Below, piece after piece: positions 1 through 64,000 of a DNA stretch of 64,000 bases. The DNA is taken from the IMG/VR virus record IMGVR_UViG_3300032397_000002, positions 104,623 through 168,622 of that record; one strand, written 5' to 3'. The DNA comes from a virus. Both the position numbers and the translations under genes were made by a program. Numbering within the stretch: the stretch's first letter is position 1; every line of letters begins with the position of its first letter. The notes under the pieces are model-generated. The model saw only the letters and a program-made list of their open reading frames with translations, ran no database searches and had not been told where the DNA came from.

Positions 1-72
1 CTTTTGTCTCTGGTGCGCCCACTCCCACAAGCTCTGAAGGGCAGTAATCTTCTGAGTAGACCGAGGACTACC

Positions 73-486
73 ATGCCCCCAGCCAGAAAGAAAGACGAAG
101 GACACTTGGAAGCGAAGATTGACATCTTGTCAGACAAGATGGACGCCCAGGCAACCTCACACGCCAGACTCGACGAGAGGCTCTCGAACCATCTTGCCAA
201 CGAAGAGAGAACAAGTGAACGCATAGAGGGGCAGTTGGAAAGCGTCAACAGCCATCTCTTTGGTATCAAGGAAATCCTCGGAAAGCAACAGGCAAGCATC
301 GACGAGCACATCCGTCGCACCGACATCCTCGAAGGCGCAGTCAAGCCACTGGTCGAGCAGAGGCAGCAGTTTGAGGGCTTCTTCAAGTTCGCCAAGGTGG
401 CCCTGAAGATCGGCGCCCTCATCACCGCCCTCGGTGCCGGCGGCTTCGGCATCAAACAAGTCATCGCCCTCATCTTCAAACTCTAA
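73..486 (+). CDS. Holin-like membrane protein (coiled coil plus C-terminal TM helix, XhlA-like architecture)
   Basis: ATG at 73 after GAGGA; long heptad region followed by hydrophobic LKIGALITALGAGGFGI; adjacent to a second TM gene. Confidence 0.55.
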   Translation: MPPARKKDEGHLEAKIDILSDKMDAQATSHARLDERLSNHLANEERTSERIEGQLESVNSHLFGIKEILGKQQASIDEHIRRTDILEGAVKPLVEQRQQFEGFFKFAKVALKIGALITALGAGGFGIKQVIALIFKL

Positions 487-487
487 C

Positions 488-781
488 ATGCACGACACCT
501 GGAAAAGCAAGAAGCTCTGGTTTGCGGTAGGCGTCATTGCCATCGCCTTCCTGTACTCGGTGCTCGCCGCTTCGATTCTCCCGAACATGGAGCACACCTA
601 CGATGCCTTCATGGGCATCCTGGAGTTCGCCGCCGGCGCCTACCTGACCGGAAACGTCGCCAACAAGCTCGTCATTGCCAAAGCCAACCCAGGCACACTA
701 CCAGAACCCAAAGCACCGGTCAAGCCGGCTGCAGCACCTGCAAAGACGCCTCCAGGCGGCCCGCACGTACCAGAGGAGTAA
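488..781 (+). CDS. Putative holin (two TM helices, Pro/Ala-rich tail)
   Basis: MHDTWKSKKLWFAVGVIAIAFLY...AYLTGNVANK matches the SRKLW...Y+.G phage holin pattern; ATG at 488 follows the upstream TAA. Confidence 0.6.
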   Translation: MHDTWKSKKLWFAVGVIAIAFLYSVLAASILPNMEHTYDAFMGILEFAAGAYLTGNVANKLVIAKANPGTLPEPKAPVKPAAAPAKTPPGGPHVPEE

Positions 782-784
782 GAG

Positions 785-1003
785 ATGAGTCACAAATGCC
801 AATTTGAAAACTGTGATGCCGATGCGGCAGTAGCCGTCATTGAGGCTGGAGTCGCTTCGCTTCGATGCTCAGCTCATGAAGCAAACAGGGGTGAGAACAG
901 CTCGGTGGTCCGTCCTCCCCCAACACCCCCAATTGGAGATGATGATTCCAGGCCGGTTCCGGTTCACGAGCCCCTGCCAGTGCCTCCAGGAATGGAACCG
1001 TAA
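785..1003 (+). CDS. Small Zn-finger protein (Cx4C...Cx2H, Pro-rich tail)
   Basis: GAGGAG RBS; CQFENC...CSAH. Confidence 0.6.
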   Translation: MSHKCQFENCDADAAVAVIEAGVASLRCSAHEANRGENSSVVRPPPTPPIGDDDSRPVPVHEPLPVPPGMEP

Positions 1004-1173
1004 TGAGGGGCAATTTTCAGCAGTGCGAAAAAGAGGGCTGTGACAAGACCCCCAAGCACATCATCGTCGACCACGGTCGTGGGTGGATGTGGGCGGCCTG
1101 CGATGACCACGAGGCCTCAAAAGCAGAAGGTGAGCTGAGCACCCTCTTGCCCATCCCCGACCCGCCCCCTTAG
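1003..1173 (+). CDS. Small Zn-finger protein, paralog of 785..1003 (not in the ORF track)
   Basis: TAATG coupling; hand translation MRGNFQQCEKEGCDKTPKHIIVDHGRGWMWAACDDHEASKAEGELSTLLPIPDPPP. Confidence 0.6.
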   Translation: MRGNFQQCEKEGCDKTPKHIIVDHGRGWMWAACDDHEASKAEGELSTLLPIPDPPP

Positions 1174-1976
1174 GCGGCCTTGAACTTCCCGGCGTACTTC
1201 ACCTCGGGGAGGATGTCCAACTTCCAGCCAGCGATCCGGTTCTCCAGGCGGGCGATTTCCGTCTTGGTCCACTTGACGTCGTTCTCGGCGTTGTAGATGG
1301 CCGAGCGGAGGAGCTGCTCGAACTGGTACTCGTCGGACTCCCTGGTGACTTCGACGGTCTTCTTGTTCTGGCCGTAGCCGACATCGCGGAAGAACTTGGT
1401 GACCTTGCCGGCGTTGAGGTTGGCCAGGTGCTCCTCGGCGATGACCAGGTGGGGGCGCACAGCCTGGGCCAGATAGGCCACCGCGCCCTCGCTGGACAGC
1501 TCCCAGGGCTGGAAACCGACCGCGAAGCAGCTGCCGTGCAGCATGCCATCGCCGGGGCGGCGAAAGCCGTGGTGACCGATGCTGCCATCGCTCTCCCGCT
1601 TGTAGTTGCCCTCGCACACCGGGCAGGTGCCAGTGTTGGTCAGGTCGCGGACGTAGAGGTCGTGGAGCTTCTTCTCGTTCTCGGGGGTGTCCATGCCCAG
1701 GAGCTTCGAGGTCTCGGCGACCAAGTCGAAGCCAATCGACTTCAGCCAGCTGCCGAGCTTGTAGAAAGTGATCCGGCGGTAGTTGGGCTCCTTGACGACC
1801 GTGAACAGCTCGCCACCGGCGGACGTGATGTCCACCTTGGTGATGGTGTTGCGGGTCTTCGCGACGCAGACCTGGAAGCCAAGGGCCACGAGGACCTCGC
1901 TCCACTGCTTGGTCTCGAAGGCGGCCGTTGCACCCTTCCGGGTCTTCAGCAGGAGTTCGTTGGTGGTCGAGGTCAT
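1170..1976 (-). CDS. Phage hypothetical protein with Zn-binding motif (CPVC...HHGF...C)
   Basis: 268-aa ORF with strong codon bias and its own promoter. Confidence 0.7.
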   Translation of the reverse strand: MTSTTNELLLKTRKGATAAFETKQWSEVLVALGFQVCVAKTRNTITKVDITSAGGELFTVVKEPNYRRITFYKLGSWLKSIGFDLVAETSKLLGMDTPENEKKLHDLYVRDLTNTGTCPVCEGNYKRESDGSIGHHGFRRPGDGMLHGSCFAVGFQPWELSSEGAVAYLAQAVRPHLVIAEEHLANLNAGKVTKFFRDVGYGQNKKTVEVTRESDEYQFEQLLRSAIYNAENDVKWTKTEIARLENRIAGWKLDILPEVKYAGKFKAA

Positions 1977-1982
1977 GGGTGT

Positions 1983-2011
1983 GTTCTACATGAACCAGAC
2001 CCAGACGTCAA
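1983..2011 (-). promoter_or_regulatory. Sigma70-type early promoter, leaderless spacing
   Basis: TTGACG-17 nt-TAGAAC, then 6 nt to ATG 1976. Confidence 0.8.
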
Positions 2012-2015
2012 GCAC

Positions 2016-2417
2016 CTATTTCAAATCTTCAACACTGGTGTCGATATTCGGTGGTGGATAGGCATGGTTGTAGAACTTGACCTTGCCCTTGGTACGTCTA
2101 AGCAGCTGTTTCCACAGGAATTCGACCATCATCCTTGTGCAGACCCCGCACCAGATGCGCCCTTTCTCGGGCTCGAAGTGCCCTGTGGCGTCATGCCAGA
2201 CACCACCACACATGTTGCAGCAGATGTCCGGGGTTGCCGGCAGGCCCTCAAACCACGACCACATCCTGTAGCCTGGCGGTATGCGTGCCTGGACGGTCTT
2301 CAGGGCCCTTTCTGGGCTCAGGGAGTACGTGGACAGGGTCTGGACACTGAACCACCCAGGACGGCCCTCCTGGGGCGTTATGAGAGTGGTTGCAAAAGTG
2401 TACCAGGACCATTTCAT
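2016..2417 (-). CDS. Hypothetical protein with CxxC...CxxC
   Basis: CCNMCGG...CGVC; upstream promoter. Confidence 0.55.
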   Translation of the reverse strand: MKWSWYTFATTLITPQEGRPGWFSVQTLSTYSLSPERALKTVQARIPPGYRMWSWFEGLPATPDICCNMCGGVWHDATGHFEPEKGRIWCGVCTRMMVEFLWKQLLRRTKGKVKFYNHAYPPPNIDTSVEDLK

Positions 2418-2423
2418 GGCCCG

Positions 2424-2452
2424 AGCTTAGCACAGCTGGATGTAAATTGCAC
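2424..2452 (-). promoter_or_regulatory. Probable promoter with extended -10
   Basis: GTGCAA-17 nt-(TGc)TAAGCT, 6 nt to ATG 2417; the TAA is the upstream stop codon. Confidence 0.5.
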
Positions 2453-2579
2453 CACTGTCCGGCTTCTTTTCGGGCTCCCTGGGCGGCTCGACGGGGATTT
2501 CAACCCGGGGCCTCTCAGCTTCCTGGCGCTCGCGCTTCTTTCGCTCTTCCTCAAGCTTCTCGATAATCCAGGGGTCCAT
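2427..2579 (-). CDS. 50-aa charged/Pro-rich protein resembling a small myxobacterial hypothetical family
   Basis: MDPWIIEKLEEERKKRERQEAERPRVEIPVEPP...GAIYIQLC; TAATCT lies 7 nt upstream of the ATG. Confidence 0.6.
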   Translation of the reverse strand: MDPWIIEKLEEERKKRERQEAERPRVEIPVEPPREPEKKPDSGAIYIQLC

Positions 2580-2584
2580 GTAGG

Positions 2585-2626
2585 CTAGATTACCCCTTCT
2601 CAGGCCCTTTGTCTGTCCTAATCTAG
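2585..2626. promoter_or_regulatory. Divergent pair of TAATCTAG late-type motifs
   Basis: TAATCTAG on - (2592-2585) and on + (2619-2626), each pointing at a start codon. Confidence 0.5.
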
Positions 2627-2634
2627 TAAGTACC

Positions 2635-3417
2635 ATGAGAATCTTGCCCTTTTTCGCTCTTTTTTTGCTCCTCGGGAGCTGCAGTACCATCAAGCAGCAG
2701 CTCCAGGAACAGGACGCGAACCTCAGAAGGGACATGCAGGACTCTACAGTTCAACTCGAAATCAGCCTCAGTGTCAAGATGCCCAGCCTTCTTGAGCAAC
2801 TTCGCAGGGGTCTGGGTCTCGCTCCGAACCCCAAGGATGAGGGCGAAGATGTTGTCATGACGATGGCTTGTTCTGGCGTCGTTGTTGACAAAGCCGGCGG
2901 AATCGTGCGCAAGCCGCAGACGTTGATTGCCACCGCCCATCACTGCCTTGACATTGGGCCTGGGACAGAGCTAGATGGTGGAGGCACAGTCACTGCGGTC
3001 ATCTTCATGGCCAAGGACAGCGCTGGTCGTAGCTGTGGCTTGACCCCCAAGACGCTTGGTGGGTATGGCCCGAATGACGTTGCTACCGGCGTTGCTTCAT
3101 GCGACCTTGGCAAGACTGCCAAGCTGGCCGATGCAGTTCCTCAGCGCCAGGACCAGATTTTCATCAGCGGACACCCCCTCGGCGTCTACCCCGGTCTCAT
3201 CACCAGTGGCTACGTCAGTGGCTGGTTGAATGGGTGGATCCTCCTCAGCGCTCCGGCATGGGGTGGCAACAGCGGCGGACCTGTCTTCAATGCAGATGGC
3301 GAGGTCATCGGGCTTCTTGTCCGAGGCAGCCGCGAGTACTCTCAGCTGACCCTGGCAGCACCCCTGGGCGAGATTCAGGACAGAATCAGACAGACTGTCC
3401 ATTGGGACTGGGATTGA
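2635..3417 (+). CDS. Trypsin-like serine protease with lipoprotein signal
   Basis: Lipobox LLGSC; catalytic motifs TAHHC, ND(V) and GGNSGGP. Confidence 0.85.
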   Translation: MRILPFFALFLLLGSCSTIKQQLQEQDANLRRDMQDSTVQLEISLSVKMPSLLEQLRRGLGLAPNPKDEGEDVVMTMACSGVVVDKAGGIVRKPQTLIATAHHCLDIGPGTELDGGGTVTAVIFMAKDSAGRSCGLTPKTLGGYGPNDVATGVASCDLGKTAKLADAVPQRQDQIFISGHPLGVYPGLITSGYVSGWLNGWILLSAPAWGGNSGGPVFNADGEVIGLLVRGSREYSQLTLAAPLGEIQDRIRQTVHWDWD

Positions 3418-3501
3418 GTATCTTGGCTACTTCACTTGCTGTGGCTGCAATCCTAGCTGTCCTTGCGGCTGTGCTGCGACACAAGAAAGCTCACGCCCGC
3501 A

Positions 3502-3804
3502 TCATGCTGCCAGTTCGACAAGGTCCTCGTCGGTCAACTCGTAAATAGAGCCATCGACAAGTTCCAGCTCCTGCAGCATCCTCGCCAGGGCCTTGATGTA
3601 AGTGAAGTCCTGGCTGAGTAGAATCTCTGCAGGGTGAATCGAATCCCTGGACAAGAGAGCCGTCGTCAAGACCTCATCGAACATCTCCACCACACGAGCA
3701 CGCTGGGCAATGCCCATGCCAGTGGTCATTTTGTCGTAGTAGTTCAGGGCTGCCATGCCCAGATGGCCGTAGCCGTTGACTTCGAGAGTTTGGACCGCGT
3801 CCAT
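3502..3804 (-). CDS. Hypothetical protein (possible C-terminal winged helix)
   Basis: ATG 3804 just after the AAA gene stop. Confidence 0.5.
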   Translation of the reverse strand: MDAVQTLEVNGYGHLGMAALNYYDKMTTGMGIAQRARVVEMFDEVLTTALLSRDSIHPAEILLSQDFTYIKALARMLQELELVDGSIYELTDEDLVELAA

Positions 3805-3808
3805 AAAT

Positions 3809-5077
3809 CTAGTCTTCATCATCGTCCTCGTATCTTGAACCAAAGCCCAGCTTACGCTCTTTCGGGGGAGGAGTCCAGCCCTTGTCGCGTGCCATCTGGT
3901 AGATTTCAGCCAGGGAGACCCTGCTGGTGAACATCGGCCTGGCGTGGAGCGGTTCTCCAAGGTCGGGATAGATGACCGCATCATTTCCGGTCAGGCGCTT
4001 GTAGATTTCAGCTGCCTTCTCGGGGCTCACCAGGCCCACATGAACCATTGCTGAGAGACGACCCGGGCGCTTGATGGCCTCATCGACGTCCTGATGATGT
4101 GCATTCGTTGTGGCCACGATGCGCACATCAAGAAGCTGGCCCAAGATTCCGTCTCCAAGGTTCAGGATGACGCTCACCGAGGACATGTTGTCTCCCATAC
4201 GTGGAGCCAGGCATTCATCCGCATCCTCGATGAGGAAGACCATCGGCTTCTCACCACGGCTCTGGTGCAAGCTCACCAGGGCTGGAATCATGCCCGGCTG
4301 GCCAAGCTCCTGAACGAGGTTCGCCGGCACGATGACGAAGATGACGTCCTTGACCTGGTCCAAGAGCCCGCGCACAAGGAAGGTCTTCCCAGTGCCAGGC
4401 TTGCCGTCCAAGATGGCGACACGCCCAGCGGGAGTGGAGCTGCCCAGGTCGGCGATGATGCGGTCAAAGCCCTTGAGGACATCGTCCTCGTAGTTGCCAC
4501 GTTCCAGGGTTTGACCACCGATGCCCATGGACTTGAACTCTGGTCCATCGCTGGTGCTGATGAGCACGTGCACACGCCCCCTTGGAATCGAGGTGGTGGT
4601 GTTCTCGGCGATGAATTTCTGAGTCTCGGCCATGAAGGCCGGGTCCCGGCTGACGGCATGGACATCCACTTTCACATCACCGTCGTGATTGATGCACACA
4701 GCACCATGGTCTGCGATGTAGTGAAGCTGGGTCTCCTGCCGACGGTTGGCGGCCCTGTCGTAGTTCAACGGCCTGAGTCCAGGGAAGGCGGCTTCGTACC
4801 GGACACGAAAGGCTTCGACAGTGTCGTCGTCCTTCAGGCTGGCGGTGTACTGCTTTTCCAGGACCGGAGGCCCACCATGAAGGGCCATGATGCTGATGCC
4901 GATGCTTGCCCAGCCGGTGCTGTAGTGAGAGTCCAGAGTTGGCAGCCGTGAGGCTTTCCACCAGGGTCCATTAATGTCAATCGGGTCAGTCATGTCTTCT
5001 TCATCTCCGGTTTCCGTACCTTCACCTAAAATCGCCCTTCTGACTTCTCTCCACTCCCTGGACCGCTGAATGGTCAT
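3809..5077 (-). CDS. AAA+ ATPase (BCS1-like phage family)
   Basis: Walker A GKPGTGKT, Walker B FLIEDAD, TTN sensor, RPGR; alternative start at 4993. Confidence 0.85.
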   Translation of the reverse strand: MTIQRSREWREVRRAILGEGTETGDEEDMTDPIDINGPWWKASRLPTLDSHYSTGWASIGISIMALHGGPPVLEKQYTASLKDDDTVEAFRVRYEAAFPGLRPLNYDRAANRRQETQLHYIADHGAVCINHDGDVKVDVHAVSRDPAFMAETQKFIAENTTTSIPRGRVHVLISTSDGPEFKSMGIGGQTLERGNYEDDVLKGFDRIIADLGSSTPAGRVAILDGKPGTGKTFLVRGLLDQVKDVIFVIVPANLVQELGQPGMIPALVSLHQSRGEKPMVFLIEDADECLAPRMGDNMSSVSVILNLGDGILGQLLDVRIVATTNAHHQDVDEAIKRPGRLSAMVHVGLVSPEKAAEIYKRLTGNDAVIYPDLGEPLHARPMFTSRVSLAEIYQMARDKGWTPPPKERKLGFGSRYEDDDED

Positions 5078-5187
5078 TCCTTGTCAGACCTGCGACTGAT
5101 ATACATCAAGAAGCAGATGAGTATCAGAGTGGACCAAAGGACGCCAGCACCATAGACAGCCAAGATGTCGATTACGAGCTGGCTCAT
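5074..5187 (-). CDS. Small membrane protein
   Basis: MSQLVIDILAVYGAGVLWSTLILICFLMY; ATGA-coupled. Confidence 0.5.
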   Translation of the reverse strand: MSQLVIDILAVYGAGVLWSTLILICFLMYISRRSDKE

Positions 5188-5507
5188 GTCATTGACCTCA
5201 TGAGGGGACCTCGAAGGCGGCTTTTGAGCTGCTCCAGGCGCTCGACTCCACCAGGGGTCAGGTAGTAGCCGAAGTTGTGTCGGTGGAGGCACTTCGTGGT
5301 GACCAGGGAATCGATGTAGACCAGCATGGTCCTGTCTTCATGGAGGTTCGAGCCAAGCACCCCCAGGGCAGCGGCAGTCAACAGCCCCTTCCTGTAGCCA
5401 GGGTAGCGCCTTACTGCATCCAAAAGCACGAAGGCTTCGAGGTCGGGGGCAGCACATGCACTATGAGGCAGTTGCTCGGAGCGCTTGTATTCGTTGAGGT
5501 CGTTCAT
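5184..5507 (-). CDS. Putative winged-helix protein
   Basis: YYLTPGGVERLEQL wing motif; own promoter. Confidence 0.55.
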   Translation of the reverse strand: MNDLNEYKRSEQLPHSACAAPDLEAFVLLDAVRRYPGYRKGLLTAAALGVLGSNLHEDRTMLVYIDSLVTTKCLHRHNFGYYLTPGGVERLEQLKSRLRGPLMRSMT

Positions 5508-6592
5508 TCCATCGATTCTACCGTTTCCACGAGGAGCTTGTCAAGTTCCATGACTGGCGGGCTGTTGGGCAGCTTGCTGGTCTTGTAGAGAGCCTCCAGC
5601 TCTGCGTCCTGGCGGTCAGCCCACTCCAGGAGCTGGTCATAGGTCCACAGGCCGTTGCGGATCGCCAACAGCTCCTCGGCGTCGGGGCGCTTCACCAGCA
5701 CCCCCTTGCCCTCCAGAATCTCACGGCACATGCGCATGAGGCGGATGAGGTGCATGCCGTGCTTGGTGTCGTAGCCCCACTTGCGCTCCAACTCACTCCT
5801 GGTAGCGTTGCGGGTGGCCAACCAGGTCTGGTAGCTGCGCCATTCAGCGATGGCGGTGTTGAAACGACGCTCACGGTCCATCAGGTCGATGAAGTTGTCG
5901 TCCAGGCCGAGCTTCTTGCCGGCCAGGATCCACTGGTTCTCCTTCAGAACGCCCTGCTCAGCGAGGCTTGCGGTGATGTGGCTCATCAGGTCGATACGGG
6001 CAGCGTCGTCCATGTGGGTCAGGTCGACGTCCCATGCCTCCACCTGCTTCTTGATGGCAGCCTGGACGACATCCAGCTGGTTCTTGGGGATGAGAGGGCT
6101 CGGGGGCAGTCCGAAGTCCCCTCGCTCTGGTGGCTTCTGGGGTCCACCGTCGATCCACCTCTTGTGGGAGCGAATTTTCTTCAGCTGGGAGACCGCGTAC
6201 CCCGAGAATGTGTGCTTGGCCTTCTTGCTGATGAAGAGGTCACGCTTTTGGAGGATGGGGATGGCCAGCGGGTGGACAATCTGATGGTCGCTGACGTCGG
6301 TGAACAGAACCTCGATGATGCTCGGGTTGCAGTCGGCGGCCAGCTTGAAGAACTTCTGGATGCCGTAGACGACCATGTCAGGGTCGCCCTTGAACTCAGC
6401 CTGCTCGAAGCGCTTGGCGAAGCCCAGGAAGTACTGCTTGGGCGGCACACAGAAGCCCTTGTAGTCGCGGTCGCTGGTGGGCAGGTTGGTGCCGTAGGCG
6501 TGGCTGCCATGGGCCGTCAGGAACAGGGTCCTGGGCCAGAGCCAGTCGATGTCCTTGCGGTCTTTGGTCAGGTCGGGGAGTGTGAGCTTCAT
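5504..6592 (-). CDS. Pol-beta superfamily nucleotidyltransferase (Nuc-transf/RlaP-like)
   Basis: HGSHAYGTNLPTSDRDYKG, NPSIIEVLF, YDTKHGMHLIRL, LLAIRNG. Confidence 0.85.
   Translation of the reverse strand: MKLTLPDLTKDRKDIDWLWPRTLFLTAHGSHAYGTNLPTSDRDYKGFCVPPKQYFLGFAKRFEQAEFKGDPDMVVYGIQKFFKLAADCNPSIIEVLFTDVSDHQIVHPLAIPILQKRDLFISKKAKHTFSGYAVSQLKKIRSHKRWIDGGPQKPPERGDFGLPPSPLIPKNQLDVVQAAIKKQVEAWDVDLTHMDDAARIDLMSHITASLAEQGVLKENQWILAGKKLGLDDNFIDLMDRERRFNTAIAEWRSYQTWLATRNATRSELERKWGYDTKHGMHLIRLMRMCREILEGKGVLVKRPDAEELLAIRNGLWTYDQLLEWADRQDAELEALYKTSKLPNSPPVMELDKLLVETVESME
5515..5544 (-). promoter_or_regulatory. Sigma70-type promoter inside the 3' end of the nucleotidyltransferase gene
   Basis: TTGACA-18 nt-TAGAAT, 7 nt to ATG 5507. 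Confidence 0.75.
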
Positions 6593-6777
6593 GTGATGGG
6601 TGCCTCGATCTTCTCAATCCAGCGGTTGCCCTCAGTCTCCCAGACCTCGATGCCAACCTCAAGACGGCTGATCTCGATTTCATTGATGAATTGTCGAGCT
6701 TCCTGCTCGGTGAGAAAGACGCCCCAGACCTCGCCGAACTCGTACGGCACGTCGCGATGAACGATGTAGACTTTCAT
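6589..6777 (-). CDS. Small hypothetical protein (VY+V...GVF.+E+EA family)
   Basis: ATGA-coupled. Confidence 0.6.
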   Translation of the reverse strand: MKVYIVHRDVPYEFGEVWGVFLTEQEARQFINEIEISRLEVGIEVWETEGNRWIEKIEAPIT

Positions 6778-6965
6778 AGTGTGTCCATCAGGAAGTAGTG
6801 TTGGATGTTGGCCTGCGGACGTTCACCCCGGTCCCACAGCCGCTGACGCAACTCACGGGCCTCCTCTATGGTCTTAAGCACGCCTCGAATCTCCACGAAG
6901 TGGCTGGCAATGTCGGGGCTGCCACGAACGACCACGTACACCATCTCTCGATGTTTCTTGGCCAT
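6774..6965 (-). CDS. Small hypothetical protein, paralog-like to 6589..6777
   Basis: VYVVV...RGVLKTIEEAR. Confidence 0.55.
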   Translation of the reverse strand: MAKKHREMVYVVVRGSPDIASHFVEIRGVLKTIEEARELRQRLWDRGERPQANIQHYFLMDTL

Positions 6966-6968
6966 GGC

Positions 6969-7211
6969 TTACCCCGCGTTGAATGAGGCCAGAACGACGC
7001 CGGCCTTGGTGCCTTCGACCGCAGTGCCGATCAGCTCGACCTTCACTCTTTCGGGCTTATGGGCCCAAGTGGAGGAGTAGCTATATTGGTCACCCCAATC
7101 ACCGCCAGGCCTGATTTGCCGAGCTGCTTCTTCAGACTCGGCAGCCACGATGCAACTGTCGTAGGTGTCGTAGCCGCGCTCATCGTCTTGGCTCAGGTAG
7201 TAGAGATTCAT
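6969..7211 (-). CDS. Conserved phage hypothetical protein
   Basis: GYDTYDSCIVAAESEEAAR...VLASFNAG. Confidence 0.7.
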   Translation of the reverse strand: MNLYYLSQDDERGYDTYDSCIVAAESEEAARQIRPGGDWGDQYSYSSTWAHKPERVKVELIGTAVEGTKAGVVLASFNAG

Positions 7212-7214
7212 GTG

Positions 7215-7337
7215 TCACCAGAACTTGTTGAGGAAGTGGGCCGCAACGTAAATGGTCCCTCCCATGAAGGCCATGACGAAGAGGGTCCAGGTGATGAACA
7301 ACTTGAAGAACGGGAGCTGCGGGAGGTCGAGTTTCAT
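7215..7337 (-). CDS. Small membrane protein
   Basis: MKLDLPQLPFFKLFITWTLFVMAF; coupled start. Confidence 0.5.
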   Translation of the reverse strand: MKLDLPQLPFFKLFITWTLFVMAFMGGTIYVAAHFLNKFW

Positions 7338-7585
7338 TTTGGTTTCTCCAGGTGCTTCTTGAGTGCGACGCCAAGTATGCCACCAACCCAAATGCCAATC
7401 AAGTAGGGAATCGCCTGAGCCGGGTCCTTGCTCACATCCACGAAGACATACAACACGCAGGCGGTCACAACGACGTTCACACTTGCGGCCATCACCGCCT
7501 TGTTCTTGTTGGTGTAGTGAAAAACGAGCGTAGCTAGCACGTCCACGGCCACCCCAGAAGCGAAGGCGGCGAGGAAGTGAATCAT
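7334..7585 (-). CDS. Three-TM membrane protein
   Basis: Three hydrophobic segments; coupled start. Confidence 0.6.
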   Translation of the reverse strand: MIHFLAAFASGVAVDVLATLVFHYTNKNKAVMAASVNVVVTACVLYVFVDVSKDPAQAIPYLIGIWVGGILGVALKKHLEKPK

Positions 7586-7920
7586 GCGACCGGACACCAA
7601 GGGCTATGGGTGGGAATCTTCGCCTTAGCCGAGCCGCACTCACACGCCGCCTTCTTCTTGACCACAGCAGAAGAGCCACAAAGAATGGTGGCCTTCAGGT
7701 AGTCGTGGTCCATTGGGTTCATGGCCAGGCCGAAAGGGTCCTCGCCTAGACCTCGAACGGCGTCGTAGGCTACCTCCACCTCATGCAGGCTCTGCGGTGT
7801 CCAGACTGTGTGACGATTCCCTTGCTGTGTGTAGAAGTGGGATTCCCCACGCACGACGCTTGAATCCTCGCTCACTTCGAGTGCTCCGTGGGGGAGCCAG
7901 AGAGTGAACGTCCCGCTCAC
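7582..7920 (-). CDS. Hypothetical protein with C-terminal CECG...HSPWCP Zn tag
   Basis: GTGA-coupled. Confidence 0.6.
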   Translation of the reverse strand: MSGTFTLWLPHGALEVSEDSSVVRGESHFYTQQGNRHTVWTPQSLHEVEVAYDAVRGLGEDPFGLAMNPMDHDYLKATILCGSSAVVKKKAACECGSAKAKIPTHSPWCPVA

Positions 7921-8129
7921 TTGTTCTCCTCGTAGTGGGCGAAGGCGCCCCGGCGGACCCAGAAGCGATCCCAGCTGATGAGGCCCTCCAGCTCGTAGTC
8001 ACCTTTGGCGAAGGTCTCAGGGTCGCCCCAGGTCCACAGGAAGTGGCCAGAGTCGAGCTGGACAATCTTGTACCCGGGCGGGAGCGGCTTGTACCGCTTG
8101 GGGAAGGGGACGTCGTCGCACCAGTTCAT
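7917..8129 (-). CDS. Hypothetical protein
   Basis: ATGA-coupled; phage codon bias. Confidence 0.55.
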   Translation of the reverse strand: MNWCDDVPFPKRYKPLPPGYKIVQLDSGHFLWTWGDPETFAKGDYELEGLISWDRFWVRRGAFAHYEENK

Positions 8130-8500
8130 CGTGGTGGCTCCGCTGGGTAGGTGACGATCTTCACGGGTGTTCCCTTCGTTTGAGCCCTGGTGACCATGTC
8201 TCGCGTCCCTGGCGTGATGCCGGTGTCAGGGTGGAACGCTATCACGAGGTCTGGGTTCTGGTCAAGCATCTGCTGGTTGCGGAGGTGCCCGGCCTTCTTG
8301 CCGTAGGTCTTCCAGTCGGCCGGGAACTTCTGCACCTCGATGCCGTCGTAGATGGCGGCGACCTTGCCCAAGGTGTCTGCGCCACGGGCTTCACCCTCGA
8401 TGATGACCGTTGGCTTGGTCTCCAGAGCGCGCAGGGTCTGGATGACCAGGTCGAGGAAGTGCCACGGCATGTCGCGGGAGCCGCACACCAGGACTTTCAC
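8126..8500 (-). CDS. SLOG-superfamily protein (YspA/DUF2493-like)
   Basis: MKVLVCGSR, GEARGAD, ADWKTYGKKAGHLRNQQML, GTRDMV. Confidence 0.85.
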   Translation of the reverse strand: MKVLVCGSRDMPWHFLDLVIQTLRALETKPTVIIEGEARGADTLGKVAAIYDGIEVQKFPADWKTYGKKAGHLRNQQMLDQNPDLVIAFHPDTGITPGTRDMVTRAQTKGTPVKIVTYPAEPPR

Positions 8501-8718
8501 TTGGCTGGCTCGAATGCCTCAACGGCCCTGAGGCCATCGCTCAGGCAGCGGCCACAGGCATCACGGTAGCGCGGATCGACACCAAACATCTTGACCTGGT
8601 CAGCCTCAGTCAGCGTGAGGAGGCGCTTCAGGTCCTCAGGAATCTCTTCACCAGGCGCGAAGAAACCAGAGACCTGGTAGATGTTCTGGCAGAAGGGGCA
8701 GCGCTCGTAGGTGCTCAT
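8497..8718 (-). CDS. Small Zn-ribbon protein
   Basis: CPFC...CGRC; coupled start. Confidence 0.55.
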   Translation of the reverse strand: MSTYERCPFCQNIYQVSGFFAPGEEIPEDLKRLLTLTEADQVKMFGVDPRYRDACGRCLSDGLRAVEAFEPAK

Positions 8719-8945
8719 GGCACATCCTCGATGAGGGTGTACACCTTGGACGAGGTGCCGTCCTTCAGCATGGGCAGCCCGTCTTCGTGCAGGACCAGAG
8801 AGTAGCGATCCTTGTGGGGGTCCTTGATCTTGTGGAAGATGCAGATGGGCCGAAAGCCTGGCAGACCATGCACACTCACCACCTTCAGACCGGTAACCAC
8901 GCCGGTCTTCGGGTGCTTGTGGGACCAAATCTGTCCGGGCTTCAT
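8715..8945 (-). CDS. Hypothetical protein (SH3-like MKPGQIW start)
   Basis: GGAGG RBS; coupled. Confidence 0.55.
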   Translation of the reverse strand: MKPGQIWSHKHPKTGVVTGLKVVSVHGLPGFRPICIFHKIKDPHKDRYSLVLHEDGLPMLKDGTSSKVYTLIEDVP

Positions 8946-9238
8946 GCCTCCACCTCGGGGAGAAGTTCGACACGGTAGGTGCTGCCGGTCTCCGTCTCGA
9001 ACTGGAAGAATTCAAGGCCGTCGGTAGTGTGGCCACCGGCGGTGATGTTCTTCACTCGACTGGTCTGAATGATGCGCACAGTGGCGCCCTCGGTGAGAGA
9101 TTCGCCATAGAAGGTGAAGCTCTCTTCGGTCACCGGCGCTTCCCAGAAGAACCCCACTATCTCGGAGGTTCGAAGGGGGTTGCCGCTCTTTTTCTCCCCG
9201 GCGGCGAGGCGAATCAACTTCGCTGCTCTGGCACTCAT
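8942..9238 (-). CDS. Hypothetical protein
   Basis: AAGGAG RBS before ATG 9238. Confidence 0.6.
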   Translation of the reverse strand: MSARAAKLIRLAAGEKKSGNPLRTSEIVGFFWEAPVTEESFTFYGESLTEGATVRIIQTSRVKNITAGGHTTDGLEFFQFETETGSTYRVELLPEVEA

Positions 9239-9240
9239 GG

Positions 9241-9456
9241 CTACTCCTTCTTGAAGGAAGGAGAGATGCCAGTGGCGCCAGCCAGAGAGCGCACGCCAAC
9301 GGCGAGCACCATGGCCTGGAAGAACGTGATGTGTGGCAGGTTCAGGACGGCCGGGACGAAGTAGTTCCAACACGCCTGGGTGATGAAGGTGGTGATGAGC
9401 ATGGTGGCGATGGCCGAAACGATGACGGCAAGGACGGTGTTGACGGAAAGACTCAT
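9241..9456 (-). CDS. Two-TM membrane protein
   Basis: WNYFVPAVLNLPHITFFQA motif between TM helices. Confidence 0.65.
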   Translation of the reverse strand: MSLSVNTVLAVIVSAIATMLITTFITQACWNYFVPAVLNLPHITFFQAMVLAVGVRSLAGATGISPSFKKE

Positions 9457-9677
9457 TTGCTTCTCCTGGGGTTGGACAGTCGATTTCTTGCTTCGCGCGC
9501 CTTCTTTTGCGCTTCCTGCAGGTTATGTTCTGCTTGCCGCATCTCTGCGACCTTCAGATGTTCTCTGACGATTGTAGCAAGGGCCGCGCTCTGTGACAAG
9601 CCGGTAAGCCTTGCGAAGCCCTCTACGAATTTGTACTCGGGCTCCTCCAAAGTCGTAGTGACAGGTCTACCTCGCAT
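9453..9677 (-). CDS. Putative ribbon-helix-helix DNA-binding protein
   Basis: RPVTTTL...GLSQSAALATIVREHL. Confidence 0.5.
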   Translation of the reverse strand: MRGRPVTTTLEEPEYKFVEGFARLTGLSQSAALATIVREHLKVAEMRQAEHNLQEAQKKAREARNRLSNPRRSK

Positions 9678-9982
9678 CAGTCGAACCCCTGGTTGAAGAG
9701 GAAGTTGACTGCCCGGCGGTGGTCGTGGTCGTCCAGGCCCTTCTTGGGCTCCATGACGACGTGCATCACGTTGCCCTGGAAGGTGACGTCCCAGTCGATC
9801 AGCTCCATGACTGAAGGGAAGCTGCCCTGCTGCTGTAGGTCCTTCATGATGCCGTCGAGGAAGCCCCTGACGACGGCGGCTGAGACGTCGCTCATTGACT
9901 GCCCGACGAAGGCCTTCTCCATGCGCAGGCTCATCTCGCGGCTGATGAGGGCCTTCGTCTCGATGATTTCTTCCTGGGTCAT
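9677..9982 (-). CDS. Hypothetical protein
   Basis: Coupled ORF. Confidence 0.55.
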   Translation of the reverse strand: MTQEEIIETKALISREMSLRMEKAFVGQSMSDVSAAVVRGFLDGIMKDLQQQGSFPSVMELIDWDVTFQGNVMHVVMEPKKGLDDHDHRRAVNFLFNQGFD

Positions 9983-10188
9983 TCCCGGCTCCTGTACACG
10001 CGAAGCAGGTACTCCTTGGCAGCCCTGAGACCCTCTTCCCTGTCGACCTTCATGATGAGTCTCTTGACCGCATCGAGGACCTGCTCAGACTCAAGGAGGG
10101 TCTGGAGCTTCGTGCCAACGTCCAGGTCGTCGCTCAGCTCCTTGAGGCGGTAGTACTCGTCGTAGCGCATCGCGTCATCGATGTTCAT
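9979..10188 (-). CDS. Hypothetical protein
   Basis: AAGGAG RBS; ATG 10188. Confidence 0.55.
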   Translation of the reverse strand: MNIDDAMRYDEYYRLKELSDDLDVGTKLQTLLESEQVLDAVKRLIMKVDREEGLRAAKEYLLRVYRSRE

Positions 10189-10556
10189 GGGTTCTCCTTG
10201 TATTGGGGGCATTCCCTGGCATGACCACAGTACCACGCTTCACAGGTGCACGCCGGAACGAATCCGTTCTCTTTGCGAACCTGGTCAGCGACTGCCAGGA
10301 CGTTGGCGGGAAGCTGGTCACGGCCCACCAGCAAGGTTCTCTCCCCGAACTTCAGGGCGGTCTTCTTGGTGGCCTTGCAATGGCCGTAGTCATCGTCAAT
10401 GCCCACGATGGAGAGGTACTCTCGTGGGCCTCGCCAGGAGTCGCTCTGCTTGGCCCCGAGCACCACCCCGAAGCGCAGGCCGGCACAGCGGCCCTTGTTG
10501 TGCCCGTAGACGATGATGTCGAAGGGGCTCAGCTCTTTGCCCGCTTTGTCTTTCAT
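10185..10556 (-). CDS. Hypothetical protein with C-terminal CxC...HxxxCP tag
   Basis: MKDKAGKEL start; CTCEAWYCGHARECP. Confidence 0.6.
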   Translation of the reverse strand: MKDKAGKELSPFDIIVYGHNKGRCAGLRFGVVLGAKQSDSWRGPREYLSIVGIDDDYGHCKATKKTALKFGERTLLVGRDQLPANVLAVADQVRKENGFVPACTCEAWYCGHARECPQYKENP

Positions 10557-10846
10557 GAGACGTTGTCCTCGATGTTCTTGAAGTCGTCGGGAAGGCCGCC
10601 GAGGTCTTCCATGATGATGTTCGCTTCCTCCCCCTGGAGACAGCCGTCCTTGAAGTCCACGTCCTTCGCCAACCCAGCGGACTGCAGGTGGTCCATGAAG
10701 TCGCGTATGGAGATGCCGTGGTTCTCATGCACCCTTTTGCCGTTGATGTAGATACCCGACCACCCGTCGTCGGTGCCCACCAGCCACACCTCGGTCTTCT
10801 TCGGTTTCATGGCTTCGAACGCCTCCCTGAACTTCTTGTCGTTCAT
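10553..10846 (-). CDS. Hypothetical protein
   Basis: DGWSGIYINGK; coupled. Confidence 0.6.
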   Translation of the reverse strand: MNDKKFREAFEAMKPKKTEVWLVGTDDGWSGIYINGKRVHENHGISIRDFMDHLQSAGLAKDVDFKDGCLQGEEANIIMEDLGGLPDDFKNIEDNVS

Positions 10847-10848
10847 GA

Positions 10849-12135
10849 CTACCCTTTCACGCAGAGGACTTGCTTCAAGGTGTGGACGACCTCAACGAGG
10901 TCTCGCTGAGCTTCCATCACCGCGTCAATGTCCTTGTAGGCTGCAGGGGTCTCATCGACCACCTCGGCGTCCTTGCGGCACTCGACACCCTCGGTGGCCT
11001 TGATGTGGTCCTCGACCGTGAATTGCTTGCGCGCCTGGGTACGAGACATGGCACGACCAGCCCCGTGGCTGCACGAGTCGAAGCTGTCTGGGTTGCCGAG
11101 GCCACGGACGATGTAGGAGCGGGTCCCCATCGAGCCGGGTATGATGCCCAGGTCGCCCTTGCGCGCACGTACAGCCCCCTTGCGGGTCACGTAGACGTTG
11201 GCTCCGAAGTGATGCTCCTTGGCAACGTAGTTGTGGTGGCAGTTGACGGCGAACTCGTAGCCGGCTGCCAGGTCCAGCACGTTCATGGCAGGTTGGATGA
11301 TTTCAGGGAAGTAGTGGTGCATCTGCCCCATGACGGCAAGAGCCATGAGGTCGCGATTCTTGGAGGCATACTCCTGCGCCCAGCCGACTGCTTCCATGTA
11401 GTCGTTGAAAAGCTCGGTGTTCTCGGGGAAGTAGGCGAGGTCCTTGTCGGGGAGGTTGATGTAGAACTTCTGCATCTCCTCACGAGCCTTGCTGATGAAG
11501 AAGGAGCCGATGGCGTTGCCGGGCCCACGCGAGCCGCTGTGCAGCATCACCCAGACATGTTGCTCTTCGTCCAGGCAGACCTCCACGAAGTGGTTGCCAG
11601 TGCCAAGGGTACCAAGGTGGCGATCCACCGACTTGTGCTTGATTTTCGGATACTTGTCGGTGATGCGCTTGTAGCGCTCCACCATGGATTCCTGCATGAA
11701 GGGGGCGTACTCCAGCGTGGCCTTCACGTCCAGCGGGATGGTTCCCCACGCTCCACGGTCGCCGGGCCCACCATTGGAGGTACGACCGTGCGGCACCGCA
11801 CGCTCAATGGCGTTGCGAAGCTTGGCCAGGTTGTCGGGCAGGTCAGAGGCACGGAGGGGAGTGCGAATTGCCATCATGCCACAGCCGATGTCAACTCCCA
11901 CGGCAGCGGGGATGATGGCCCCACGGGTGGGAATCACAGAGCCGACGGTGGCGCCAATGCCGGCGTGGACGTCGGGCATGATGGCCACGTGCTCGTGAAT
12001 GAAGGGCATGCTGGCGATGTTCAGGACCTGCTGACGCGCTTGCTCCTCGAAGAGGACGCCTCGGGTCCAGGACTTCACCAGGGCCTTGCCAGACTCAGCT
12101 TGGAATGGAACATCGTAATTTCGGTTGGGATTCAT
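10849..12135 (-). CDS. rtcB: RtcB RNA/tRNA ligase
   Basis: MPDVHAGIGATVG, GVDIGCG, LGTLGTGNHF, HSGSRG, NCHHNY, PGSMG, SHGAGR, VCVKG-like C-terminus. Confidence 0.97.
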   Translation of the reverse strand: MNPNRNYDVPFQAESGKALVKSWTRGVLFEEQARQQVLNIASMPFIHEHVAIMPDVHAGIGATVGSVIPTRGAIIPAAVGVDIGCGMMAIRTPLRASDLPDNLAKLRNAIERAVPHGRTSNGGPGDRGAWGTIPLDVKATLEYAPFMQESMVERYKRITDKYPKIKHKSVDRHLGTLGTGNHFVEVCLDEEQHVWVMLHSGSRGPGNAIGSFFISKAREEMQKFYINLPDKDLAYFPENTELFNDYMEAVGWAQEYASKNRDLMALAVMGQMHHYFPEIIQPAMNVLDLAAGYEFAVNCHHNYVAKEHHFGANVYVTRKGAVRARKGDLGIIPGSMGTRSYIVRGLGNPDSFDSCSHGAGRAMSRTQARKQFTVEDHIKATEGVECRKDAEVVDETPAAYKDIDAVMEAQRDLVEVVHTLKQVLCVKG

Positions 12136-12605
12136 ATGTCCATCGCCCTCTCGTGGTAGCAGCCTTTGCACAGTACCACAGGAACGTCTCGGTTGTGAAT
12201 CTCGGATGCGAACGGGCAGAAGCCTTCGCTCACGCTATCATCAGTGCCACCACAGTCCTGGCAGACGAGCTTGACGCTTCTTGGCGAGTTGTTGATCTCC
12301 TCCAAGATGCGGTCGTTGGCGGCCTTTTTCTTGGCCAATTTTATGAGGCTCATAGCCTGCCAATGAGCCTCAATCTCTGCAGCGTCCATGTGCTTGAAGT
12401 CAACCAGACACGCGCCACACTGCATCTCGCCGTCGTCCCCGTACAAGATGGAGAAGTGGTTGGGGTCGTGACGGAGCCAGAGCAGCCTCTGGAGTCGCTC
12501 CACCTCACCTACCAGGTCGTAGACCAGCCGATGGGGCTTGTCCTTCCATTCAGCTGCCAGGGGCCCAAGCCCGCTGGGTGCGCGGTGGTAGTCGTCGGTG
12601 TTCAT
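12132..12605 (-). CDS. Hypothetical protein with C-terminal Zn finger
   Basis: CPFASEIH...LCKGCYHERAMDI; coupled. Confidence 0.6.
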   Translation of the reverse strand: MNTDDYHRAPSGLGPLAAEWKDKPHRLVYDLVGEVERLQRLLWLRHDPNHFSILYGDDGEMQCGACLVDFKHMDAAEIEAHWQAMSLIKLAKKKAANDRILEEINNSPRSVKLVCQDCGGTDDSVSEGFCPFASEIHNRDVPVVLCKGCYHERAMDI

Positions 12606-12961
12606 CGGTTCTCCAGTTCCTTCCGGTCGGCCTCGATGGCCCGCCAATTGGCGCAGTAGGCCTCGGAGCCGTAGGCCGGGTCGACCTCTTCCCATGCCGC
12701 CCGGCCGACGGGGCCAAACCAGGTGCCGGCCTCCTGGGCAATCAGGACCTTGGCGAAGAGGGTGCCGACAGCCGTCCTGGTCCTCTCCAGCCAGCCCCGG
12801 GAGGGGGAGTTGAAGCGCATGAAGTGAACGAACCGTCGGCCGTTGGAGGCGGTGGCCACCAGGTAGAAGCTGAGTCCTTCCATCATCTCGCCATCCTCCG
12901 AGACGCCGGCGTCGTAGACGTCAGAGGCGATTTCGACTTCCCAGCTGGTGTTTGCGTTCAT
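12602..12961 (-). CDS. Hypothetical protein
   Basis: W.EVDPAYGSEAY motif; start defined by promoter. Confidence 0.65.
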   Translation of the reverse strand: MNANTSWEVEIASDVYDAGVSEDGEMMEGLSFYLVATASNGRRFVHFMRFNSPSRGWLERTRTAVGTLFAKVLIAQEAGTWFGPVGRAAWEEVDPAYGSEAYCANWRAIEADRKELENR

Positions 12962-12968
12962 GTGAGGC

Positions 12969-12997
12969 ACACTACGCCCCCTTCAGCTTGGTGTCAA
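12969..12997 (-). promoter_or_regulatory. Sigma70-type promoter
   Basis: TTGACA-17 nt-TAGTGT, 7 nt to ATG 12961; the TAG is the RNase H stop codon. Confidence 0.75.
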
Positions 12998-13484
12998 TAG
13001 CCCTTCGAGCTTTTCTTCTGGCACCTCGATTGGTCTTCTTCTGGACCCCGCCGTACTGGTACTTTCCAGCCTTGGCCAATTTATCGCACATTTCATTGAT
13101 GGGGTGGCCGTCGTGACCTCGGACCCACCTGGTGCTGACGATGGCTTGGGCACAAATTTGTCGCACATGGTTGGCCAGGGCGACGTTTTTGGTCGCTGAG
13201 AAGGCCCCGTTGGCCAGCCCCAGGACGTACTGGCTGTCTGACACCAGCTCGATGCTGTACACCTTGCCCTTCATCGCCTCGAACTCTGGGTGCCCCAATA
13301 GAGCACGAAGTCCTTCTCGGGCGCCCATCAGCTCGGCAATGTTGTTCGTGCCCACTGGTGCCCCGCCAGAGCCCGCACAGAGGACTCTGTCGTCCATCAG
13401 AACCACCCACCCCCAACCGATGGCCCCGTGACTGTTGCCACCGCTGGAGCCGTCTGCATAGACGCTGAACTTCGTCGCTGTCAC
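12972..13484 (-). CDS. rnhA: Ribonuclease HI
   Basis: YADGS, TNNIAELMGA, SDSQYV, WVRGH, NEMCDKLA; GTG at 13484. Confidence 0.92.
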   Translation of the reverse strand: MTATKFSVYADGSSGGNSHGAIGWGWVVLMDDRVLCAGSGGAPVGTNNIAELMGAREGLRALLGHPEFEAMKGKVYSIELVSDSQYVLGLANGAFSATKNVALANHVRQICAQAIVSTRWVRGHDGHPINEMCDKLAKAGKYQYGGVQKKTNRGARRKARRAIDTKLKGA

Positions 13485-13762
13485 TTCTTGCTCCAGGGGC
13501 ACCACGAGCTGTGAAAGGGGGAGCCGAACTTGTGCCCCAGCTTGTGTGCCCCGCACTCACATGTGCTGGTGAGGTCGTCAAAGAAGACGTTCTTGCGCGG
13601 CTGCAAGACCTTCTGCATGCCGTAGTACCTCATGTTGGTGCCTGGGACGGCCACACCGGGGCATGGTCGGACCTGGTTTGTCATGACGGCCATGATGGTT
13701 ACCCGTGCCCTACAGACCCGACAGACACTCACCAGGTCTTTCGTTTCAAAGTCGTGGTCCAT
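13481..13762 (-). CDS. Zn-binding hypothetical protein with CECG...HSSWCP tag
   Basis: CRVC plus C-terminal tag. Confidence 0.6.
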   Translation of the reverse strand: MDHDFETKDLVSVCRVCRARVTIMAVMTNQVRPCPGVAVPGTNMRYYGMQKVLQPRKNVFFDDLTSTCECGAHKLGHKFGSPFHSSWCPWSKK

Positions 13763-13763
13763 G

Positions 13764-14225
13764 TTAGTTCAGAAGACCGCCGGTAGGCGAAGAGGTACGA
13801 GGGAGCTTCGCTCTGACAGCAACCTCATCCAGAAGCTCCGCACTCTCGAAAATCTTCCTCAATTCAGTGACATGGACACGAATCGGAGCCAAGATGGGCT
13901 CCAACTTCTCCTCTTCGAGGCCCGGGAAGTCGTCGGCGCTGAGAGAGATTTCCAGAAGCTTAGTGAAGAAGTTGAATCTCTCGTTGTCCAGCGGGAGCAT
14001 TGCCGTCGGGATACCGTGGAGACCCATCAGGGCCCCAACCACGACCAGTGGTTGCTCGGCCTGATTCATGTACTCGGTCGTCCTCAGGATGCTCACGCAT
14101 TGGAGGGGGACGGAGTCCTCGCTGTAGAGAATTTTCTTCAGGGCCCTGGTGAAGTCGAGCCGAAGCAGGCTTCTGAGGGCTCCGAGCTGGTCTACATTGA
14201 CGACTGGCACTCTGAGCAAGCTCAC
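13764..14225 (-). CDS. Hypothetical protein
   Basis: GGAGG RBS; GTGA coupling. Confidence 0.55.
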   Translation of the reverse strand: MSLLRVPVVNVDQLGALRSLLRLDFTRALKKILYSEDSVPLQCVSILRTTEYMNQAEQPLVVVGALMGLHGIPTAMLPLDNERFNFFTKLLEISLSADDFPGLEEEKLEPILAPIRVHVTELRKIFESAELLDEVAVRAKLPRTSSPTGGLLN

Positions 14226-14446
14226 ACTGCCTCCTGGTGCAAGACTTGGAAGGGTTGGGCGTTGTTCCAGTAGACGAGGTCCCCTGGGTCACCTTCCGAC
14301 ATGATGAACTCCAAGATGAGGTCTGCCAGCGTCCCCTTGGGGGTGACGCCACAGTCGAACTTGATGCCTCTTTCCAAATTCTCGTACACGACCGAAACTC
14401 CTTGTTTTGTATCTCTGACAGTCCAGCGGGCTCCGAGGGATTTCAT
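14222..14446 (-). CDS. Hypothetical protein
   Basis: Start placed downstream of promoter. Confidence 0.55.
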   Translation of the reverse strand: MKSLGARWTVRDTKQGVSVVYENLERGIKFDCGVTPKGTLADLILEFIMSEGDPGDLVYWNNAQPFQVLHQEAV

Positions 14447-14455
14447 GGTGCCCCA

Positions 14456-14484
14456 TGTGTATCTGACTGGGGCCCACATGTCAA
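14456..14484 (-). promoter_or_regulatory. Sigma70-type promoter
   Basis: TTGACA-17 nt-TACACA, 9 nt to ATG 14446. Confidence 0.55.
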
Positions 14485-14690
14485 GTCACCAGGAGGACCT
14501 GAATGCGCTCTTCCCCGGCCTCGACATTGGTCTTGAAGTCCTCCTCAATGCCGTACTTGGTCTTGAGGGCCGTCGTGGCGTGGACATCGGCCACACGGTA
14601 GTTGTGGTCACACCCTTCGACCACCAGGAGGGCGTTCTCGTCCACGTCGGCGAGCATTTCGCGAAGCTTCTTGACAGTAATAGCTCTCAC
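14481..14690 (-). CDS. Hypothetical protein
   Basis: ITVKKLREMLADVDEN, a common phage N-terminus. Confidence 0.6.
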   Translation of the reverse strand: MRAITVKKLREMLADVDENALLVVEGCDHNYRVADVHATTALKTKYGIEEDFKTNVEAGEERIQVLLVT

Positions 14691-14902
14691 ACTCGGCCTC
14701 CCTCAAGCCACTCTTCGAGGGCCATCCTCACGGCCTTGGCTGGTGCAATGGTCCCGTCGTTCCAGTCGGTGATGAGGTCGCCAATCTCATTGCGCACCTC
14801 ACGCGGGAGAGAGTTGAAGATTTTGGCTGTCTCGTCGAGGGCCTTGAGCACCTTGGTGACGGCCCGCTGGTTCTTGGCCGTTTCGGTATGGAGACTTTTC
14901 AT
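14687..14902 (-). CDS. Hypothetical protein
   Basis: Coupled ORF. Confidence 0.55.
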   Translation of the reverse strand: MKSLHTETAKNQRAVTKVLKALDETAKIFNSLPREVRNEIGDLITDWNDGTIAPAKAVRMALEEWLEGGRV

Positions 14903-15144
14903 GCTGTCCCCGGCGACTTGATGAAGACAATGACGCGGCCATCGGGATGGGTCTTGGAAATCTCCAAGAGCTTCTCCAGAGAGGAGGTGGTCAGGACCAG
15001 GACCTCCCCGTCCTTGACCTTGAAGAGGGCCACTCCCTGCTGTTCGATTTGCCCTTCGATGCTCTTGACGATGTCACTCACTGACAGCCTCCGTGTTTTC
15101 TTGGGGGACTTCTTGCTCTTCTTGGGTGCTGCTTTCTTGCTCAC
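14899..15144 (-). CDS. Hypothetical protein with Lys-rich N-terminus
   Basis: GAGG RBS before GTG 15144. Confidence 0.5.
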   Translation of the reverse strand: MSKKAAPKKSKKSPKKTRRLSVSDIVKSIEGQIEQQGVALFKVKDGEVLVLTTSSLEKLLEISKTHPDGRVIVFIKSPGTA

Positions 15145-15373
15145 GTGGTACCTCACATGGGATGAAGACGTCGATTGGAAGGGCAATCAGTTTGCCGCAA
15201 GTGCCCGCGTTGGTGCAGAAGGTGATGAGAATACCATCGTCCAGGAGCTGGACACGAGGCTGGCCACCGATGAAGATGCCACCACTGAGAGACTTGACCA
15301 GGGTGGCCAGGTCTTGCGGTCGCATGCGGATGCGCGCCTCAGGGAAGCGCTGCCAGCTCTCGTCGAGGCTCAC
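15074..15373 (-). CDS. Hypothetical protein
   Basis: GTGA-coupled; overlaps the next gene by about 70 nt. Confidence 0.45.
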   Translation of the reverse strand: MSLDESWQRFPEARIRMRPQDLATLVKSLSGGIFIGGQPRVQLLDDGILITFCTNAGTCGKLIALPIDVFIPCEVPREQESSTQEEQEVPQENTEAVSE

Positions 15374-15795
15374 TTGGTGCCCTTCTTGGGCTTCTTTGCA
15401 TTCTTGTCGACCAGGGCCTTGATGGCCTCAATGGCCTCGCTGTCGTGAGCCCCGTAGCCGTAGAGGCTGCCGTCGGGGTTGCGCATTGCCAGGGCCTCCC
15501 AGGAGGTCTCGGTGGCACTGAAGGCGTCCTCTTCGAGGCCGTTGCAGCTGCAGTGGCTGCCGCCGTACTCCATCAGCTTGCCGTTCTTCTTGAAGAAGAT
15601 GGTCGCAGAGCCGCTGTAGTCCTCGTAGTCGTAGGCTGCCCAGAGGATTTCCTTGTCGGTGGGGAAGTTGGGGTTGTTCTCCCGCCAGTTCTTGCGGTCT
15701 TGCTCCTGGCTGTTGCTGTAGCCGGTGTTGGCGAGGCTGTCGACGACGTCCTCGTACTTCTCCCAGATACCGAAGTACTTCTTTGCGGTGGTCAT
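15370..15795 (-). CDS. Conserved phage hypothetical protein
   Basis: YEDYSGSA...GSHCSCNGLE motif. Confidence 0.7.
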   Translation of the reverse strand: MTTAKKYFGIWEKYEDVVDSLANTGYSNSQEQDRKNWRENNPNFPTDKEILWAAYDYEDYSGSATIFFKKNGKLMEYGGSHCSCNGLEEDAFSATETSWEALAMRNPDGSLYGYGAHDSEAIEAIKALVDKNAKKPKKGTK

Positions 15796-16154
15796 TTCTT
15801 CTCCAGGGACTTCTTGTAGAGCTTCAGGAACAGCTTCAGGGCGCCCATGGCTCCAACGGCGTCCACATTGAACTTCTTTCCAAGAGTGTGGCGGACATCT
15901 GAGTCCCAGTCAAGGGCCTCGTCAATCATCCGTCGCATCGCCACCTTGTCGATGACCAGGAGGTGATTGCGTTCCTTTTCATTGGCGAGGTCCTCATCTG
16001 CCTTCTTCAGGGCCCTCTTCAGTTCGGCGTGAGTCATGACCTCATTCTCGTACTCGTCAATCTCGTTGGCGAATTCCGTCAGCCTCTCGGAGGTCTGCTT
16101 GAGGATCTTTTCCGCATCCTCCACTTCAGCCAAGATTTGCCAGGCGGTGGTCAT
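15792..16154 (-). CDS. Coiled-coil hypothetical protein
   Basis: Coupled ORF. Confidence 0.6.
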   Translation of the reverse strand: MTTAWQILAEVEDAEKILKQTSERLTEFANEIDEYENEVMTHAELKRALKKADEDLANEKERNHLLVIDKVAMRRMIDEALDWDSDVRHTLGKKFNVDAVGAMGALKLFLKLYKKSLEKK

Positions 16155-16369
16155 CGTCCTCTCCTCTTGCGGTTGGCGAGCTTCTCGTTGGCCTCCGCCT
16201 TCACGATGCGGAAGAAGACCATCTCCGCCACATCTCGAAGGGGGAGGGTGTACTCCCGCCGCCGGCGGTAGGGCTTGACGCTGAAGAGGTTGGCCCCACG
16301 GTCGATGATGATGGTGACCCCAGCTGCCTGGTCAAACTTCCCGTCAACCCTGAACTTGGACTTGCTCAT
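16151..16369 (-). CDS. Small basic hypothetical protein
   Basis: Coupled ORF. Confidence 0.6.
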   Translation of the reverse strand: MSKSKFRVDGKFDQAAGVTIIIDRGANLFSVKPYRRRREYTLPLRDVAEMVFFRIVKAEANEKLANRKRRGR

Positions 16370-16551
16370 GCTTCCCCCAGGTCTACCATGTTCTCGAAGT
16401 CCAGAACAGGGTCCTGACCAAGCTGGTAGGCGAACCAGGCATTTTCTTGGTCTTGGACCGTGAGGTCGCAGGGGTCATCGCCTTCGTCATGCTCGACGAC
16501 AATGACGACCTTCTTGCGGGCAACTACTTCGACTTCCACCTTGCTCTTCAC
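16366..16551 (-). CDS. Small acidic hypothetical protein
   Basis: Coupled ORF. Confidence 0.5.
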   Translation of the reverse strand: MKSKVEVEVVARKKVVIVVEHDEGDDPCDLTVQDQENAWFAYQLGQDPVLDFENMVDLGEA

Positions 16552-17504
16552 TTGGTCTCCAGTGCGGCCTTTGCCGCCTTCTTGGCAGCGCGGGCCGCCT
16601 TCTTCTCAGCCTTCGCCTTCTCAGCGTCGACCCACTCCTGGGTGACCGCATTGACGCGGGTCAGAGTGGTCTGCTTCAGGCCCTTGTAGTCCTCGTTCTT
16701 CTTGACGGTGCCGGCCAGGATGTACTCGTTGCCGATGACCCAGGTGCCCTCGGAGAAGCTGCCCGAGGCGAACCAGGTGAGGGCGTTGCCGGCCTCAGAG
16801 ACGAACTTGAGCATCGTGGTGCAGCCGTAGTTGCCTTCCAGCTCCTTCTGGCCCATGAGGGTGGCCTTCACCACCACCTTGTCGCCCTCGGTGGCGAAGA
16901 ACTTCGAGGTCTCCTTGAGGTTCGAGAACTTGCGGCGCTCGATCTCCTTGCCCTGCTCGCGGGTGGCGGTGGCGATGATGCTGGCCGCGATGCCCGAGCC
17001 CTTGAAGTCGATGACGCCCATGCGGCAGACGATGTTCAGGTTGTGGAGGTAGTCGTTCAGCTCGCCCTTGTCCAGCTCGCTGTCGATGAAGACCTGGAGG
17101 TACTCCTTGCAGTCCTGGCCGCGCTTGAAGTCTTCGGCGGTGGGGATGTACTTGGGGTTGATGTCGCGGGTCTTGCCCGAGGCGACCGCCATCATCACGC
17201 CCCAGGCGGTGTCAGCCGAGGCGTGGATGGTAGCCCCACCACCGTTGTTCATGTTGCGGGCCTGGGTGCGGCTCATCCAGCCATCGACCCGGATGACGGC
17301 GGCCACGTGGCCCAGGAAGGTGACGAGGCTGAAGTGGGTCATCCGCTCGCCACCCATGCCACCCTCGAACTCCTCGCCAGCCGAGACGGCGTCGGCCAGG
17401 TACTCGAAGAGCTTGGCGACATTCTCGGGGTTCGCGTGGCCCAGGAAGTCAGCGAGGCAGTTGCTGCCGACGACCTTGAACTCGGGGTTGGTGGTTGCGT
17501 TCAT
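16548..17504 (-). CDS. C-terminal half of a split phage protein (VGSNCLADFLG plus C-terminal OB-fold)
   Basis: Start reassigned to ATG 17504 from the promoter; GN.LTWFAS...GTVK...YKGLKQTTLTRV OB-like end. Confidence 0.75.
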   Translation of the reverse strand: MNATTNPEFKVVGSNCLADFLGHANPENVAKLFEYLADAVSAGEEFEGGMGGERMTHFSLVTFLGHVAAVIRVDGWMSRTQARNMNNGGGATIHASADTAWGVMMAVASGKTRDINPKYIPTAEDFKRGQDCKEYLQVFIDSELDKGELNDYLHNLNIVCRMGVIDFKGSGIAASIIATATREQGKEIERRKFSNLKETSKFFATEGDKVVVKATLMGQKELEGNYGCTTMLKFVSEAGNALTWFASGSFSEGTWVIGNEYILAGTVKKNEDYKGLKQTTLTRVNAVTQEWVDAEKAKAEKKAARAAKKAAKAALETK

Positions 17505-17511
17505 GAGTTGT

Positions 17512-17540
17512 GTTCTACAGGAGTCTTTCTGGGCCGTCAA
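17512..17540 (-). promoter_or_regulatory. Sigma70-type promoter, near-copy of 18673..18701
   Basis: TTGACG-17 nt-TAGAAC, 7 nt to ATG 17504. Confidence 0.85.
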
Positions 17541-17544
17541 GCCC

Positions 17545-18021
17545 TCAGCTGTCGAAATCGAACACAATTCGCAAGTTGTCGGGATTCCCGGGCATTGCGA
17601 GGTCGACCAACTCCTTCAGGATGTCGGCCCAGCCCTCACCCAGGAACTCCAGGAGGGTGACCGGCGGGCCAGGCTCGAAGCCAGGAGCCCCAGTGTACGG
17701 TGGGCGGACATCGACGAAGGTCTGGTTGTAGTCGACCGCCAACAGCTCTGTCAGGGTCAGGTAGGAAGCGCTGTGGACGCCCCAGTCGGTGCCATCCTTG
17801 TACTCCTTGATGCGGTGCTGGGTGGCAGGGGAGCCGTCCTGGGGATAGCCACGAGGCTCTGGGAGCACCTTGGGCACGTCAGAGTAGTTCCGCACGGCCC
17901 CGCCTGTCAGGAAGGCGAAGCGGCCGTAGGTGCGGTCTTCGAGGTAGTCTGGAGCCGGCATGTCGACCCAGGTGCCGTCAGTCATGCGAATTTCCACGTA
18001 CGGATGAATGTCACAGCCCAT
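17545..18021 (-). CDS. Conserved phage hypothetical protein (MGCDIH family)
   Basis: MGCDIHPYVE...RTYGRFAFL...VRN...PRGYP...HSASYLT...RIVFDFDS. Confidence 0.75.
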   Translation of the reverse strand: MGCDIHPYVEIRMTDGTWVDMPAPDYLEDRTYGRFAFLTGGAVRNYSDVPKVLPEPRGYPQDGSPATQHRIKEYKDGTDWGVHSASYLTLTELLAVDYNQTFVDVRPPYTGAPGFEPGPPVTLLEFLGEGWADILKELVDLAMPGNPDNLRIVFDFDS

Positions 18022-18205
18022 CTTCGACCTCCACTTCAAGGACTTCGTAGCGGCTCGTCTTGCTCTTGCTCAGCCGATTCATCTTGGAGGCCAGGCCATA
18101 GGCCCTTTCCTTGGAGAAGAAGGCTGCCTCGGGGGCGCTGTAGCCCTCGTAGTCAGCCTCGAAGGCCACCAGGTAGACGGTTCGTTTCTCGGGCTTGTCG
18201 GTCAC
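18011..18205 (-). CDS. Small hypothetical protein (VY+V family)
   Basis: GTGA-coupled to 18202. Confidence 0.55.
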   Translation of the reverse strand: MTDKPEKRTVYLVAFEADYEGYSAPEAAFFSKERAYGLASKMNRLSKSKTSRYEVLEVEVEDGL

Positions 18206-18666
18206 GGGGTCTTCCTCAGCACGTACAGCGTCTTGCGACGGCGCTCAGTGTTGCAGTGGTCGCAGCCGGTGGCGTGCTCGCGGAGGTGGGCGGGGATGGT
18301 CTCACCGGGGGCGTTGCGAACCATGACGGCCTTCTCACCGTCCACGTCCACCACGTCCAGGGCTGCAGCGAAGGTCCAGCCGGCCAGCTTGGGGCGGGGG
18401 CCCGAGACGGTCACAGTGTGGAAGCGGTCGAACACGCCCAGGCCGATCTCCTTGCCGTTGATGTCCAGGCGGGTCTCGCCGTACGGGGTCTTGGACTTGC
18501 GCTCCACGTCCTCGGTGGCGATGACCTTCATCTCGATGGGCTGGCCCACCAGCTTCACGGCCTTCTTGGAGAGCTTGGCAAGCCTCTCGCGGAGGGCTTC
18601 CAGGTTGCCGTCCGGGATGCGGAAGGTCTGGATGACTTCGGTCTCGGTGGTGGTTTCGTTGGACAT
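18202..18666 (-). CDS. N-terminal half of a split phage protein (ends CDHCNTERRRKTLYVLRKTP)
   Basis: PKLAGWTFAA and CxHC...RRRK..Y motifs. Confidence 0.75.
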   Translation of the reverse strand: MSNETTTETEVIQTFRIPDGNLEALRERLAKLSKKAVKLVGQPIEMKVIATEDVERKSKTPYGETRLDINGKEIGLGVFDRFHTVTVSGPRPKLAGWTFAAALDVVDVDGEKAVMVRNAPGETIPAHLREHATGCDHCNTERRRKTLYVLRKTP

Positions 18667-18672
18667 GGCAGT

Positions 18673-18701
18673 GTTCTACAGGAACGCTTTCTGGCTGTCA
18701 A
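18673..18701 (-). promoter_or_regulatory. Sigma70-type promoter
   Basis: TTGACA-17 nt-TAGAAC, 6 nt to ATG 18666; the TAG is the HNH gene stop codon. Confidence 0.85.
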
Positions 18702-19860
18702 GGGCCCCAAAGAGCTTGCTGCAGTGCTCGTAGATTTTCCTCACGTGGGCAAGGTACTCGCCACCAGCTTGCTTACCTTTTGCATAGTTACATGTAGTAC
18801 AACAAGGAACGCAGTTCCCAGGCACGTATCCCTTGCTGTTGTCCCAGCGGTCAATCCCATTGACTAAAATCTCCGACGGCGTACCCCCACCCAAAACTCT
18901 GGAGAACCGCTCGCCGCAGAAAGCACATGCCCCTCTGAACAATTCAATCGCCTTCTCTTCAGAGAGAGACCAGCAGTAGCCACGGGATTCAGCGCCTTGG
19001 CGGTACCCTCTTATCAATCGAATAAACCGGCCCTTCACCGTTACCTTCAGCATTTGCTGGTGTTGCCAACTGCCGCGTAGACATCCGCAACTACGAGCGC
19101 CAGCCTTCTTTTTGCGAAGGTGCCCCGCCGAGACTAAGTAGTTCTTTGTCCCGCAAGAGCAGTCAGCCCGCCACCACCTGCCATCACCACCATAACCCTT
19201 TTCGGCTCTGGACACTACAGTCAACATTCCGAAAATCTGTCCGATTTGGATTTTGTCGGGTTGACTGAGTCCTCGTTCCCGGGCCAACTCCACCGAGAGG
19301 CATCCACAGCTCCTTGTCTTGCCGCCGAGAAGGGTCGAGGCCCGCCGTAACAGATTGTGCCGGCCACAAGAGCAGTCGACTCGCCATCTGGTGCCGCCTT
19401 GTTTGTCAATCCTGCTGGATTCACCAACAACGGTTAATCGACCAAAGGTCTGGCCGATTGTAATCCCGGCACGGTTGATCCTCTTTAGCCCTAGTTGACG
19501 GCACATTTCATCGTTGAGGCAGCCACAGCTCCTGGTACTGCCAGCATGCAGGCCCTTCTGTTCTCTCAGTAGCCCTTTCTTACCGCAAGAGCAGTCGACG
19601 ACCCATACCCGACCACCACGTCGTCTTTCCTCAGCCTCAGCTACAACCGTCAATCTTCCGAAGGTCTGGCCGACGTAAACTTTCAGACACGCACAGCCCG
19701 TGGATTTTCCACTCATCAACTTGCTGGCGGTGACAACGCGCTCTGTCCCGCATTGACATTTGACACCCCAGGCGACCGCGCCCAGGTGGCGGCTTTCTGG
19801 TCCAACGACCGTCCACTTTCCGAAAACCTGACCAACCTGAAGTTGTGGAGATCTAGCCAT
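18676..19860 (-). CDS. HNH-type homing endonuclease with four tandem Cys-rich repeats
   Basis: Four GQxFGxLTVV...CxCG...SCGC repeats; C-terminal CAFCG...NGIDRWDNSKGYVPGNCVPCCTTCN; atypical codon usage. Confidence 0.8.
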   Translation of the reverse strand: MARSPQLQVGQVFGKWTVVGPESRHLGAVAWGVKCQCGTERVVTASKLMSGKSTGCACLKVYVGQTFGRLTVVAEAEERRRGGRVWVVDCSCGKKGLLREQKGLHAGSTRSCGCLNDEMCRQLGLKRINRAGITIGQTFGRLTVVGESSRIDKQGGTRWRVDCSCGRHNLLRRASTLLGGKTRSCGCLSVELARERGLSQPDKIQIGQIFGMLTVVSRAEKGYGGDGRWWRADCSCGTKNYLVSAGHLRKKKAGARSCGCLRGSWQHQQMLKVTVKGRFIRLIRGYRQGAESRGYCWSLSEEKAIELFRGACAFCGERFSRVLGGGTPSEILVNGIDRWDNSKGYVPGNCVPCCTTCNYAKGKQAGGEYLAHVRKIYEHCSKLFGALDSQKAFL

Positions 19861-20101
19861 GGCTGCATTTTCGGTACATCGAGTTGAAGAGGGCCAGTCG
19901 GGCAGCAGCCAGTGGCAGGTAGGCGCCGCCAGTTTCGGGCCACCGAGCGATGAGGCCCTCTACCTCCGTCTCCAGCTCTGCGCGAACCCGCTGAATGGCC
20001 ATATCCTTGATCTCATTGAGACCGTAGTGCCCACGAAGATCGGGCTTCAGCTGGTCATACATAGCCATGACGCGAGTCGTCAGGTCGTCTCTGGTGGTCA
20101 T
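19853..20101 (-). CDS. Hypothetical protein
   Basis: Coupled ORF. Confidence 0.5.
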   Translation of the reverse strand: MTTRDDLTTRVMAMYDQLKPDLRGHYGLNEIKDMAIQRVRAELETEVEGLIARWPETGGAYLPLAAARLALFNSMYRKCSHG

Positions 20102-20874
20102 GGCATCCTCACGAACTTGTCAACGAACTCGCGGTCAGCCGTGAACACCGGCGTCTCCTCGGGGATGTACCACTCGCTGCGCAGCACGGTGCCAATCTCC
20201 CTGGTGCCGGCCGGCTGGAACTTGACAAACTCGTTGAAGAACTCCTTCTCGACCTGGCGCTTCACCACCACGCGACCGTCCTTCAGGTGGGAGTGGAGGT
20301 CTGCCCAGTTGTGGCCCTTCTGGAAGCACAGCTCGTGTTGCTCAGCTCGACCCTTGCCCTGCAGCTCCTTGTGGCTGTAGAGGCTCTGAGAGAGCATGGA
20401 GAGGCTGTTCCGGTTCCAGTCCTGCTGTCTCCACACAAAGTAGTTGGTTACCTCACCTGGTGGGAGAATGAAGGCACGTGCGTCGAAGGTGGCCACACGG
20501 ACCTCGGGGAAGAGACGGTCGCTTTGAGCCGTCAACATCGCCGAGGCCATGCCTGCGGCCACACTAACCATCTTCTGCAGGTTGTTGTCGAACCAGGAGC
20601 TGGTCTTGATGTCCTGGTAGTCCACCAGGAGCAGGCTGATTTCATCGCTCTGGGTGTAGGCCATGACACAATTCTGCACGTTGTGACAGAGGTACTTCGT
20701 CACCGTGTCCATGACGTCCATCAGGTCTTCACTGAAGGGGCGCTTGAGACCCTTCGTGTAGGTGTGGAACGCCTTCCCGTCCAGGCGGATGATGACTGGG
20801 AGCTTCGTGGTCAGGTGAGCCCGCGAGACATCCTCGTAGGCCTTCATGCGGTCGCCCAAGCTGTCGTGACTCAT
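20098..20874 (-). CDS. thg1: Thg1-like tRNA(His) guanylyltransferase / 3'-5' polymerase
   Basis: LGDRMKAYE, IRLDGKAFHTYT, YTQSDEISL, FDARAF, NYFVWRQQD. Confidence 0.95.
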   Translation of the reverse strand: MSHDSLGDRMKAYEDVSRAHLTTKLPVIIRLDGKAFHTYTKGLKRPFSEDLMDVMDTVTKYLCHNVQNCVMAYTQSDEISLLLVDYQDIKTSSWFDNNLQKMVSVAAGMASAMLTAQSDRLFPEVRVATFDARAFILPPGEVTNYFVWRQQDWNRNSLSMLSQSLYSHKELQGKGRAEQHELCFQKGHNWADLHSHLKDGRVVVKRQVEKEFFNEFVKFQPAGTREIGTVLRSEWYIPEETPVFTADREFVDKFVRMP

Positions 20875-21053
20875 TCTTCCTCCTCAGTGCCGTCCTCGTC
20901 TTCTTCCTCTTCGTCCTCGCCTGCAATCTCTTTCTCGTACTGCTTGAGGCAGTCATCGCCGCAGAAACCGTCGTCATAGCTCCCATACGAGTAGTCATGG
21001 AAGCATTGCTGACAGATGCCCACCTGCTTTGGAATCTTGTTTGGCTTGCTCAT
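20871..21053 (-). CDS. Small Cys/acidic protein
   Basis: CQQC...FCGDDC; poly-Glu tail. Confidence 0.55.
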   Translation of the reverse strand: MSKPNKIPKQVGICQQCFHDYSYGSYDDGFCGDDCLKQYEKEIAGEDEEEEDEDGTEEEE

Positions 21054-21232
21054 GGCTTTTTCGTGTAGCTCCAGATGACCTTGCCATCGGGCCCCTTCAC
21101 TTCCAGGGTGCCGACTGGCTGCCCCTGGGTCATGAGATGGGCGAGGTCGGTGGCCTCTTCGTAGGAGGTGAAGTGCAGGCTCTTGCCCAGGACCATGCCC
21201 ATGGTGGCCGTCACTGTGTACTTACCGTCCAC
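21050..21232 (-). CDS. Hypothetical protein
   Basis: GTG 21232 with AAGGA upstream. Confidence 0.45.
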   Translation of the reverse strand: MDGKYTVTATMGMVLGKSLHFTSYEEATDLAHLMTQGQPVGTLEVKGPDGKVIWSYTKKP

Positions 21233-21419
21233 TGTTGGCCGTCCTTTTCTGGTCCACCAGAGCCAGGCCCTCGGTGATGGCACGGAGCACGAGCTTCAGC
21301 ACCAGCCTCCCATCGATTTCCGTCCTGACGGCCTTCTTGCCAAGCTGGCGGTCGACAAGGAAAACCTTGCCCGTCAACTCCAATGTTGTATCGGTCCTCT
21401 GCTTCTTTTTAGTCGCCAC
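21222..21419 (-). CDS. Hypothetical protein
   Basis: GAGGAG RBS before GTG 21419. Confidence 0.5.
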   Translation of the reverse strand: MATKKKQRTDTTLELTGKVFLVDRQLGKKAVRTEIDGRLVLKLVLRAITEGLALVDQKRTANSGR

Positions 21420-21675
21420 TGTCAACTCCTCTTCGAATGTGAACCTGCCGTCCCTTGATGCTGACGTCGAACTCCTGACCGTACCACGCCTTCCTTTCAA
21501 CGTCAATGAAGGCCAAAATCTCCTCGGGGGTGGTGTCGTCATCGAAGTCCACCACCCGATTGCTCACATAGTAGCATCGCCCACCCGCTCCAGCAAGGTA
21601 GCCGGTATCCTTGGTGATTTTCACTTGTCCTCCGGGCCATACATGGTGGTGTTGTAGGTTCTCAGTGCTGGCCAA
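21409..21675 (-). CDS. Hypothetical protein
   Basis: GGAGA RBS before TTG. Confidence 0.5.
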   Translation of the reverse strand: MASTENLQHHHVWPGGQVKITKDTGYLAGAGGRCYYVSNRVVDFDDDTTPEEILAFIDVERKAWYGQEFDVSIKGRQVHIRRGVDSGD

Positions 21676-21821
21676 GTGGTGTCTCCGGTGCGCTTGGCCA
21701 GGACCAGGGCGAATTCCTCCAGCTGGTCGACAACCTTTTCCCAGTCATCATCATCGGCCCTGCGTTTGATGATGTCAAGTGCTCGGCCTGCGCGGATTTT
21801 CAAGGCGTCCTTGCGATTCAT
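21621..21821 (-). CDS. Hypothetical protein
   Basis: ATGA-coupled. Confidence 0.45.
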   Translation of the reverse strand: MNRKDALKIRAGRALDIIKRRADDDDWEKVVDQLEEFALVLAKRTGDTTWPALRTYNTTMYGPEDK

Positions 21822-22135
21822 GCTTCCATCCTGTCCATGACAGCTTCAGCGAGGGTGTCGTAGCCCATGTGGTCGTTGCGGTCATCCCGGCGCTCCAAGA
21901 GGAAGTCCTCGTAGGAGGCCACCTCGGCCATCGCGTGACGGTACCAGTGGTGGGCGGCGGTCACGTAGCCCCTGGGGGTGGCATCAAGGCTTCTGACCTT
22001 GAGTTCTTCCGCCACATCGCGGTCGAAGTCGCCGGTGGTGTAGTAGCCGATGGCCCGGACGGTGAGGTCGCGGAGTCGGCGGTATTCGTTGCGGAGCATC
22101 GGGGTATCCATCTCTTCGAGTCGGAGGTTGTTCAT
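21818..22135 (-). CDS. Hypothetical protein
   Basis: Own promoter. Confidence 0.6.
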   Translation of the reverse strand: MNNLRLEEMDTPMLRNEYRRLRDLTVRAIGYYTTGDFDRDVAEELKVRSLDATPRGYVTAAHHWYRHAMAEVASYEDFLLERRDDRNDHMGYDTLAEAVMDRMEA

Positions 22136-22341
22136 GGGTCCTTTCTATCAGCCGTACCGTTGGCTGTCAAGAGCTGTTTGTGAATGTGGCGCTTCAAAGC
22201 ATCGAGTTTGGTGTTTTCTTTGCCGATGCAGAGGAGCATGTCGGCCAGGAGATTGTTGAGGCGCCTGAGGACCTCCCACTCACCTTGGCCAGCGTAAACC
22301 TGGAGAAGCTCTGAGATGTAAGCATCTTCGATGGTCTTCAT
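22132..22341 (-). CDS. Hypothetical protein
   Basis: ATGA-coupled at 22341. Confidence 0.5.
   Translation of the reverse strand: MKTIEDAYISELLQVYAGQGEWEVLRRLNNLLADMLLCIGKENTKLDALKRHIHKQLLTANGTADRKDP
22142..22170 (-). promoter_or_regulatory. Sigma70-type promoter
   Basis: TTGACA-17 nt-TAGAAA, 6 nt to ATG 22135. Confidence 0.75.
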
Positions 22342-23105
22342 CGGCACGCCTTGCAGTAACTCTGGGCACGCATCTTCACTGGCACGCCGTTTGCATCCCT
22401 CTTCATGACACGCACCCCGAAGTTCTGCTTGGGGATGTGAGCCTTGCAGCACGGGCAGGTGAGCTTCTCGGGCAAGGCCTCGAAGAACTTCGCCACCACG
22501 TCGCCATCGTTGCGAGGTGCAGCAACCGGGTCCAGGCCGTTGCGGAGGACCTCCTGGAAGGCGAGGTCGGTGCGAGCCAGCTCACCCTCGGGGGTCTCGG
22601 CAAAGTAGCGCTGGAGGGCAGGCAGGGCCTTCACGGCGGCGATGCCCTTCTCGACGAAGGCTCGGTGCTCGGGCCCGTGCCACTTCTCCTTGCGCATCGG
22701 GAAGGGGCGGATACGGAGACGACCGGCGAAGTCGGTGTACTCCTTGGTAAGCTCCCACTTGGCGCGGATTTCAGTGTAGCGCTTCTTGCGGTCCAGGTCG
22801 TGGACGTAGTGGGCCACCTCGTGGACGACAGTCAGGGGGTTGAGCATCGTGGGGTGGTAGACGATTTCCTGGCCTTTCCGCGACGAATCAGCCTGGACCC
22901 TACCAGAGCTGTACCAGGACTTGGTCTTCTTAACCCTTGAGAATCGCTTGGAGTTTTTGTCCAGGAGGGTGACCGGGATGGCCTCCAGACCGAAGTACTT
23001 GCAGAGCCAGGTGGTGAGGTCTGCGCAGGCTTGGAAGCTCAGCTTGATGGACTCGGCGGTCTTGTGGCGGCGGTTCTCATCGGCGTAGTACTTGAGGTAG
23101 GCCAT
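22338..23105 (-). CDS. SprT-like zinc metalloprotease with C-terminal Zn ribbon
   Basis: VVHEVAH...HGPEH; CPCC...QSYCKAC; start reassigned to ATG 23105. Confidence 0.7.
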   Translation of the reverse strand: MAYLKYYADENRRHKTAESIKLSFQACADLTTWLCKYFGLEAIPVTLLDKNSKRFSRVKKTKSWYSSGRVQADSSRKGQEIVYHPTMLNPLTVVHEVAHYVHDLDRKKRYTEIRAKWELTKEYTDFAGRLRIRPFPMRKEKWHGPEHRAFVEKGIAAVKALPALQRYFAETPEGELARTDLAFQEVLRNGLDPVAAPRNDGDVVAKFFEALPEKLTCPCCKAHIPKQNFGVRVMKRDANGVPVKMRAQSYCKACR

Positions 23106-23114
23106 GGTAGAATG

Positions 23115-23144
23115 TTTGTAGCAGAAGGGATCGGAGCCTGTCAA
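23115..23144 (-). promoter_or_regulatory. Sigma70-type promoter, divergent from the late promoter
   Basis: TTGACA-18 nt-TACAAA, 9 nt to ATG 23105. Confidence 0.55.
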
Positions 23145-23148
23145 GCGG

Positions 23149-23156
23149 TAATCTTT
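23149..23156 (+). promoter_or_regulatory. Late-promoter motif YAATCTTY (copies at 45, 24370, 30387, 32933, 39099, 43404, 53715, 56878)
   Basis: Same 8-mer recurs in the intergenic gaps upstream of + strand structural and lysis genes. Confidence 0.7.
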
Positions 23157-23216
23157 ACTTCGGATAGGCCGGGGTAGAGAAATCCCCCAGGTCACCATAA
23201 CCCCAGGAGAAACACA

Positions 23217-23612
23217 GTGGCAAACATTCCAGTGGAATTTAGTATCAATGTCAAGGGCGAAGTCACCGGTGAGGACTTCAAGGGCGTCTTCAAGGCCGTC
23301 CCCCGTCTCAGTCACCGGGACAATCTCCGGCGTGACCAGCTCCGGCGTGACCTGCTGGGTGGGAAGCCTGAGGACGCCAGCCCTGACGCCATGAACGTCA
23401 GCTTGGTCTTCTCGAAGATTTGGGTCCACCTGGTGGAAGCCCCCAGCTGGTGGAAGGACAGCGGGAACGGAGTGAATCTCCTCGATGAGGCCCCAGTTGC
23501 TGCGGTCTACGACAACGTGGCCCGCATCGAGCGTGAGGCTATCGAGGCCGTCCAGAAGAAGTCCCAGGAGGCTTCTGAGGCCGTCAAAGAGGAATTGAAG
23601 GAGAAGCTGTGA
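23217..23612 (+). CDS. Tail assembly chaperone
   Basis: Position before tape measure; LVEAPSWW motif typical of myophage chaperones; AGGAG RBS. Confidence 0.6.
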   Translation: MANIPVEFSINVKGEVTGEDFKGVFKAVPRLSHRDNLRRDQLRRDLLGGKPEDASPDAMNVSLVFSKIWVHLVEAPSWWKDSGNGVNLLDEAPVAAVYDNVARIEREAIEAVQKKSQEASEAVKEELKEKL

Positions 23613-23833
23613 AGAACTTCAAGGTGATAGCAGGTAAGACAGGCGCCACCACGAAGGTCTTCATCGACGGCAAGAAGGTGGGGAACTGCACCCGTCTGGT
23701 CTTTGAGGCCCAGGCTGGCGGCCTGAACAAGGTCGTCATGGAGTTCTTCCCAGTCTCTGTGGAGATTGAGAACGGCGAAGCCGGTGCGACACTGCTCCGC
23801 ACGAAGCCGAGGAAGCCCAAGAAGGTTGTATGA
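23609..23833 (+). CDS. Small hypothetical protein
   Basis: GTGA-coupled; TKVFIDGKKV. Confidence 0.55.
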   Translation: MKNFKVIAGKTGATTKVFIDGKKVGNCTRLVFEAQAGGLNKVVMEFFPVSVEIENGEAGATLLRTKPRKPKKVV

Positions 23834-24369
23834 ACCACTACGACGCCCTCAAGCTCCTGGCTCTCAGGGCTGTCATGAAGCCGGATGGTGAGGCCAGTTA
23901 TCGAAGTATCTGCCGCTGGTACAGCACCACTTTCCATACGCCCCTCCATCTTGTTGATGAAATTCCCGAGGATGAAGTTTTGACGGCCTACTTCGAGTCT
24001 ACCTGCGAGAACATGGAAGACCCCGAAAGACAAGACCTATTGAGCAAGCTCCTAGAAACTGATGAGGATCGGCGACGTAAAGCCCTCGCTAAAGACCTGG
24101 AAGAGGTTGAATCCTTTGAATTTGCTCGTCAGATGGCCCAAGAAGAGAAACAAAAGAGGGCCAAGGCTAAAATTGCCGATGTCAAGGTAGAAAAGAGAGT
24201 CTCTATGCTTTCTGCTGCAGATCGGCGCCCCGCCTCCTTGCCCCAAGATTCAGCCAAACCGGCATTCGAAAAATTAGAGCCAGACGTCAACATCAAGTTC
24301 GTGGGAGCAGAGGATTTTGAGAAGGAACTTGAAGGGTTTGGTAACATGACTCCCAAAGAGGGGAAGTGA
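23830..24369 (+). CDS. Probable second tail assembly chaperone (gpT-like)
   Basis: Immediately upstream of tape measure; RW(Y)...P motif; charged helical. Confidence 0.45.
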   Translation: MNHYDALKLLALRAVMKPDGEASYRSICRWYSTTFHTPLHLVDEIPEDEVLTAYFESTCENMEDPERQDLLSKLLETDEDRRRKALAKDLEEVESFEFARQMAQEEKQKRAKAKIADVKVEKRVSMLSAADRRPASLPQDSAKPAFEKLEPDVNIKFVGAEDFEKELEGFGNMTPKEGK

Positions 24370-24399
24370 CAATCTTTCAGGTACTCCCCGAGGTCTAAG

Positions 24400-26916
24400 A
24401 TGGCAGACTCTAAGCAAATCAAATTCCAGTTCGTAGTTGACCAGGGCAGCGCCCGCGAAGTCAACCGAGTTCTTGATGAGATGATCAAAAAGGCCCAGGA
24501 CCTCGGCAAAGCCTTGCAAGGGGTCGGTGGCGGTGGCGGTGGTATTTTGGGTGGGGTCAGAGCGGGCTCTGGGACTCCCAGCTCTCAGAGCACGCTTGCT
24601 GGCCGTGGTGGCTCTGCCAGCCAGAGGGGCGGGACCTTCACTCAGATTCTCGGTGGTAGTGCTGATGGCTTCAAGAAGCTGGCGTCAGAAAGCGGCGCGG
24701 CCATGAAGGCCATGACCGACTCCCTTCAACGGGCAGCCAGTCAGCAACAGAGCGCAGTCGATAAGCTCTCGAAGGAGCTGGACGCCCTTGCCAAGATGTA
24801 CGACAAGGTCGGCGGTAAAGCCAGCGGCGCTTTCGGCGAGAAGCTCCAGGGCCTGATCCTCAACAAGGCCCAAGAAGTTCAAGACTCCAGACGAGAGCTG
24901 AGCAAGCTTCGCCAGATGGAGGGGGACCAGATGGCTGGCCCCCGGGATGACACCGTCATTCCTGGGGAAGCGAAGAGAGGCTTCGGCGGGCGCATGAAGG
25001 ATGCCTACGCCCAAGGCGGCGTGCGAGGGCTCATGGGTGCCGAGATGGCGCCTGGATTCGGTGGTGGGCGCTTCGGCATGTCAGGGGTCGGGACTATCGG
25101 TCAGGCATTGGCCCTGGCTGCGGTCGGCAAGTGGGGCTACGACGAGGTTCGTGAAGGCGGTGGGGGCATCTTCTCCAGCGATCCCAACAACGCCGGCCAG
25201 GGGGCCATGGACCTTCGGGCCAAGTCTCGGCGGGGCAAGCTGCTCAACAGCCGGATTGACGCACTCCGTGGCGGCGACATCTCTCAGTTGATCGTCCGAG
25301 AGGATATTGCAAGGGACTCGGCCACCGAGAAGTACTACCAGCAGCAGATGGATGCCGCTTCAACCGCAGAGGCCTACGCCAAGGGCGGTATGGAAGGTCT
25401 CGGCAAGCTTCCCCTCATCAAGCAGGCCCTCGGGTTGGTCGGCAAGGGTGGCGGCGAAGGAACAGCTCTTGAGGGGCTCACCACTGCAGAGATCCAGAGC
25501 AAACTCCTGGAGAACATCCAGTCTGTCGAGGCAAAACAGTCGGACAACGTTGACACGCACCAGCGCCTCAAAGACTTTCAGTACTACCAGAGCAGCCTTG
25601 GTAGTCGCACCAATGCTCAAAGAGTGATGGGCCTGACCCTGCACGGCAAAGACGGTCGTGGTGGGCCGCAAGGGACCTACGGCAATCTGGCCGGCTGGGC
25701 GACGGAGCAAGCTCTCAATCCCGACCAGGTGGTCAGCAACTTTGGCAGCCTCCGAATGATGGGGGGCTCGAAGTTTGCTGGTCAGATGGCTAAGTACGAG
25801 ACCCTATCACAAGCTGGCGGCTATAGCGGTTTCGGCCAGCTCGCAGCCCATGCCCAGGGTGGTGGTGGTACCGCACAGCAGGCCTTCCAGTTGGCCCGTG
25901 GTGCCTTAGGCGGTGGCATTGCTACCGGAGCTGGCATGCAGCTCGGCGGGTTGATGTTCGGGTACAACCCGCTCGGTACTACGAGCGGTGAAGGCCTTCT
26001 GGCCGCATCCCAGATGGGGATCGATTGGAAGTCCCTGAACGAAGGCCAGCAGTTCAATAAGGTCCAGGCGCTCGGTGGAGGGATGAAAGGCCTCAATGCC
26101 GTTGCCACCGGCACGCTTGACAACGAGTCTCTGGGCGCCAGTGTGCTCAGCGCCAAACGCATCTTGGGGCAGGACACCACCAACCCCAACCGTCTGGGCA
26201 CCCGTGCTATCGACTATCTAGCCAGTGGAATGGACCTGAAGCAGATGTATGACATTGGGCAACGTGGCGGCAAGATGACAGACAAGATGGATGTCTACGG
26301 AATTGGTCGAAGCGATGTTCGCCAACAGTTTTCGGCCAAAATCTCTTCACTATTTAAGTCTCAGCTGGACGATCCAGCGGTAGCACCTGGCTTGAAGAAG
26401 CTCATCGGCGGCTTGGATGCTGACGCTGCCAGCGTGGCGGCTGGAGGGCCCGAAGGTAACACCCTCCAAAGGCTGCTCGGAAAGGGGAAGGGATCGCTCT
26501 CGGCTGCCGAGAAAAAACAAATCAACGTAGCTCTGTCCAACCGAACGGGCATGGGTGGAGAGGAGGCTGAGGCAGCACGCGAGGTGCTCGGCGGCTTCGG
26601 ACTTGGAATCAAGAACTACAAGATCAAGACGGGAGACGCTCTCGGAGCCAAGCTGTCTGGGCCTGAGCAGGCTTCAGCAGCCGCTGCTGCTGAAGAGGTT
26701 CGGCTTCGAGAGGCGGGGCTCAAGACCGATGACCCGACCGCGAAGATCAAGGGGGGCCATGAAGCGGCCAAGGCGCAGAAGGACTTCGGCTCGAATCTAG
26801 GCGCTGAGGTGTCCGACGTAGCTGCGCATCTTGCCAGGCTCGCAACTGCCATCTCAAAGGCCACTGAAAAGATCGAAGGAAAGAGCGGGATGCGAGAGAA
26901 GGCCACGGGCGGGTAA
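24400..26916 (+). CDS. Tail tape measure protein
   Basis: 838 aa, Ala/Gly-rich helical, IKFQFVVD N-terminus, synteny. Confidence 0.75.
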   Translation: MADSKQIKFQFVVDQGSAREVNRVLDEMIKKAQDLGKALQGVGGGGGGILGGVRAGSGTPSSQSTLAGRGGSASQRGGTFTQILGGSADGFKKLASESGAAMKAMTDSLQRAASQQQSAVDKLSKELDALAKMYDKVGGKASGAFGEKLQGLILNKAQEVQDSRRELSKLRQMEGDQMAGPRDDTVIPGEAKRGFGGRMKDAYAQGGVRGLMGAEMAPGFGGGRFGMSGVGTIGQALALAAVGKWGYDEVREGGGGIFSSDPNNAGQGAMDLRAKSRRGKLLNSRIDALRGGDISQLIVREDIARDSATEKYYQQQMDAASTAEAYAKGGMEGLGKLPLIKQALGLVGKGGGEGTALEGLTTAEIQSKLLENIQSVEAKQSDNVDTHQRLKDFQYYQSSLGSRTNAQRVMGLTLHGKDGRGGPQGTYGNLAGWATEQALNPDQVVSNFGSLRMMGGSKFAGQMAKYETLSQAGGYSGFGQLAAHAQGGGGTAQQAFQLARGALGGGIATGAGMQLGGLMFGYNPLGTTSGEGLLAASQMGIDWKSLNEGQQFNKVQALGGGMKGLNAVATGTLDNESLGASVLSAKRILGQDTTNPNRLGTRAIDYLASGMDLKQMYDIGQRGGKMTDKMDVYGIGRSDVRQQFSAKISSLFKSQLDDPAVAPGLKKLIGGLDADAASVAAGGPEGNTLQRLLGKGKGSLSAAEKKQINVALSNRTGMGGEEAEAAREVLGGFGLGIKNYKIKTGDALGAKLSGPEQASAAAAAEEVRLREAGLKTDDPTAKIKGGHEAAKAQKDFGSNLGAEVSDVAAHLARLATAISKATEKIEGKSGMREKATGG

Positions 26917-26922
26917 GAATTC

Positions 26923-28698
26923 ATGAGCTTCAATATCAGCAATGAGTACGAAAGTCAGGACTACCTGTCCCTCAATCCGCATTGGATTGTGGTTGTGCTG
27001 CCTTTGAAGTTTCCGGTTACCTACAAAAGAAGCTCGGCCACCTCGTTCAGTCAAGACTACTCGCAAGCGGTTGCACTTCAGGCCGCCGTAATACTGACCA
27101 GCGAGGTCCAGTCAATCGGCGTCAGCTCCACCAAAGGCAATCATGTTGGCTCACTGAATGCTACCCTGTTCCCGGACAAAGAGTTCCTGTCTATCATCAA
27201 CCCGGGCGACTATGTTTTTTGTTGGATGATGAACGACGAAGAGACCTTCAGAGATGTGATAGACAAACTGAAGAAGGTTACCGGCCACGAAGTGGGTGAT
27301 GCGCCCAACGGTTTCCGAGACGGACTCAAATTCTACGGGAGAGTGAACTCAATCAGGGAGCAGGTTCAACAGTTCCCTGATGGTCGACGGCAAGCCCGTT
27401 TCCTCATGAATGCGAACAGCTTCACCGAGCTGGACGCGACCTTCTTCTACGAAGAGCACCTCTCTTTGCTGCAGGCTGGCCCAGCCACTCAGATCAAGAA
27501 AATGAACCTGGAGATCGACAAGATCTTCGACGACTCCACAGGCGAGGCGGGTATCATTCCCAATCAGATGATTGTATCGCTGATTGACGTATTCCTCGGA
27601 AAGGGGGTCCAGAAAAATCTTGGAAGTGGTCAAGAGGACCCCGCACTCAAATCGACCTTTGGTACCGAGGGGGACTACGCCCACATCGTTCCAGAGCTGG
27701 TTGGGGCCATTCTCAACAAGCCTGACGTCTCCACCCGCATCCAGAAGACCGCAGACATCATCGAGGTGGTCCACGGAATTCAGCACTACAGCGACTCGGC
27801 TGCGCAGGAGTTCGGAACAAAAGACTCCAAGACCCTCTACGAGTCCTTTGCTCCCACCGGTACGAATCAGACTAGTAGCCGCAGGTTCACGGGCGAGAAT
27901 CTCCTTGGAAGAAACACCCCGGTCCCACCCACCCTCACGAATAAGCCCCTGTGGGCCGTATTGAATGACTACCTGAATCCGTCCTGCAATGAGATGTACG
28001 CAACCCTGAGGGCCAACACAGAAGGCAAGGTGGTCCCAACAGTGATTGTCCGTCAGATGCCCTTCACTACTGACGCCTACACCCAGGCTAACGTAGCTGC
28101 CACCTACTTTCAAGAGCTGCCCCGCTGGAAGGTGCCGGAGATTATCGTCAGGGACGCTGACATTGGGCGCTCCGACGCTCTTCGATTCAACTTCGTTCAC
28201 ATCTATGGCACATCAGACACTATCGGTGCCAGGAACGCTACCCAGCAGATCGTAGACGCGCCTCCTTACGCAGATCCACTCGACATCGCTCGATCAGGCC
28301 TCAGGCCGTTCATGATGACCGTGCCCTGCTGGGTCAATGAGACCAGGGAGGAGCAAGGCCCCAAGAAGTGGATGACTTTGGCGTCCGACTTCATCATGGG
28401 CCAGCAAATGACGCTGACTGGCATCCTACATACCGTCGGCATTCAGACCCCCGTTTGTGTTGGGGACAACCTGGAGTGGGATGGAAACCTGTACCATATC
28501 GAATCCATCAGTCACTCCTGTCAGGTCTCATCGGATGGGAAGAAAAACTTCAGCACCACCCTCGGCCTGACCCACGGGATGGGCATCGACACCTTTCAGT
28601 CTGGCGACTCCACAGACCTCCGCCTGTACGCAAGGGTAGATTCCACTAAAGAAGAGTCAACTTTTATTCCGAAGCTCACGGTTGAGAGAAAAGACTAA
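26923..28698 (+). CDS. Baseplate hub protein (gp27-like)
   Basis: C-terminal VGDNL...YHIESISH...FSTTLGLTHG; synteny. Confidence 0.7.
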   Translation: MSFNISNEYESQDYLSLNPHWIVVVLPLKFPVTYKRSSATSFSQDYSQAVALQAAVILTSEVQSIGVSSTKGNHVGSLNATLFPDKEFLSIINPGDYVFCWMMNDEETFRDVIDKLKKVTGHEVGDAPNGFRDGLKFYGRVNSIREQVQQFPDGRRQARFLMNANSFTELDATFFYEEHLSLLQAGPATQIKKMNLEIDKIFDDSTGEAGIIPNQMIVSLIDVFLGKGVQKNLGSGQEDPALKSTFGTEGDYAHIVPELVGAILNKPDVSTRIQKTADIIEVVHGIQHYSDSAAQEFGTKDSKTLYESFAPTGTNQTSSRRFTGENLLGRNTPVPPTLTNKPLWAVLNDYLNPSCNEMYATLRANTEGKVVPTVIVRQMPFTTDAYTQANVAATYFQELPRWKVPEIIVRDADIGRSDALRFNFVHIYGTSDTIGARNATQQIVDAPPYADPLDIARSGLRPFMMTVPCWVNETREEQGPKKWMTLASDFIMGQQMTLTGILHTVGIQTPVCVGDNLEWDGNLYHIESISHSCQVSSDGKKNFSTTLGLTHGMGIDTFQSGDSTDLRLYARVDSTKEESTFIPKLTVERKD

Positions 28699-29816
28699 TG
28701 ATCGACAACACCATCATACCCTGCTACTTCAACACCGAAACGCGGGGGGCTCCTCAGTCTACAGAGAGCATGAACAATCTGGCCATGAGGATCGGTGAGG
28801 TCAAGGCTATCTTCTACCCAGACGACAAGAAGAATATCTCGGGTAAGTTGGTTGAGTATACGGTGGAGGTTCTCCAGCAGGACGGGAGTTCGACCATGTC
28901 GTCCACCCTCTATCACGGATGTGTCGTCAGTCATCTCTTTGGCGGAGTAGCAGACCGCATCAACTACACGCTACGCCCCGCTGAGAAACAGAACGGCGGT
29001 GAGAAGAAGACCGGCGGTGCTGGAGTTGGGTCTAAGGTGCTGCTCCTGTGCATCAATGGCAACAAGACGAACGCTGTCATCATCGGGGGATTGCCAGACC
29101 TGGACAGCTCCGAAGACGACAAGAAGGACGACGGGCACAACCTCGCGTTCGAATTCAATGGCGTTCAGATTGGGGTCAACAAGGACGGTGAGCTGCGGAT
29201 TCGCTACCGTGGTCAGACGAAAGTAGATGGAACCCTGGGCGACAATGCCAACGCCGATGCAGAAGGTAGCACTGTCATCTTCAACAAAGATGGCGACATC
29301 AAGTTGTACACCAAGGACGAGAAGCAGTTCATCCACCTGAACCACAAGGACAAGAAGCTCGAAATCCTGGCTGATGAAGAGTGGAACGTCAAGGTCAACA
29401 AGAAGCTCATCTTCGAGGCTGGCGACGACATCAGTATCACCGGTAAGAAGGCCTGCAGCATCGAAATTACCGACAACATCACCATGAAGTCGAAGGGCGT
29501 CCTGGTTGGTGACGCCACTGACGCCTGGCTCCTGGCCAACAAGTACCGAGACGCCGAGACCCAGATGTTGAAACAAATCAGCACCGCCATGCAGACGCTC
29601 ATGAGTCTCATTCAGACGGCCGCCATCAGCCTGACTGCAGCTGCAGCCGCCAATGCCCCTCCAATCGTTGGTGGAGCCATTGCGGCAACCCCATTTGCTG
29701 CAGCCGGCACAGCCCTCACGAGCGCCGCCCCAATCTTCATGCAGGTGTCCACTGCCATCGAATCATTCGAGGCCCAGGCGTCCACCTACCTCTCAACTAA
29801 GAACAAGAACGACTAG
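28698..29816 (+). CDS. Baseplate central spike (gpV/gp5-like OB fold plus beta-helix)
   Basis: GSKVLLLCINGNKTNAVIIGGL followed by short beta-strand repeats. Confidence 0.7.
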   Translation: MIDNTIIPCYFNTETRGAPQSTESMNNLAMRIGEVKAIFYPDDKKNISGKLVEYTVEVLQQDGSSTMSSTLYHGCVVSHLFGGVADRINYTLRPAEKQNGGEKKTGGAGVGSKVLLLCINGNKTNAVIIGGLPDLDSSEDDKKDDGHNLAFEFNGVQIGVNKDGELRIRYRGQTKVDGTLGDNANADAEGSTVIFNKDGDIKLYTKDEKQFIHLNHKDKKLEILADEEWNVKVNKKLIFEAGDDISITGKKACSIEITDNITMKSKGVLVGDATDAWLLANKYRDAETQMLKQISTAMQTLMSLIQTAAISLTAAAAANAPPIVGGAIAATPFAAAGTALTSAAPIFMQVSTAIESFEAQASTYLSTKNKND

Positions 29817-29819
29817 CCC

Positions 29820-30389
29820 ATGGCCGCCCTCATACTCACCACCCTTCAGTCTCAGTTCATGACCTCTCTTGAGGCCCCGCTCCTCAGCGCCTTTGGCGAT
29901 GGCGTCGTGTTACCTGGAGGGAATCCAGCTAGCATTGCTGGATTCAAGGGCTTCAACGACCTCAGCGCCGACCAAAAGCTCACCGCCTTGAATGGCATGA
30001 AGTCGACCTTCGCCCCCCTGATAGCGAAGCTGGTTGCAGACGAGACACCAGTCTACACCGAGGTCACATTCCAGAATGGGTTTTCAGCTTGGGGAGATGG
30101 GAACTATGGTGCTGGCACGGTGCGGTACTACAAGGACCCACGGGGGTATGTCCATGTCCACGGCCTCGTGAGAGCCCCCTCAACTGGCACCCTTCGGTAC
30201 GCCATCATGTTTTACCTACCGGCAGGTTTTCAGCCAGTCAATGGTGATTCTCGAATCTTCGCTTGTGCAATGAACGAAACTCTCGCCGCGAACATCGAGG
30301 TCAGTTGGAGTGGTAGTGTGAGGTCACTCACTGACATTTCTTACGGCGCCTGGATTTCTCTCGACTTCAGTTTCTACGCTGGAGGGTAA
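29820..30389 (+). CDS. Virion protein with tail-fibre-type C-terminal beta domain
   Basis: RYYKDPRGYVHVHGLV...FYLPAGFQP. Confidence 0.55.
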   Translation: MAALILTTLQSQFMTSLEAPLLSAFGDGVVLPGGNPASIAGFKGFNDLSADQKLTALNGMKSTFAPLIAKLVADETPVYTEVTFQNGFSAWGDGNYGAGTVRYYKDPRGYVHVHGLVRAPSTGTLRYAIMFYLPAGFQPVNGDSRIFACAMNETLAANIEVSWSGSVRSLTDISYGAWISLDFSFYAGG

Positions 30390-30399
30390 TCTTTAGGCC

Positions 30400-32925
30400 A
30401 TGGCATCAGACATCTTCAGACCCATACCCCAGATTCAGCTAGAACAAGCCGTAAAGTCAAACATCGACATTCGAGATGATGCCGGCGACTTCAAGGACGC
30501 CTTCTGGGATTATTCGGACCTCCGTGCCACTGCCAACTACTGGAGCCATCGTCTTCCTTACCGGCTCAAGGTCTGGAAGAGGGTCGATGGAAACTGGACC
30601 AACACAAGTCCATTCACATCGTTCATTCTTCCAATTCCACCGGAAAGTCTCACCGTTAGCGTTCCCTATGCCATCACCACGACTGTAACCCTTGGCGGCA
30701 TCGTTGAGGAACACAACGGTGCACCACTGAGAACCATCGTCATCAGTGGCACCACCGGGGTGACACCTCTCCGTGGCACTGCCATGTCGGAAGCAATTGC
30801 AAACCGTGGGGCTTCCAGCATTCCAGCGTCCATTTTTGCTGGCACCCTTAGTGGTGTCAGCTCTTTGGCGTCGAGTGTTGAACAGCTCGGAACCGGAAAC
30901 GGAAAAACCGGCGCTCTCATCGATACCAATTTGGATGAAACCAAAGACAGTAGCGGCTACATGCAGTTCAAGCTTCTGCAACGCTTCCTTGAAGCCTACA
31001 TCGCTCTCAAAAAGACGTCCAAGGGGAGAGACTACGTCTTGGTTTTCGAGATGTGGAAAGACGCAGAGATGTACTTCGTGACGCCGGTGAGTTTTGAACT
31101 GCGAAGGTCGACTGCCAGTCCACTTGAGTACCAGTACTCAATCATCATGAAGGCCTGGAAGCGTCAGAATCCTGGGGTGTACAAGACCGCCGCATTTGAT
31201 AACCCGATTGTCGCCAAGGACCTAAACAACCTAGCCAAGGCAATGAACTCTCTGGAGCTTGCCAGGGGCGTTCTTGAGGGGGCAAGGAAAGTCCTGACCG
31301 GAATTCGAGCGGACATCAACGAAAGTTTGTTCACTCCCATCAGAGAGAGCGTCTTGTTTGTCAAGGACATCTTGGGGGTAGCCCTGACCGCTGTCGATCT
31401 CCCGTCAAATATCATCTCAGACATGAAGGGGCCCATCGCAGCAGCTTCTGGGGTCGCTGGAACACTCAAAGAGTTCGGTGGGGTCGGGAATCGTCTGAAG
31501 AATGCTGGAGAGGGGCTGGTCAATGCAGCCAAAGACATGGCTCAGGCCTTTCAGAACCTCAGCATCAGTAGCGGGGCCTCTCAGACCGGCTCTCCAGACC
31601 AGCAGGATAGCGGCAGCAACCAGCAGTCTTTGGAAGACGGAAGCCCGGCCCACAAGGGGGCTGCTAACCCAGACGACAACTTCGAGTTTTTCAAGACTAT
31701 CAAACCGGGTACGTTGAACCTGTCTCCCCATACTCAGAAGAAAATCACCGATGAAAAACTTCGTGTCCGCAAGCTCAAGCGAGAAGACTTCGAGGCTCGC
31801 AGAGACCTCATTGCGGGCACCCTCACTGATTTTCAAGACTCCATCGGTCTTGGCAATGCCACCTACACGAGAATCTACGGTCTAACCCCCAAGACCCAGC
31901 TCCGGGAGGCCAGCGAGTCCGACTTCGATGTCATCTTCGCCTTGAACGCTACGGTCATTGAGATGAACCGCCTCGCTGCCAGCTCGAACATCAACCGAGA
32001 CGAGGTTTCAGCCATTGACTACATCGCTGGCCTGGCTTCCAGGTCGGGGATTGCCTTCAAGACGCCCAAGTCGAAGTTCTTGGTCCCGTTCCCCTACGGC
32101 CACACCCTTGAGCAGATCAGCAAGATGTACCTTGGGACCGAAGACAGGTGGCATGAAATTGCCGCTCTGAACGGCCTCCTTGCCCCCTACGTGGACGAAA
32201 CAGGCTTCACCCTCCCCCTCCTCACGAATGGCAACGGAAACACCGTCACGGTCAGCGATGGCTCGAAATTGTTCGTGAATCAGCCTGTTTGGATTAGCAG
32301 TACGGCTGTCGGGCGCATCAAGCAGCGCATCACCAAAATTGAGCCCCTGAGCCCCGGCTTGGTGGCTGTGACCATGACGGGCGACAGCACCTTGAGCCAA
32401 TTCACCGTGGGAGCCGGCGCCGCAATCCAAGCCTTCCTTCCCAACACCGTGAATTCACAGCAATCGCTCTTCATTCCAAGTGACGAAGAGGTTGTTGAAG
32501 AGGACTACCGGCTCAAGTCGGTGCCCGGTGTCGACCATTTCGACCCCCTCCTGAGGGTTGGTGGCATCGATTTGCTCTTGACTCAGTCTGGAGACCTGGT
32601 CATCACCCCAGATGGTGACACACGCCTGGCTGTAGGCCTCACGAACATTGTTCAGAAGGTGCGGCTGGTCATTGACACGACGCGAGGTAGCCTTCTGCAC
32701 CACCCAGACTACGGTTTCCCTTCCATTCTGGGTGAAAGTACGGCCGACGTCAGCGCCACCGACCTCCTGAAAATCTGCAAGGACCTTTTTCGAGATGACC
32801 CCACCTTCACTGGGGTTGAGTCTGCAGCAATCTTGAAGGACGGGCCGGTCTGTAAAATCACCCTCTCGGTGGGGATTGCCGGCACTCAGCAGGTCATCCC
32901 CATCACTGTAGAGATCCCCCGGTAA
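30400..32925 (+). CDS. Fused tail-tube initiator / LysM / gp25-like baseplate protein
   Basis: N-terminal LPIPPESL...ISGTTG; LysM TLEQIS..YLG...RWHEIAALN; C-terminal GDL...NIVQ...RGSLLHHPDYG. Confidence 0.7.
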   Translation: MASDIFRPIPQIQLEQAVKSNIDIRDDAGDFKDAFWDYSDLRATANYWSHRLPYRLKVWKRVDGNWTNTSPFTSFILPIPPESLTVSVPYAITTTVTLGGIVEEHNGAPLRTIVISGTTGVTPLRGTAMSEAIANRGASSIPASIFAGTLSGVSSLASSVEQLGTGNGKTGALIDTNLDETKDSSGYMQFKLLQRFLEAYIALKKTSKGRDYVLVFEMWKDAEMYFVTPVSFELRRSTASPLEYQYSIIMKAWKRQNPGVYKTAAFDNPIVAKDLNNLAKAMNSLELARGVLEGARKVLTGIRADINESLFTPIRESVLFVKDILGVALTAVDLPSNIISDMKGPIAAASGVAGTLKEFGGVGNRLKNAGEGLVNAAKDMAQAFQNLSISSGASQTGSPDQQDSGSNQQSLEDGSPAHKGAANPDDNFEFFKTIKPGTLNLSPHTQKKITDEKLRVRKLKREDFEARRDLIAGTLTDFQDSIGLGNATYTRIYGLTPKTQLREASESDFDVIFALNATVIEMNRLAASSNINRDEVSAIDYIAGLASRSGIAFKTPKSKFLVPFPYGHTLEQISKMYLGTEDRWHEIAALNGLLAPYVDETGFTLPLLTNGNGNTVTVSDGSKLFVNQPVWISSTAVGRIKQRITKIEPLSPGLVAVTMTGDSTLSQFTVGAGAAIQAFLPNTVNSQQSLFIPSDEEVVEEDYRLKSVPGVDHFDPLLRVGGIDLLLTQSGDLVITPDGDTRLAVGLTNIVQKVRLVIDTTRGSLLHHPDYGFPSILGESTADVSATDLLKICKDLFRDDPTFTGVESAAILKDGPVCKITLSVGIAGTQQVIPITVEIPR

Positions 32926-32975
32926 GCGCCGGCAATCTTTGCCGTAGGGTATAATCTCCACAGGGATTCAAACTC

Positions 32976-35900
32976 ATGGCAACCATTCCCACTCCCAGGT
33001 CGTACTCTGCCACAGTCGGAGACATGCTGGACGCCCTGCTCTCAAAGCTCGGCATCCCCAATGTCCGTGTCGGTTCTGGCACCCTGTCTATCATCGAGGC
33101 AGCAGCCCAGTCCGACCTTCGGAGTAGCCAGGACATCTTCAATCTCCTGAACTCGACCAGCCTGGATAGAGCTACCGGCCAGGCCCTGGACCGCCTGGGG
33201 AATGACGAGGACGCCCCCCGCATTGCCGAATCTGCATCCAGCGGCGGCATCACCGTCAGTGACACCAGCTTCACCAAGGTCTCGACCAAGGTCTTCCAGG
33301 GCAAGCCCCCTCCCATCATCGGCAGTGCCGTTCTCTACGTCTCTGACGCCCTTCTCTTTCCATCCAGTGGCAGCGTCTACATCGGTCGAGGCACCACAAA
33401 CTACGAGGGCCCCCTCGCCTACACCTCGAAGACCAACAACACCAACTACTGGACACTGAACCTGGCCGTAAGCAACTACACGACCAAATACCACAACCTT
33501 GGTGAGACAGTTGTCCTTGCTCAGGGTGGAGACCGCATCGTCGCAGCCGGCACCGTGGTCCAGACTGCCCAGGCGAATGCAGCCTCAGCCGTCCAATTCT
33601 CGGTCCAGTATGCTGCAACCCTCCCAGATGGGGAAACCAGCATCACCGGTGTCTCTGTCGTTGCCAAGACCCCTGGCGTGGTCGGAAACGTCATTGCTGG
33701 CAGCATCAACTCCTTCGTCAGCGCCCCGTTCACCGGAGCAGCTGTCAATAACCCATCCCCCTTCAGCAATGGCCTGGGTACTGAAGACGACAACACCTAC
33801 CGTGAGCGCATCAGGGCTGTTCGCCAGTCCCGCAGCCGTGCCACCCCTCTGGCAATCAAGACTGGTATCACCGGCATCAGCTCCCTGACTGAGAACAAGA
33901 GGGTCATCAGCTGCTCTGTCATCCGCCGCCAGGCCTATCCCACAACTGTCTACATCGACGACGGCACTGGCTATGAAGAGGCCACCCAGGGCGTCGCCTT
34001 GGAAACCCTCGTTGATGAGGCCCTGGGAGGGGAGCAGTACTTCCAGTTGGTCCACGGACGTCCCGTCGCCAAGGCCTATGTCGCCAGCGTCTTCCAGGCC
34101 CCTTTCATTCTCTCTTCTTCAATGAAGCTCGCTGTCCAGGTTGGTGGGAAGCTCAGCGAACACGTTTTCAGCTCCTCTGAATTCCGCTCCATCAGCAACG
34201 CCAGCGCCTACGAAGTTGTCGCGAGCATCAACGCCAATGTCGACCTGACCTGGAACGCCAGAACGCTGAACTCAGGCACTCAGGTCGCTCTCTTTTCGAA
34301 GTCCGACACCGAGGAGGACATCGAGGTTGTGACTCCCAGCGGCAGCTTCGTGGACGCCAATACGGCAATGGGCTTCAGCTCGGGCAAGGTGGACACTCTC
34401 CGCCTCTACAAAAACGACGTTCTTCTCAGTAAAGACGGTCAGTTGGCCGTCCTTACCGGAAACAACCAGGGCCTGTGGGTGGGTACCTCTTCTGGTGAAA
34501 CCCTCATCATCCAGGTGGATGGTGTCAACGTTGCTCTGGCAGCTGGCACGAACACCTACACCATCAATGACATCGACTTTGTCAACGCTGGAACGGCCTT
34601 TCGAACCGTCAGCTCGACCAACAGCCTTGAAAGCTGGGCCGAGGTGCTGAACTACAAGATTCCAGGCATCACTGCAGCTGTGGTTGGTGGAAGCGTTACC
34701 TTGACGTCGAATCGAGGTCGTACCTCCAAGGCCAGCGTTGCTGTCACCGGCGGCACCCTGAACACCAAGGGGCTCTTTCCCATCAGCACCGCCACCGGCA
34801 AGGACCTTGACTACACGCTTGACCGTAACCTGGGTCAGATTCGTCTCGAAGATTCACTCCTCCTTCATACTGGAGATCGCCTGACGGCTGGAAGCTACGC
34901 AACCAGAGCCTTCTTGGAGTCGGGAGAGCTGACCACCCTGACCATCAGTGGCACCGCCAACACCAGTGTTTCCGGTGAAGCCGGAGCAGAGCTGTGGTTC
35001 GTGGTCGATGGCAGCGCCCAGCTCATCACCACCCGCATTGGCAACTCGACCTCTGTCACCTTCGTGGCTGCAGGCACCTGGACCGGTGGGGCACGCAAGG
35101 TTCAAATCACAGGCCTCTCAACCCTCTTCGAAAACGTCGTTGCTGGTGACTGGCTCATCGTCAACGACGCCAACATCAACATCGCCAATCGGGGTGCTTT
35201 CCGAGTTGTCGCTGTCACCGGTGGTGGTCTGACGGTGGAAGTCGAGAGACCGGCATCCTACGTGGGGCCCTACGAGACTGTTGCTCTGTCAACGGGTGGA
35301 ATGATTGTCGTCAGAACCACCGCAGATGTGCAGAGGGTGTACCTTCCCAATGCAGCCAACTACACGGCAGCCAGTATCGCCACCAGCATCACCTCGCAGC
35401 TTCGTGGCGCTGCAGCCGCGACCTACCGGACCAAACAGTTCCGTGTTCGCACCAACAGCTTCTTGACTGAAGGGGACATTGCTCTTGTGGCCAGCAATGT
35501 TGAGGGCCTGAAGTTGACCTTGAATGTGGGTTCGGCTACCTCCAATCAGACCTCCCACCTGGCATCTATCGAAGCCGGCAACCCTGAGACCGGCACCCCT
35601 CAATTCAACATCAACACCATCGCTTCCGCATCCAGCACTTCCGTCTTCACCGTGAACAACACCTGGGTCAGGAACGCTGGCGACCTGGTCGTAGGGCTCA
35701 GTCCGGTTGATTCAGTTGGTGCCAGGTATGGCAATGTCAGACACGTCACCCCCATTGAATACCTCAACGGCAACATTCTCACGACCCGTCGACCTGCTGT
35801 CAACTCTTGGCTGGTGAACGACCGCGTCTACTCTGCCAGCTCGTACGCGATGACGGCAGACGACGAGATGGCTGTTGTGGTGGATGGGGATACGTCCGGC

Positions 35901-38900
35901 AAACGCTTCGTCCTGCCGATGTTCAGGCGTGTGAAGCCTGGCTCAAGCACCTACGGTATCACCAACGACTTCAAAGACGCCGACAACAGCAACCTGAGCC
36001 TGGCCAAGGCCTTCGCCACCTCCATGGACTGGCGCGACTTTGCTGTCTTCATGCCGGCCCGCACCAAGTCCAATGGTATCCCCGACACCAACAAGACCTT
36101 GATGTGGCGCTACAAGCGGCTCGGGGCAGAGGGGAACAAGGCCCGCATCCAGTATGTCTATCCGACGGCCATCAACCAGACGACCCTGGTGACTTGGTCC
36201 CCGCTGACCAGTTCCTATACTGACATCAAGGTGCGTTTGCCAAGCGGCTCTGCCCTCCGCACTGGTGTCACCTACACCAACAGTACCCGCATCGGCACCT
36301 CTGCCCAGCTTTCCGGCAGCGGTCTGTACAACTACCAGCACATCTTCAACCTCAGCATCGCCTCTGCTGTTCGAGAGGTCCATCTTGACATCACCTCTTC
36401 CGACGGTACCATGCTTGTTGGACAGACCGTCACTGGAGCCACCAGTGGTGCTCATGGTGTCATTGCCACGGGTTCCGGTCTTGGGTCTGGCTCTGCCACC
36501 CTCGTCTTGACCAGCGTCGCCGGCGGCGCCTTCGTCTCTGGAGAGGCCCTGAACGTCACCGGTGTACCTCATGCCCTTGTCAGTGGTACCCAATACGGTG
36601 TCACCACCCTGACTCTGGTCCTGCCCTCAGGCATCACTGGCTGTGGTTTCTTCAGCGGCGACACTCTGCACATCGAGTACAACGGAACTGGAACTGGGGT
36701 TGGGTTCCTCTCCGGGAATCGCACTCTTGTCGCCGCTACCTCGACCTCAAACATTATCTCTTTTGTCGAGGGAACGACGGCTATCAGCGCCACGGCAAGT
36801 GTGGGCACCGTCAGCTACGATTCTTCTGAGGTCAGACTCAACGGCTCGAATGTCGTCTCCACCGACATCATGACCATCGCCTCTGGCTCCAGCCTACCCA
36901 CGGCCTTTGAGCAGAGCACCAAAATTCAGACCCTCACCAGCAACTACATCGTCACTCAGTCGCCGACGGTACCGCTAGCCCCGGACCTTGGCGTGAACAT
37001 CCAGTGGCACCCCATCAACGCAACAACGAACATTGTCTGGTTCCCCCTGGGCACCACGACCATTTCAGCCATCGCCACCGCCGTCAATGCCCAAGCCAAC
37101 TGTCCCGTCAGTGTCTTCTTGGCAGGTGATGGTGCGGGCAACACGGGCGGGGCCATCACCTCTGCTACCTACGAGTCGGTTGCCAATGGCGGGCTGGGCT
37201 CTACCACCTCCGACACGCCTTGGTACTACTTCGCGGATGGTCTGAACTGGATTCGAAGCAATACGACTCCCCTGCTCGACAGCTTGGACTTCAACTTCAC
37301 CTTCAAGGAGCCGGTCACCGTCGGCCTCGCCACCAACAGCGACTGGCTCAACGAGACTGTCCGTCTGGTACCCATCACCGCTGAGAACATCAGTGAGTAC
37401 CTCTCCACCAGTGGCCCAGGTGGCCTCTTCGCCAATGGAGAGTCGGTGGTCAGCAACAGAGGTGGAAGGCCTCAAATCACCACCCTGACGGCTGGCAGCG
37501 GTGGCAGTATTCAGGTTCAAGGCGGGACGGCCAACAGCCTCACTTCTGTCGTCAAAGGACAAGCAACCCAGGTTGCGAGCACCTATGCGGTTGCTACAGT
37601 TGCCACCAGCGACACCACGGGCCTGAGTGCTGGCCACTGGATGCGACTGCAGAACAGCTACGCGGTACCAAAGACCCGCATCATCTCCACCACAGACCTG
37701 GAAAGCATTGATACGAACGGAGTTGTCAGGCTCGATCAAATTCGACTGAACTACACTGCCGGCTCATCTATTTCCTGGGTAACGGGAGAGACTATCACTG
37801 GAGCTACCAGTGGCGCTCATGGTGTCGTCTCCGGTTCTTCGTCTGGTACCTTTGGCTTCATCAGCTTTGAGTCCGCCAGTTTTTTCGGAAACTTCATCAA
37901 CGGAGAGGCCTTGAACGGAAGTATCAGTGGTCCTTCTCATGGTTTAGCCTCTGGCACCAACTACATCAGGGCCACCAATACTCAAGCCTGGACCTTCGCC
38001 AATACCGGCAATGCCCCCTTTGCCAGCCTGGTTTGGCAGGTGGAGAAGCAGGGCAACTTCATTGCCTACCAGTACATCAGTGGGGGCAGCCCAGACCTCA
38101 GTGGCATCCAAGAAGGTGATTGGGTCCACATCGGTACAGCCGGCACCACCAATGCCCGTAACCGGGGTCTCCATCGCGTTGTCCGTATCGACAACACGAC
38201 CAAGACCTTCTGGATTGAGAACAGCAACGCTTTGGAAGAGATCGCCACCATGACCATGGCTTTCTTGACCTACGACAGCATCGTGCCTGGCGACAAGCTC
38301 GCCATCAACACCAGTCTGTGGGGTATCAACAACCTTGGCACTTGGACGGTGGCCAGCATCGACCTCAGCACCTACGGTGGTGGCAACAATCAGTGGAAGT
38401 TCACCCTAGATGTTAGCTCCAGAACCCCCACGGCCGTGGCGTCCCCCGGTCCCGGCGATCTTGGCGACAGCTCCAACCTCGTTCAGGTCATCGAGGGGTC
38501 TGCCAGCAGTCTGGTGAAGCGAATCTGGGCCATCAGCCCGAACCCGGACGACGCCAGCCTCACCGACATCAAGTTTGACTCCTGGGCGGGTGGGACGAAG
38601 GTCAGTGAGTCCGCTGGAACCATCCTGTCGAGCCTTGACAAGCTCGCCTTTGATACCAGCCTGGCATCCGGCATCGATGGCTACCAGCACAGCACCGGTC
38701 TCATCGAGGAAGCCAACAAGGTGGGCTACGGGGTAGACTCAGACCCCAGCACCTACCCAGGTCTCATCGCGGCTGGTGCCTCTGTGAACATCACTGGCCC
38801 CCTGGTGCATCGCATCCAGGTCTCCCTGGCTCTTCGAATTCGTTCCGGCGTCAGCGCTCGGGACATCAAGTCTGCCGTCCGTTCAGCCGTGGCCGCCTAC

Positions 38901-39101
38901 ATCAATGGCTCAGGAGTTGGCAAGCAAATCAGTCTTTCAGAGGTGGTCACAGCTGCCCAGGGCGTCAACGGGGTTGTCTCCGTGACGATTCTCAGCCCCA
39001 GCTACACTGCAGGAACAGACCTCATCAACGTTCAACCCTACGAAAAACCCATGGTTCTGAATCTCGACGACGACATTCAGGTCTCCTTCGTGGGGGAGTA
39101 A
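32976..39101 (+). CDS. Giant baseplate J-like wedge protein (2041 aa)
   Basis: ATGQALDRLG, G..GNV.AG.I, G...EDD..YRERI, ATPLAI, C-terminal YING.GVG..I.LSEVV. Confidence 0.85.
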   Translation: MATIPTPRSYSATVGDMLDALLSKLGIPNVRVGSGTLSIIEAAAQSDLRSSQDIFNLLNSTSLDRATGQALDRLGNDEDAPRIAESASSGGITVSDTSFTKVSTKVFQGKPPPIIGSAVLYVSDALLFPSSGSVYIGRGTTNYEGPLAYTSKTNNTNYWTLNLAVSNYTTKYHNLGETVVLAQGGDRIVAAGTVVQTAQANAASAVQFSVQYAATLPDGETSITGVSVVAKTPGVVGNVIAGSINSFVSAPFTGAAVNNPSPFSNGLGTEDDNTYRERIRAVRQSRSRATPLAIKTGITGISSLTENKRVISCSVIRRQAYPTTVYIDDGTGYEEATQGVALETLVDEALGGEQYFQLVHGRPVAKAYVASVFQAPFILSSSMKLAVQVGGKLSEHVFSSSEFRSISNASAYEVVASINANVDLTWNARTLNSGTQVALFSKSDTEEDIEVVTPSGSFVDANTAMGFSSGKVDTLRLYKNDVLLSKDGQLAVLTGNNQGLWVGTSSGETLIIQVDGVNVALAAGTNTYTINDIDFVNAGTAFRTVSSTNSLESWAEVLNYKIPGITAAVVGGSVTLTSNRGRTSKASVAVTGGTLNTKGLFPISTATGKDLDYTLDRNLGQIRLEDSLLLHTGDRLTAGSYATRAFLESGELTTLTISGTANTSVSGEAGAELWFVVDGSAQLITTRIGNSTSVTFVAAGTWTGGARKVQITGLSTLFENVVAGDWLIVNDANINIANRGAFRVVAVTGGGLTVEVERPASYVGPYETVALSTGGMIVVRTTADVQRVYLPNAANYTAASIATSITSQLRGAAAATYRTKQFRVRTNSFLTEGDIALVASNVEGLKLTLNVGSATSNQTSHLASIEAGNPETGTPQFNINTIASASSTSVFTVNNTWVRNAGDLVVGLSPVDSVGARYGNVRHVTPIEYLNGNILTTRRPAVNSWLVNDRVYSASSYAMTADDEMAVVVDGDTSGKRFVLPMFRRVKPGSSTYGITNDFKDADNSNLSLAKAFATSMDWRDFAVFMPARTKSNGIPDTNKTLMWRYKRLGAEGNKARIQYVYPTAINQTTLVTWSPLTSSYTDIKVRLPSGSALRTGVTYTNSTRIGTSAQLSGSGLYNYQHIFNLSIASAVREVHLDITSSDGTMLVGQTVTGATSGAHGVIATGSGLGSGSATLVLTSVAGGAFVSGEALNVTGVPHALVSGTQYGVTTLTLVLPSGITGCGFFSGDTLHIEYNGTGTGVGFLSGNRTLVAATSTSNIISFVEGTTAISATASVGTVSYDSSEVRLNGSNVVSTDIMTIASGSSLPTAFEQSTKIQTLTSNYIVTQSPTVPLAPDLGVNIQWHPINATTNIVWFPLGTTTISAIATAVNAQANCPVSVFLAGDGAGNTGGAITSATYESVANGGLGSTTSDTPWYYFADGLNWIRSNTTPLLDSLDFNFTFKEPVTVGLATNSDWLNETVRLVPITAENISEYLSTSGPGGLFANGESVVSNRGGRPQITTLTAGSGGSIQVQGGTANSLTSVVKGQATQVASTYAVATVATSDTTGLSAGHWMRLQNSYAVPKTRIISTTDLESIDTNGVVRLDQIRLNYTAGSSISWVTGETITGATSGAHGVVSGSSSGTFGFISFESASFFGNFINGEALNGSISGPSHGLASGTNYIRATNTQAWTFANTGNAPFASLVWQVEKQGNFIAYQYISGGSPDLSGIQEGDWVHIGTAGTTNARNRGLHRVVRIDNTTKTFWIENSNALEEIATMTMAFLTYDSIVPGDKLAINTSLWGINNLGTWTVASIDLSTYGGGNNQWKFTLDVSSRTPTAVASPGPGDLGDSSNLVQVIEGSASSLVKRIWAISPNPDDASLTDIKFDSWAGGTKVSESAGTILSSLDKLAFDTSLASGIDGYQHSTGLIEEANKVGYGVDSDPSTYPGLIAAGASVNITGPLVHRIQVSLALRIRSGVSARDIKSAVRSAVAAYINGSGVGKQISLSEVVTAAQGVNGVVSVTILSPSYTAGTDLINVQPYEKPMVLNLDDDIQVSFVGE

Positions 39102-39123
39102 TCTTCTAGCCTGAGGAACACAC

Positions 39124-41025
39124 ATGTCAAAGCTCTTCCGTCGAACCTGGGAACGTCAACGCTACGGGCGCGCAGGCGCTATCAGTGCAGTCTTGAGTGC
39201 CCGAACCGGCACCGATGGGGTCATCAGCGGAGCCAGCTTCTCAGCTCCAGTGAAGGCCTTCACGTCGGCTACCGCAGCCTTCGTTGCCAGTGACGTTGGC
39301 AGGAAGATTCGCATCACCGGAGCCGTCAGCAATCGCTACAATGGCATGTACGTCATCGACGCCGTAAACTCTGGCACCAGCGTCAATCTCCGCTGCAACC
39401 ACAATGTGGGTGGAACCCCCACTTCCGACGCCAAGTTCTACGAGAACGGCACCACAATCACCTGGAAAATCCTGGAGTCTTGCACGTTTACGGCCGATTC
39501 AGCCGGTGACATGGAGGACTTCTATCCGGGCAGCTACATGTTCGTCGAGTCGGCCACCAACGCAAATAGGGGCTTGTGGTTGATTTGCCACCGCATCGAT
39601 TCTCAAACTGTGTACCTTTCGAAGTCCTATGTCTACTGGATGTCGGACAACAACCCCTACACAGACTACATCATCGAGGCTACGGAAGATTTTCAGACCC
39701 AAAGCGGTCTACGTTGGTATGTCGTTGACCGACAGCCGATGTCGCTGCCAGACTACTACGAACTCTTCACTCAGTTCCTTATCGACACCGGCTGGAGCCT
39801 CTACCAGCAGCGCGGTCACAACACCACCATGCAGACCTACCGGGACAACATCTACAAATCCACCGGAGAAACAGACACCCTGATTCCTGGCGGCAAAGCG
39901 ATGTTTCTGCGGTACTCCATGGCTGGAGTCAAGGGGACTACAGCCCAATCGACGAACGGTAATGGGCTCGGTCTCTGTTCAGCTATCTTCAATCACTGGG
40001 ACCCCACATTGACAGCAGTGTTGCCGGGAGATGGCGCGGCAGGGTGCCGAGCTAGCTCAAACTTTAACGATGGCCAGGCGACTCAGCCGGGTTTGAACTA
40101 CGCCAGCAACAACAGCTTCAGCTGGGCCAACTACCAGTGGAGACCAGTCAGCGTTTCATGGTTGGAGAGAGGTCGCTCCGACCTTCCAGACTCACAGATT
40201 TTTTCGGACTACGCCTTCTTTGGTGACAGAGACGAAATAATTTCTCATGCGAATCAGCTTGGGTATCTTGGCACCATCCAATATGTAAGATACATGGTCA
40301 GTCATCTCAAGTTGATGGGGGCTAACCCGAACATTGTCACAGTCATCAATAACGTGACTTCTGGCTCCAACAAAGACCTCAACACCGGGACCATCGACAT
40401 CACGACTCTGACTCCTCCCTATGCCGTGGGTGACAACATCACCCTTCTCGGCAGAAAGTCCAGCTCCCCAGCTGAGTTCGTGGAGACTACCACCATTGTC
40501 AGCTTCAACAATACTGACACGAACAATCGCCTAGTTCGGGTTGCTGCCATCAGCATGGCTTTTGGTAACGGACCAGATACCCTCAAGCTGCAGATTGGTG
40601 AAGACCCATTCCCAATGGCCATCATGTCGACCGCAAGCAGTACCTTCACTCCGTATCTTCACAATCTCTCCAAACTAGGCAATGCCGTCGTTCGCAATGG
40701 TTCGCCTGGTCGAGACTTTGATGGAACCGCCTCAGGCTCTACAAGCACCGCTTTCGAGATTTGGAGTGCTGGTTTTTCAGAAGCGGACCCAAACAGAAAA
40801 ACTGGCAAGTTTGGGCTTCTGGCCATTGGAGTTCGCAACGTAGCCAACGGAGAATTTCGTGGTCGTTTTCGCTATATCTGGGACACCCCAGACTACAGAT
40901 GGCCAGTTGGAGCCAAGTTTCTGGTCTCTGGCGTCGATGCCTATGTCCAGACCACCGTTGGCGCATCTGGCAATATGCAAGCAGTGGGCCCCATGTCCAA
41001 GGCCATGGCTGGCATCTACCCGTAA
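39124..41025 (+). CDS. Virion structural protein
   Basis: Beta-rich; IYKSTGE motif; located in the tail module. Confidence 0.6.
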   Translation: MSKLFRRTWERQRYGRAGAISAVLSARTGTDGVISGASFSAPVKAFTSATAAFVASDVGRKIRITGAVSNRYNGMYVIDAVNSGTSVNLRCNHNVGGTPTSDAKFYENGTTITWKILESCTFTADSAGDMEDFYPGSYMFVESATNANRGLWLICHRIDSQTVYLSKSYVYWMSDNNPYTDYIIEATEDFQTQSGLRWYVVDRQPMSLPDYYELFTQFLIDTGWSLYQQRGHNTTMQTYRDNIYKSTGETDTLIPGGKAMFLRYSMAGVKGTTAQSTNGNGLGLCSAIFNHWDPTLTAVLPGDGAAGCRASSNFNDGQATQPGLNYASNNSFSWANYQWRPVSVSWLERGRSDLPDSQIFSDYAFFGDRDEIISHANQLGYLGTIQYVRYMVSHLKLMGANPNIVTVINNVTSGSNKDLNTGTIDITTLTPPYAVGDNITLLGRKSSSPAEFVETTTIVSFNNTDTNNRLVRVAAISMAFGNGPDTLKLQIGEDPFPMAIMSTASSTFTPYLHNLSKLGNAVVRNGSPGRDFDGTASGSTSTAFEIWSAGFSEADPNRKTGKFGLLAIGVRNVANGEFRGRFRYIWDTPDYRWPVGAKFLVSGVDAYVQTTVGASGNMQAVGPMSKAMAGIYP

Positions 41026-41034
41026 GGAGCTTGG

Positions 41035-42759
41035 ATGGCACTTGTAGCCAAAAGAACTGCTGCAGCTGGTGGGGCCGACGCCACGGTTACCACTGCGGCT
41101 GGCGTCTGGGGCGTCATCGACGCCCTCCTCATTGCCGCCGGTTGGACGGTTGCTTTCGATTTTACTACGGCTGTTGTTCCCTATGTGCCCAGCACCAGCC
41201 CGACGCCAGGGCCACAGATAGATATGGTCTTCTCAGCAGGCCAGGTCGTGGAGACGAACGGAAACCGATACCAGGCCAACACAGCTGGACTCACCGCTTT
41301 TTCTCCTGGAACAGGTCCCGCCGGGATAACGCTTACAATTGCAGACCGCTCAGGCAACTGGCGCTATCTCAGTTCTGCTGGTGCAGGAGACAAGGTCTAC
41401 ACAAGCACTGGTGAGTCTGGCAACGAAAAGCTTTTTATTCGAGTCAATTACTCGACGGCGGCGGCGATCTCGACACCTGTTGTCAACATCTATTTCTATC
41501 AATACTGGAGTGGCGTCTGGGGATACAACACCTACGGCCCCAACATATGGAGTCTCCAACAGCACACCTTCACTGCAGGAAACACCGTCAACTACGCAAT
41601 GGTTGCCAACAAGAATGGGTTCTGTGGTGTCACTCTTGATAGCGCCGGTGCCAAGAGGGGTCACTTTGGAGGGGGCCTGCTGACAAGGCCGCCTGGCACT
41701 ATCAACACCTTTTTCGTGGCGAACGCTTCGGTCACTGCTGGTGCCAACAAGACCTTCAACTTCTCGTCTGGCAATCCAGTCTCCGCCGGTTACAAGATTG
41801 GAGACCGAATTTTTGTTGTCTCCCAGGAGGCCGGTTCTGGTACTACCTGGAACTCGAACATCCCCGTGTACGCTGCAGTTATCACAGCGCTGACGACTTC
41901 AAGTATCACCATCGACCAAGCACAAGAAGCCACCCAGGCAGGCGCGTTTGTCGGAGCAGACCCACAGCCACTCTTCTATTTTGATGTCGCTAACATCTCT
42001 GACAACATTGGCAGCGGTAACACCATGTACATGTTCTACCGTTGGACCCAGAACACCCCAAACTTGTTTCTGTTGCCAGGTTCGTTTGGTGGAACTGCGG
42101 GTCGTGGATATGTCAATGCTGCTGGGGTGGGAGCCCTCGGGACACAGGCACCCGCTGAGATGGACCCCAACAATCGCACTGGTCGCGTTGTCATTGGCGA
42201 AACTGCTGTCATCAACAATGACAACGAAATCTGTGGCATTGTCCCATTCATCTTCTCTCAGCCGCGCGCCACAGACGCCTTCTGGACCATCGGTCGAAGT
42301 GTCAAGGAATCAACCAACTACGACTACGTGACCTTTCTTCTGGTCCCAAGCCCCACTACAGGTCGACGGCTCTGCCTTGGTCCCATCGCCATCAGCGGAA
42401 GTGCGGGCTACACAGTCGACCTCTACAAGATGGACGCCAACACCTGGATTGAGGCAGAGCCTACGGGTCCAGGAAACAGAGACGCTAGCACTCTTGGGGC
42501 TGTCGATAGATGTCTTCAAACCTACACGGTAGGCAGAGACGGGTTTCCCCTTCAGGGGGAGCTGCTTGGTCCTAACCAAGCACAGTTTAGCGTCACTGAC
42601 ATCTTGGTTGATGCGGTTATCTTGCCAAATACCATTCAAAATGGGATAGACCGCCCTCTTAGTGCCATCGCGCTCACAGGCGAGAACGTACCAGCAGACT
42701 CTTCTTCTGGGCCAACTGGTGGCAGTGGGAATGGCAGCTTCAACTCGGGGTTAAACTAA
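41035..42759 (+). CDS. Virion structural protein, paralog of 39124..41025
   Basis: VYTSTGESG, GADP, EMDPNNRTG shared with the upstream gene. Confidence 0.6.
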   Translation: MALVAKRTAAAGGADATVTTAAGVWGVIDALLIAAGWTVAFDFTTAVVPYVPSTSPTPGPQIDMVFSAGQVVETNGNRYQANTAGLTAFSPGTGPAGITLTIADRSGNWRYLSSAGAGDKVYTSTGESGNEKLFIRVNYSTAAAISTPVVNIYFYQYWSGVWGYNTYGPNIWSLQQHTFTAGNTVNYAMVANKNGFCGVTLDSAGAKRGHFGGGLLTRPPGTINTFFVANASVTAGANKTFNFSSGNPVSAGYKIGDRIFVVSQEAGSGTTWNSNIPVYAAVITALTTSSITIDQAQEATQAGAFVGADPQPLFYFDVANISDNIGSGNTMYMFYRWTQNTPNLFLLPGSFGGTAGRGYVNAAGVGALGTQAPAEMDPNNRTGRVVIGETAVINNDNEICGIVPFIFSQPRATDAFWTIGRSVKESTNYDYVTFLLVPSPTTGRRLCLGPIAISGSAGYTVDLYKMDANTWIEAEPTGPGNRDASTLGAVDRCLQTYTVGRDGFPLQGELLGPNQAQFSVTDILVDAVILPNTIQNGIDRPLSAIALTGENVPADSSSGPTGGSGNGSFNSGLN

Positions 42760-42760
42760 C

Positions 42761-43393
42761 ATGCTTGAGTACAAACAGAGTGTAGCCGCCTTTGCCCCAG
42801 TCCGCATCTTCGATGCCGGTGGCACCCCCGTCGGTGGAATTGGCTTCGGTGGGGTAGTTGCAACGGTACAAAAAGCCGACGGTAGCACTCAAACCCTCAG
42901 CCTGACCTTGTCAGATTGGTCAGAAATCACCACTGGTAGCTTCTCTGGTGCTGGTGTCTACATTTTGAAGCTGCCGGTCTCCGCCCTCAACCAAACCGGC
43001 CTCCTGACCTACGCAGTGTCCAGTACCGCCAACAAGACTTACATCGGTGCAGTCAAAGTGGTTGCCAATGAGGAAGTTGACACCTACGGGCGCATCGGTG
43101 CGCCAGTTCTCTCTACCATCAGTGCCGACATCGCAGGCGTCAAGACAGACGTCGGAACCGTGAACACCAACGTGCTGGCCCTGGCGGCTGGCCAGACGAG
43201 CATTTTGACGGTCGTAAACCTCCTGAAGAAGTACGAGATTGGCCGTTGGAAGATTCATGTCACCGGGACAGATGCCAACCGCCTTGTTCTCTACGACACC
43301 GACAATGTGACCGCCCTGTTGAAGTTCGACCTCAAGGACAGCGGTGGATCGGCCACCTTCATCAATCCCTTCGAACGTCTCCCCGTCCCCTAA
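42761..43393 (+). CDS. Virion/fibre-associated protein
   Basis: Ig-like N-terminus; C-terminal GRWKI...NPFER. Confidence 0.55.
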   Translation: MLEYKQSVAAFAPVRIFDAGGTPVGGIGFGGVVATVQKADGSTQTLSLTLSDWSEITTGSFSGAGVYILKLPVSALNQTGLLTYAVSSTANKTYIGAVKVVANEEVDTYGRIGAPVLSTISADIAGVKTDVGTVNTNVLALAAGQTSILTVVNLLKKYEIGRWKIHVTGTDANRLVLYDTDNVTALLKFDLKDSGGSATFINPFERLPVP

Positions 43394-43451
43394 GCTAGGC
43401 CGGCAATCTTCTGGCTAGGACGCGGGGGTATCAACCCCTCAGGAGAATTCC

Positions 43452-46400
43452 ATGCCAGCAGCCATCCCAGGACCGCCGCCGTTTGCCACAGCCACTGTGG
43501 CAGGCCTCCTGTCCGCCGTCGCTCAGAGCATCGGTGGTGACAAGACCTTCTTCGGAAAAGTCATCAATTCCAACCCCTTGGGGTTGATGTCCTACACGAC
43601 CGGCACCCTGCCAGCAGCAGCTGACAACACCGGATGCCTGGTCTACAACAGCTCCACTTCGAAGGTCATGTACAGCACCGGCAGTGCTTGGGTCGCTCTC
43701 GATGTCAGCAGTGGTTCGTTCGTTCTGAACACCGGCGACACCATGACTGGCCAGTTGAACATCACCGGCGCCGGCATCAGCGTTGATACGGCAGACCAGA
43801 CCTTCTTTGTTGACGCAGCAGGCAACAAGGTGGGCATCGGCACCATCACCCCTGCTGACAAGCTCGACGTCGCAACTGGTGGTCTGGCGGTTCGTGGTGC
43901 CACCTCCGCCTCTGGTGCCGGAGCCTTCGTCAGCCACACCGGCTCTGTGACCACCATTTCCAGCGTGAACTGGACTGGGCCAGCCTACCGGGACCTCATC
44001 ATCTCAGACCAGACCCTCAGCCTTAGGACCGGCACCTCTTCTGTCACCGAGCGCGTGTTGATTGGCGCCACTGGCAACGTCGCCTTCGACACCAACACCC
44101 TCTTCGTGGATGCCGTCAACAATCGTGTCGGCATTCTCACTGTCGTGCCCACCCAGCCCCTAGAAGTGGCCGGCATCATCTTCAGTAACACGGGTGGCTT
44201 CAAGTTCCCAGACAACACCACCCAGACCTCGTCTGGTGTCAAGCTCACCGGCGACACCATGATTGGAACACTGGTCATTACCGGCGCTGGAATGGATGTC
44301 AACAGTGCCGACCATACACTCTTTGTCGACTCAGTCAACAGTCGAGTTGGTATTGGCACGAACGTCCCCAGCAAGAAGCTCCACATCAAGTCGTCGGTCG
44401 TCGACCACCTCGTTCAGATTGAAAACACGAACGTCAGTGGCAGCTCTGGCATTTCCTGTTTCTCGAACGCTGGTAGTGAGAAGCTTCGTGTTGGATATGC
44501 AAACCCCAGCTTCGGCGCACCGCTTCAGGGCTTGAGCTTCATCGCTACGGACGGCACCACCGACCTCATCATTGCCCATGCCAGCACTGAGTACCACCGC
44601 TTCTTCCAGACGGGCAGCGTGAAGTTTGACCAGGCTGACAACCTCCTTGTCATCGACAGCGCCAACAATCGCATCGGAATCGGCCTCGCAACGCCAAGTG
44701 CTACTCATCAAGTCACGATGGCTGGTAACACCAGCACCGTCAATAGCCATGTACTGAAGATTTACAATTCCAGCGGCAATGGGTACTCTGGGATTGAATT
44801 CTTCCATGCCAACGGTTCCACTACAGGGGGGAGTCTGAGCTACGGGGGCGGCACCACCACTGCAGGTGGAAACGGCCAGTTCACCCTGGACATCCCAGCT
44901 GGCTTCTACATCCGCAACGGCACCGCTATTTACCACCAGTTCTCCAGCTCAGGAAATGTCGTTCTCGATACAACCGACAACCTCTTCTACATGGACGCCA
45001 CCAACAACAAGGTTGGCATCAACCTTGGTACAGGCTCTCTGGCAACTGCAGCAGGGGCCTATAGCTACCCGCTTGTGGTAGAGCTTGGCTCCACCGGCAC
45101 CAGGGCCTCCTTGATTCGAGGCCTTGGTACCAACCGGAAGGCCCTTGCCATCCAGGACAGCACCAACAACCGCACTTGGTCCTGGGACCACGCTACTTCT
45201 TCGAACAACAACCGCTTCGAGCTGTACTACCACAACGGCACTACGGAAGGTCGACATCTCGTTCTTACCACCGACGGCAAGTTGGGGGTCGGGGAAATCA
45301 CCCCCACCGTTGAACTCGATGTCATTGGTAGCGGCCAGTTCACTGGCGGGCTCACCGTCGACACCAACACTCTGGTCGTCGATGCAACTGCCAACCAGGT
45401 AGGTATCGGAACAACTCCTGGCGCAGGCAACAAGCTTGATGTGGCTGGTGACATCAACCTCACTGGCGCCCTGAAGCCCAATGGCGTCGCTGGTACGGTC
45501 GGCTACGTCCTTCAATCTGGAGGAGCTGGTGTGGCGCCGACCTGGGTGGCACCTGGTACCGCTACGATGACCATCGGCAGTGCCGTTGCCTCTGGCACTG
45601 TTGGTTCTGTACTCTTTGTCGGTGCTGGCACCACGCTGGCTCAGGACAACGCGAATCTCTTCTGGGACGACACCAACAATCGTCTTGGTATCGACAATGC
45701 AGCACCCAGCGAAGCTCTCCATGTCACCGGCAACGTCAGATTCTCTGGCGCATTGATGCCGAACAACGCAGCCGGTACGTCAGGTCAGATTCTCACATCT
45801 GCTGGTCCTGGTGTTCCACCGACCTGGGGCAGTGGAGCTGTCACTGGCACTGGTACATCCGGCAACGTTGCTTACTGGACTGGTACATCTGCCATCGCCG
45901 CCGACGCTGGACAGCTCCAATGGGACGCTGCAGCCAATCGATTGGGCATTGGGTCGGTTGGGACTCCAAGCTTTACTCTTCAGGTTGCCGGCGACTTTGG
46001 TTTCACCAGCACGATGTACATCGGGCCCAGCGCCCAGGCTGGTACTGCTGGCCAGGTCTTGACGTCTGGCGGTGCTGGAGCCGCACCCACCTGGGGTACT
46101 GCACCGGTAACTGGCAGCGGCACCGCCGGTCAATTTGCCTACTGGAACGGTGCCAACGCACTCCTTGGCGTAGGCACCGGCATGAAGTGGGTCGACGCTT
46201 CGGCACTTCTTGCAATTGGTACTTCAGCTCCGACCCCGACTAGGACTCTTGAGGTTTATGGTCGAGCCTACACCGACTACAACGCAAGCAACAGCCTGCC
46301 AGCGTTCCAGATTGAAAGAAGCGGTGTCACTTCGATTGGCCAGGCGCACTTGCATCTAGGAGGCGCTACTAGCACTGGCAGTACTACGCGCTATTCCATG

Positions 46401-47228
46401 ACGCTGGGGTACTCTGCTACGCCTGGCACCACAAATGCCCCTTGTGAAATCGGGCTGGTCAATACGGACGGAACTGGCGACACCAAAGGTGACCTCTACT
46501 TTGCCACTCGCAGCACGACCACCGGCACTTCTGCTCCTACTGAGAGGATGCGCATCAAGTCCAGTGGCGATGTAATCATCAACACAAACACCCTGGTTGT
46601 GGACGCCACCAACAACAAGGTTGGTATCGCCACTACAAGTCCCAATGAGGCTCTTGAGGTCACCGGCAACGTCAGATTCTCTGGCGCATTGATGCCGGCT
46701 AACGCCGCAGGTACCTCTGGTCAAGTCCTTGTGTCAGCTGGCACCGGAGCTGCACCCACCTGGGGTACTTCTCCGGCCGGTGGGCCACCGAGCTTCGGCG
46801 AGCTGTACGAAGACAATGACCCCACAGGTTCCTCCATCACCGTCACAACTGCCGGCACCTACTACCAGTGGGTGACGACCACGGTCGGTGAGTCGGCTGG
46901 AAGCGGGCTTGTCGTTGCTTCTGCCACCACGGACGATCTGACCGTTGGGGCCAGTGGCGCCGGGAAGTACCTGGTGGTGTGGTCGGCGACCATTTCAGCG
47001 AACACCAACGCGACCGTGCATGGGGCTGCACACGTCGGGGGCTCCATCAGCTCAAAGAGCAAATCTGGAGTGCATGGCGGAAACGCCGGGGACCGAACTC
47101 ATCTTGGTAGCAGTTGCATCGCAACCTTGGCCGCGTCTGACGCCGTAGACCTTCGCTTCACGAGCGACACCAACGGTGACGTCGTTGTTGTCTATCACGC
47201 CAACCTCTCCATTCACAGGATTGCCTAA
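43452..47228 (+). CDS. Long tail fibre (1258 aa)
   Basis: About 10 repeats of LxVDxxNNRVGIGTxxP...LxVxG and GTxGQVLxSxG..AAPTW. Confidence 0.8.
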   Translation: MPAAIPGPPPFATATVAGLLSAVAQSIGGDKTFFGKVINSNPLGLMSYTTGTLPAAADNTGCLVYNSSTSKVMYSTGSAWVALDVSSGSFVLNTGDTMTGQLNITGAGISVDTADQTFFVDAAGNKVGIGTITPADKLDVATGGLAVRGATSASGAGAFVSHTGSVTTISSVNWTGPAYRDLIISDQTLSLRTGTSSVTERVLIGATGNVAFDTNTLFVDAVNNRVGILTVVPTQPLEVAGIIFSNTGGFKFPDNTTQTSSGVKLTGDTMIGTLVITGAGMDVNSADHTLFVDSVNSRVGIGTNVPSKKLHIKSSVVDHLVQIENTNVSGSSGISCFSNAGSEKLRVGYANPSFGAPLQGLSFIATDGTTDLIIAHASTEYHRFFQTGSVKFDQADNLLVIDSANNRIGIGLATPSATHQVTMAGNTSTVNSHVLKIYNSSGNGYSGIEFFHANGSTTGGSLSYGGGTTTAGGNGQFTLDIPAGFYIRNGTAIYHQFSSSGNVVLDTTDNLFYMDATNNKVGINLGTGSLATAAGAYSYPLVVELGSTGTRASLIRGLGTNRKALAIQDSTNNRTWSWDHATSSNNNRFELYYHNGTTEGRHLVLTTDGKLGVGEITPTVELDVIGSGQFTGGLTVDTNTLVVDATANQVGIGTTPGAGNKLDVAGDINLTGALKPNGVAGTVGYVLQSGGAGVAPTWVAPGTATMTIGSAVASGTVGSVLFVGAGTTLAQDNANLFWDDTNNRLGIDNAAPSEALHVTGNVRFSGALMPNNAAGTSGQILTSAGPGVPPTWGSGAVTGTGTSGNVAYWTGTSAIAADAGQLQWDAAANRLGIGSVGTPSFTLQVAGDFGFTSTMYIGPSAQAGTAGQVLTSGGAGAAPTWGTAPVTGSGTAGQFAYWNGANALLGVGTGMKWVDASALLAIGTSAPTPTRTLEVYGRAYTDYNASNSLPAFQIERSGVTSIGQAHLHLGGATSTGSTTRYSMTLGYSATPGTTNAPCEIGLVNTDGTGDTKGDLYFATRSTTTGTSAPTERMRIKSSGDVIINTNTLVVDATNNKVGIATTSPNEALEVTGNVRFSGALMPANAAGTSGQVLVSAGTGAAPTWGTSPAGGPPSFGELYEDNDPTGSSITVTTAGTYYQWVTTTVGESAGSGLVVASATTDDLTVGASGAGKYLVVWSATISANTNATVHGAAHVGGSISSKSKSGVHGGNAGDRTHLGSSCIATLAASDAVDLRFTSDTNGDVVVVYHANLSIHRIA
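45723..46697 (+). repeat. Exact 39-bp direct repeat pair inside the tail fibre gene
   Basis: GTCACCGGCAACGTCAGATTCTCTGGCGCATTGATGCCG at 45723-45761 and 46659-46697, 936 nt apart. Confidence 0.9.
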
Positions 47229-47683
47229 TGTCCAGTCCAAAAATCGAAGTCTTCTTTCTCTACGACGCGACTACACAGGCTCCTCTGACTGGGGTGACCC
47301 CCGTGTTCGACACCTACAAGGACGACCTGGGCACCAACTTGACGCAACCGACCATCACGGAGATTGGTGGAGGGGCGTACAAGTTCACCCCGGACATCAC
47401 CACCAACCCCAACCGTGGCATTGTCTACGTCGTTGATGGGACTGCAGCCGCCAGCCCCAGACGCCTTGCGCGCTTCTGCCGCCCTGAGGACTACGCTCCA
47501 GACCTCATTCCCGACATGTACGACATGGACTTCGGGAAGTGGCAAATTGCCACCAGTGGGCCGGACATCAACCGCATGGTGACTTACAAGTCGGACGGTA
47601 TCACCATCTTGAAGAAGTTCAACCTTTTCGATGCAGCGGGGGTGCCGACCAGCATCAACCCCTTCCGCAGGGACCCGGTGTAA
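47228..47683 (+). CDS. Fibre-associated protein, paralog of 42761..43393
   Basis: EIGGGAY; GKWQI...NR...KFNLFD...INPFRR. Confidence 0.6.
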   Translation: MSSPKIEVFFLYDATTQAPLTGVTPVFDTYKDDLGTNLTQPTITEIGGGAYKFTPDITTNPNRGIVYVVDGTAAASPRRLARFCRPEDYAPDLIPDMYDMDFGKWQIATSGPDINRMVTYKSDGITILKKFNLFDAAGVPTSINPFRRDPV

Positions 47684-47684
47684 C

Positions 47685-48350
47685 GTGCCATTTCCCATCA
47701 CTAAGGGTTTCGGTTCCCAGGGCGATGCCAGCAGCTCTGCCCTTGTCAGTACACAGGGGTATGGAGACCCAGGCGTGCCCACTGGGTCCTGCAACACCTT
47801 CACCCTTCTTCTCACTGAGGTCTTCAGCGACCGCATCGAACTCGTCTTCACGACCAATGTGCAGACGATTGGACCAGCTGCAGTGCCAGCTCAGTGGATT
47901 GTCACGACTGCCGTCAGCGGGGCACCAATCCCCGTGGTGAGTTCCGTAGTCGTAGCTGGTCCGAGAATCAAGCTATACTACAGTGAGGCACGCGATGGTG
48001 TGCTGTATGTTTTGAACCTACCTGTCGTTGGCATCAAGGACATGTCAAACAACCCCTTCCCAGGCCCTTTCACAACCAACTTCAGCGGCGTTGGCATCCC
48101 TCCCTACCTGGTTGTCGCCGGGGCTGAAGATGGGTACCACGTGAAGGTAATCTTCTCAGAGCCGATTGTGACCTCCGAAGCCCTGGTGGCTGGAAACTAC
48201 GTCATCACCGGTGGCGCAGGGCTCACCGTCTACGAAGTCACCCAAGAGACCGCCTTGACCTTCGTGCTGCGCACCAGCCTGCAGACAATCGGTCAGAGCT
48301 ACCTAGTGACGGTCAGCAATATCCACGACTTGCAGGGAAACCTCATCTAA
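47685..48350 (+). CDS. Ig-like domain virion protein
   Basis: GTG 47685; V.FSEP...NY.I...Y.VTVSNI.D..GN Ig-like pattern. Confidence 0.65.
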   Translation: MPFPITKGFGSQGDASSSALVSTQGYGDPGVPTGSCNTFTLLLTEVFSDRIELVFTTNVQTIGPAAVPAQWIVTTAVSGAPIPVVSSVVVAGPRIKLYYSEARDGVLYVLNLPVVGIKDMSNNPFPGPFTTNFSGVGIPPYLVVAGAEDGYHVKVIFSEPIVTSEALVAGNYVITGGAGLTVYEVTQETALTFVLRTSLQTIGQSYLVTVSNIHDLQGNLI

Positions 48351-51300
48351 ATGTCCAGCTCAGCATCATTCATCGGCTCTGGGTTCTACGTCGCCGGTGC
48401 CAGTCAGTACGCCCCTGGCACCGTGCGTGTCAAGTACAGCAGTGCACCGAAAGCCATCAGCAGCGTGGGCGTGAATGATGCTCTCAACCCGGTCAACTAC
48501 GTCCTCAGCGGGCCTGGTGCCTACTCCATTGTCAGCATTCAGCCTGTCAGCGGAGATCCACTTAGCTTCGACATCATCCTTGCTTCCAGCTTGACTGTTG
48601 GCACCTGGACCGTCCAGGTCTCGAACGTACAGACCACCGCATCCAATCCACTGACCGCACCCACGGCAGCTCAGTTCCAGGTCATCAGCAGCGCATCATT
48701 GATGCCACTCAGCGGTGGGGCCGAGGATGACGACCCAGAGACCATCATTCGCAAGCACCTCAGTCCGGCTCTCAGGGGTCCCACGTGGGACGCCCTCATT
48801 AAGGCACTGAGCGTTGGCGATGACATCAACTGGACCAATGCCAGGGCGGCGTTCGACCAGCTCTACCTCTCCACCGCCTCTGGCTCCTACCTGGAGCGCA
48901 AGGCTGGAGACCAGGGTCTCATCAAGCCCCTCAATGTCGGCATGGACGACGAGTTGTTTCGCAAGCTCGCCATCAAGACCAGTGCCAACAAGGTCGTGCA
49001 TGAGGCCATCAGGGAGATTCTGGAGGTCTACTTCGGCCAGGACAGCCTTCGAGCTTTCGTTGAAGCCGACCTCGATGAGAAATACAACCTGTCGGGCAGT
49101 GTGGACCTGACTTGGACCCTGGATGAGAAGGAAACCTTCTCTCACACCTTCGTTGGTTCAGAATTTGGTTCCGTCTCTGCAGCCAAGGCCATCGAGGTTG
49201 CCTTCGCTCTCACGAAGGTGATGCGTGACGCTGGCAGCCGGGGCTTCGCGGCGGTTTACCAGTCACCATTGACCGGTGGCAACAGAGTTCGCATCTACAG
49301 TGGTTCCCTGGGGCTGGGCTCCTTTGTGCGGGTCACCGGTGGATCGGCACAGAATGTCCTTCAGTTCCCGACTCTGATTGGCACTTACAGCGGCACCATC
49401 AGCACCGGAACTGGGTACACGTGGTCCTACACCCATCCCGACTCTGACACCACCCGCGCCAGTTTGACCATCAACACTGGCACCACGGCCGTCCTATTCG
49501 ACATCAGCCTTGTCCAGGTCGGCGACTACGTCATCATGGGAACTGACGCCCAGACTGGGGTCACTGGAACCTACACCATCAAGGCGGTTTCGGTCACTTG
49601 GTCAGGCGCCCTGCTGACTCAGTCCTTCGACATTCAACGCTTGACCTTCAACAGCACCGCGATTCAGGCAAGCAATGCTGCCTACACCTTCTATCGCCCC
49701 ACCAAGAACAGCATTGCGGCGGCGGGTGGGCGCACGGTGGTCGTAGCACAGACCAAGAATGGCCAGGTTGACATCAGCATCCCGGCTACGACGCAGGTCG
49801 TCAGTCGTGGACCGAATCAAGCCCTCTATGGGCGCTTGAACTCCAGCTTTGACATCATCCGCCTGATTCGCGATGCCGCCGGCGTCACGACCATCACCAC
49901 TGCACTGCCACATGGTCTCACGACTGGCAACCAGGTGTGGATTGATGACTTCATGCCAGCACCGAGCATCCCCTACATTACCCCTGGCAACAGTGCAACC
50001 TTCCCCTCTTCTTTCAGGTACGCCGCCAGCAAAGCTGGCATCATTGCAGAAAGCCAGGTGCCATCGTCCCCTGTGACCGAAGATGCTCGGGTGACGACTC
50101 TTAGCAATGGACAGTTCCTCTTCTGTGGTGGCTTCACCAGGGCCGCAGGACCTATCACCAATAGCACCGGGTTTTGGTCGAGTGGTGCTGGCACCACCAG
50201 AGTTGCCTGTAATCGGTACGTGTCTGGCTCCACGTCCACCATCACCGACGCAACCGAAGCGGATGGGGCAACCCAAAGCGGTCACACCTGGGTAGCAACT
50301 TCAGACTTGAACTCCGCTCGTGAGCACCATGCAGTCAGTGCGTATGATACTGGGGCCATCGCCAGTGGCGGCATGGCTGAATCTCCTATCGCCGTTCTGG
50401 CCAGTGCCGAACAGTACCTCCTGGACAGCATCTGGGTCAATCTCCCCGACATGAGTTCGCCTCGTGCTGGTCACCAGCAGGTCACTCTTCCTAACGGCAA
50501 CGTCATGGTCATCGGTGGGGCGACTACCGAGGGAACCGCTCTTGCCACGACGGAAATCTACAATGGGGTCAGCTGGAGCGCTGGGCCCACCATGAACAAG
50601 CCCAGGACTGACTTCCAGGCGGTCTGGCTCAGCAACGGCAAGCTCATGGTCATTGGCGGCAGGACCATGGGCGAAGGGCACACCAGCGATGCCCAAACTC
50701 TAGGTCTCTGGCGCATGGACGAAACCACCGGAACTGCATCCGCAGATGCCACCGGCAACTACCCTCTGACGGCGATTGGAGCTTCTCTCGATGGTAACGG
50801 CGCCACCATCACCACCCAGGGGAAGGTCAACGCTTGCCGTGACTTCAACACTTCTGGAACGTACCTCACTGGTGCCGGTAACGCTACGGCAGTCACGAAG
50901 CTTCTTGGGGAGTGGACCCTGGAGTGCTGGTTCAAACGTACCACCATCAATCAGCCTCAGAACTTCGCCTCCTACGGTGGAGCTACGAACTCGGCAGCTG
51001 ACAATCTCCTTTTGAATGCAGGCATCGACACCACCAACCATCTCTTCTGGATGTGGGAGACCGGGACCGGGACTGACGTTACGGCAACAACCACCGCCAC
51101 CGTGGAATCCCTCCCCAGCTACAGAGCGGACTACTTCAACCATCTCGCTGTCCGCAAGGCCTTTCATCTGCCCAAGTTGGTTGTCAGTGCTAGCAGGGCC
51201 TCGAACGTCACCACTCTGGTCTTCTCGGCAGCTCACGGTTTTTCCAACAGCGACGTCATCTATTTTGCAAGTGGAGATTCCTTGTTTGGTAGTGGGGCCA

Positions 51301-53264
51301 AGACAATCACTGCAAGCACCACCACGAGCATCAGCTTCGCTGAGACTGGCTCCGATATTGGCTTCAGGTTGATGGGTGGGTACGTCGCCAAAACCTTCGA
51401 TGTGACGATTTTCATCAACGGAGTCCAGATTCAGGCCTGGACAAACCAAGCAAACTCAACTGGTGGCACCAGCGGGGCATGGTACATCGCCCATCAGCCA
51501 GAAATTCCCAGCAGCGGCTTCCAGGGGTTCCTCGATGATGTTCGTGTCAGTTCTACGGCGCGAAGCGACGAGGAAATTCGTGGCAACTTCCTCAAGGGCT
51601 GGGGACATCAAAAGTCTCACGTCGATGCAGATAGAGCTGTAGGTGCCGTCACTGACACCTGTGAAATCTACGACGGTGTCTCTTGGGCTATGACGGGCCG
51701 AATGTCCATTGGCCGAGCGTTTCATCAGGCGATTGTTGTGCCGGGCGGTCTCAATGATGGCTTCGGCAACGACTACGTCCTTGTTCATGGCGGGCTCGGC
51801 TGCGACATCACCCAGGTGCCGCCTATCAACTATCCGGCGACCATTGGTCTTTGGCCAAACAACAGCCTCCGAGACACAGAGGTCTATGATGCCAGCGTTG
51901 GACGGTGGTCTCCAGTCAAAGCCTCTGGCGTGAGGCGGCATGGCCACAGCATGACCTACCTGCCTACTTCGGGCCAGGTAGTTGTTCATGGTGGACAAAG
52001 CCTCAATCAGAATATCGCTGATGTAGATGATGCCGGCTACCCGGAAATCCTCGATGTTGCCACCAGGACCTGGAAGACGGCTCCTGTGAAGTACCGGACT
52101 CCAGTTGGCACCTTTTGCGCCACTCCGACAGCCTCCCTTCGTGAGGTCGTCCTCTATGGCGGGTTTGACCAGACTGGGGCAACCAACACCAAGGCTCTGA
52201 CCTACATCGATGGAGACCACATGGTCTCTGGCTCTGGCATCAATGGCCAACATGTGGTGACAGCAACCCCCAGTTCGACCACCTTGCAGATTCAGACGGC
52301 CAAAACGACGGGAGAGAGGGGCTACACCTCCAGTATGGGGTCCCGCTACCTGGGAGACGATGGTACCTGGAATCAGGCTCGCGTCAATGGCACTTGGAAA
52401 ATCAGCACTGGCTCTCGAAGCTCCAGCAAGACCACTCTGGTCCTCTCTTTCCCGACCGGCTACTTGGCCCATGACATCAGTGTTGGGGACTATGTCTACG
52501 TGAACTCCAGGACCAGTCAGTTCGGCGGTGGGCTCAAGCTGGTCACCGCTGTAACCTCGACCAGTATTACCTACGTCGAGGCGGCAAGCAATCAGTCCAG
52601 CATCAGTGTTACTGGCAGCGTTTCTGAAAACTGGAGCCCCAATGCGGGCTTGGTGCCCGTTGCGGCAACAGCTCAGCCGGTCAACGACCCGGGGCCCTAC
52701 TTCTTTGACCCCCTGGCTGGGCTGGCTATCACCTCCACGGAGTCGACCGTCACAAACTTCCCCCTGTACGCCAATCAGAACTACGAAGAGGTCGAGCTGG
52801 ATGACGTCAGCGGTTCTGGCTCCAAGTTCCCGGACTCCAACGGCTACATCGTCTTCAACTTTGGCACAGATGCTCAAACCCAGCCCATCAAGTACTTGGG
52901 TCGCTACAAGAGCAGCCCCAGCACCGTCCGCCTGACTCTCGACTACAGCTACAGATTCGTCGCAGACCAGGCTGTAGGGGCCAAGGTGACGCTTTTGAGC
53001 CAAAGGGAGCCCTATGCCCCAACCAGTGCTGTCGGAAGCTCCTACGTGACAGCCAGCAGCGCTGGAAGGGCAGCTGCAGCAGCGGCGGCGGAGGAGGCGA
53101 TGGCGGCAGGGGTGACCCCGGTCGTGACCATCGTCTATCCGGGAGACCGAGGCCTTGGTGGAGAGGGTTACCCAAGCCATGGTGCCCAGAAGCTCAGTGA
53201 CAAGGTCGGTATCTTCGCTGGTGACGATATTACCCTGGAAGTTCAAGAGGATAGGGAGAAATAA
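48351..53264 (+). CDS. Baseplate-associated protein with Ig-like, gpI-like, Kelch, LamG and FCCH-like domains (1637 aa)
   Basis: TASGSYLER...DDELFRK; Kelch PRAGH...V.VIGG...EIY...W; LamG WTLECW...F.G.LDDVRVS. Confidence 0.75.
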   Translation: MSSSASFIGSGFYVAGASQYAPGTVRVKYSSAPKAISSVGVNDALNPVNYVLSGPGAYSIVSIQPVSGDPLSFDIILASSLTVGTWTVQVSNVQTTASNPLTAPTAAQFQVISSASLMPLSGGAEDDDPETIIRKHLSPALRGPTWDALIKALSVGDDINWTNARAAFDQLYLSTASGSYLERKAGDQGLIKPLNVGMDDELFRKLAIKTSANKVVHEAIREILEVYFGQDSLRAFVEADLDEKYNLSGSVDLTWTLDEKETFSHTFVGSEFGSVSAAKAIEVAFALTKVMRDAGSRGFAAVYQSPLTGGNRVRIYSGSLGLGSFVRVTGGSAQNVLQFPTLIGTYSGTISTGTGYTWSYTHPDSDTTRASLTINTGTTAVLFDISLVQVGDYVIMGTDAQTGVTGTYTIKAVSVTWSGALLTQSFDIQRLTFNSTAIQASNAAYTFYRPTKNSIAAAGGRTVVVAQTKNGQVDISIPATTQVVSRGPNQALYGRLNSSFDIIRLIRDAAGVTTITTALPHGLTTGNQVWIDDFMPAPSIPYITPGNSATFPSSFRYAASKAGIIAESQVPSSPVTEDARVTTLSNGQFLFCGGFTRAAGPITNSTGFWSSGAGTTRVACNRYVSGSTSTITDATEADGATQSGHTWVATSDLNSAREHHAVSAYDTGAIASGGMAESPIAVLASAEQYLLDSIWVNLPDMSSPRAGHQQVTLPNGNVMVIGGATTEGTALATTEIYNGVSWSAGPTMNKPRTDFQAVWLSNGKLMVIGGRTMGEGHTSDAQTLGLWRMDETTGTASADATGNYPLTAIGASLDGNGATITTQGKVNACRDFNTSGTYLTGAGNATAVTKLLGEWTLECWFKRTTINQPQNFASYGGATNSAADNLLLNAGIDTTNHLFWMWETGTGTDVTATTTATVESLPSYRADYFNHLAVRKAFHLPKLVVSASRASNVTTLVFSAAHGFSNSDVIYFASGDSLFGSGAKTITASTTTSISFAETGSDIGFRLMGGYVAKTFDVTIFINGVQIQAWTNQANSTGGTSGAWYIAHQPEIPSSGFQGFLDDVRVSSTARSDEEIRGNFLKGWGHQKSHVDADRAVGAVTDTCEIYDGVSWAMTGRMSIGRAFHQAIVVPGGLNDGFGNDYVLVHGGLGCDITQVPPINYPATIGLWPNNSLRDTEVYDASVGRWSPVKASGVRRHGHSMTYLPTSGQVVVHGGQSLNQNIADVDDAGYPEILDVATRTWKTAPVKYRTPVGTFCATPTASLREVVLYGGFDQTGATNTKALTYIDGDHMVSGSGINGQHVVTATPSSTTLQIQTAKTTGERGYTSSMGSRYLGDDGTWNQARVNGTWKISTGSRSSSKTTLVLSFPTGYLAHDISVGDYVYVNSRTSQFGGGLKLVTAVTSTSITYVEAASNQSSISVTGSVSENWSPNAGLVPVAATAQPVNDPGPYFFDPLAGLAITSTESTVTNFPLYANQNYEEVELDDVSGSGSKFPDSNGYIVFNFGTDAQTQPIKYLGRYKSSPSTVRLTLDYSYRFVADQAVGAKVTLLSQREPYAPTSAVGSSYVTASSAGRAAAAAAAEEAMAAGVTPVVTIVYPGDRGLGGEGYPSHGAQKLSDKVGIFAGDDITLEVQEDREK

Positions 53265-53710
53265 TGTCAAGAGCCAGAGTGATACCAAGTGCTGCCGTCT
53301 ACGTCTACATCAACGGCAAGCCTTTTGGTCGATGTTCAGATTTCAACTTTCGTGCCATAACCCCTCGGCGGGCTATCTACGGCATCGACTCTCTTACCCC
53401 TTACGAGCTTGCTCCCTCACAGACGAAGGTCACGGCCAGCATGAAGGTCTATCGCACCGTCGGTGATGGCGGAGCCGAAGGGGTTGGCATGGCAGCCCCC
53501 TACGAGCACGTGCAATTGGAGAAGTACTTCAGTGTGATGTTGGTGGATCGTGGCGCCATGGACACGGTCATCTTCCAAGCTGACTTCTGTAGCATCACCG
53601 GTCAATCTTGGAGCATTCCGGTTCGTGGTATCATCACCGGAAGCCTTGAATTTGAGGCCCTTGCATGGAACAACGATGTCAAACCCATGGGAATCAACTT
53701 CGCTGGGTAA
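53264..53710 (+). CDS. Tail-tube-like baseplate protein
   Basis: VYINGKPFG...IYGIDS..PYELAP tube-fold pattern. Confidence 0.6.
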   Translation: MSRARVIPSAAVYVYINGKPFGRCSDFNFRAITPRRAIYGIDSLTPYELAPSQTKVTASMKVYRTVGDGGAEGVGMAAPYEHVQLEKYFSVMLVDRGAMDTVIFQADFCSITGQSWSIPVRGIITGSLEFEALAWNNDVKPMGINFAG

Positions 53711-53775
53711 GCAGCAATCTTTCACTCGGGTCCGGTCGGTAGAACCACAGACCTAAATCCCCGGAGACATTGGAA

Positions 53776-56700
53776 ATGAGCGTCCTTCGACAATTGAACA
53801 TTCTTGGGCAGATGCGGATCGACGTCCCGCATCTTCGCAGCATTGAGTCGAGCATCGCCGCCGACTTCGATGTGGTCGCGGGTCGCGTCCAGGCCGGTGA
53901 GAAGGCTGTTGTCATCCGTGGATTCGCTCTCGCCAACTTCACTTCTGGCACCGCCGCGAGCAGTGTTCAGCTGAGCACTGCAGACGGCATCGTCTACAAC
54001 ATGAGCGCCAGCGAGGCTGGCACCTTCCTTTGGGTCCCTGCAGATCGAGCTGTCGAAACACTGAACTCGGCTACCAATGCCCGCGTCAGTGGCAGCTTCA
54101 CGGCAGGCCAAGTCAACTACGTCGGACTCGACTTCACTCGTGCTGCCGATGCCACCACTGCAGACCTGGTGCAGTTCCTGGACCCCAACACCCTTCTGGA
54201 GAACGCGAAGAACGTCCCGCTGGGTCGCACCCTTGACTACCGCATCGTCATCAGCACCACTCCATTCAGCTCCAGCCCCAACCTGGTGCCGATTGCCAAA
54301 ATCAAGACGGACGCATCGAACAACGTTGACTCTGCTACCAGCTCTGTCCAGGACGCAAGAAACATCCTGTGGCGCCTGGGTTCTGGTGGAGACTTCCCAA
54401 ACCGCTACAACAGTTTCAGCTGGGCTCAGAATCGTGTAGAGTCTGTGTCAGGCGCCGGTGTCTTTGTCGGTGGTGACAAGTCCATTCAGAGCGAGAAGGA
54501 CTGGATGGATGCGGTCATGTCCCGCATCTGGGAAATTGGTGGTGGCGAGAACTGGTACAGCACCACGGCAGACCGCAATGTTCGCATGGTCAGGGCTCCT
54601 AGCCCGTCAGTGTTCGCGACTACCGGCGACAACTTCGAGTGGGTTGCTGGTCTCTACAGCAGCACGCACCTGCACTGGCAGGGGTTGAAAATTGCCTTCG
54701 ACAACTCCAATACCTCATCGGTGTACTACAACACCATCAATGACCAGACCGGAGACGATACCACTAGCGCTGCGCTGACCAGCAAGACGGCCTTGGCTGA
54801 TGGTGACTGCCTCTACGTCGACATCGACCGTACGGCCAACTCTGGCCTCACCGCCAAGAAAGCCTCACTGCAGCTTCTCTCAGTTCCCTCCATCCCTGGC
54901 TCTCGCTTCGTTTTTGCTTGGAGGATCGGCAGCAACGTCTATACGCGGGATGCCGCATGGCCAGTGAACGTTGCTCAACAGCCGGCCACTACCACGGTGG
55001 TGGGCGCGGTGCGCCTCAACAACACCGCAGGTACTCCAGCTACTCCGACCATCCCCACTCTGGATGCCAACAACGCCATCACCCTTGGTGTTGGGTCCTA
55101 CCTCATCGCGGGTGCCAACACCGGTCTCACTGTCACCGGCGGCAGCGCGAGCGGCATCGGTATCAAAGGAATTGGTGGAGCTGTCAGTGGTTTCGGTGGC
55201 GTGGGCGTCTACGGGCAGGGTGGAGATGGCTACGGTACCGGCGTCTATGGTAGGGGCGGGGCCAGCGGCGCGGGCGGACAGTTTGTCGGAGGCCCTTCTG
55301 GCGCAAGTGGAGTTACGGGTAGCGGTACCATCGGCCAGACCGGCGTGTACGGTAGTTCTGATACCGGCGTAGGGGTCATGGGTGGCAGCGGTAGCTCCAC
55401 CGGATTTTTCGTTGTTGGCGTGAGCGGTTTTGGCAACTCAACAAGCTCCATTGCCGTATACGCCCAAGGCTTTACCGCAAGCAGTGGTCCTGATGCGGCT
55501 GGGGCTATGGCTTTGCAGGCTGTGGGTGGCGATGCCTACGCCAGCGCCAGCGGGACACGAGCTGGTGGCCCTGGCGCGTGGATTCTTGGTGGCAATGGGA
55601 ACGGCAGTACCAACACGGGTGGTGACGGCGGGCTCGGCGCCTGGATTGTTGGTGGAAGCGCCGGCAATGCAACACACGTCAGTGCCTTTGGTGGAGCTGG
55701 AGGTCGAGGAGCCACCATCGCTGGTGGAACCGGAGGTAACGTTGGCAATGCCGTCAACAACCCAGGAACTGGTGGCACTGGAATCTATGTAACTGGCGGC
55801 GATGCCGGTCTTCGAGTTGGTGGAACCCTCGGTGGCGGCCCGGGCGGCACCGGCATCATCACTACTGGTGGCATCGGTGGATTCCCCAGCGGTGCCGGAC
55901 CCGGCATCGTGGCCACTGGCGGAGTCTCAAATGGGACCAACGTTGGTAGCGGCTCTGGCGGACAATTCTTTGGTGGAGCCAACACTGTTGGTGGCCAGGG
56001 TGGCTACGGCATCTACGCTTACGGTGGCAATTCAAGCACTGGATACGGCGGAAACGGCATCTATGCTGTAGGTGGAAACTCCAGCTACTCGGGTGCTCCG
56101 GCAGGCCATGGTATTACTGCCTATGGCGGGGGCAACGCTGTATCCTTTCAATCTTGCTACGGTGTCTACGGCAAGGGCGGCACCGGTGGTAGCACTCTGA
56201 ACTTCGGTGGCTACTTTGAGGGCGGTGCGGGTAACGCTCACGCCCTCTATGCACAGCCTGCTGGGAACGGAAACGCCATCATCGCTTCGAATGGCGGTGG
56301 CAGCGGCTATGCGTTCCTGTCGAACAGCGGCGACATCGCCATTCAGCCGGCCAACTTCTATCGCTACGCCTCGGCTGTCTCTCGTGCCATCTACATCCCT
56401 GTTTCCGATTTCATATACACCACCGTTTCTAGCGGTTACACTCCGCTGCCGAGCAACACCCTTGGCCCTCTCATTGGTATTGGAACTGGTGGCAGTCTTC
56501 AGGCAGGCGCCAAAGTCAGACTACCGTATGGAGCCATCATCACTTCTATACAGTTCCTCTCATACAATGACGACGGTGCAGCAAGAAATCTCACTGTGGC
56601 CGTTGGTCACATGGCCTACAATGCTGGCGGAGCTTTCACGTTGACGCAAGTCCACACCGGCGTGTCCGGGGGCGTGGCTGTTTCGCAGCCCCTCACCGGT

Positions 56701-56877
56701 GGTCTGGCTGGAACTGAAACCTGGAAGACTGTCCCAATCAACGCAACATTGACGGCTCCAGCTGACGGGTACACTTTCATCTACTTCGTCACGACGGCGT
56801 GTGTGACCACGTCGAAGGTGGGAGTCTACGGCTTTCGCGTCGCCTACACCACCACCTACGAAGCCGCAATGCGGTAA
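53776..56877 (+). CDS. Gly-rich tail fibre / receptor-binding protein
   Basis: Baseplate-attachment N-terminus, long GxG++GxGG repeats, C-terminal LPYGAIITS domain; alternative TTG start at 53770. Confidence 0.75.
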   Translation: MSVLRQLNILGQMRIDVPHLRSIESSIAADFDVVAGRVQAGEKAVVIRGFALANFTSGTAASSVQLSTADGIVYNMSASEAGTFLWVPADRAVETLNSATNARVSGSFTAGQVNYVGLDFTRAADATTADLVQFLDPNTLLENAKNVPLGRTLDYRIVISTTPFSSSPNLVPIAKIKTDASNNVDSATSSVQDARNILWRLGSGGDFPNRYNSFSWAQNRVESVSGAGVFVGGDKSIQSEKDWMDAVMSRIWEIGGGENWYSTTADRNVRMVRAPSPSVFATTGDNFEWVAGLYSSTHLHWQGLKIAFDNSNTSSVYYNTINDQTGDDTTSAALTSKTALADGDCLYVDIDRTANSGLTAKKASLQLLSVPSIPGSRFVFAWRIGSNVYTRDAAWPVNVAQQPATTTVVGAVRLNNTAGTPATPTIPTLDANNAITLGVGSYLIAGANTGLTVTGGSASGIGIKGIGGAVSGFGGVGVYGQGGDGYGTGVYGRGGASGAGGQFVGGPSGASGVTGSGTIGQTGVYGSSDTGVGVMGGSGSSTGFFVVGVSGFGNSTSSIAVYAQGFTASSGPDAAGAMALQAVGGDAYASASGTRAGGPGAWILGGNGNGSTNTGGDGGLGAWIVGGSAGNATHVSAFGGAGGRGATIAGGTGGNVGNAVNNPGTGGTGIYVTGGDAGLRVGGTLGGGPGGTGIITTGGIGGFPSGAGPGIVATGGVSNGTNVGSGSGGQFFGGANTVGGQGGYGIYAYGGNSSTGYGGNGIYAVGGNSSYSGAPAGHGITAYGGGNAVSFQSCYGVYGKGGTGGSTLNFGGYFEGGAGNAHALYAQPAGNGNAIIASNGGGSGYAFLSNSGDIAIQPANFYRYASAVSRAIYIPVSDFIYTTVSSGYTPLPSNTLGPLIGIGTGGSLQAGAKVRLPYGAIITSIQFLSYNDDGAARNLTVAVGHMAYNAGGAFTLTQVHTGVSGGVAVSQPLTGGLAGTETWKTVPINATLTAPADGYTFIYFVTTACVTTSKVGVYGFRVAYTTTYEAAMR

Positions 56878-56907
56878 CAATCTTCCCAAAGTACCAGGAG
56901 AACTACC

Positions 56908-57219
56908 ATGGCAGGCAGAATCACCCCAGCAACTCATGCAACCGTCACCGCAGCTACTGCTGGTGGCTACCTGACCGTCAGCTCGGCGGCCAACCTCTAC
57001 GTCGGCGCGCGGTGCTGGCTCTCGAACACGGCAGGGACTGCCATGGACATGGTTGAAATCACCGAAATTGCTGGCACCAGCATTGGTGTACGCAAAATCC
57101 CACTCCCCGGACAGGGCCCGAACTATGGCCGCTCGGATGTCAGCGCCTACAATGGCGGTGGCTTCCTGGACCAGGAGTCTCAGTTCATCTACAACCGGAA
57201 CGACGCCTCGGCGCCCTAA
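56908..57219 (+). CDS. Small virion-associated protein
   Basis: AGGAG RBS and late motif upstream. Confidence 0.6.
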   Translation: MAGRITPATHATVTAATAGGYLTVSSAANLYVGARCWLSNTAGTAMDMVEITEIAGTSIGVRKIPLPGQGPNYGRSDVSAYNGGGFLDQESQFIYNRNDASAP

Positions 57220-57497
57220 GGGCGACCACGACGTTCGGCATTCATGGCCCGCCAGGCGTCTTGGCGGGCCTTCTGCGTTTCTACGTCCTCGTACCGAACC
57301 GTCATCCAGCCGTCCATACAGGCGCAGGTGATGCTGCAGAACACGGGGGCGTCCTCAGGGGTGTCGGCGTGCACTTCGATGCTCTGTTGGCCTCTGGGGA
57401 CGTCTGGGCGCTCATGGTGAATACGTCGCTGCCAGCACTCTGGGTAGCAACAGGGCAACTTCTTGGTGGGCTGCCCCTTGAAGCGCTCCCAGGTCAT
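57216..57497 (-). CDS. Cys-rich hypothetical protein
   Basis: CCYPEC...FCSITCAC. Confidence 0.55.
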   Translation of the reverse strand: MTWERFKGQPTKKLPCCYPECWQRRIHHERPDVPRGQQSIEVHADTPEDAPVFCSITCACMDGWMTVRYEDVETQKARQDAWRAMNAERRGRP

Positions 57498-57751
57498 CAG
57501 CAACACCCAGAATCAGGGAAGATGAAGACGTCGGGGTCCTCGAAGTCGCCGGTAGGCAGGGTCTTGTCCGGCTCTGCCGCGAAGGCGTCAGAGCCGACAG
57601 GCACCCCGTGGATGTGCAGCTGCTCTCGGGCCTTCTCCAGGCTCTCAGCAATCACCACACAGCCGCCTTCGTGGTGCCAGTTGGTCGTGACGTTGCTCAG
57701 CCTCTCCCAGATGAACACCTTCACTGGAAGTCCGAGGGGAAGGTCTGCCAT
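57497..57751 (-). CDS. Hypothetical protein
   Basis: GGCVVIAESLEKAR...FPDSGCC. Confidence 0.6.
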   Translation of the reverse strand: MADLPLGLPVKVFIWERLSNVTTNWHHEGGCVVIAESLEKAREQLHIHGVPVGSDAFAAEPDKTLPTGDFEDPDVFIFPDSGCC

Positions 57752-58164
57752 CCGGTACCATTGAAGACAAAGAACAAGGCAGTCGTCTCCTTGAGCTTCT
57801 CCGCCTTGAGGACCACGATGGCGGCGTCGTTCTTCTCGGTGTTGTTGATGGCGAAGAAGAGGTTCTCGACCGTCACGTTGTCACCGTACTTGATGCCGAT
57901 GTCCATCGCCAGGAGGTTCATCTGGGCCTTGAAGTCAGCCCGACGCTCCTTTGGGTCGAAGACCTTCGCCGGCGCCTTGGGTAACGGCACTGGGACAGCC
58001 AGGGTCTCGAAGGAACCGGCATCCACCGAGCCCGTGATGTTCACCTCGTCCATTCTCACGACGGGCTTGGACTTCGTCGCCCTGCCCAGCGTCAGGCCCA
58101 TGTTGAAACTGCCAACCACCATCATCGTGGCACCCAAAAGCATCAGAATCTGTCCTCGTCTCAT
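57721..58164 (-). CDS. Membrane-anchored hypothetical protein
   Basis: N-terminal hydrophobic segment; AAGGAG RBS. Confidence 0.6.
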   Translation of the reverse strand: MRRGQILMLLGATMMVVGSFNMGLTLGRATKSKPVVRMDEVNITGSVDAGSFETLAVPVPLPKAPAKVFDPKERRADFKAQMNLLAMDIGIKYGDNVTVENLFFAINNTEKNDAAIVVLKAEKLKETTALFFVFNGTGWQTFPSDFQ

Positions 58165-58730
58165 TTGATCTCCTTCATGCGGTAACGTTTGACCATCTCG
58201 CCGAGGACGCGGGCTGCGTTCACGGCATCATCTACACCACTGTGATGCTTCCCTTCAAAGCTCAAGCCCATGCTCTTCACGGCCTTCGTCAGGCCTCCCC
58301 TCTTGTCACCTCGCATGAGGGAGATGAGGGCCTTGATGTTGAAGTGGGTCTTGGACATGGGGTACTCGACCCCAAAGCGCTTGCACTGGACCTGGAGCAT
58401 CTCTCGGTCCCAGTCTCCAAAACTTGCCCAGCTGAGCTTGTAGTCTGGCCCCTTGCAGTGCGCCTGGAGTCGCTCCAGGGCCACCTCAAAGGTCACACCA
58501 GCTTTGTCGAGATGTGCCTGAGTGATGCCAGTCAGGTCGGTACAGAAGTCGCTGACAGTCGAGTAGCGCGGCTGCACGAAGATGGAGTCAAGACGCTCCA
58601 CCCGGTAGGTGCGGTCTTCAACAGTGAGCCTTGCTACCCCAATTTCAATGATTTCGGGGTCTTGTCCGCTGTTGGTGTTGCGGGGAAACCAGCAGGTGGC
58701 TTCCAGGTCTACCACGATGATGTCGCTCAT
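58161..58730 (-). CDS. DEDDh 3'-5' exonuclease (ERI1/KapD-like)
   Basis: VVDLEATC, EIIEIG, LTGITQ, FGDWD, HHSGVDDA. Confidence 0.9.
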   Translation of the reverse strand: MSDIIVVDLEATCWFPRNTNSGQDPEIIEIGVARLTVEDRTYRVERLDSIFVQPRYSTVSDFCTDLTGITQAHLDKAGVTFEVALERLQAHCKGPDYKLSWASFGDWDREMLQVQCKRFGVEYPMSKTHFNIKALISLMRGDKRGGLTKAVKSMGLSFEGKHHSGVDDAVNAARVLGEMVKRYRMKEIK

Positions 58731-58831
58731 TCTCGGTCTTTCTCGTTCAGTTCCCTGACACGTTGATACAGGCCGTACATGAGGACAACGTAACCCGCCA
58801 ACACCAACCCGTAGCAAACCCACTCAATCAT
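58727..58831 (-). CDS. 34-aa membrane peptide (not in the ORF track)
   Basis: MIEWVCYGLVLAGYVVLMYGLYQRVRELNEKDRE; ATGA-coupled at both ends. Confidence 0.5.
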   Translation of the reverse strand: MIEWVCYGLVLAGYVVLMYGLYQRVRELNEKDRE

Positions 58832-59319
58832 CGAAGCTTCCCGGCCTTCCTCATCATCTGCATGTTGCCCATAATGGCGGAACGCCTGGCTGATGTCAAG
58901 TGGTCAAGGTAGAGTTTTCCGTCCAGGTGCTCAAGCTCATGCTGGAGAACGTGGGCCATTAGGCCGTGAAACCAGCCCTCGGTGGTCTCCATCTTCTCGT
59001 TCTGGTACTCGACGAGGACCTCTGGAGCCCTACTGATTTCCTCGAAGAACCCGGGGACTGACAGACAGCCCTCCACCATCGGTTTCCTGTCCCCGGCGAA
59101 CTCCTTGATGACCGGGTTCACGAAGACCGATGGTCCCAGGGAGCCGCTGTCGACCACCACGAGACGCTTCAGGACGCCAACCTGAACCGCAGAGAGGCCG
59201 GCACCCCGGTAGGCACGCATGATGGTCAACATGCCTGCAACCAGCTCTGGGTCTGGAGCCTCAGTGAGGGGCTCCGAGACCCTTTTCAAGATGCCGGCTG
59301 GCCAGTAGACGAGCTTCAT
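58828..59319 (-). CDS. def: Peptide deformylase
   Basis: GAGLSAVQVG, EGCLS, QHELEHLDG; ATG 59319. Confidence 0.95.
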   Translation of the reverse strand: MKLVYWPAGILKRVSEPLTEAPDPELVAGMLTIMRAYRGAGLSAVQVGVLKRLVVVDSGSLGPSVFVNPVIKEFAGDRKPMVEGCLSVPGFFEEISRAPEVLVEYQNEKMETTEGWFHGLMAHVLQHELEHLDGKLYLDHLTSARRSAIMGNMQMMRKAGKLR

Positions 59320-59401
59320 GTCTTCTTGCTCCTTATTGCCCCCACCTTGACAAGATGGGCAAATCTTTTCCTCATTCTCTTGAGCCTGGCGGCAGCCGGG
59401 C

Positions 59402-60265
59402 TTACCGGGAAAAACCCATGTCGTCGAGCAGACCTCCCTCCAGGGGTGACATGTCGGCAACCTTGAGGCGCTCCAGGACTGGAGCGAGTGGCTGGCCAAG
59501 GCAGACCACGGCCACAACAATCTCCTTCAGCTTGGCGATGCTCAGGCCCTCGGTGCGGCGGGCCAGGTCTTTGGCAGAAGCCTCAGAGACGCCAATCTGC
59601 GATAGGTACTTGAAGCGGGTCTCTTCGGTGGGAATGGCGATGGCGACGAGGCGATCCACCCGGGACGGACGGTCCTTGATGCGGGAGGGGATTTGGTCGA
59701 GGTTGTTGGTGGTGGCGACCAAGACGAAGTTGTCCAGGCCCCGCTGCCCGTCCAGGAACTCAAGGATGGACTCCTCGAACTCCCTCACGAAGCTGTCGAT
59801 GTCCTCGCAGACCAACATGATGGGGCGAACGGGCTCGTGCTCTCGGATGTGCTCCACGTAGTGGGCCACCATGGAGCCGTTGTCCCAGAAGAGGACGATG
59901 CCGTCATACTTCTCGACGAAGGCCTTCTCCAGGAGGCGCAGGGTGCAGGACTTGCCACAGCCAGGAGGGCCATGGAGCAGGTACCCACGCTTGTGGGCGA
60001 AACCCATCTTCTTGAAGACCTCACGACGGTCGAAAAAGGTCTGAATCTCGTCGGCGATTTCCTGGACGCTGGTGTCAATCTCCAGAGGCTCGTCGTTGGT
60101 GACCTCGACCGGCAGAAACCCGGGCACATTCTCGTCACCAACGCGCACCGCAGACATCTTGTAGAGGCCCGAACCCAGGGTGCTCCGACTGAGTGCCTCA
60201 GTGTAGTAGTTGACCTTCTTCTGTACAGCGATGACCTTCTGTGGCTTCTGTCCGATGTTATCCAA
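59402..60265 (-). CDS. AAA+ ATPase
   Basis: KRGYLLHGPPGCGKS, CEDID, TTN, RPSRVDR; TTG 60265 with GAGGA RBS. Confidence 0.88.
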   Translation of the reverse strand: MDNIGQKPQKVIAVQKKVNYYTEALSRSTLGSGLYKMSAVRVGDENVPGFLPVEVTNDEPLEIDTSVQEIADEIQTFFDRREVFKKMGFAHKRGYLLHGPPGCGKSCTLRLLEKAFVEKYDGIVLFWDNGSMVAHYVEHIREHEPVRPIMLVCEDIDSFVREFEESILEFLDGQRGLDNFVLVATTNNLDQIPSRIKDRPSRVDRLVAIAIPTEETRFKYLSQIGVSEASAKDLARRTEGLSIAKLKEIVVAVVCLGQPLAPVLERLKVADMSPLEGGLLDDMGFSR

Positions 60266-61553
60266 TGTCGTCCTCGTGTCGGAACCCCTTGAAAATGGGG
60301 AACCTGGGCTTGCCGTCTTCGGTGAGTTCAAAATACTTGAATGTCAGCTTCTTGGGAAGCCTTTTTGCGTTGTAGTCCTTCCAGTACTGCCGGCGCTGTT
60401 CGTCGCTGAAGCCGCTGCCAATCTCGAACAGCTTACCATTCTTCGTTCGACATTCCAAGGCCCCCAGGCTGCCGGCATACTTCCCGTTGCCAACCACGGC
60501 ACCAACCACCTCGGCCTCATCATCGACGAAGGACTTGACCTTGAGGAGCGCTCGGCTCCGCTTCAAGAGCACCGGCTCCAGGCTTCGTCGGTACATGGCT
60601 CCTTCGAAGCCCTTGTAGACGTACTCTGTGCTGTGCTTGACCATCCTGGGCTGGTCTGGGTCAATGGTTTCAAACATGTCCACGACCCCGATGCGGGCCA
60701 CGGCTCCGACCACGTCCATGACGGACTTCTGCACGAAGTTCTTGGCGAACTCGTAGCGCTCACGGTAGGGCTTTGTGGGCTTCTCCCACTCATCTTGAGT
60801 CGTAGCGTCGAACAGAAGGTACTTCAGGTGCTGGGTGTCTCCGCCCTTCTTGAAGAGGACGTGCTGTAGGGCCTGGAAGTCGATTCTGTCATTGACGATG
60901 ACCACGACCTCGCCATCCAAGACCAGGCTCTGGGTTGGATTGCGGGTGTTGTTGATTTCCTGGAGCTTCTCGCGCACGGGCTCGAAATTCAGCCACTCCT
61001 TGCCGGTGCGGCTGTAGAGCTGGACACGGCCACGGCATGCTGGCAGGAAGGCCACACAGCGTGCCCCATCGAGCTTGGGTTCCACACACCACTTCCCCTT
61101 GAGGAGGTCTGGCTTGACCTTGGAGTAGTCTTCGGCCAGCGGCACGGTGAACTGGAAGATGGTCCCTTCTCCAAGAGCGTTGTTGACGTCCTTGGCCCCG
61201 ATGTCGAGACGGAGGTCCTGCTTGATGATGCGCTCGGTCCACTTGCGCTGAATGGGGGTGCATGCTCCCAGGAACACCGAGATGGCCGTTTGTGCAGCGT
61301 TCCCGGTCAGCTCCCTCGTCTGAAGGTTGCTCAGGAGCATCATCAAATTCCGATGCCAGACGCTGTCCTCAGCGAATGGAATGGCATCCTCCTTTGGGAT
61401 GGGCAGTTTCTTGACGCCGAAGGTCACCTGAGGGCTGAGGGCCAGAGTGAGGACCTTTCGAAGTTCCCGACTGTCTCCTTCTTGGAGGGCCTCCAAGCGA
61501 GCATTCCCACGAGGGGCTGCTTCAAGGGTTTCGAGTGTTTTGAGAAGGTCCAT
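60258..61553 (-). CDS. lig: ATP-dependent DNA ligase
   Basis: EPKLDGARC, LDGEV, GFEGAM, LLKVK, IGSGFSD, RFPIF. Confidence 0.95.
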   Translation of the reverse strand: MDLLKTLETLEAAPRGNARLEALQEGDSRELRKVLTLALSPQVTFGVKKLPIPKEDAIPFAEDSVWHRNLMMLLSNLQTRELTGNAAQTAISVFLGACTPIQRKWTERIIKQDLRLDIGAKDVNNALGEGTIFQFTVPLAEDYSKVKPDLLKGKWCVEPKLDGARCVAFLPACRGRVQLYSRTGKEWLNFEPVREKLQEINNTRNPTQSLVLDGEVVVIVNDRIDFQALQHVLFKKGGDTQHLKYLLFDATTQDEWEKPTKPYRERYEFAKNFVQKSVMDVVGAVARIGVVDMFETIDPDQPRMVKHSTEYVYKGFEGAMYRRSLEPVLLKRSRALLKVKSFVDDEAEVVGAVVGNGKYAGSLGALECRTKNGKLFEIGSGFSDEQRRQYWKDYNAKRLPKKLTFKYFELTEDGKPRFPIFKGFRHEDDIG

Positions 61554-61905
61554 TGGTCTTCCTGATGAGGGTTGAAACTGCGTTTTTGTTCATCTCGATG
61601 ATCTCTTTCCTGTCTGTAGCGTACTGGCCCCAAGAAATCAAGGCGTCAGCAGTCTTTTCTTGTGCTTCCCAGGCCTTGATGTAGGTGGCGTTTATCAAGT
61701 CCTGCTTCTCTTGAACCTCAAGCAGGTCTACCCTGAGCTTCTGAATCTCAGCGGCTGCAGCCCTACAGGCCCGCAACTCGCCCAAAGCCCAAGACAGACA
61801 CAGGCCAAGCCCCAGGGCGGCCAACCAGCCGACCACCCATAGGGCCTTGAAGCGCCTGTGTCGTCTCAGTTCGTTTCCTGATACAACGTGGCAGGTATCT
61901 ATCAC
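61522..61905 (-). CDS. TM plus coiled-coil protein
   Basis: ALWVVGWLAALGLGLCLSWA followed by heptads. Confidence 0.55.
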   Translation of the reverse strand: MIDTCHVVSGNELRRHRRFKALWVVGWLAALGLGLCLSWALGELRACRAAAAEIQKLRVDLLEVQEKQDLINATYIKAWEAQEKTADALISWGQYATDRKEIIEMNKNAVSTLIRKTNGPSQNTRNP

Positions 61906-61907
61906 CC

Positions 61908-62423
61908 TCAGGAGACTACCGCACCCGTCGTACCCAAGTCAAGGGCCTGCTGAGGTGCCGTGGGCTGGGGCTTTGATGCTTGAAGCCGGCCCGCCGCAGT
62001 GGAGCGAAAGTAGAAGCTCCCATCCTGGGCCAGACACTCCGCAAGGCCGAGATTCACAGCAACGGCCAGGTACTCACGGCAACAGGTCAATGCAGTCCCG
62101 GAAGACTTCGAGATGACCCTGGCACTGGCACGATGTACCCTCTTGGCCAGGTCATTCAGGACCTTTGCAACACGCCCGTCCTGAAGTGCCGCGTAGTTGT
62201 TTGGGTCCCTCTTGTAGGTGACAGGCAGGGTGGGGGTAGTCAACTTGGCGGGGGCTGGCTTTCTGGTCTCGGTGACGGCGACAGGTTCCACATTCGCAAC
62301 CCCCAGGACCTCCTGAACGGTTGCAGCAACATCCTTGAGGTACATGAACTTCTCGTAGTCCCCCTCCGCCTTCTCGAACAGTGCCTTCTCAATCGCATTT
62401 TGCTTCGTCAATTGCTTGCTCAT
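61908..62423 (-). CDS. Putative winged-helix DNA-binding protein
   Basis: SARVIS...CREYLAVAVNLGLA; AT-rich leader with promoter. Confidence 0.5.
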   Translation of the reverse strand: MSKQLTKQNAIEKALFEKAEGDYEKFMYLKDVAATVQEVLGVANVEPVAVTETRKPAPAKLTTPTLPVTYKRDPNNYAALQDGRVAKVLNDLAKRVHRASARVISKSSGTALTCCREYLAVAVNLGLAECLAQDGSFYFRSTAAGRLQASKPQPTAPQQALDLGTTGAVVS

Positions 62424-62468
62424 TTTGTTTCCATTTTGGTTGGGTTGATTGGTGGGTACAACGACAGT

Positions 62469-62498
62469 ATTGTAACAGACGATTTTCCTGAAAGTCTA
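62469..62498 (-). promoter_or_regulatory. Probable sigma70 promoter with leadered transcript
   Basis: TAGACT-18 nt-(TGt)TACAAT; the -35 begins with the helicase stop codon. Confidence 0.5.
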
Positions 62499-63749
62499 GG
62501 GCCACACGACTTTGACCGATTCTCTCGCACGAGTCAGGGCCGTGTAGAGCCACCGGCGCCCCTCAGTGGTGCTGAGGCGAATGCTGTCCTCGATGAAGAC
62601 GAGGGCCTCAGGCCATTCCGAGCCCTGGCTCTTGTGGCAAGTGAGGGCGTAACCCAGGTTGGCGTGCATGTGGTGTGGACGGTCTTCCTTCTCCGGGTAC
62701 GCCTTCTTCATGGCCGACGCTGAGCCCTTCTTGATGGCATCTGGGTCAAGCTCGGAGGCCTTTCCGAAGACCTCCTCCGGGCTGATGACGGCCTCACAGG
62801 GGCTGTCGGTGAAGTTGACCTCCTGGAAGCCCATGTAGAGGGTCTTGTTCTTGTGGCGGTCAGTCACGGCGATGTGAAGGTGCTGGCGGCCAAGCTCCTT
62901 GATGGTGAAGACCTCTCCATTGAAGACGTCCAGCTCGTAGTTGTTCCTGGTGACCAGCAGCGGCTCATCTTCCCTGAGGATGCCCTTCGGGAGGCCCCTC
63001 AGCTCTCTGATTCTGAGGTTCAACTCGTGCCTGGTCTTGTTCTTGTGGCAGATGATGACCCCATTGCGGCTGCAGTTGTCGAGGAGGGCCTGGTCGAGCT
63101 GAGAGCCAACGACAACAGGAAGCGCCAGAATTGATGACATGATGTTGGCGTTGACTCGGATGTCGTTGCTGATGCGGATGATGGGCGACTCCAGGGCCTG
63201 GCGAAGTACCTCTGTGAGGTTGACCTTGACGTCGGCCGGGAAGTCCTCATTGAAAACGCTGAAGGTCTTCTTCTCTTGGTCCTTTTCAACTGGCGGCAAC
63301 TGGAAGCCATCGCCAATCAGCACGATGTTCAATCCAAGGGCTTGGCAGAAGAAGTGGAGATGGTCGAAGACCTGGCTGGTCACCATGGACGCCTCATCGA
63401 TGATGAGGGTCCTATTCGGAGGAAGCTTGAGTTCCTTGCTCTCCTTCATGGTGAAGTGGTACTCCCCGGTGTCTTCGTCCTTCATGGGGGTGTACATCCA
63501 TCTGTGAATCGTGGAAGCGTCACAGCCGGCGGCCTGCTTGACGCGCACGGCTGCCTTGCCGGTGGGGGTCAGCACGAACACGCCGGGGTTCTCTTGGGCC
63601 AAGACCTTCAGGAGGGTGGTCTTGCCGGTACCAGCGTAGCCGCTGATGACCAGAAGTCCACCGCCGCCGGGGAACTTCTCTGTCATGCTTCGGATGGCCG
63701 CGAGGGCTTCCGCTTGGCCAGCTGTAGGTACAAACTCGCTCTCGCTCAT
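62496..63749 (-). CDS. SF1B DNA helicase (Dda/RecD-like)
   Basis: GYAGTGKTT, PTGKAA, TIHR, IIDEASM, GDGFQLPPV, LRQA, YALTCHKSQGSE, YTALTRA. Confidence 0.93.
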   Translation of the reverse strand: MSESEFVPTAGQAEALAAIRSMTEKFPGGGGLLVISGYAGTGKTTLLKVLAQENPGVFVLTPTGKAAVRVKQAAGCDASTIHRWMYTPMKDEDTGEYHFTMKESKELKLPPNRTLIIDEASMVTSQVFDHLHFFCQALGLNIVLIGDGFQLPPVEKDQEKKTFSVFNEDFPADVKVNLTEVLRQALESPIIRISNDIRVNANIMSSILALPVVVGSQLDQALLDNCSRNGVIICHKNKTRHELNLRIRELRGLPKGILREDEPLLVTRNNYELDVFNGEVFTIKELGRQHLHIAVTDRHKNKTLYMGFQEVNFTDSPCEAVISPEEVFGKASELDPDAIKKGSASAMKKAYPEKEDRPHHMHANLGYALTCHKSQGSEWPEALVFIEDSIRLSTTEGRRWLYTALTRARESVKVVWP

Positions 63750-63750
63750 G

Positions 63751-63823
63751 CTCCCCAGCCTGGATTCGAACCAGGATCTTTCCGGTTAACAGCCGAACGC
63801 ACTACCAATTGTGCTACCAGGGA
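63751..63823 (-). tRNA. tRNA-Asn (GUU), no encoded CCA
   Basis: TCCCTGG/CTGGGGA acceptor stem, GCAC/GTGC D-arm, CT-GTT-AA loop, CCTGG-TTCGAAT-CCAGG T-arm, discriminator G. Confidence 0.93.
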
Positions 63824-63867
63824 AAGTGCCCCCGAAATGATCACGCTCGGGAGCCACACGCGCCTTC

Positions 63868-63999
63868 TCAGGGACGGTTGCCGGTCAACATTTTAGCGCT
63901 ACTGTCGACAAGCTCAAAGCCTTCGATCGCTTGCTTGACGGAATTTCCCCGAAGGGTGGGAGCTACCCTGGCCCCGTCACGGCAGTCTTTGACGTCTTG
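63868..63999 (-). CDS. 3' end of a CDS running off the window
   Basis: Open frame QDVKDCRDGARVAPTLRGNSVKQAIEGFELVDSSAKMLTGNRP*. Confidence 0.45.
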   Translation of the reverse strand, partial: QDVKDCRDGARVAPTLRGNSVKQAIEGFELVDSSAKMLTGNRP

Positions 64000-64000
64000 G

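Follow-up and report, generated by a model that had tools for sequence, protein, structure and literature searches.

The question raised by this locus is whether two neighboring open reading frames of a virus are the separated parts of a single phage gene and, if so, whether the divided protein still works and what divided it. The DNA analyzed, here called the window, is a stretch of 64,000 nucleotides, and all features discussed below lie on its minus strand. The upstream ORF (18202..18666), referred to as the N-half, encodes 154 amino acids, comprising an alpha/beta domain and the first three putative metal ligands, Cys135, His137 and Cys138; its product ends in CDHCNTERRRKTLYVLRKTP before the stop. 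The downstream ORF (16548..17504), the C-half, encodes 318 amino acids beginning with MNATTNPEFKVVGSNCLADFLG. It holds the second strand of a hairpin with the fourth putative ligand, Cys16, followed by a helical domain, an OB fold and a Lys/Ala-rich tail. A sequence-only reading of the window had described this layout, with two further ORFs between the halves, and its coordinates are correct.

Both halves belong to the phage protein family phrog_2319. The N-half matches positions 4-128 of the 399-position profile (E 2e-17) and the C-half positions 131-395 (E 2e-44), so that jointly they span the profile except for 2 internal positions. In cultured phages the homologue is one CDS. The N-half and C-half matches exactly abut within one annotated CDS of Cronobacter phage S13, and they lie about 20 nt apart in the same CDS of Tunturiibacter phage Tunturi_5 and of Streptomyces phage Zuko. 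In the intact homologue P0025, residues 2-138 align with the N-half and residues 121-411 with the C-half. The proposal that one ancestral gene was broken inside its Cys/His motif is borne out by these matches to the N- and C-terminal parts of single phrog_2319 proteins. The family ranges from T4-like phages to actinophages. Its members begin at the N-terminus with an alpha/beta domain, continue with a Cys-x-His-Cys...Cys beta-hairpin and a helical domain, and end at the C-terminus in an OB fold and a basic tail. The window resembles it in covering the whole profile and in possessing the Cys/His motif and the C-terminal OB fold, but differs in that its copy is made as two polypeptides, from ORFs 697 nt apart, and not as a single chain. 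The genome of 168.6 kb contains no second copy of the phrog_2319 gene. Searches of Pfam, NCBIfam and PADLOC gave no family for the halves, the ORFs between them or the intact homologues, and blastn against cultured phages returned just one match, of 58 nt and at chance level, which reveals no close cultured relative.

The position of the break suggests how the two parts could still act together. The motif described in the sequence-only reading proved real: about 80 intact homologues carry C-x-H-C...R...T-[YF]-V-[VL]...V-G-x-x-C-L-x-D-F-L-G in an invariant or almost invariant form. In the window it is shared out over two chains, with CDHC at residues 135-138 of the N-half and GSNCLADF at residues 13-20 of the C-half. 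Cys135, His137 and Cys138 are near-invariant among N-halves and Cys16 is invariant among C-halves. An AlphaFold2 model of intact P0025 (pLDDT 93) predicts that strands 131-137 and 142-146 form a hairpin flanked by C123 and C149; the turn of this modeled hairpin is where the break falls. In all 12 loci examined the break lies inside the turn, and only 2-12 extra, non-family residues are present at the junction. A cut at this place would leave the N-half with the first strand and three putative ligands, and the C-half with the second strand and the fourth. The two polypeptides may then reassemble non-covalently around the common hairpin and zinc site. The ligands kept on both halves make a two-subunit protein with a metal site in common the best reading, and it is likely that the two ORFs encode the subunits of a split yet working phrog_2319 member, a heterodimer built around a shared zinc hairpin.

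Structure prediction of the pair is consistent with such a heterodimer. Folding of the N-half with the C-half and zinc gave a predicted complex with a score of 0.54, against 0.00 for the best of three controls. At least 88% of the contacts agreed between the predicted complexes, and the partner pLDDT was at least 79. In a benchmark whose counts are only approximate here, in view of the custom alignments and the riding zinc, this mark was attained for 58 of 80 solved complexes and for 2 of 110 pairs with mismatched partners, and among those that attained it a score of 0.60 or lower was found for only 7 of the 80 solved complexes and for both mismatches. The multimer prediction proposed in the sequence-only reading thus separates the pair from its controls but supports it weakly. 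This weak support would fit halves that are now independent proteins, for example a helical-plus-OB binder and a separate N-domain protein, with no common zinc site. BFVD contains phage proteins of only 211-260 amino acids that align with the intact model over 230-250 columns, and residues 169-287 of the C-half also match shorter PHROG families, which points in the same direction. We nevertheless consider independence unlikely, since the four ligands are kept on both sides across deep divergence and every locus has both halves side by side, in a constant order and preceded by the same class of promoter.

Stand-alone halves are not restricted to the window. Metagenomes contain about 30 C-halves and 18 N-halves (138-163 aa). 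The C-halves, with identities between 95% and 42%, without exception begin M-x(2-12)-[YF]-K-V-V-G-x-x-C. Wherever DNA of the locus was available (12 of 12 loci), an N-half precedes the C-half at a distance of 41-1404 nt. Homologues are single genes in cultured phages, while a two-gene form occurs in a metagenomic clade. The same break in these C-halves, N-halves and loci contradicts the idea that the split is private to the phage or lineage of the window. If one or both halves were decaying fragments of a dead gene, loss of conserved features should be visible, and one N-half homologue, P0137, has indeed lost the Cys motif. However, both ORFs are intact at all 12 loci, with C-half identity down to 48%, and starts and promoter-like elements are conserved. 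Nei-Gojobori dN/dS values for close pairs (dS 0.2-0.7) are well below 1, ranging over 0.10-0.38 in the N-half and 0.28-0.52 in the C-half. This agrees with the earlier claim that both halves are intact and conserved and gives no sign of neutral decay, so that a dead gene is very improbable. As judged from these sequence comparisons, the split is old, clade-wide and kept under selection, and is no recent accident of one phage. It would go back to an ancestor from which a diverse clade of uncultured phages descends. Two proteins, P0018 and P0032, have an unsplit junction yet nest among split forms, and under the AU test a single clade of split forms is rejected (p 0.0074, the group having been defined with the tree already known). 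The history therefore includes re-fusion or more than one split.

What divided the gene can be considered from the contents of the gap. In the window these are an ORF of 64 aa (18011..18205), whose GTG start overlaps the TGA stop of the N-half (GTGA) and which has GAGGAAG upstream, and an ORF of 158 aa (17545..18021), a member of phrog_10141 with GGAGG 6 nt before its ATG, whose first 11 nt coincide with the end of the 64-aa ORF. The product of the former weakly resembles DUF7336, under the Pfam cut-off. The sequence-only reading proposed that insertion of these two genes broke the ancestral gene in the lineage of the window and that a duplicated upstream promoter rescued the C-half. Both ORFs do occupy the gap. 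However, the same break point is found with unrelated ORFs in the gap or with none. The 64-aa ORF occurs only in the close relatives L002 and L043 and is absent from L003-L005, L033, L035 and L036. The gaps of L002 and L037 contain homologues of the 158-aa ORF, and L038, L039 and L043 have ORFs of similar size (150, 156 and 158 aa) at the corresponding position, but no counterpart was found in more distant split loci, and both window ORFs are confined to the subclade of the window. Elsewhere the gap holds an ORF96 family (L003, L004, L033), an 85-aa ORF (L035) or three to four ORFs, and its length ranges from 41 nt without any ORF (L036) to 1.4 kb with four small ORFs. Because the gap content varies and is a gene-free 41 nt in one locus, the 64-aa and 158-aa ORFs are lineage-specific cargo and very probably not the cause of the split. 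The Shine-Dalgarno sites and the stop/start overlaps suggest that the cargo ORFs ride on the transcript of the N-half. Since the split, small genes have come and gone in the promoter-bearing gap.

The second part of the insertion proposal concerns the promoter. The near-identical promoter-like strings reported before both halves are present: TTGACA, 17 nt and TAGAAC before the N-half (18673..18701), with an ATG 6 nt on, and TTGACG, 17 nt and TAGAAC before the C-half (17512..17540), with an ATG 7 nt on, neither having a Shine-Dalgarno sequence. A pattern derived from these two strings has 3 matches in the window, compared to 0.03 in shuffles. The third match (1983..2011) reads TTGACG, 17 nt, TAGAAC and ATG 6 nt on, and the whole genome carries five elements of the class. 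The elements were aligned for both halves of 11 split loci, L043 being read separately. All 22 aligned upstream regions have a hexamer of the TTGAC type (in two of them TTGCA), a spacer of about 17 nt, TAnnnn and an ATG 6-8 nt on, and at none of the loci is either half preceded by a Shine-Dalgarno sequence. The N-half element is present in 11 of 11 of these loci, and the C-half element lies some 40 nt ahead of the C-half start in 11 of 11, irrespective of gap content. The -10 variant differs by genome, yet it is identical before both halves. The -35 sequence TTGACA/G and the 17-nt spacing fit sigma-70, but the -10 sequence TAGAAC lacks the usual final T, and a generic sigma-70 scan makes no call. 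Conservation in the 22 upstream regions supports a function of the elements. Each half would then be transcribed from its own promoter, of one and the same phage promoter class, and its translation would begin at an ATG with no leader or almost none; both promoter activity and leaderless translation are read from the sequence of the putative elements.

It follows that an own element and a leaderless-type start for each half stand, whereas a one-off duplication is rejected in favor of a promoter class, because five such elements occur in the genome and the same class precedes both halves at every split locus examined. A trace that could be taken for duplication is CCAGAAAG, shared by the spacers of the N-half and C-half elements of the window and absent from the other three copies in the genome; some exchange between the two window copies is possible. 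Breakage by the gap ORFs with rescue by a copied promoter is, in view of the above, quite improbable.

Another gene that might have been involved is an HNH endonuclease gene (18676..19860; phrog_374, E 2e-41), located just upstream of the N-half promoter and outside the split. Its stop codon sits within the TAGAAC hexamer of the N-half promoter-like element. The block 18703-19871, which contains this gene, is missing in L043, of which the flank is 96% identical, and in L002. Since both loci show the same split, the HNH gene is ruled out as its cause. Judged by its distribution, it is a recent, lineage-specific insertion and a later arrival than the split.

Phages also possess means to restore one product from an interrupted gene: T4 introns, bypassing in gene 60 and fractured genes with split inteins are known (PMC2988022, PMC2677866). 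In principle, an intron, a split intein or translational bypassing could make one chain of the two halves again. An Rfam scan of 15000-21000 with E values up to 1 was empty, without any group I or group II intron, and the gap is filled by two ORFs with their own ribosome sites in the window and measures only 41 nt in L036. Bypassing of the gene 60 type over this 41-nt spacer is ruled out, as the spacer consists of a conserved promoter-like element and the C-half has its own ATG, as does every C-half. No split-intein halves are present at the break, and with only 2-12 non-family residues there is no space for them, so protein splicing cannot ligate the chains. Rejoining is extremely improbable.

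The split protein left as two chains has precedents. Among the T4-type genes in pieces, nrdA of Aeh1 is split by mobE and the T4 topoisomerase genes 39/60 are associated with mobA; activity of the split Aeh1 NrdA has been demonstrated, according to a review (PMC2988022). Like these, the phrog_2319 gene is contiguous in relatives, cut at a critical region and divided into two cistrons whose products need reassembly. The gaps of nrdA and 39/60 hold a homing endonuclease gene, whereas no Pfam or PHROG nuclease match was obtained for the gap ORFs of the window and six related loci, the 158-aa ORF included. Further differences are that here the split is clade-wide, the gap content variable and the HNH gene outside the split. 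The DNA polymerase gene of Aeromonas phages 44RR and 25 is likewise split, into 43A and 43B; an untranslated stretch, in some cases accompanied by a seg gene, lies between the two cistrons, and it is doubted whether the inserted gene caused this type of split or invaded afterwards (PMC2988022). That case is similar in that a short non-coding spacer suffices, as in the 41 nt of L036, and that related phages have extra genes in the gap. It concerns another protein family, and the phrog_2319 spacer is a promoter-like element with a leaderless-type start, the cut passing through a putative zinc hairpin. Environmental phage-like sequences contain fractured genes with split inteins, in which a conserved gene is in two and foreign DNA lies between (PMC2677866); the broken conserved gene and the foreign DNA are the same here, but intein halves are not found. 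With a contiguous form in relatives and both parts retained, the phrog_2319 split is a further case of the known phage genes in pieces, although one with no recognizable homing endonuclease in the gaps examined.

A more tentative idea, which we regard as rather doubtful, is that the hairpin turn is a reversible and possibly recurrent break point, and that the promoter-bearing gap, once opened, acts as a protected landing pad and an engine of gene gain. This would require that split and unsplit forms interchanged at least twice in one clade, as is argued from the AU rejection of a single split clade. If true, a small gene arriving in the gap would be expressed together with the N-half, its sloppy deletion would kill a needed two-part protein, and the zinc site assembled in trans would serve as the clasp. 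The locus represents a natural protein cut through a putative metal-binding hairpin and still under selection. Alongside the intact forms there is a split whose spacer is a bare 41 nt, and there are others that contain between one and four cargo genes; this comparative series could be used to test split-protein reassembly, an interchain 3+1 zinc site and gene recruitment by promoter-bearing gaps. The natural split also marks a domain boundary of phrog_2319, and annotation pipelines could link two 'hypothetical proteins' as one functional unit.

The likely role of the protein can be derived from its C-terminal domain. Residues 322-408 of the intact model are predicted to form a five-stranded OB barrel, an assignment at fold level only, which resembles the RecG wedge domain (1gm5_A; Z 10.0, rmsd 2.3, 82 aligned residues) and, at Z 7-8, many OB folds of SSB, RPA and also Teb1. 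A profile search of PDB sequences found nothing below E 0.2. For residues 1-325, Foldseek and VIA-align gave no match above Z 4.9. Because residues 1-325 lack a significant structural match, the functional reading is based on the OB fold. The ESM Atlas, searched by shape with the intact model and by features with the 158-aa ORF, returned unnamed viral clusters only. Gp318 of Tunturi_5, a phrog_2319 member, is annotated as 'RecT-like ssDNA annealing protein', but a RecT/Redbeta/Rad52-type chain was absent among the matches listed for the whole model and for residues 1-325 (best Z 4.9), which leaves this label unconfirmed. Most likely, as far as the modeled fold indicates, the protein binds single-stranded nucleic acid during early infection. 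Two lower-ranked matches in BFVD carry the name ssDNA-binding protein.

The window makes up the final 64 kb of an IMG/VR virus record that is rated complete at 168,622 bp, and every gene relevant to the split lies on the minus strand. The N-half (18202-18666, 154 aa) ends in CDHCNTERRRKTLYVLRKTP directly before its stop codon, and the C-half (16548-17504, 318 aa) begins with MNATTNPEFKVVGSNCLADFLG. The sequence-only reading had taken them for two pieces of one gene, and this is confirmed by their matches to adjacent stretches of the same PHROGs family, phrog_2319: positions 4-128 of 399 for the N-half (E 2e-17) and 131-395 of 399 for the C-half (E 2e-44). In tblastn searches both halves adjoin inside single annotated genes of cultured phages. 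The matches in Cronobacter phage S13 (54201-54389 and 54390-55163) both fall in CDS S13_077. The same holds for gp318 of Tunturiibacter phage Tunturi_5 and gene 84 of Streptomyces phage Zuko, and Aeromonas phiAS5 ORF0024 and Ralstonia RsoM2USA_104 are single genes too. The Cys/His motif named in the sequence-only reading is real: about 80 intact homologues of 370-530 aa show little or no variation in C-x-H-C, R, T-[YF]-V, V-G-x-x-C and D-F. A second, intact copy of the gene was not found in the 168.6-kb genome. The observation of a split thus stands; its original interpretation is supported in part.

Two ORFs occupy the 697-nt gap. The 64-aa ORF (18011-18205) has a GTG start that overlaps the N-half stop as GTGA, with GAGGAAG immediately upstream, and the 158-aa ORF (17545-18021) overlaps it by 11 nt and carries GGAGG 6 nt 5' of its ATG; a 40-nt spacer separates the latter from the C-half. 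Given these Shine-Dalgarno sites and stop-start overlaps, both ORFs would be translated from the N-half transcript. They had been proposed to have broken the ancestral gene, which is not borne out by the relatives. Among 5.8 billion proteins searched, stand-alone C-halves number about 30 (277-323 aa, identity from 95% down to 42%), every one starting a few residues before KVVGxxC. There are 18 stand-alone N-halves; they measure 138-163 aa and, with one exception, end right past KTLYV[LV]. The DNA of 11 relatives (L002-L005, L033, L035-L039 and L043) shows both halves on one strand in each, with the N-half upstream and the break at an identical position, and the gap contents vary. The gap is 41 nt without an ORF in L036, 290 nt with an unrelated 85-aa ORF in L035, 327-360 nt with one ORF of a 96-aa family in L004, L003 and L033, and 724 nt with two ORFs in L005. 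L043 has the same 697-nt gap and 64-aa and 158-aa ORFs as the window, to which L002 adds a 67-aa ORF (918 nt); L037 and L038 have three ORFs in about 1200 nt, and L039 four in 1404 nt. None of the gap ORFs that were compared with families matched a nuclease or a family of known function. With one break point and differing contents, the window's two gap genes are to be read as cargo of one subclade rather than the cause of the break, and the split is old and common to a clade. The 96-aa family (L003 4340-4630, L005 5667-5960, L033 879-1169, L004 about 5680-5969) begins with MNxITPE and ends with LPNGTxIxWP. It occurs in the gap of at least four lineages at 35-40% identity and could be either the longest-established gene there or one whose product partners the split protein.

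Each half is preceded by a promoter-like string without a Shine-Dalgarno site, TTGACAgccagaaagcgttcctgTAGAAC at 18701-18673 with an ATG 6 nt downstream of it and TTGACGgcccagaaagactcctgTAGAAC at 17540-17512 with an ATG 7 nt downstream, both on the minus strand. The pattern built from both strings has three matches in the window against 0.03 expected. The same arrangement, a TTGAC-type and a TAnnnn hexamer about 17 nt apart with an ATG 6-8 nt beyond the second, precedes both halves in all 11 aligned split loci, with TTGCA as the -35 variant in two of the 22 upstream regions; in L043, read separately from the alignment, both elements match those of the window. The -10 variant differs among genomes and is identical before both halves within one genome, as expected of two same-class promoters tuned to one host: TGTAGAAC in the window's subclade, TGTAGAAG in L039 and GCGTATA[CT]A in L003 and L005, with TATAAC and TATATA recorded in L036. 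Five strict copies occur in the window's genome; each is on the minus strand and has an ATG at 6-7 nt. The three further TTGACN-N17-TAGAAC copies (genome positions 44380-44408, 45560-45588 and 106605-106633, the last being window 1983-2011) and the two at the split gene would form a small, putative class of leaderless-type promoters. The idea that a duplicated promoter rescued the downstream half therefore holds as to a same-class element before each half and fails as to a one-off duplication, given the 11 aligned loci and the five copies in this genome. An additional CCAGAAAG is common to the copies flanking the split, which may therefore have undergone some exchange. A generic sigma-70 scan did not call the elements, as TAGAAC does not end in T; we therefore infer promoter activity and leaderless translation from conservation and geometry.

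Both halves are intact and kept, as had been claimed. Nei-Gojobori dN/dS for the closer pairs (dS 0.2-0.7) was 0.10-0.38 for the N-half and 0.28-0.52 for the C-half; the 158-aa and 64-aa ORFs gave 0.24 and 0.60, respectively. All are upper bounds, since dS is probably lowered by strong codon bias. Among split forms Cys16 of the C-half does not vary, and Cys135, His137 and Cys138 of the N-half hardly do.

An AlphaFold2 model of the intact relative P0025 (79-row alignment, pLDDT 93) predicts a beta-alpha-beta4 domain (residues 8-102), a C120-x-H122-C123 knuckle, a hairpin of strands 131-137 and 142-146 with C149 after it, a helical domain (159-321), an OB barrel (331-408) and a long basic helix. 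The split point falls within the turn between the two hairpin strands. Solved relatives were found for the OB fold only, with the RecG wedge closest (Z 10.0, rmsd 2.3, 82 aligned) and SSB, RPA, Teb1 and PrgE at Z 7-8. Residues 1-325 folded separately (pLDDT 91.6) gave no structural match above Z 4.9. Matches in BFVD and the ESM Atlas were uncharacterised viral proteins, apart from two lower-ranked BFVD entries named ssDNA-binding protein; shorter phage proteins of 211-260 aa in BFVD cover 230-250 model columns. The 'RecT-like' label of Tunturi_5 gp318 was not confirmed. The model suggests that the split protein probably binds nucleic acid.

The halves had also been proposed to form a heterodimer with a shared zinc site. 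Folding both with zinc scored 0.54 (best control 0.00), the runs sharing at least 88% of contacts with partner pLDDT of at least 79. Among 80 solved complexes 58 reached the mark, and among 110 mismatched pairs 2 did; at 0.60 or under it was reached by just 7 of those 80 and by both mismatches, counts that apply only roughly here because own alignments and a riding zinc were used. The prior for binding is high, since both chains descend from one chain. The predicted complex is thus consistent with the heterodimer and lends it weak rather than decisive support.

In the C-region tree all split forms and six forms with an unsplit junction make up one strongly supported clade, with P0025 and the P0023 group at its unresolved base and P0018 and P0032, also unsplit, nested among split forms. 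Repeated splits could account for this, as could one split followed by re-fusion. Placing all split forms in one clade of their own fails the AU test (delta lnL 56.8, p 0.0074), for a group named after the tree was seen. Two derived details are shared by different subclades, a K-E-S-stop ending of N-halves and an M-N-A-T start of C-halves, and because of these a single origin followed by re-fusion is favoured, short of being settled. P0018 is encoded at about 4700-6220 of a 61-kb contig (CAIVQG010000034.1, uncultured deltaproteobacterium MAG, 47.5% GC), lacks the first ~30 codons of the family and is 62% identical to the window's C-half. Its neighbours are bacterial genes (SOD, a Znu-type ABC transporter), with an ArdA gene near, and the copy is probably left over from a prophage or island.

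Among known cases, T4-type genes in pieces (reviewed in PMC2988022) come closest. Aeh1 nrdA, whose two parts make up an active enzyme, is split by mobE, T4 genes 39 and 60 are split with mobA, and gene 43A/43B is separated by an untranslated spacer alone in phage 44RR and by a seg gene in the same gap in phage 25, whose role as the cause was doubted by the review's authors (PMC2988022). The gene 43 pattern is the closest likeness. The present split departs from the T4-type cases in four respects: its gap contains no recognised endonuclease gene, its spacer is promoter-like and conserved, the cut passes through a putative zinc hairpin, and the split persists across a clade with changing cargo. 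With only 2-12 extra residues at the junction, split inteins (PMC2677866) are excluded, and an intron is excluded by the negative Rfam scan and the 41-nt gap of L036. The present case joins the known class of phage genes in pieces as a new member, in which the split of an uncharacterised phage protein appears, from comparative evidence, to be functional and ancient.

An HNH endonuclease gene (18676-19860, minus strand, 394 aa) lies upstream of the N-half in a recent insertion of ~1.17 kb (block 18703-19871); neither the 96%-identical L043 nor L002 has it. The N-half's promoter-like element supplies its last ten codons and TAG stop, an overlap resembling T4 free-standing endonuclease genes, which embed downstream promoters. 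The N-terminal part of the HNH protein contains four ~71-aa repeats (DNA repeats D5 and D11, spacing ~213 nt). Shortly 3' of the C-half, past one or two small ORFs, L043, L002, L037 and L038 carry a T4 Rnl1-type RNA ligase (PF09511). This block (L043 4528-6107) is replaced in the window by ~200 nt (16370-16568) with a 61-aa ORF, and tblastn found no Rnl1-type ligase in the whole 168.6-kb genome. Identity between window 14001-20974 and L043 is 91% upstream of the HNH site, 96% across the split gene and 99.8% downstream, the mosaic boundaries being the HNH insertion and the missing ligase block. Minus-strand genes around the split gene in the window encode enzymes that process RNA and DNA ends: a nucleotidyltransferase (5504-6592, phrog_388), an RtcB ligase (10849-12171, phrog_1075), RNase H (12972-13556, phrog_531) and a Thg1-like tRNA-His guanylyltransferase (20098-20874, phrog_4717); RtcB, Thg1 and a nucleotidyltransferase are still present in the genome without the Rnl1-type ligase.
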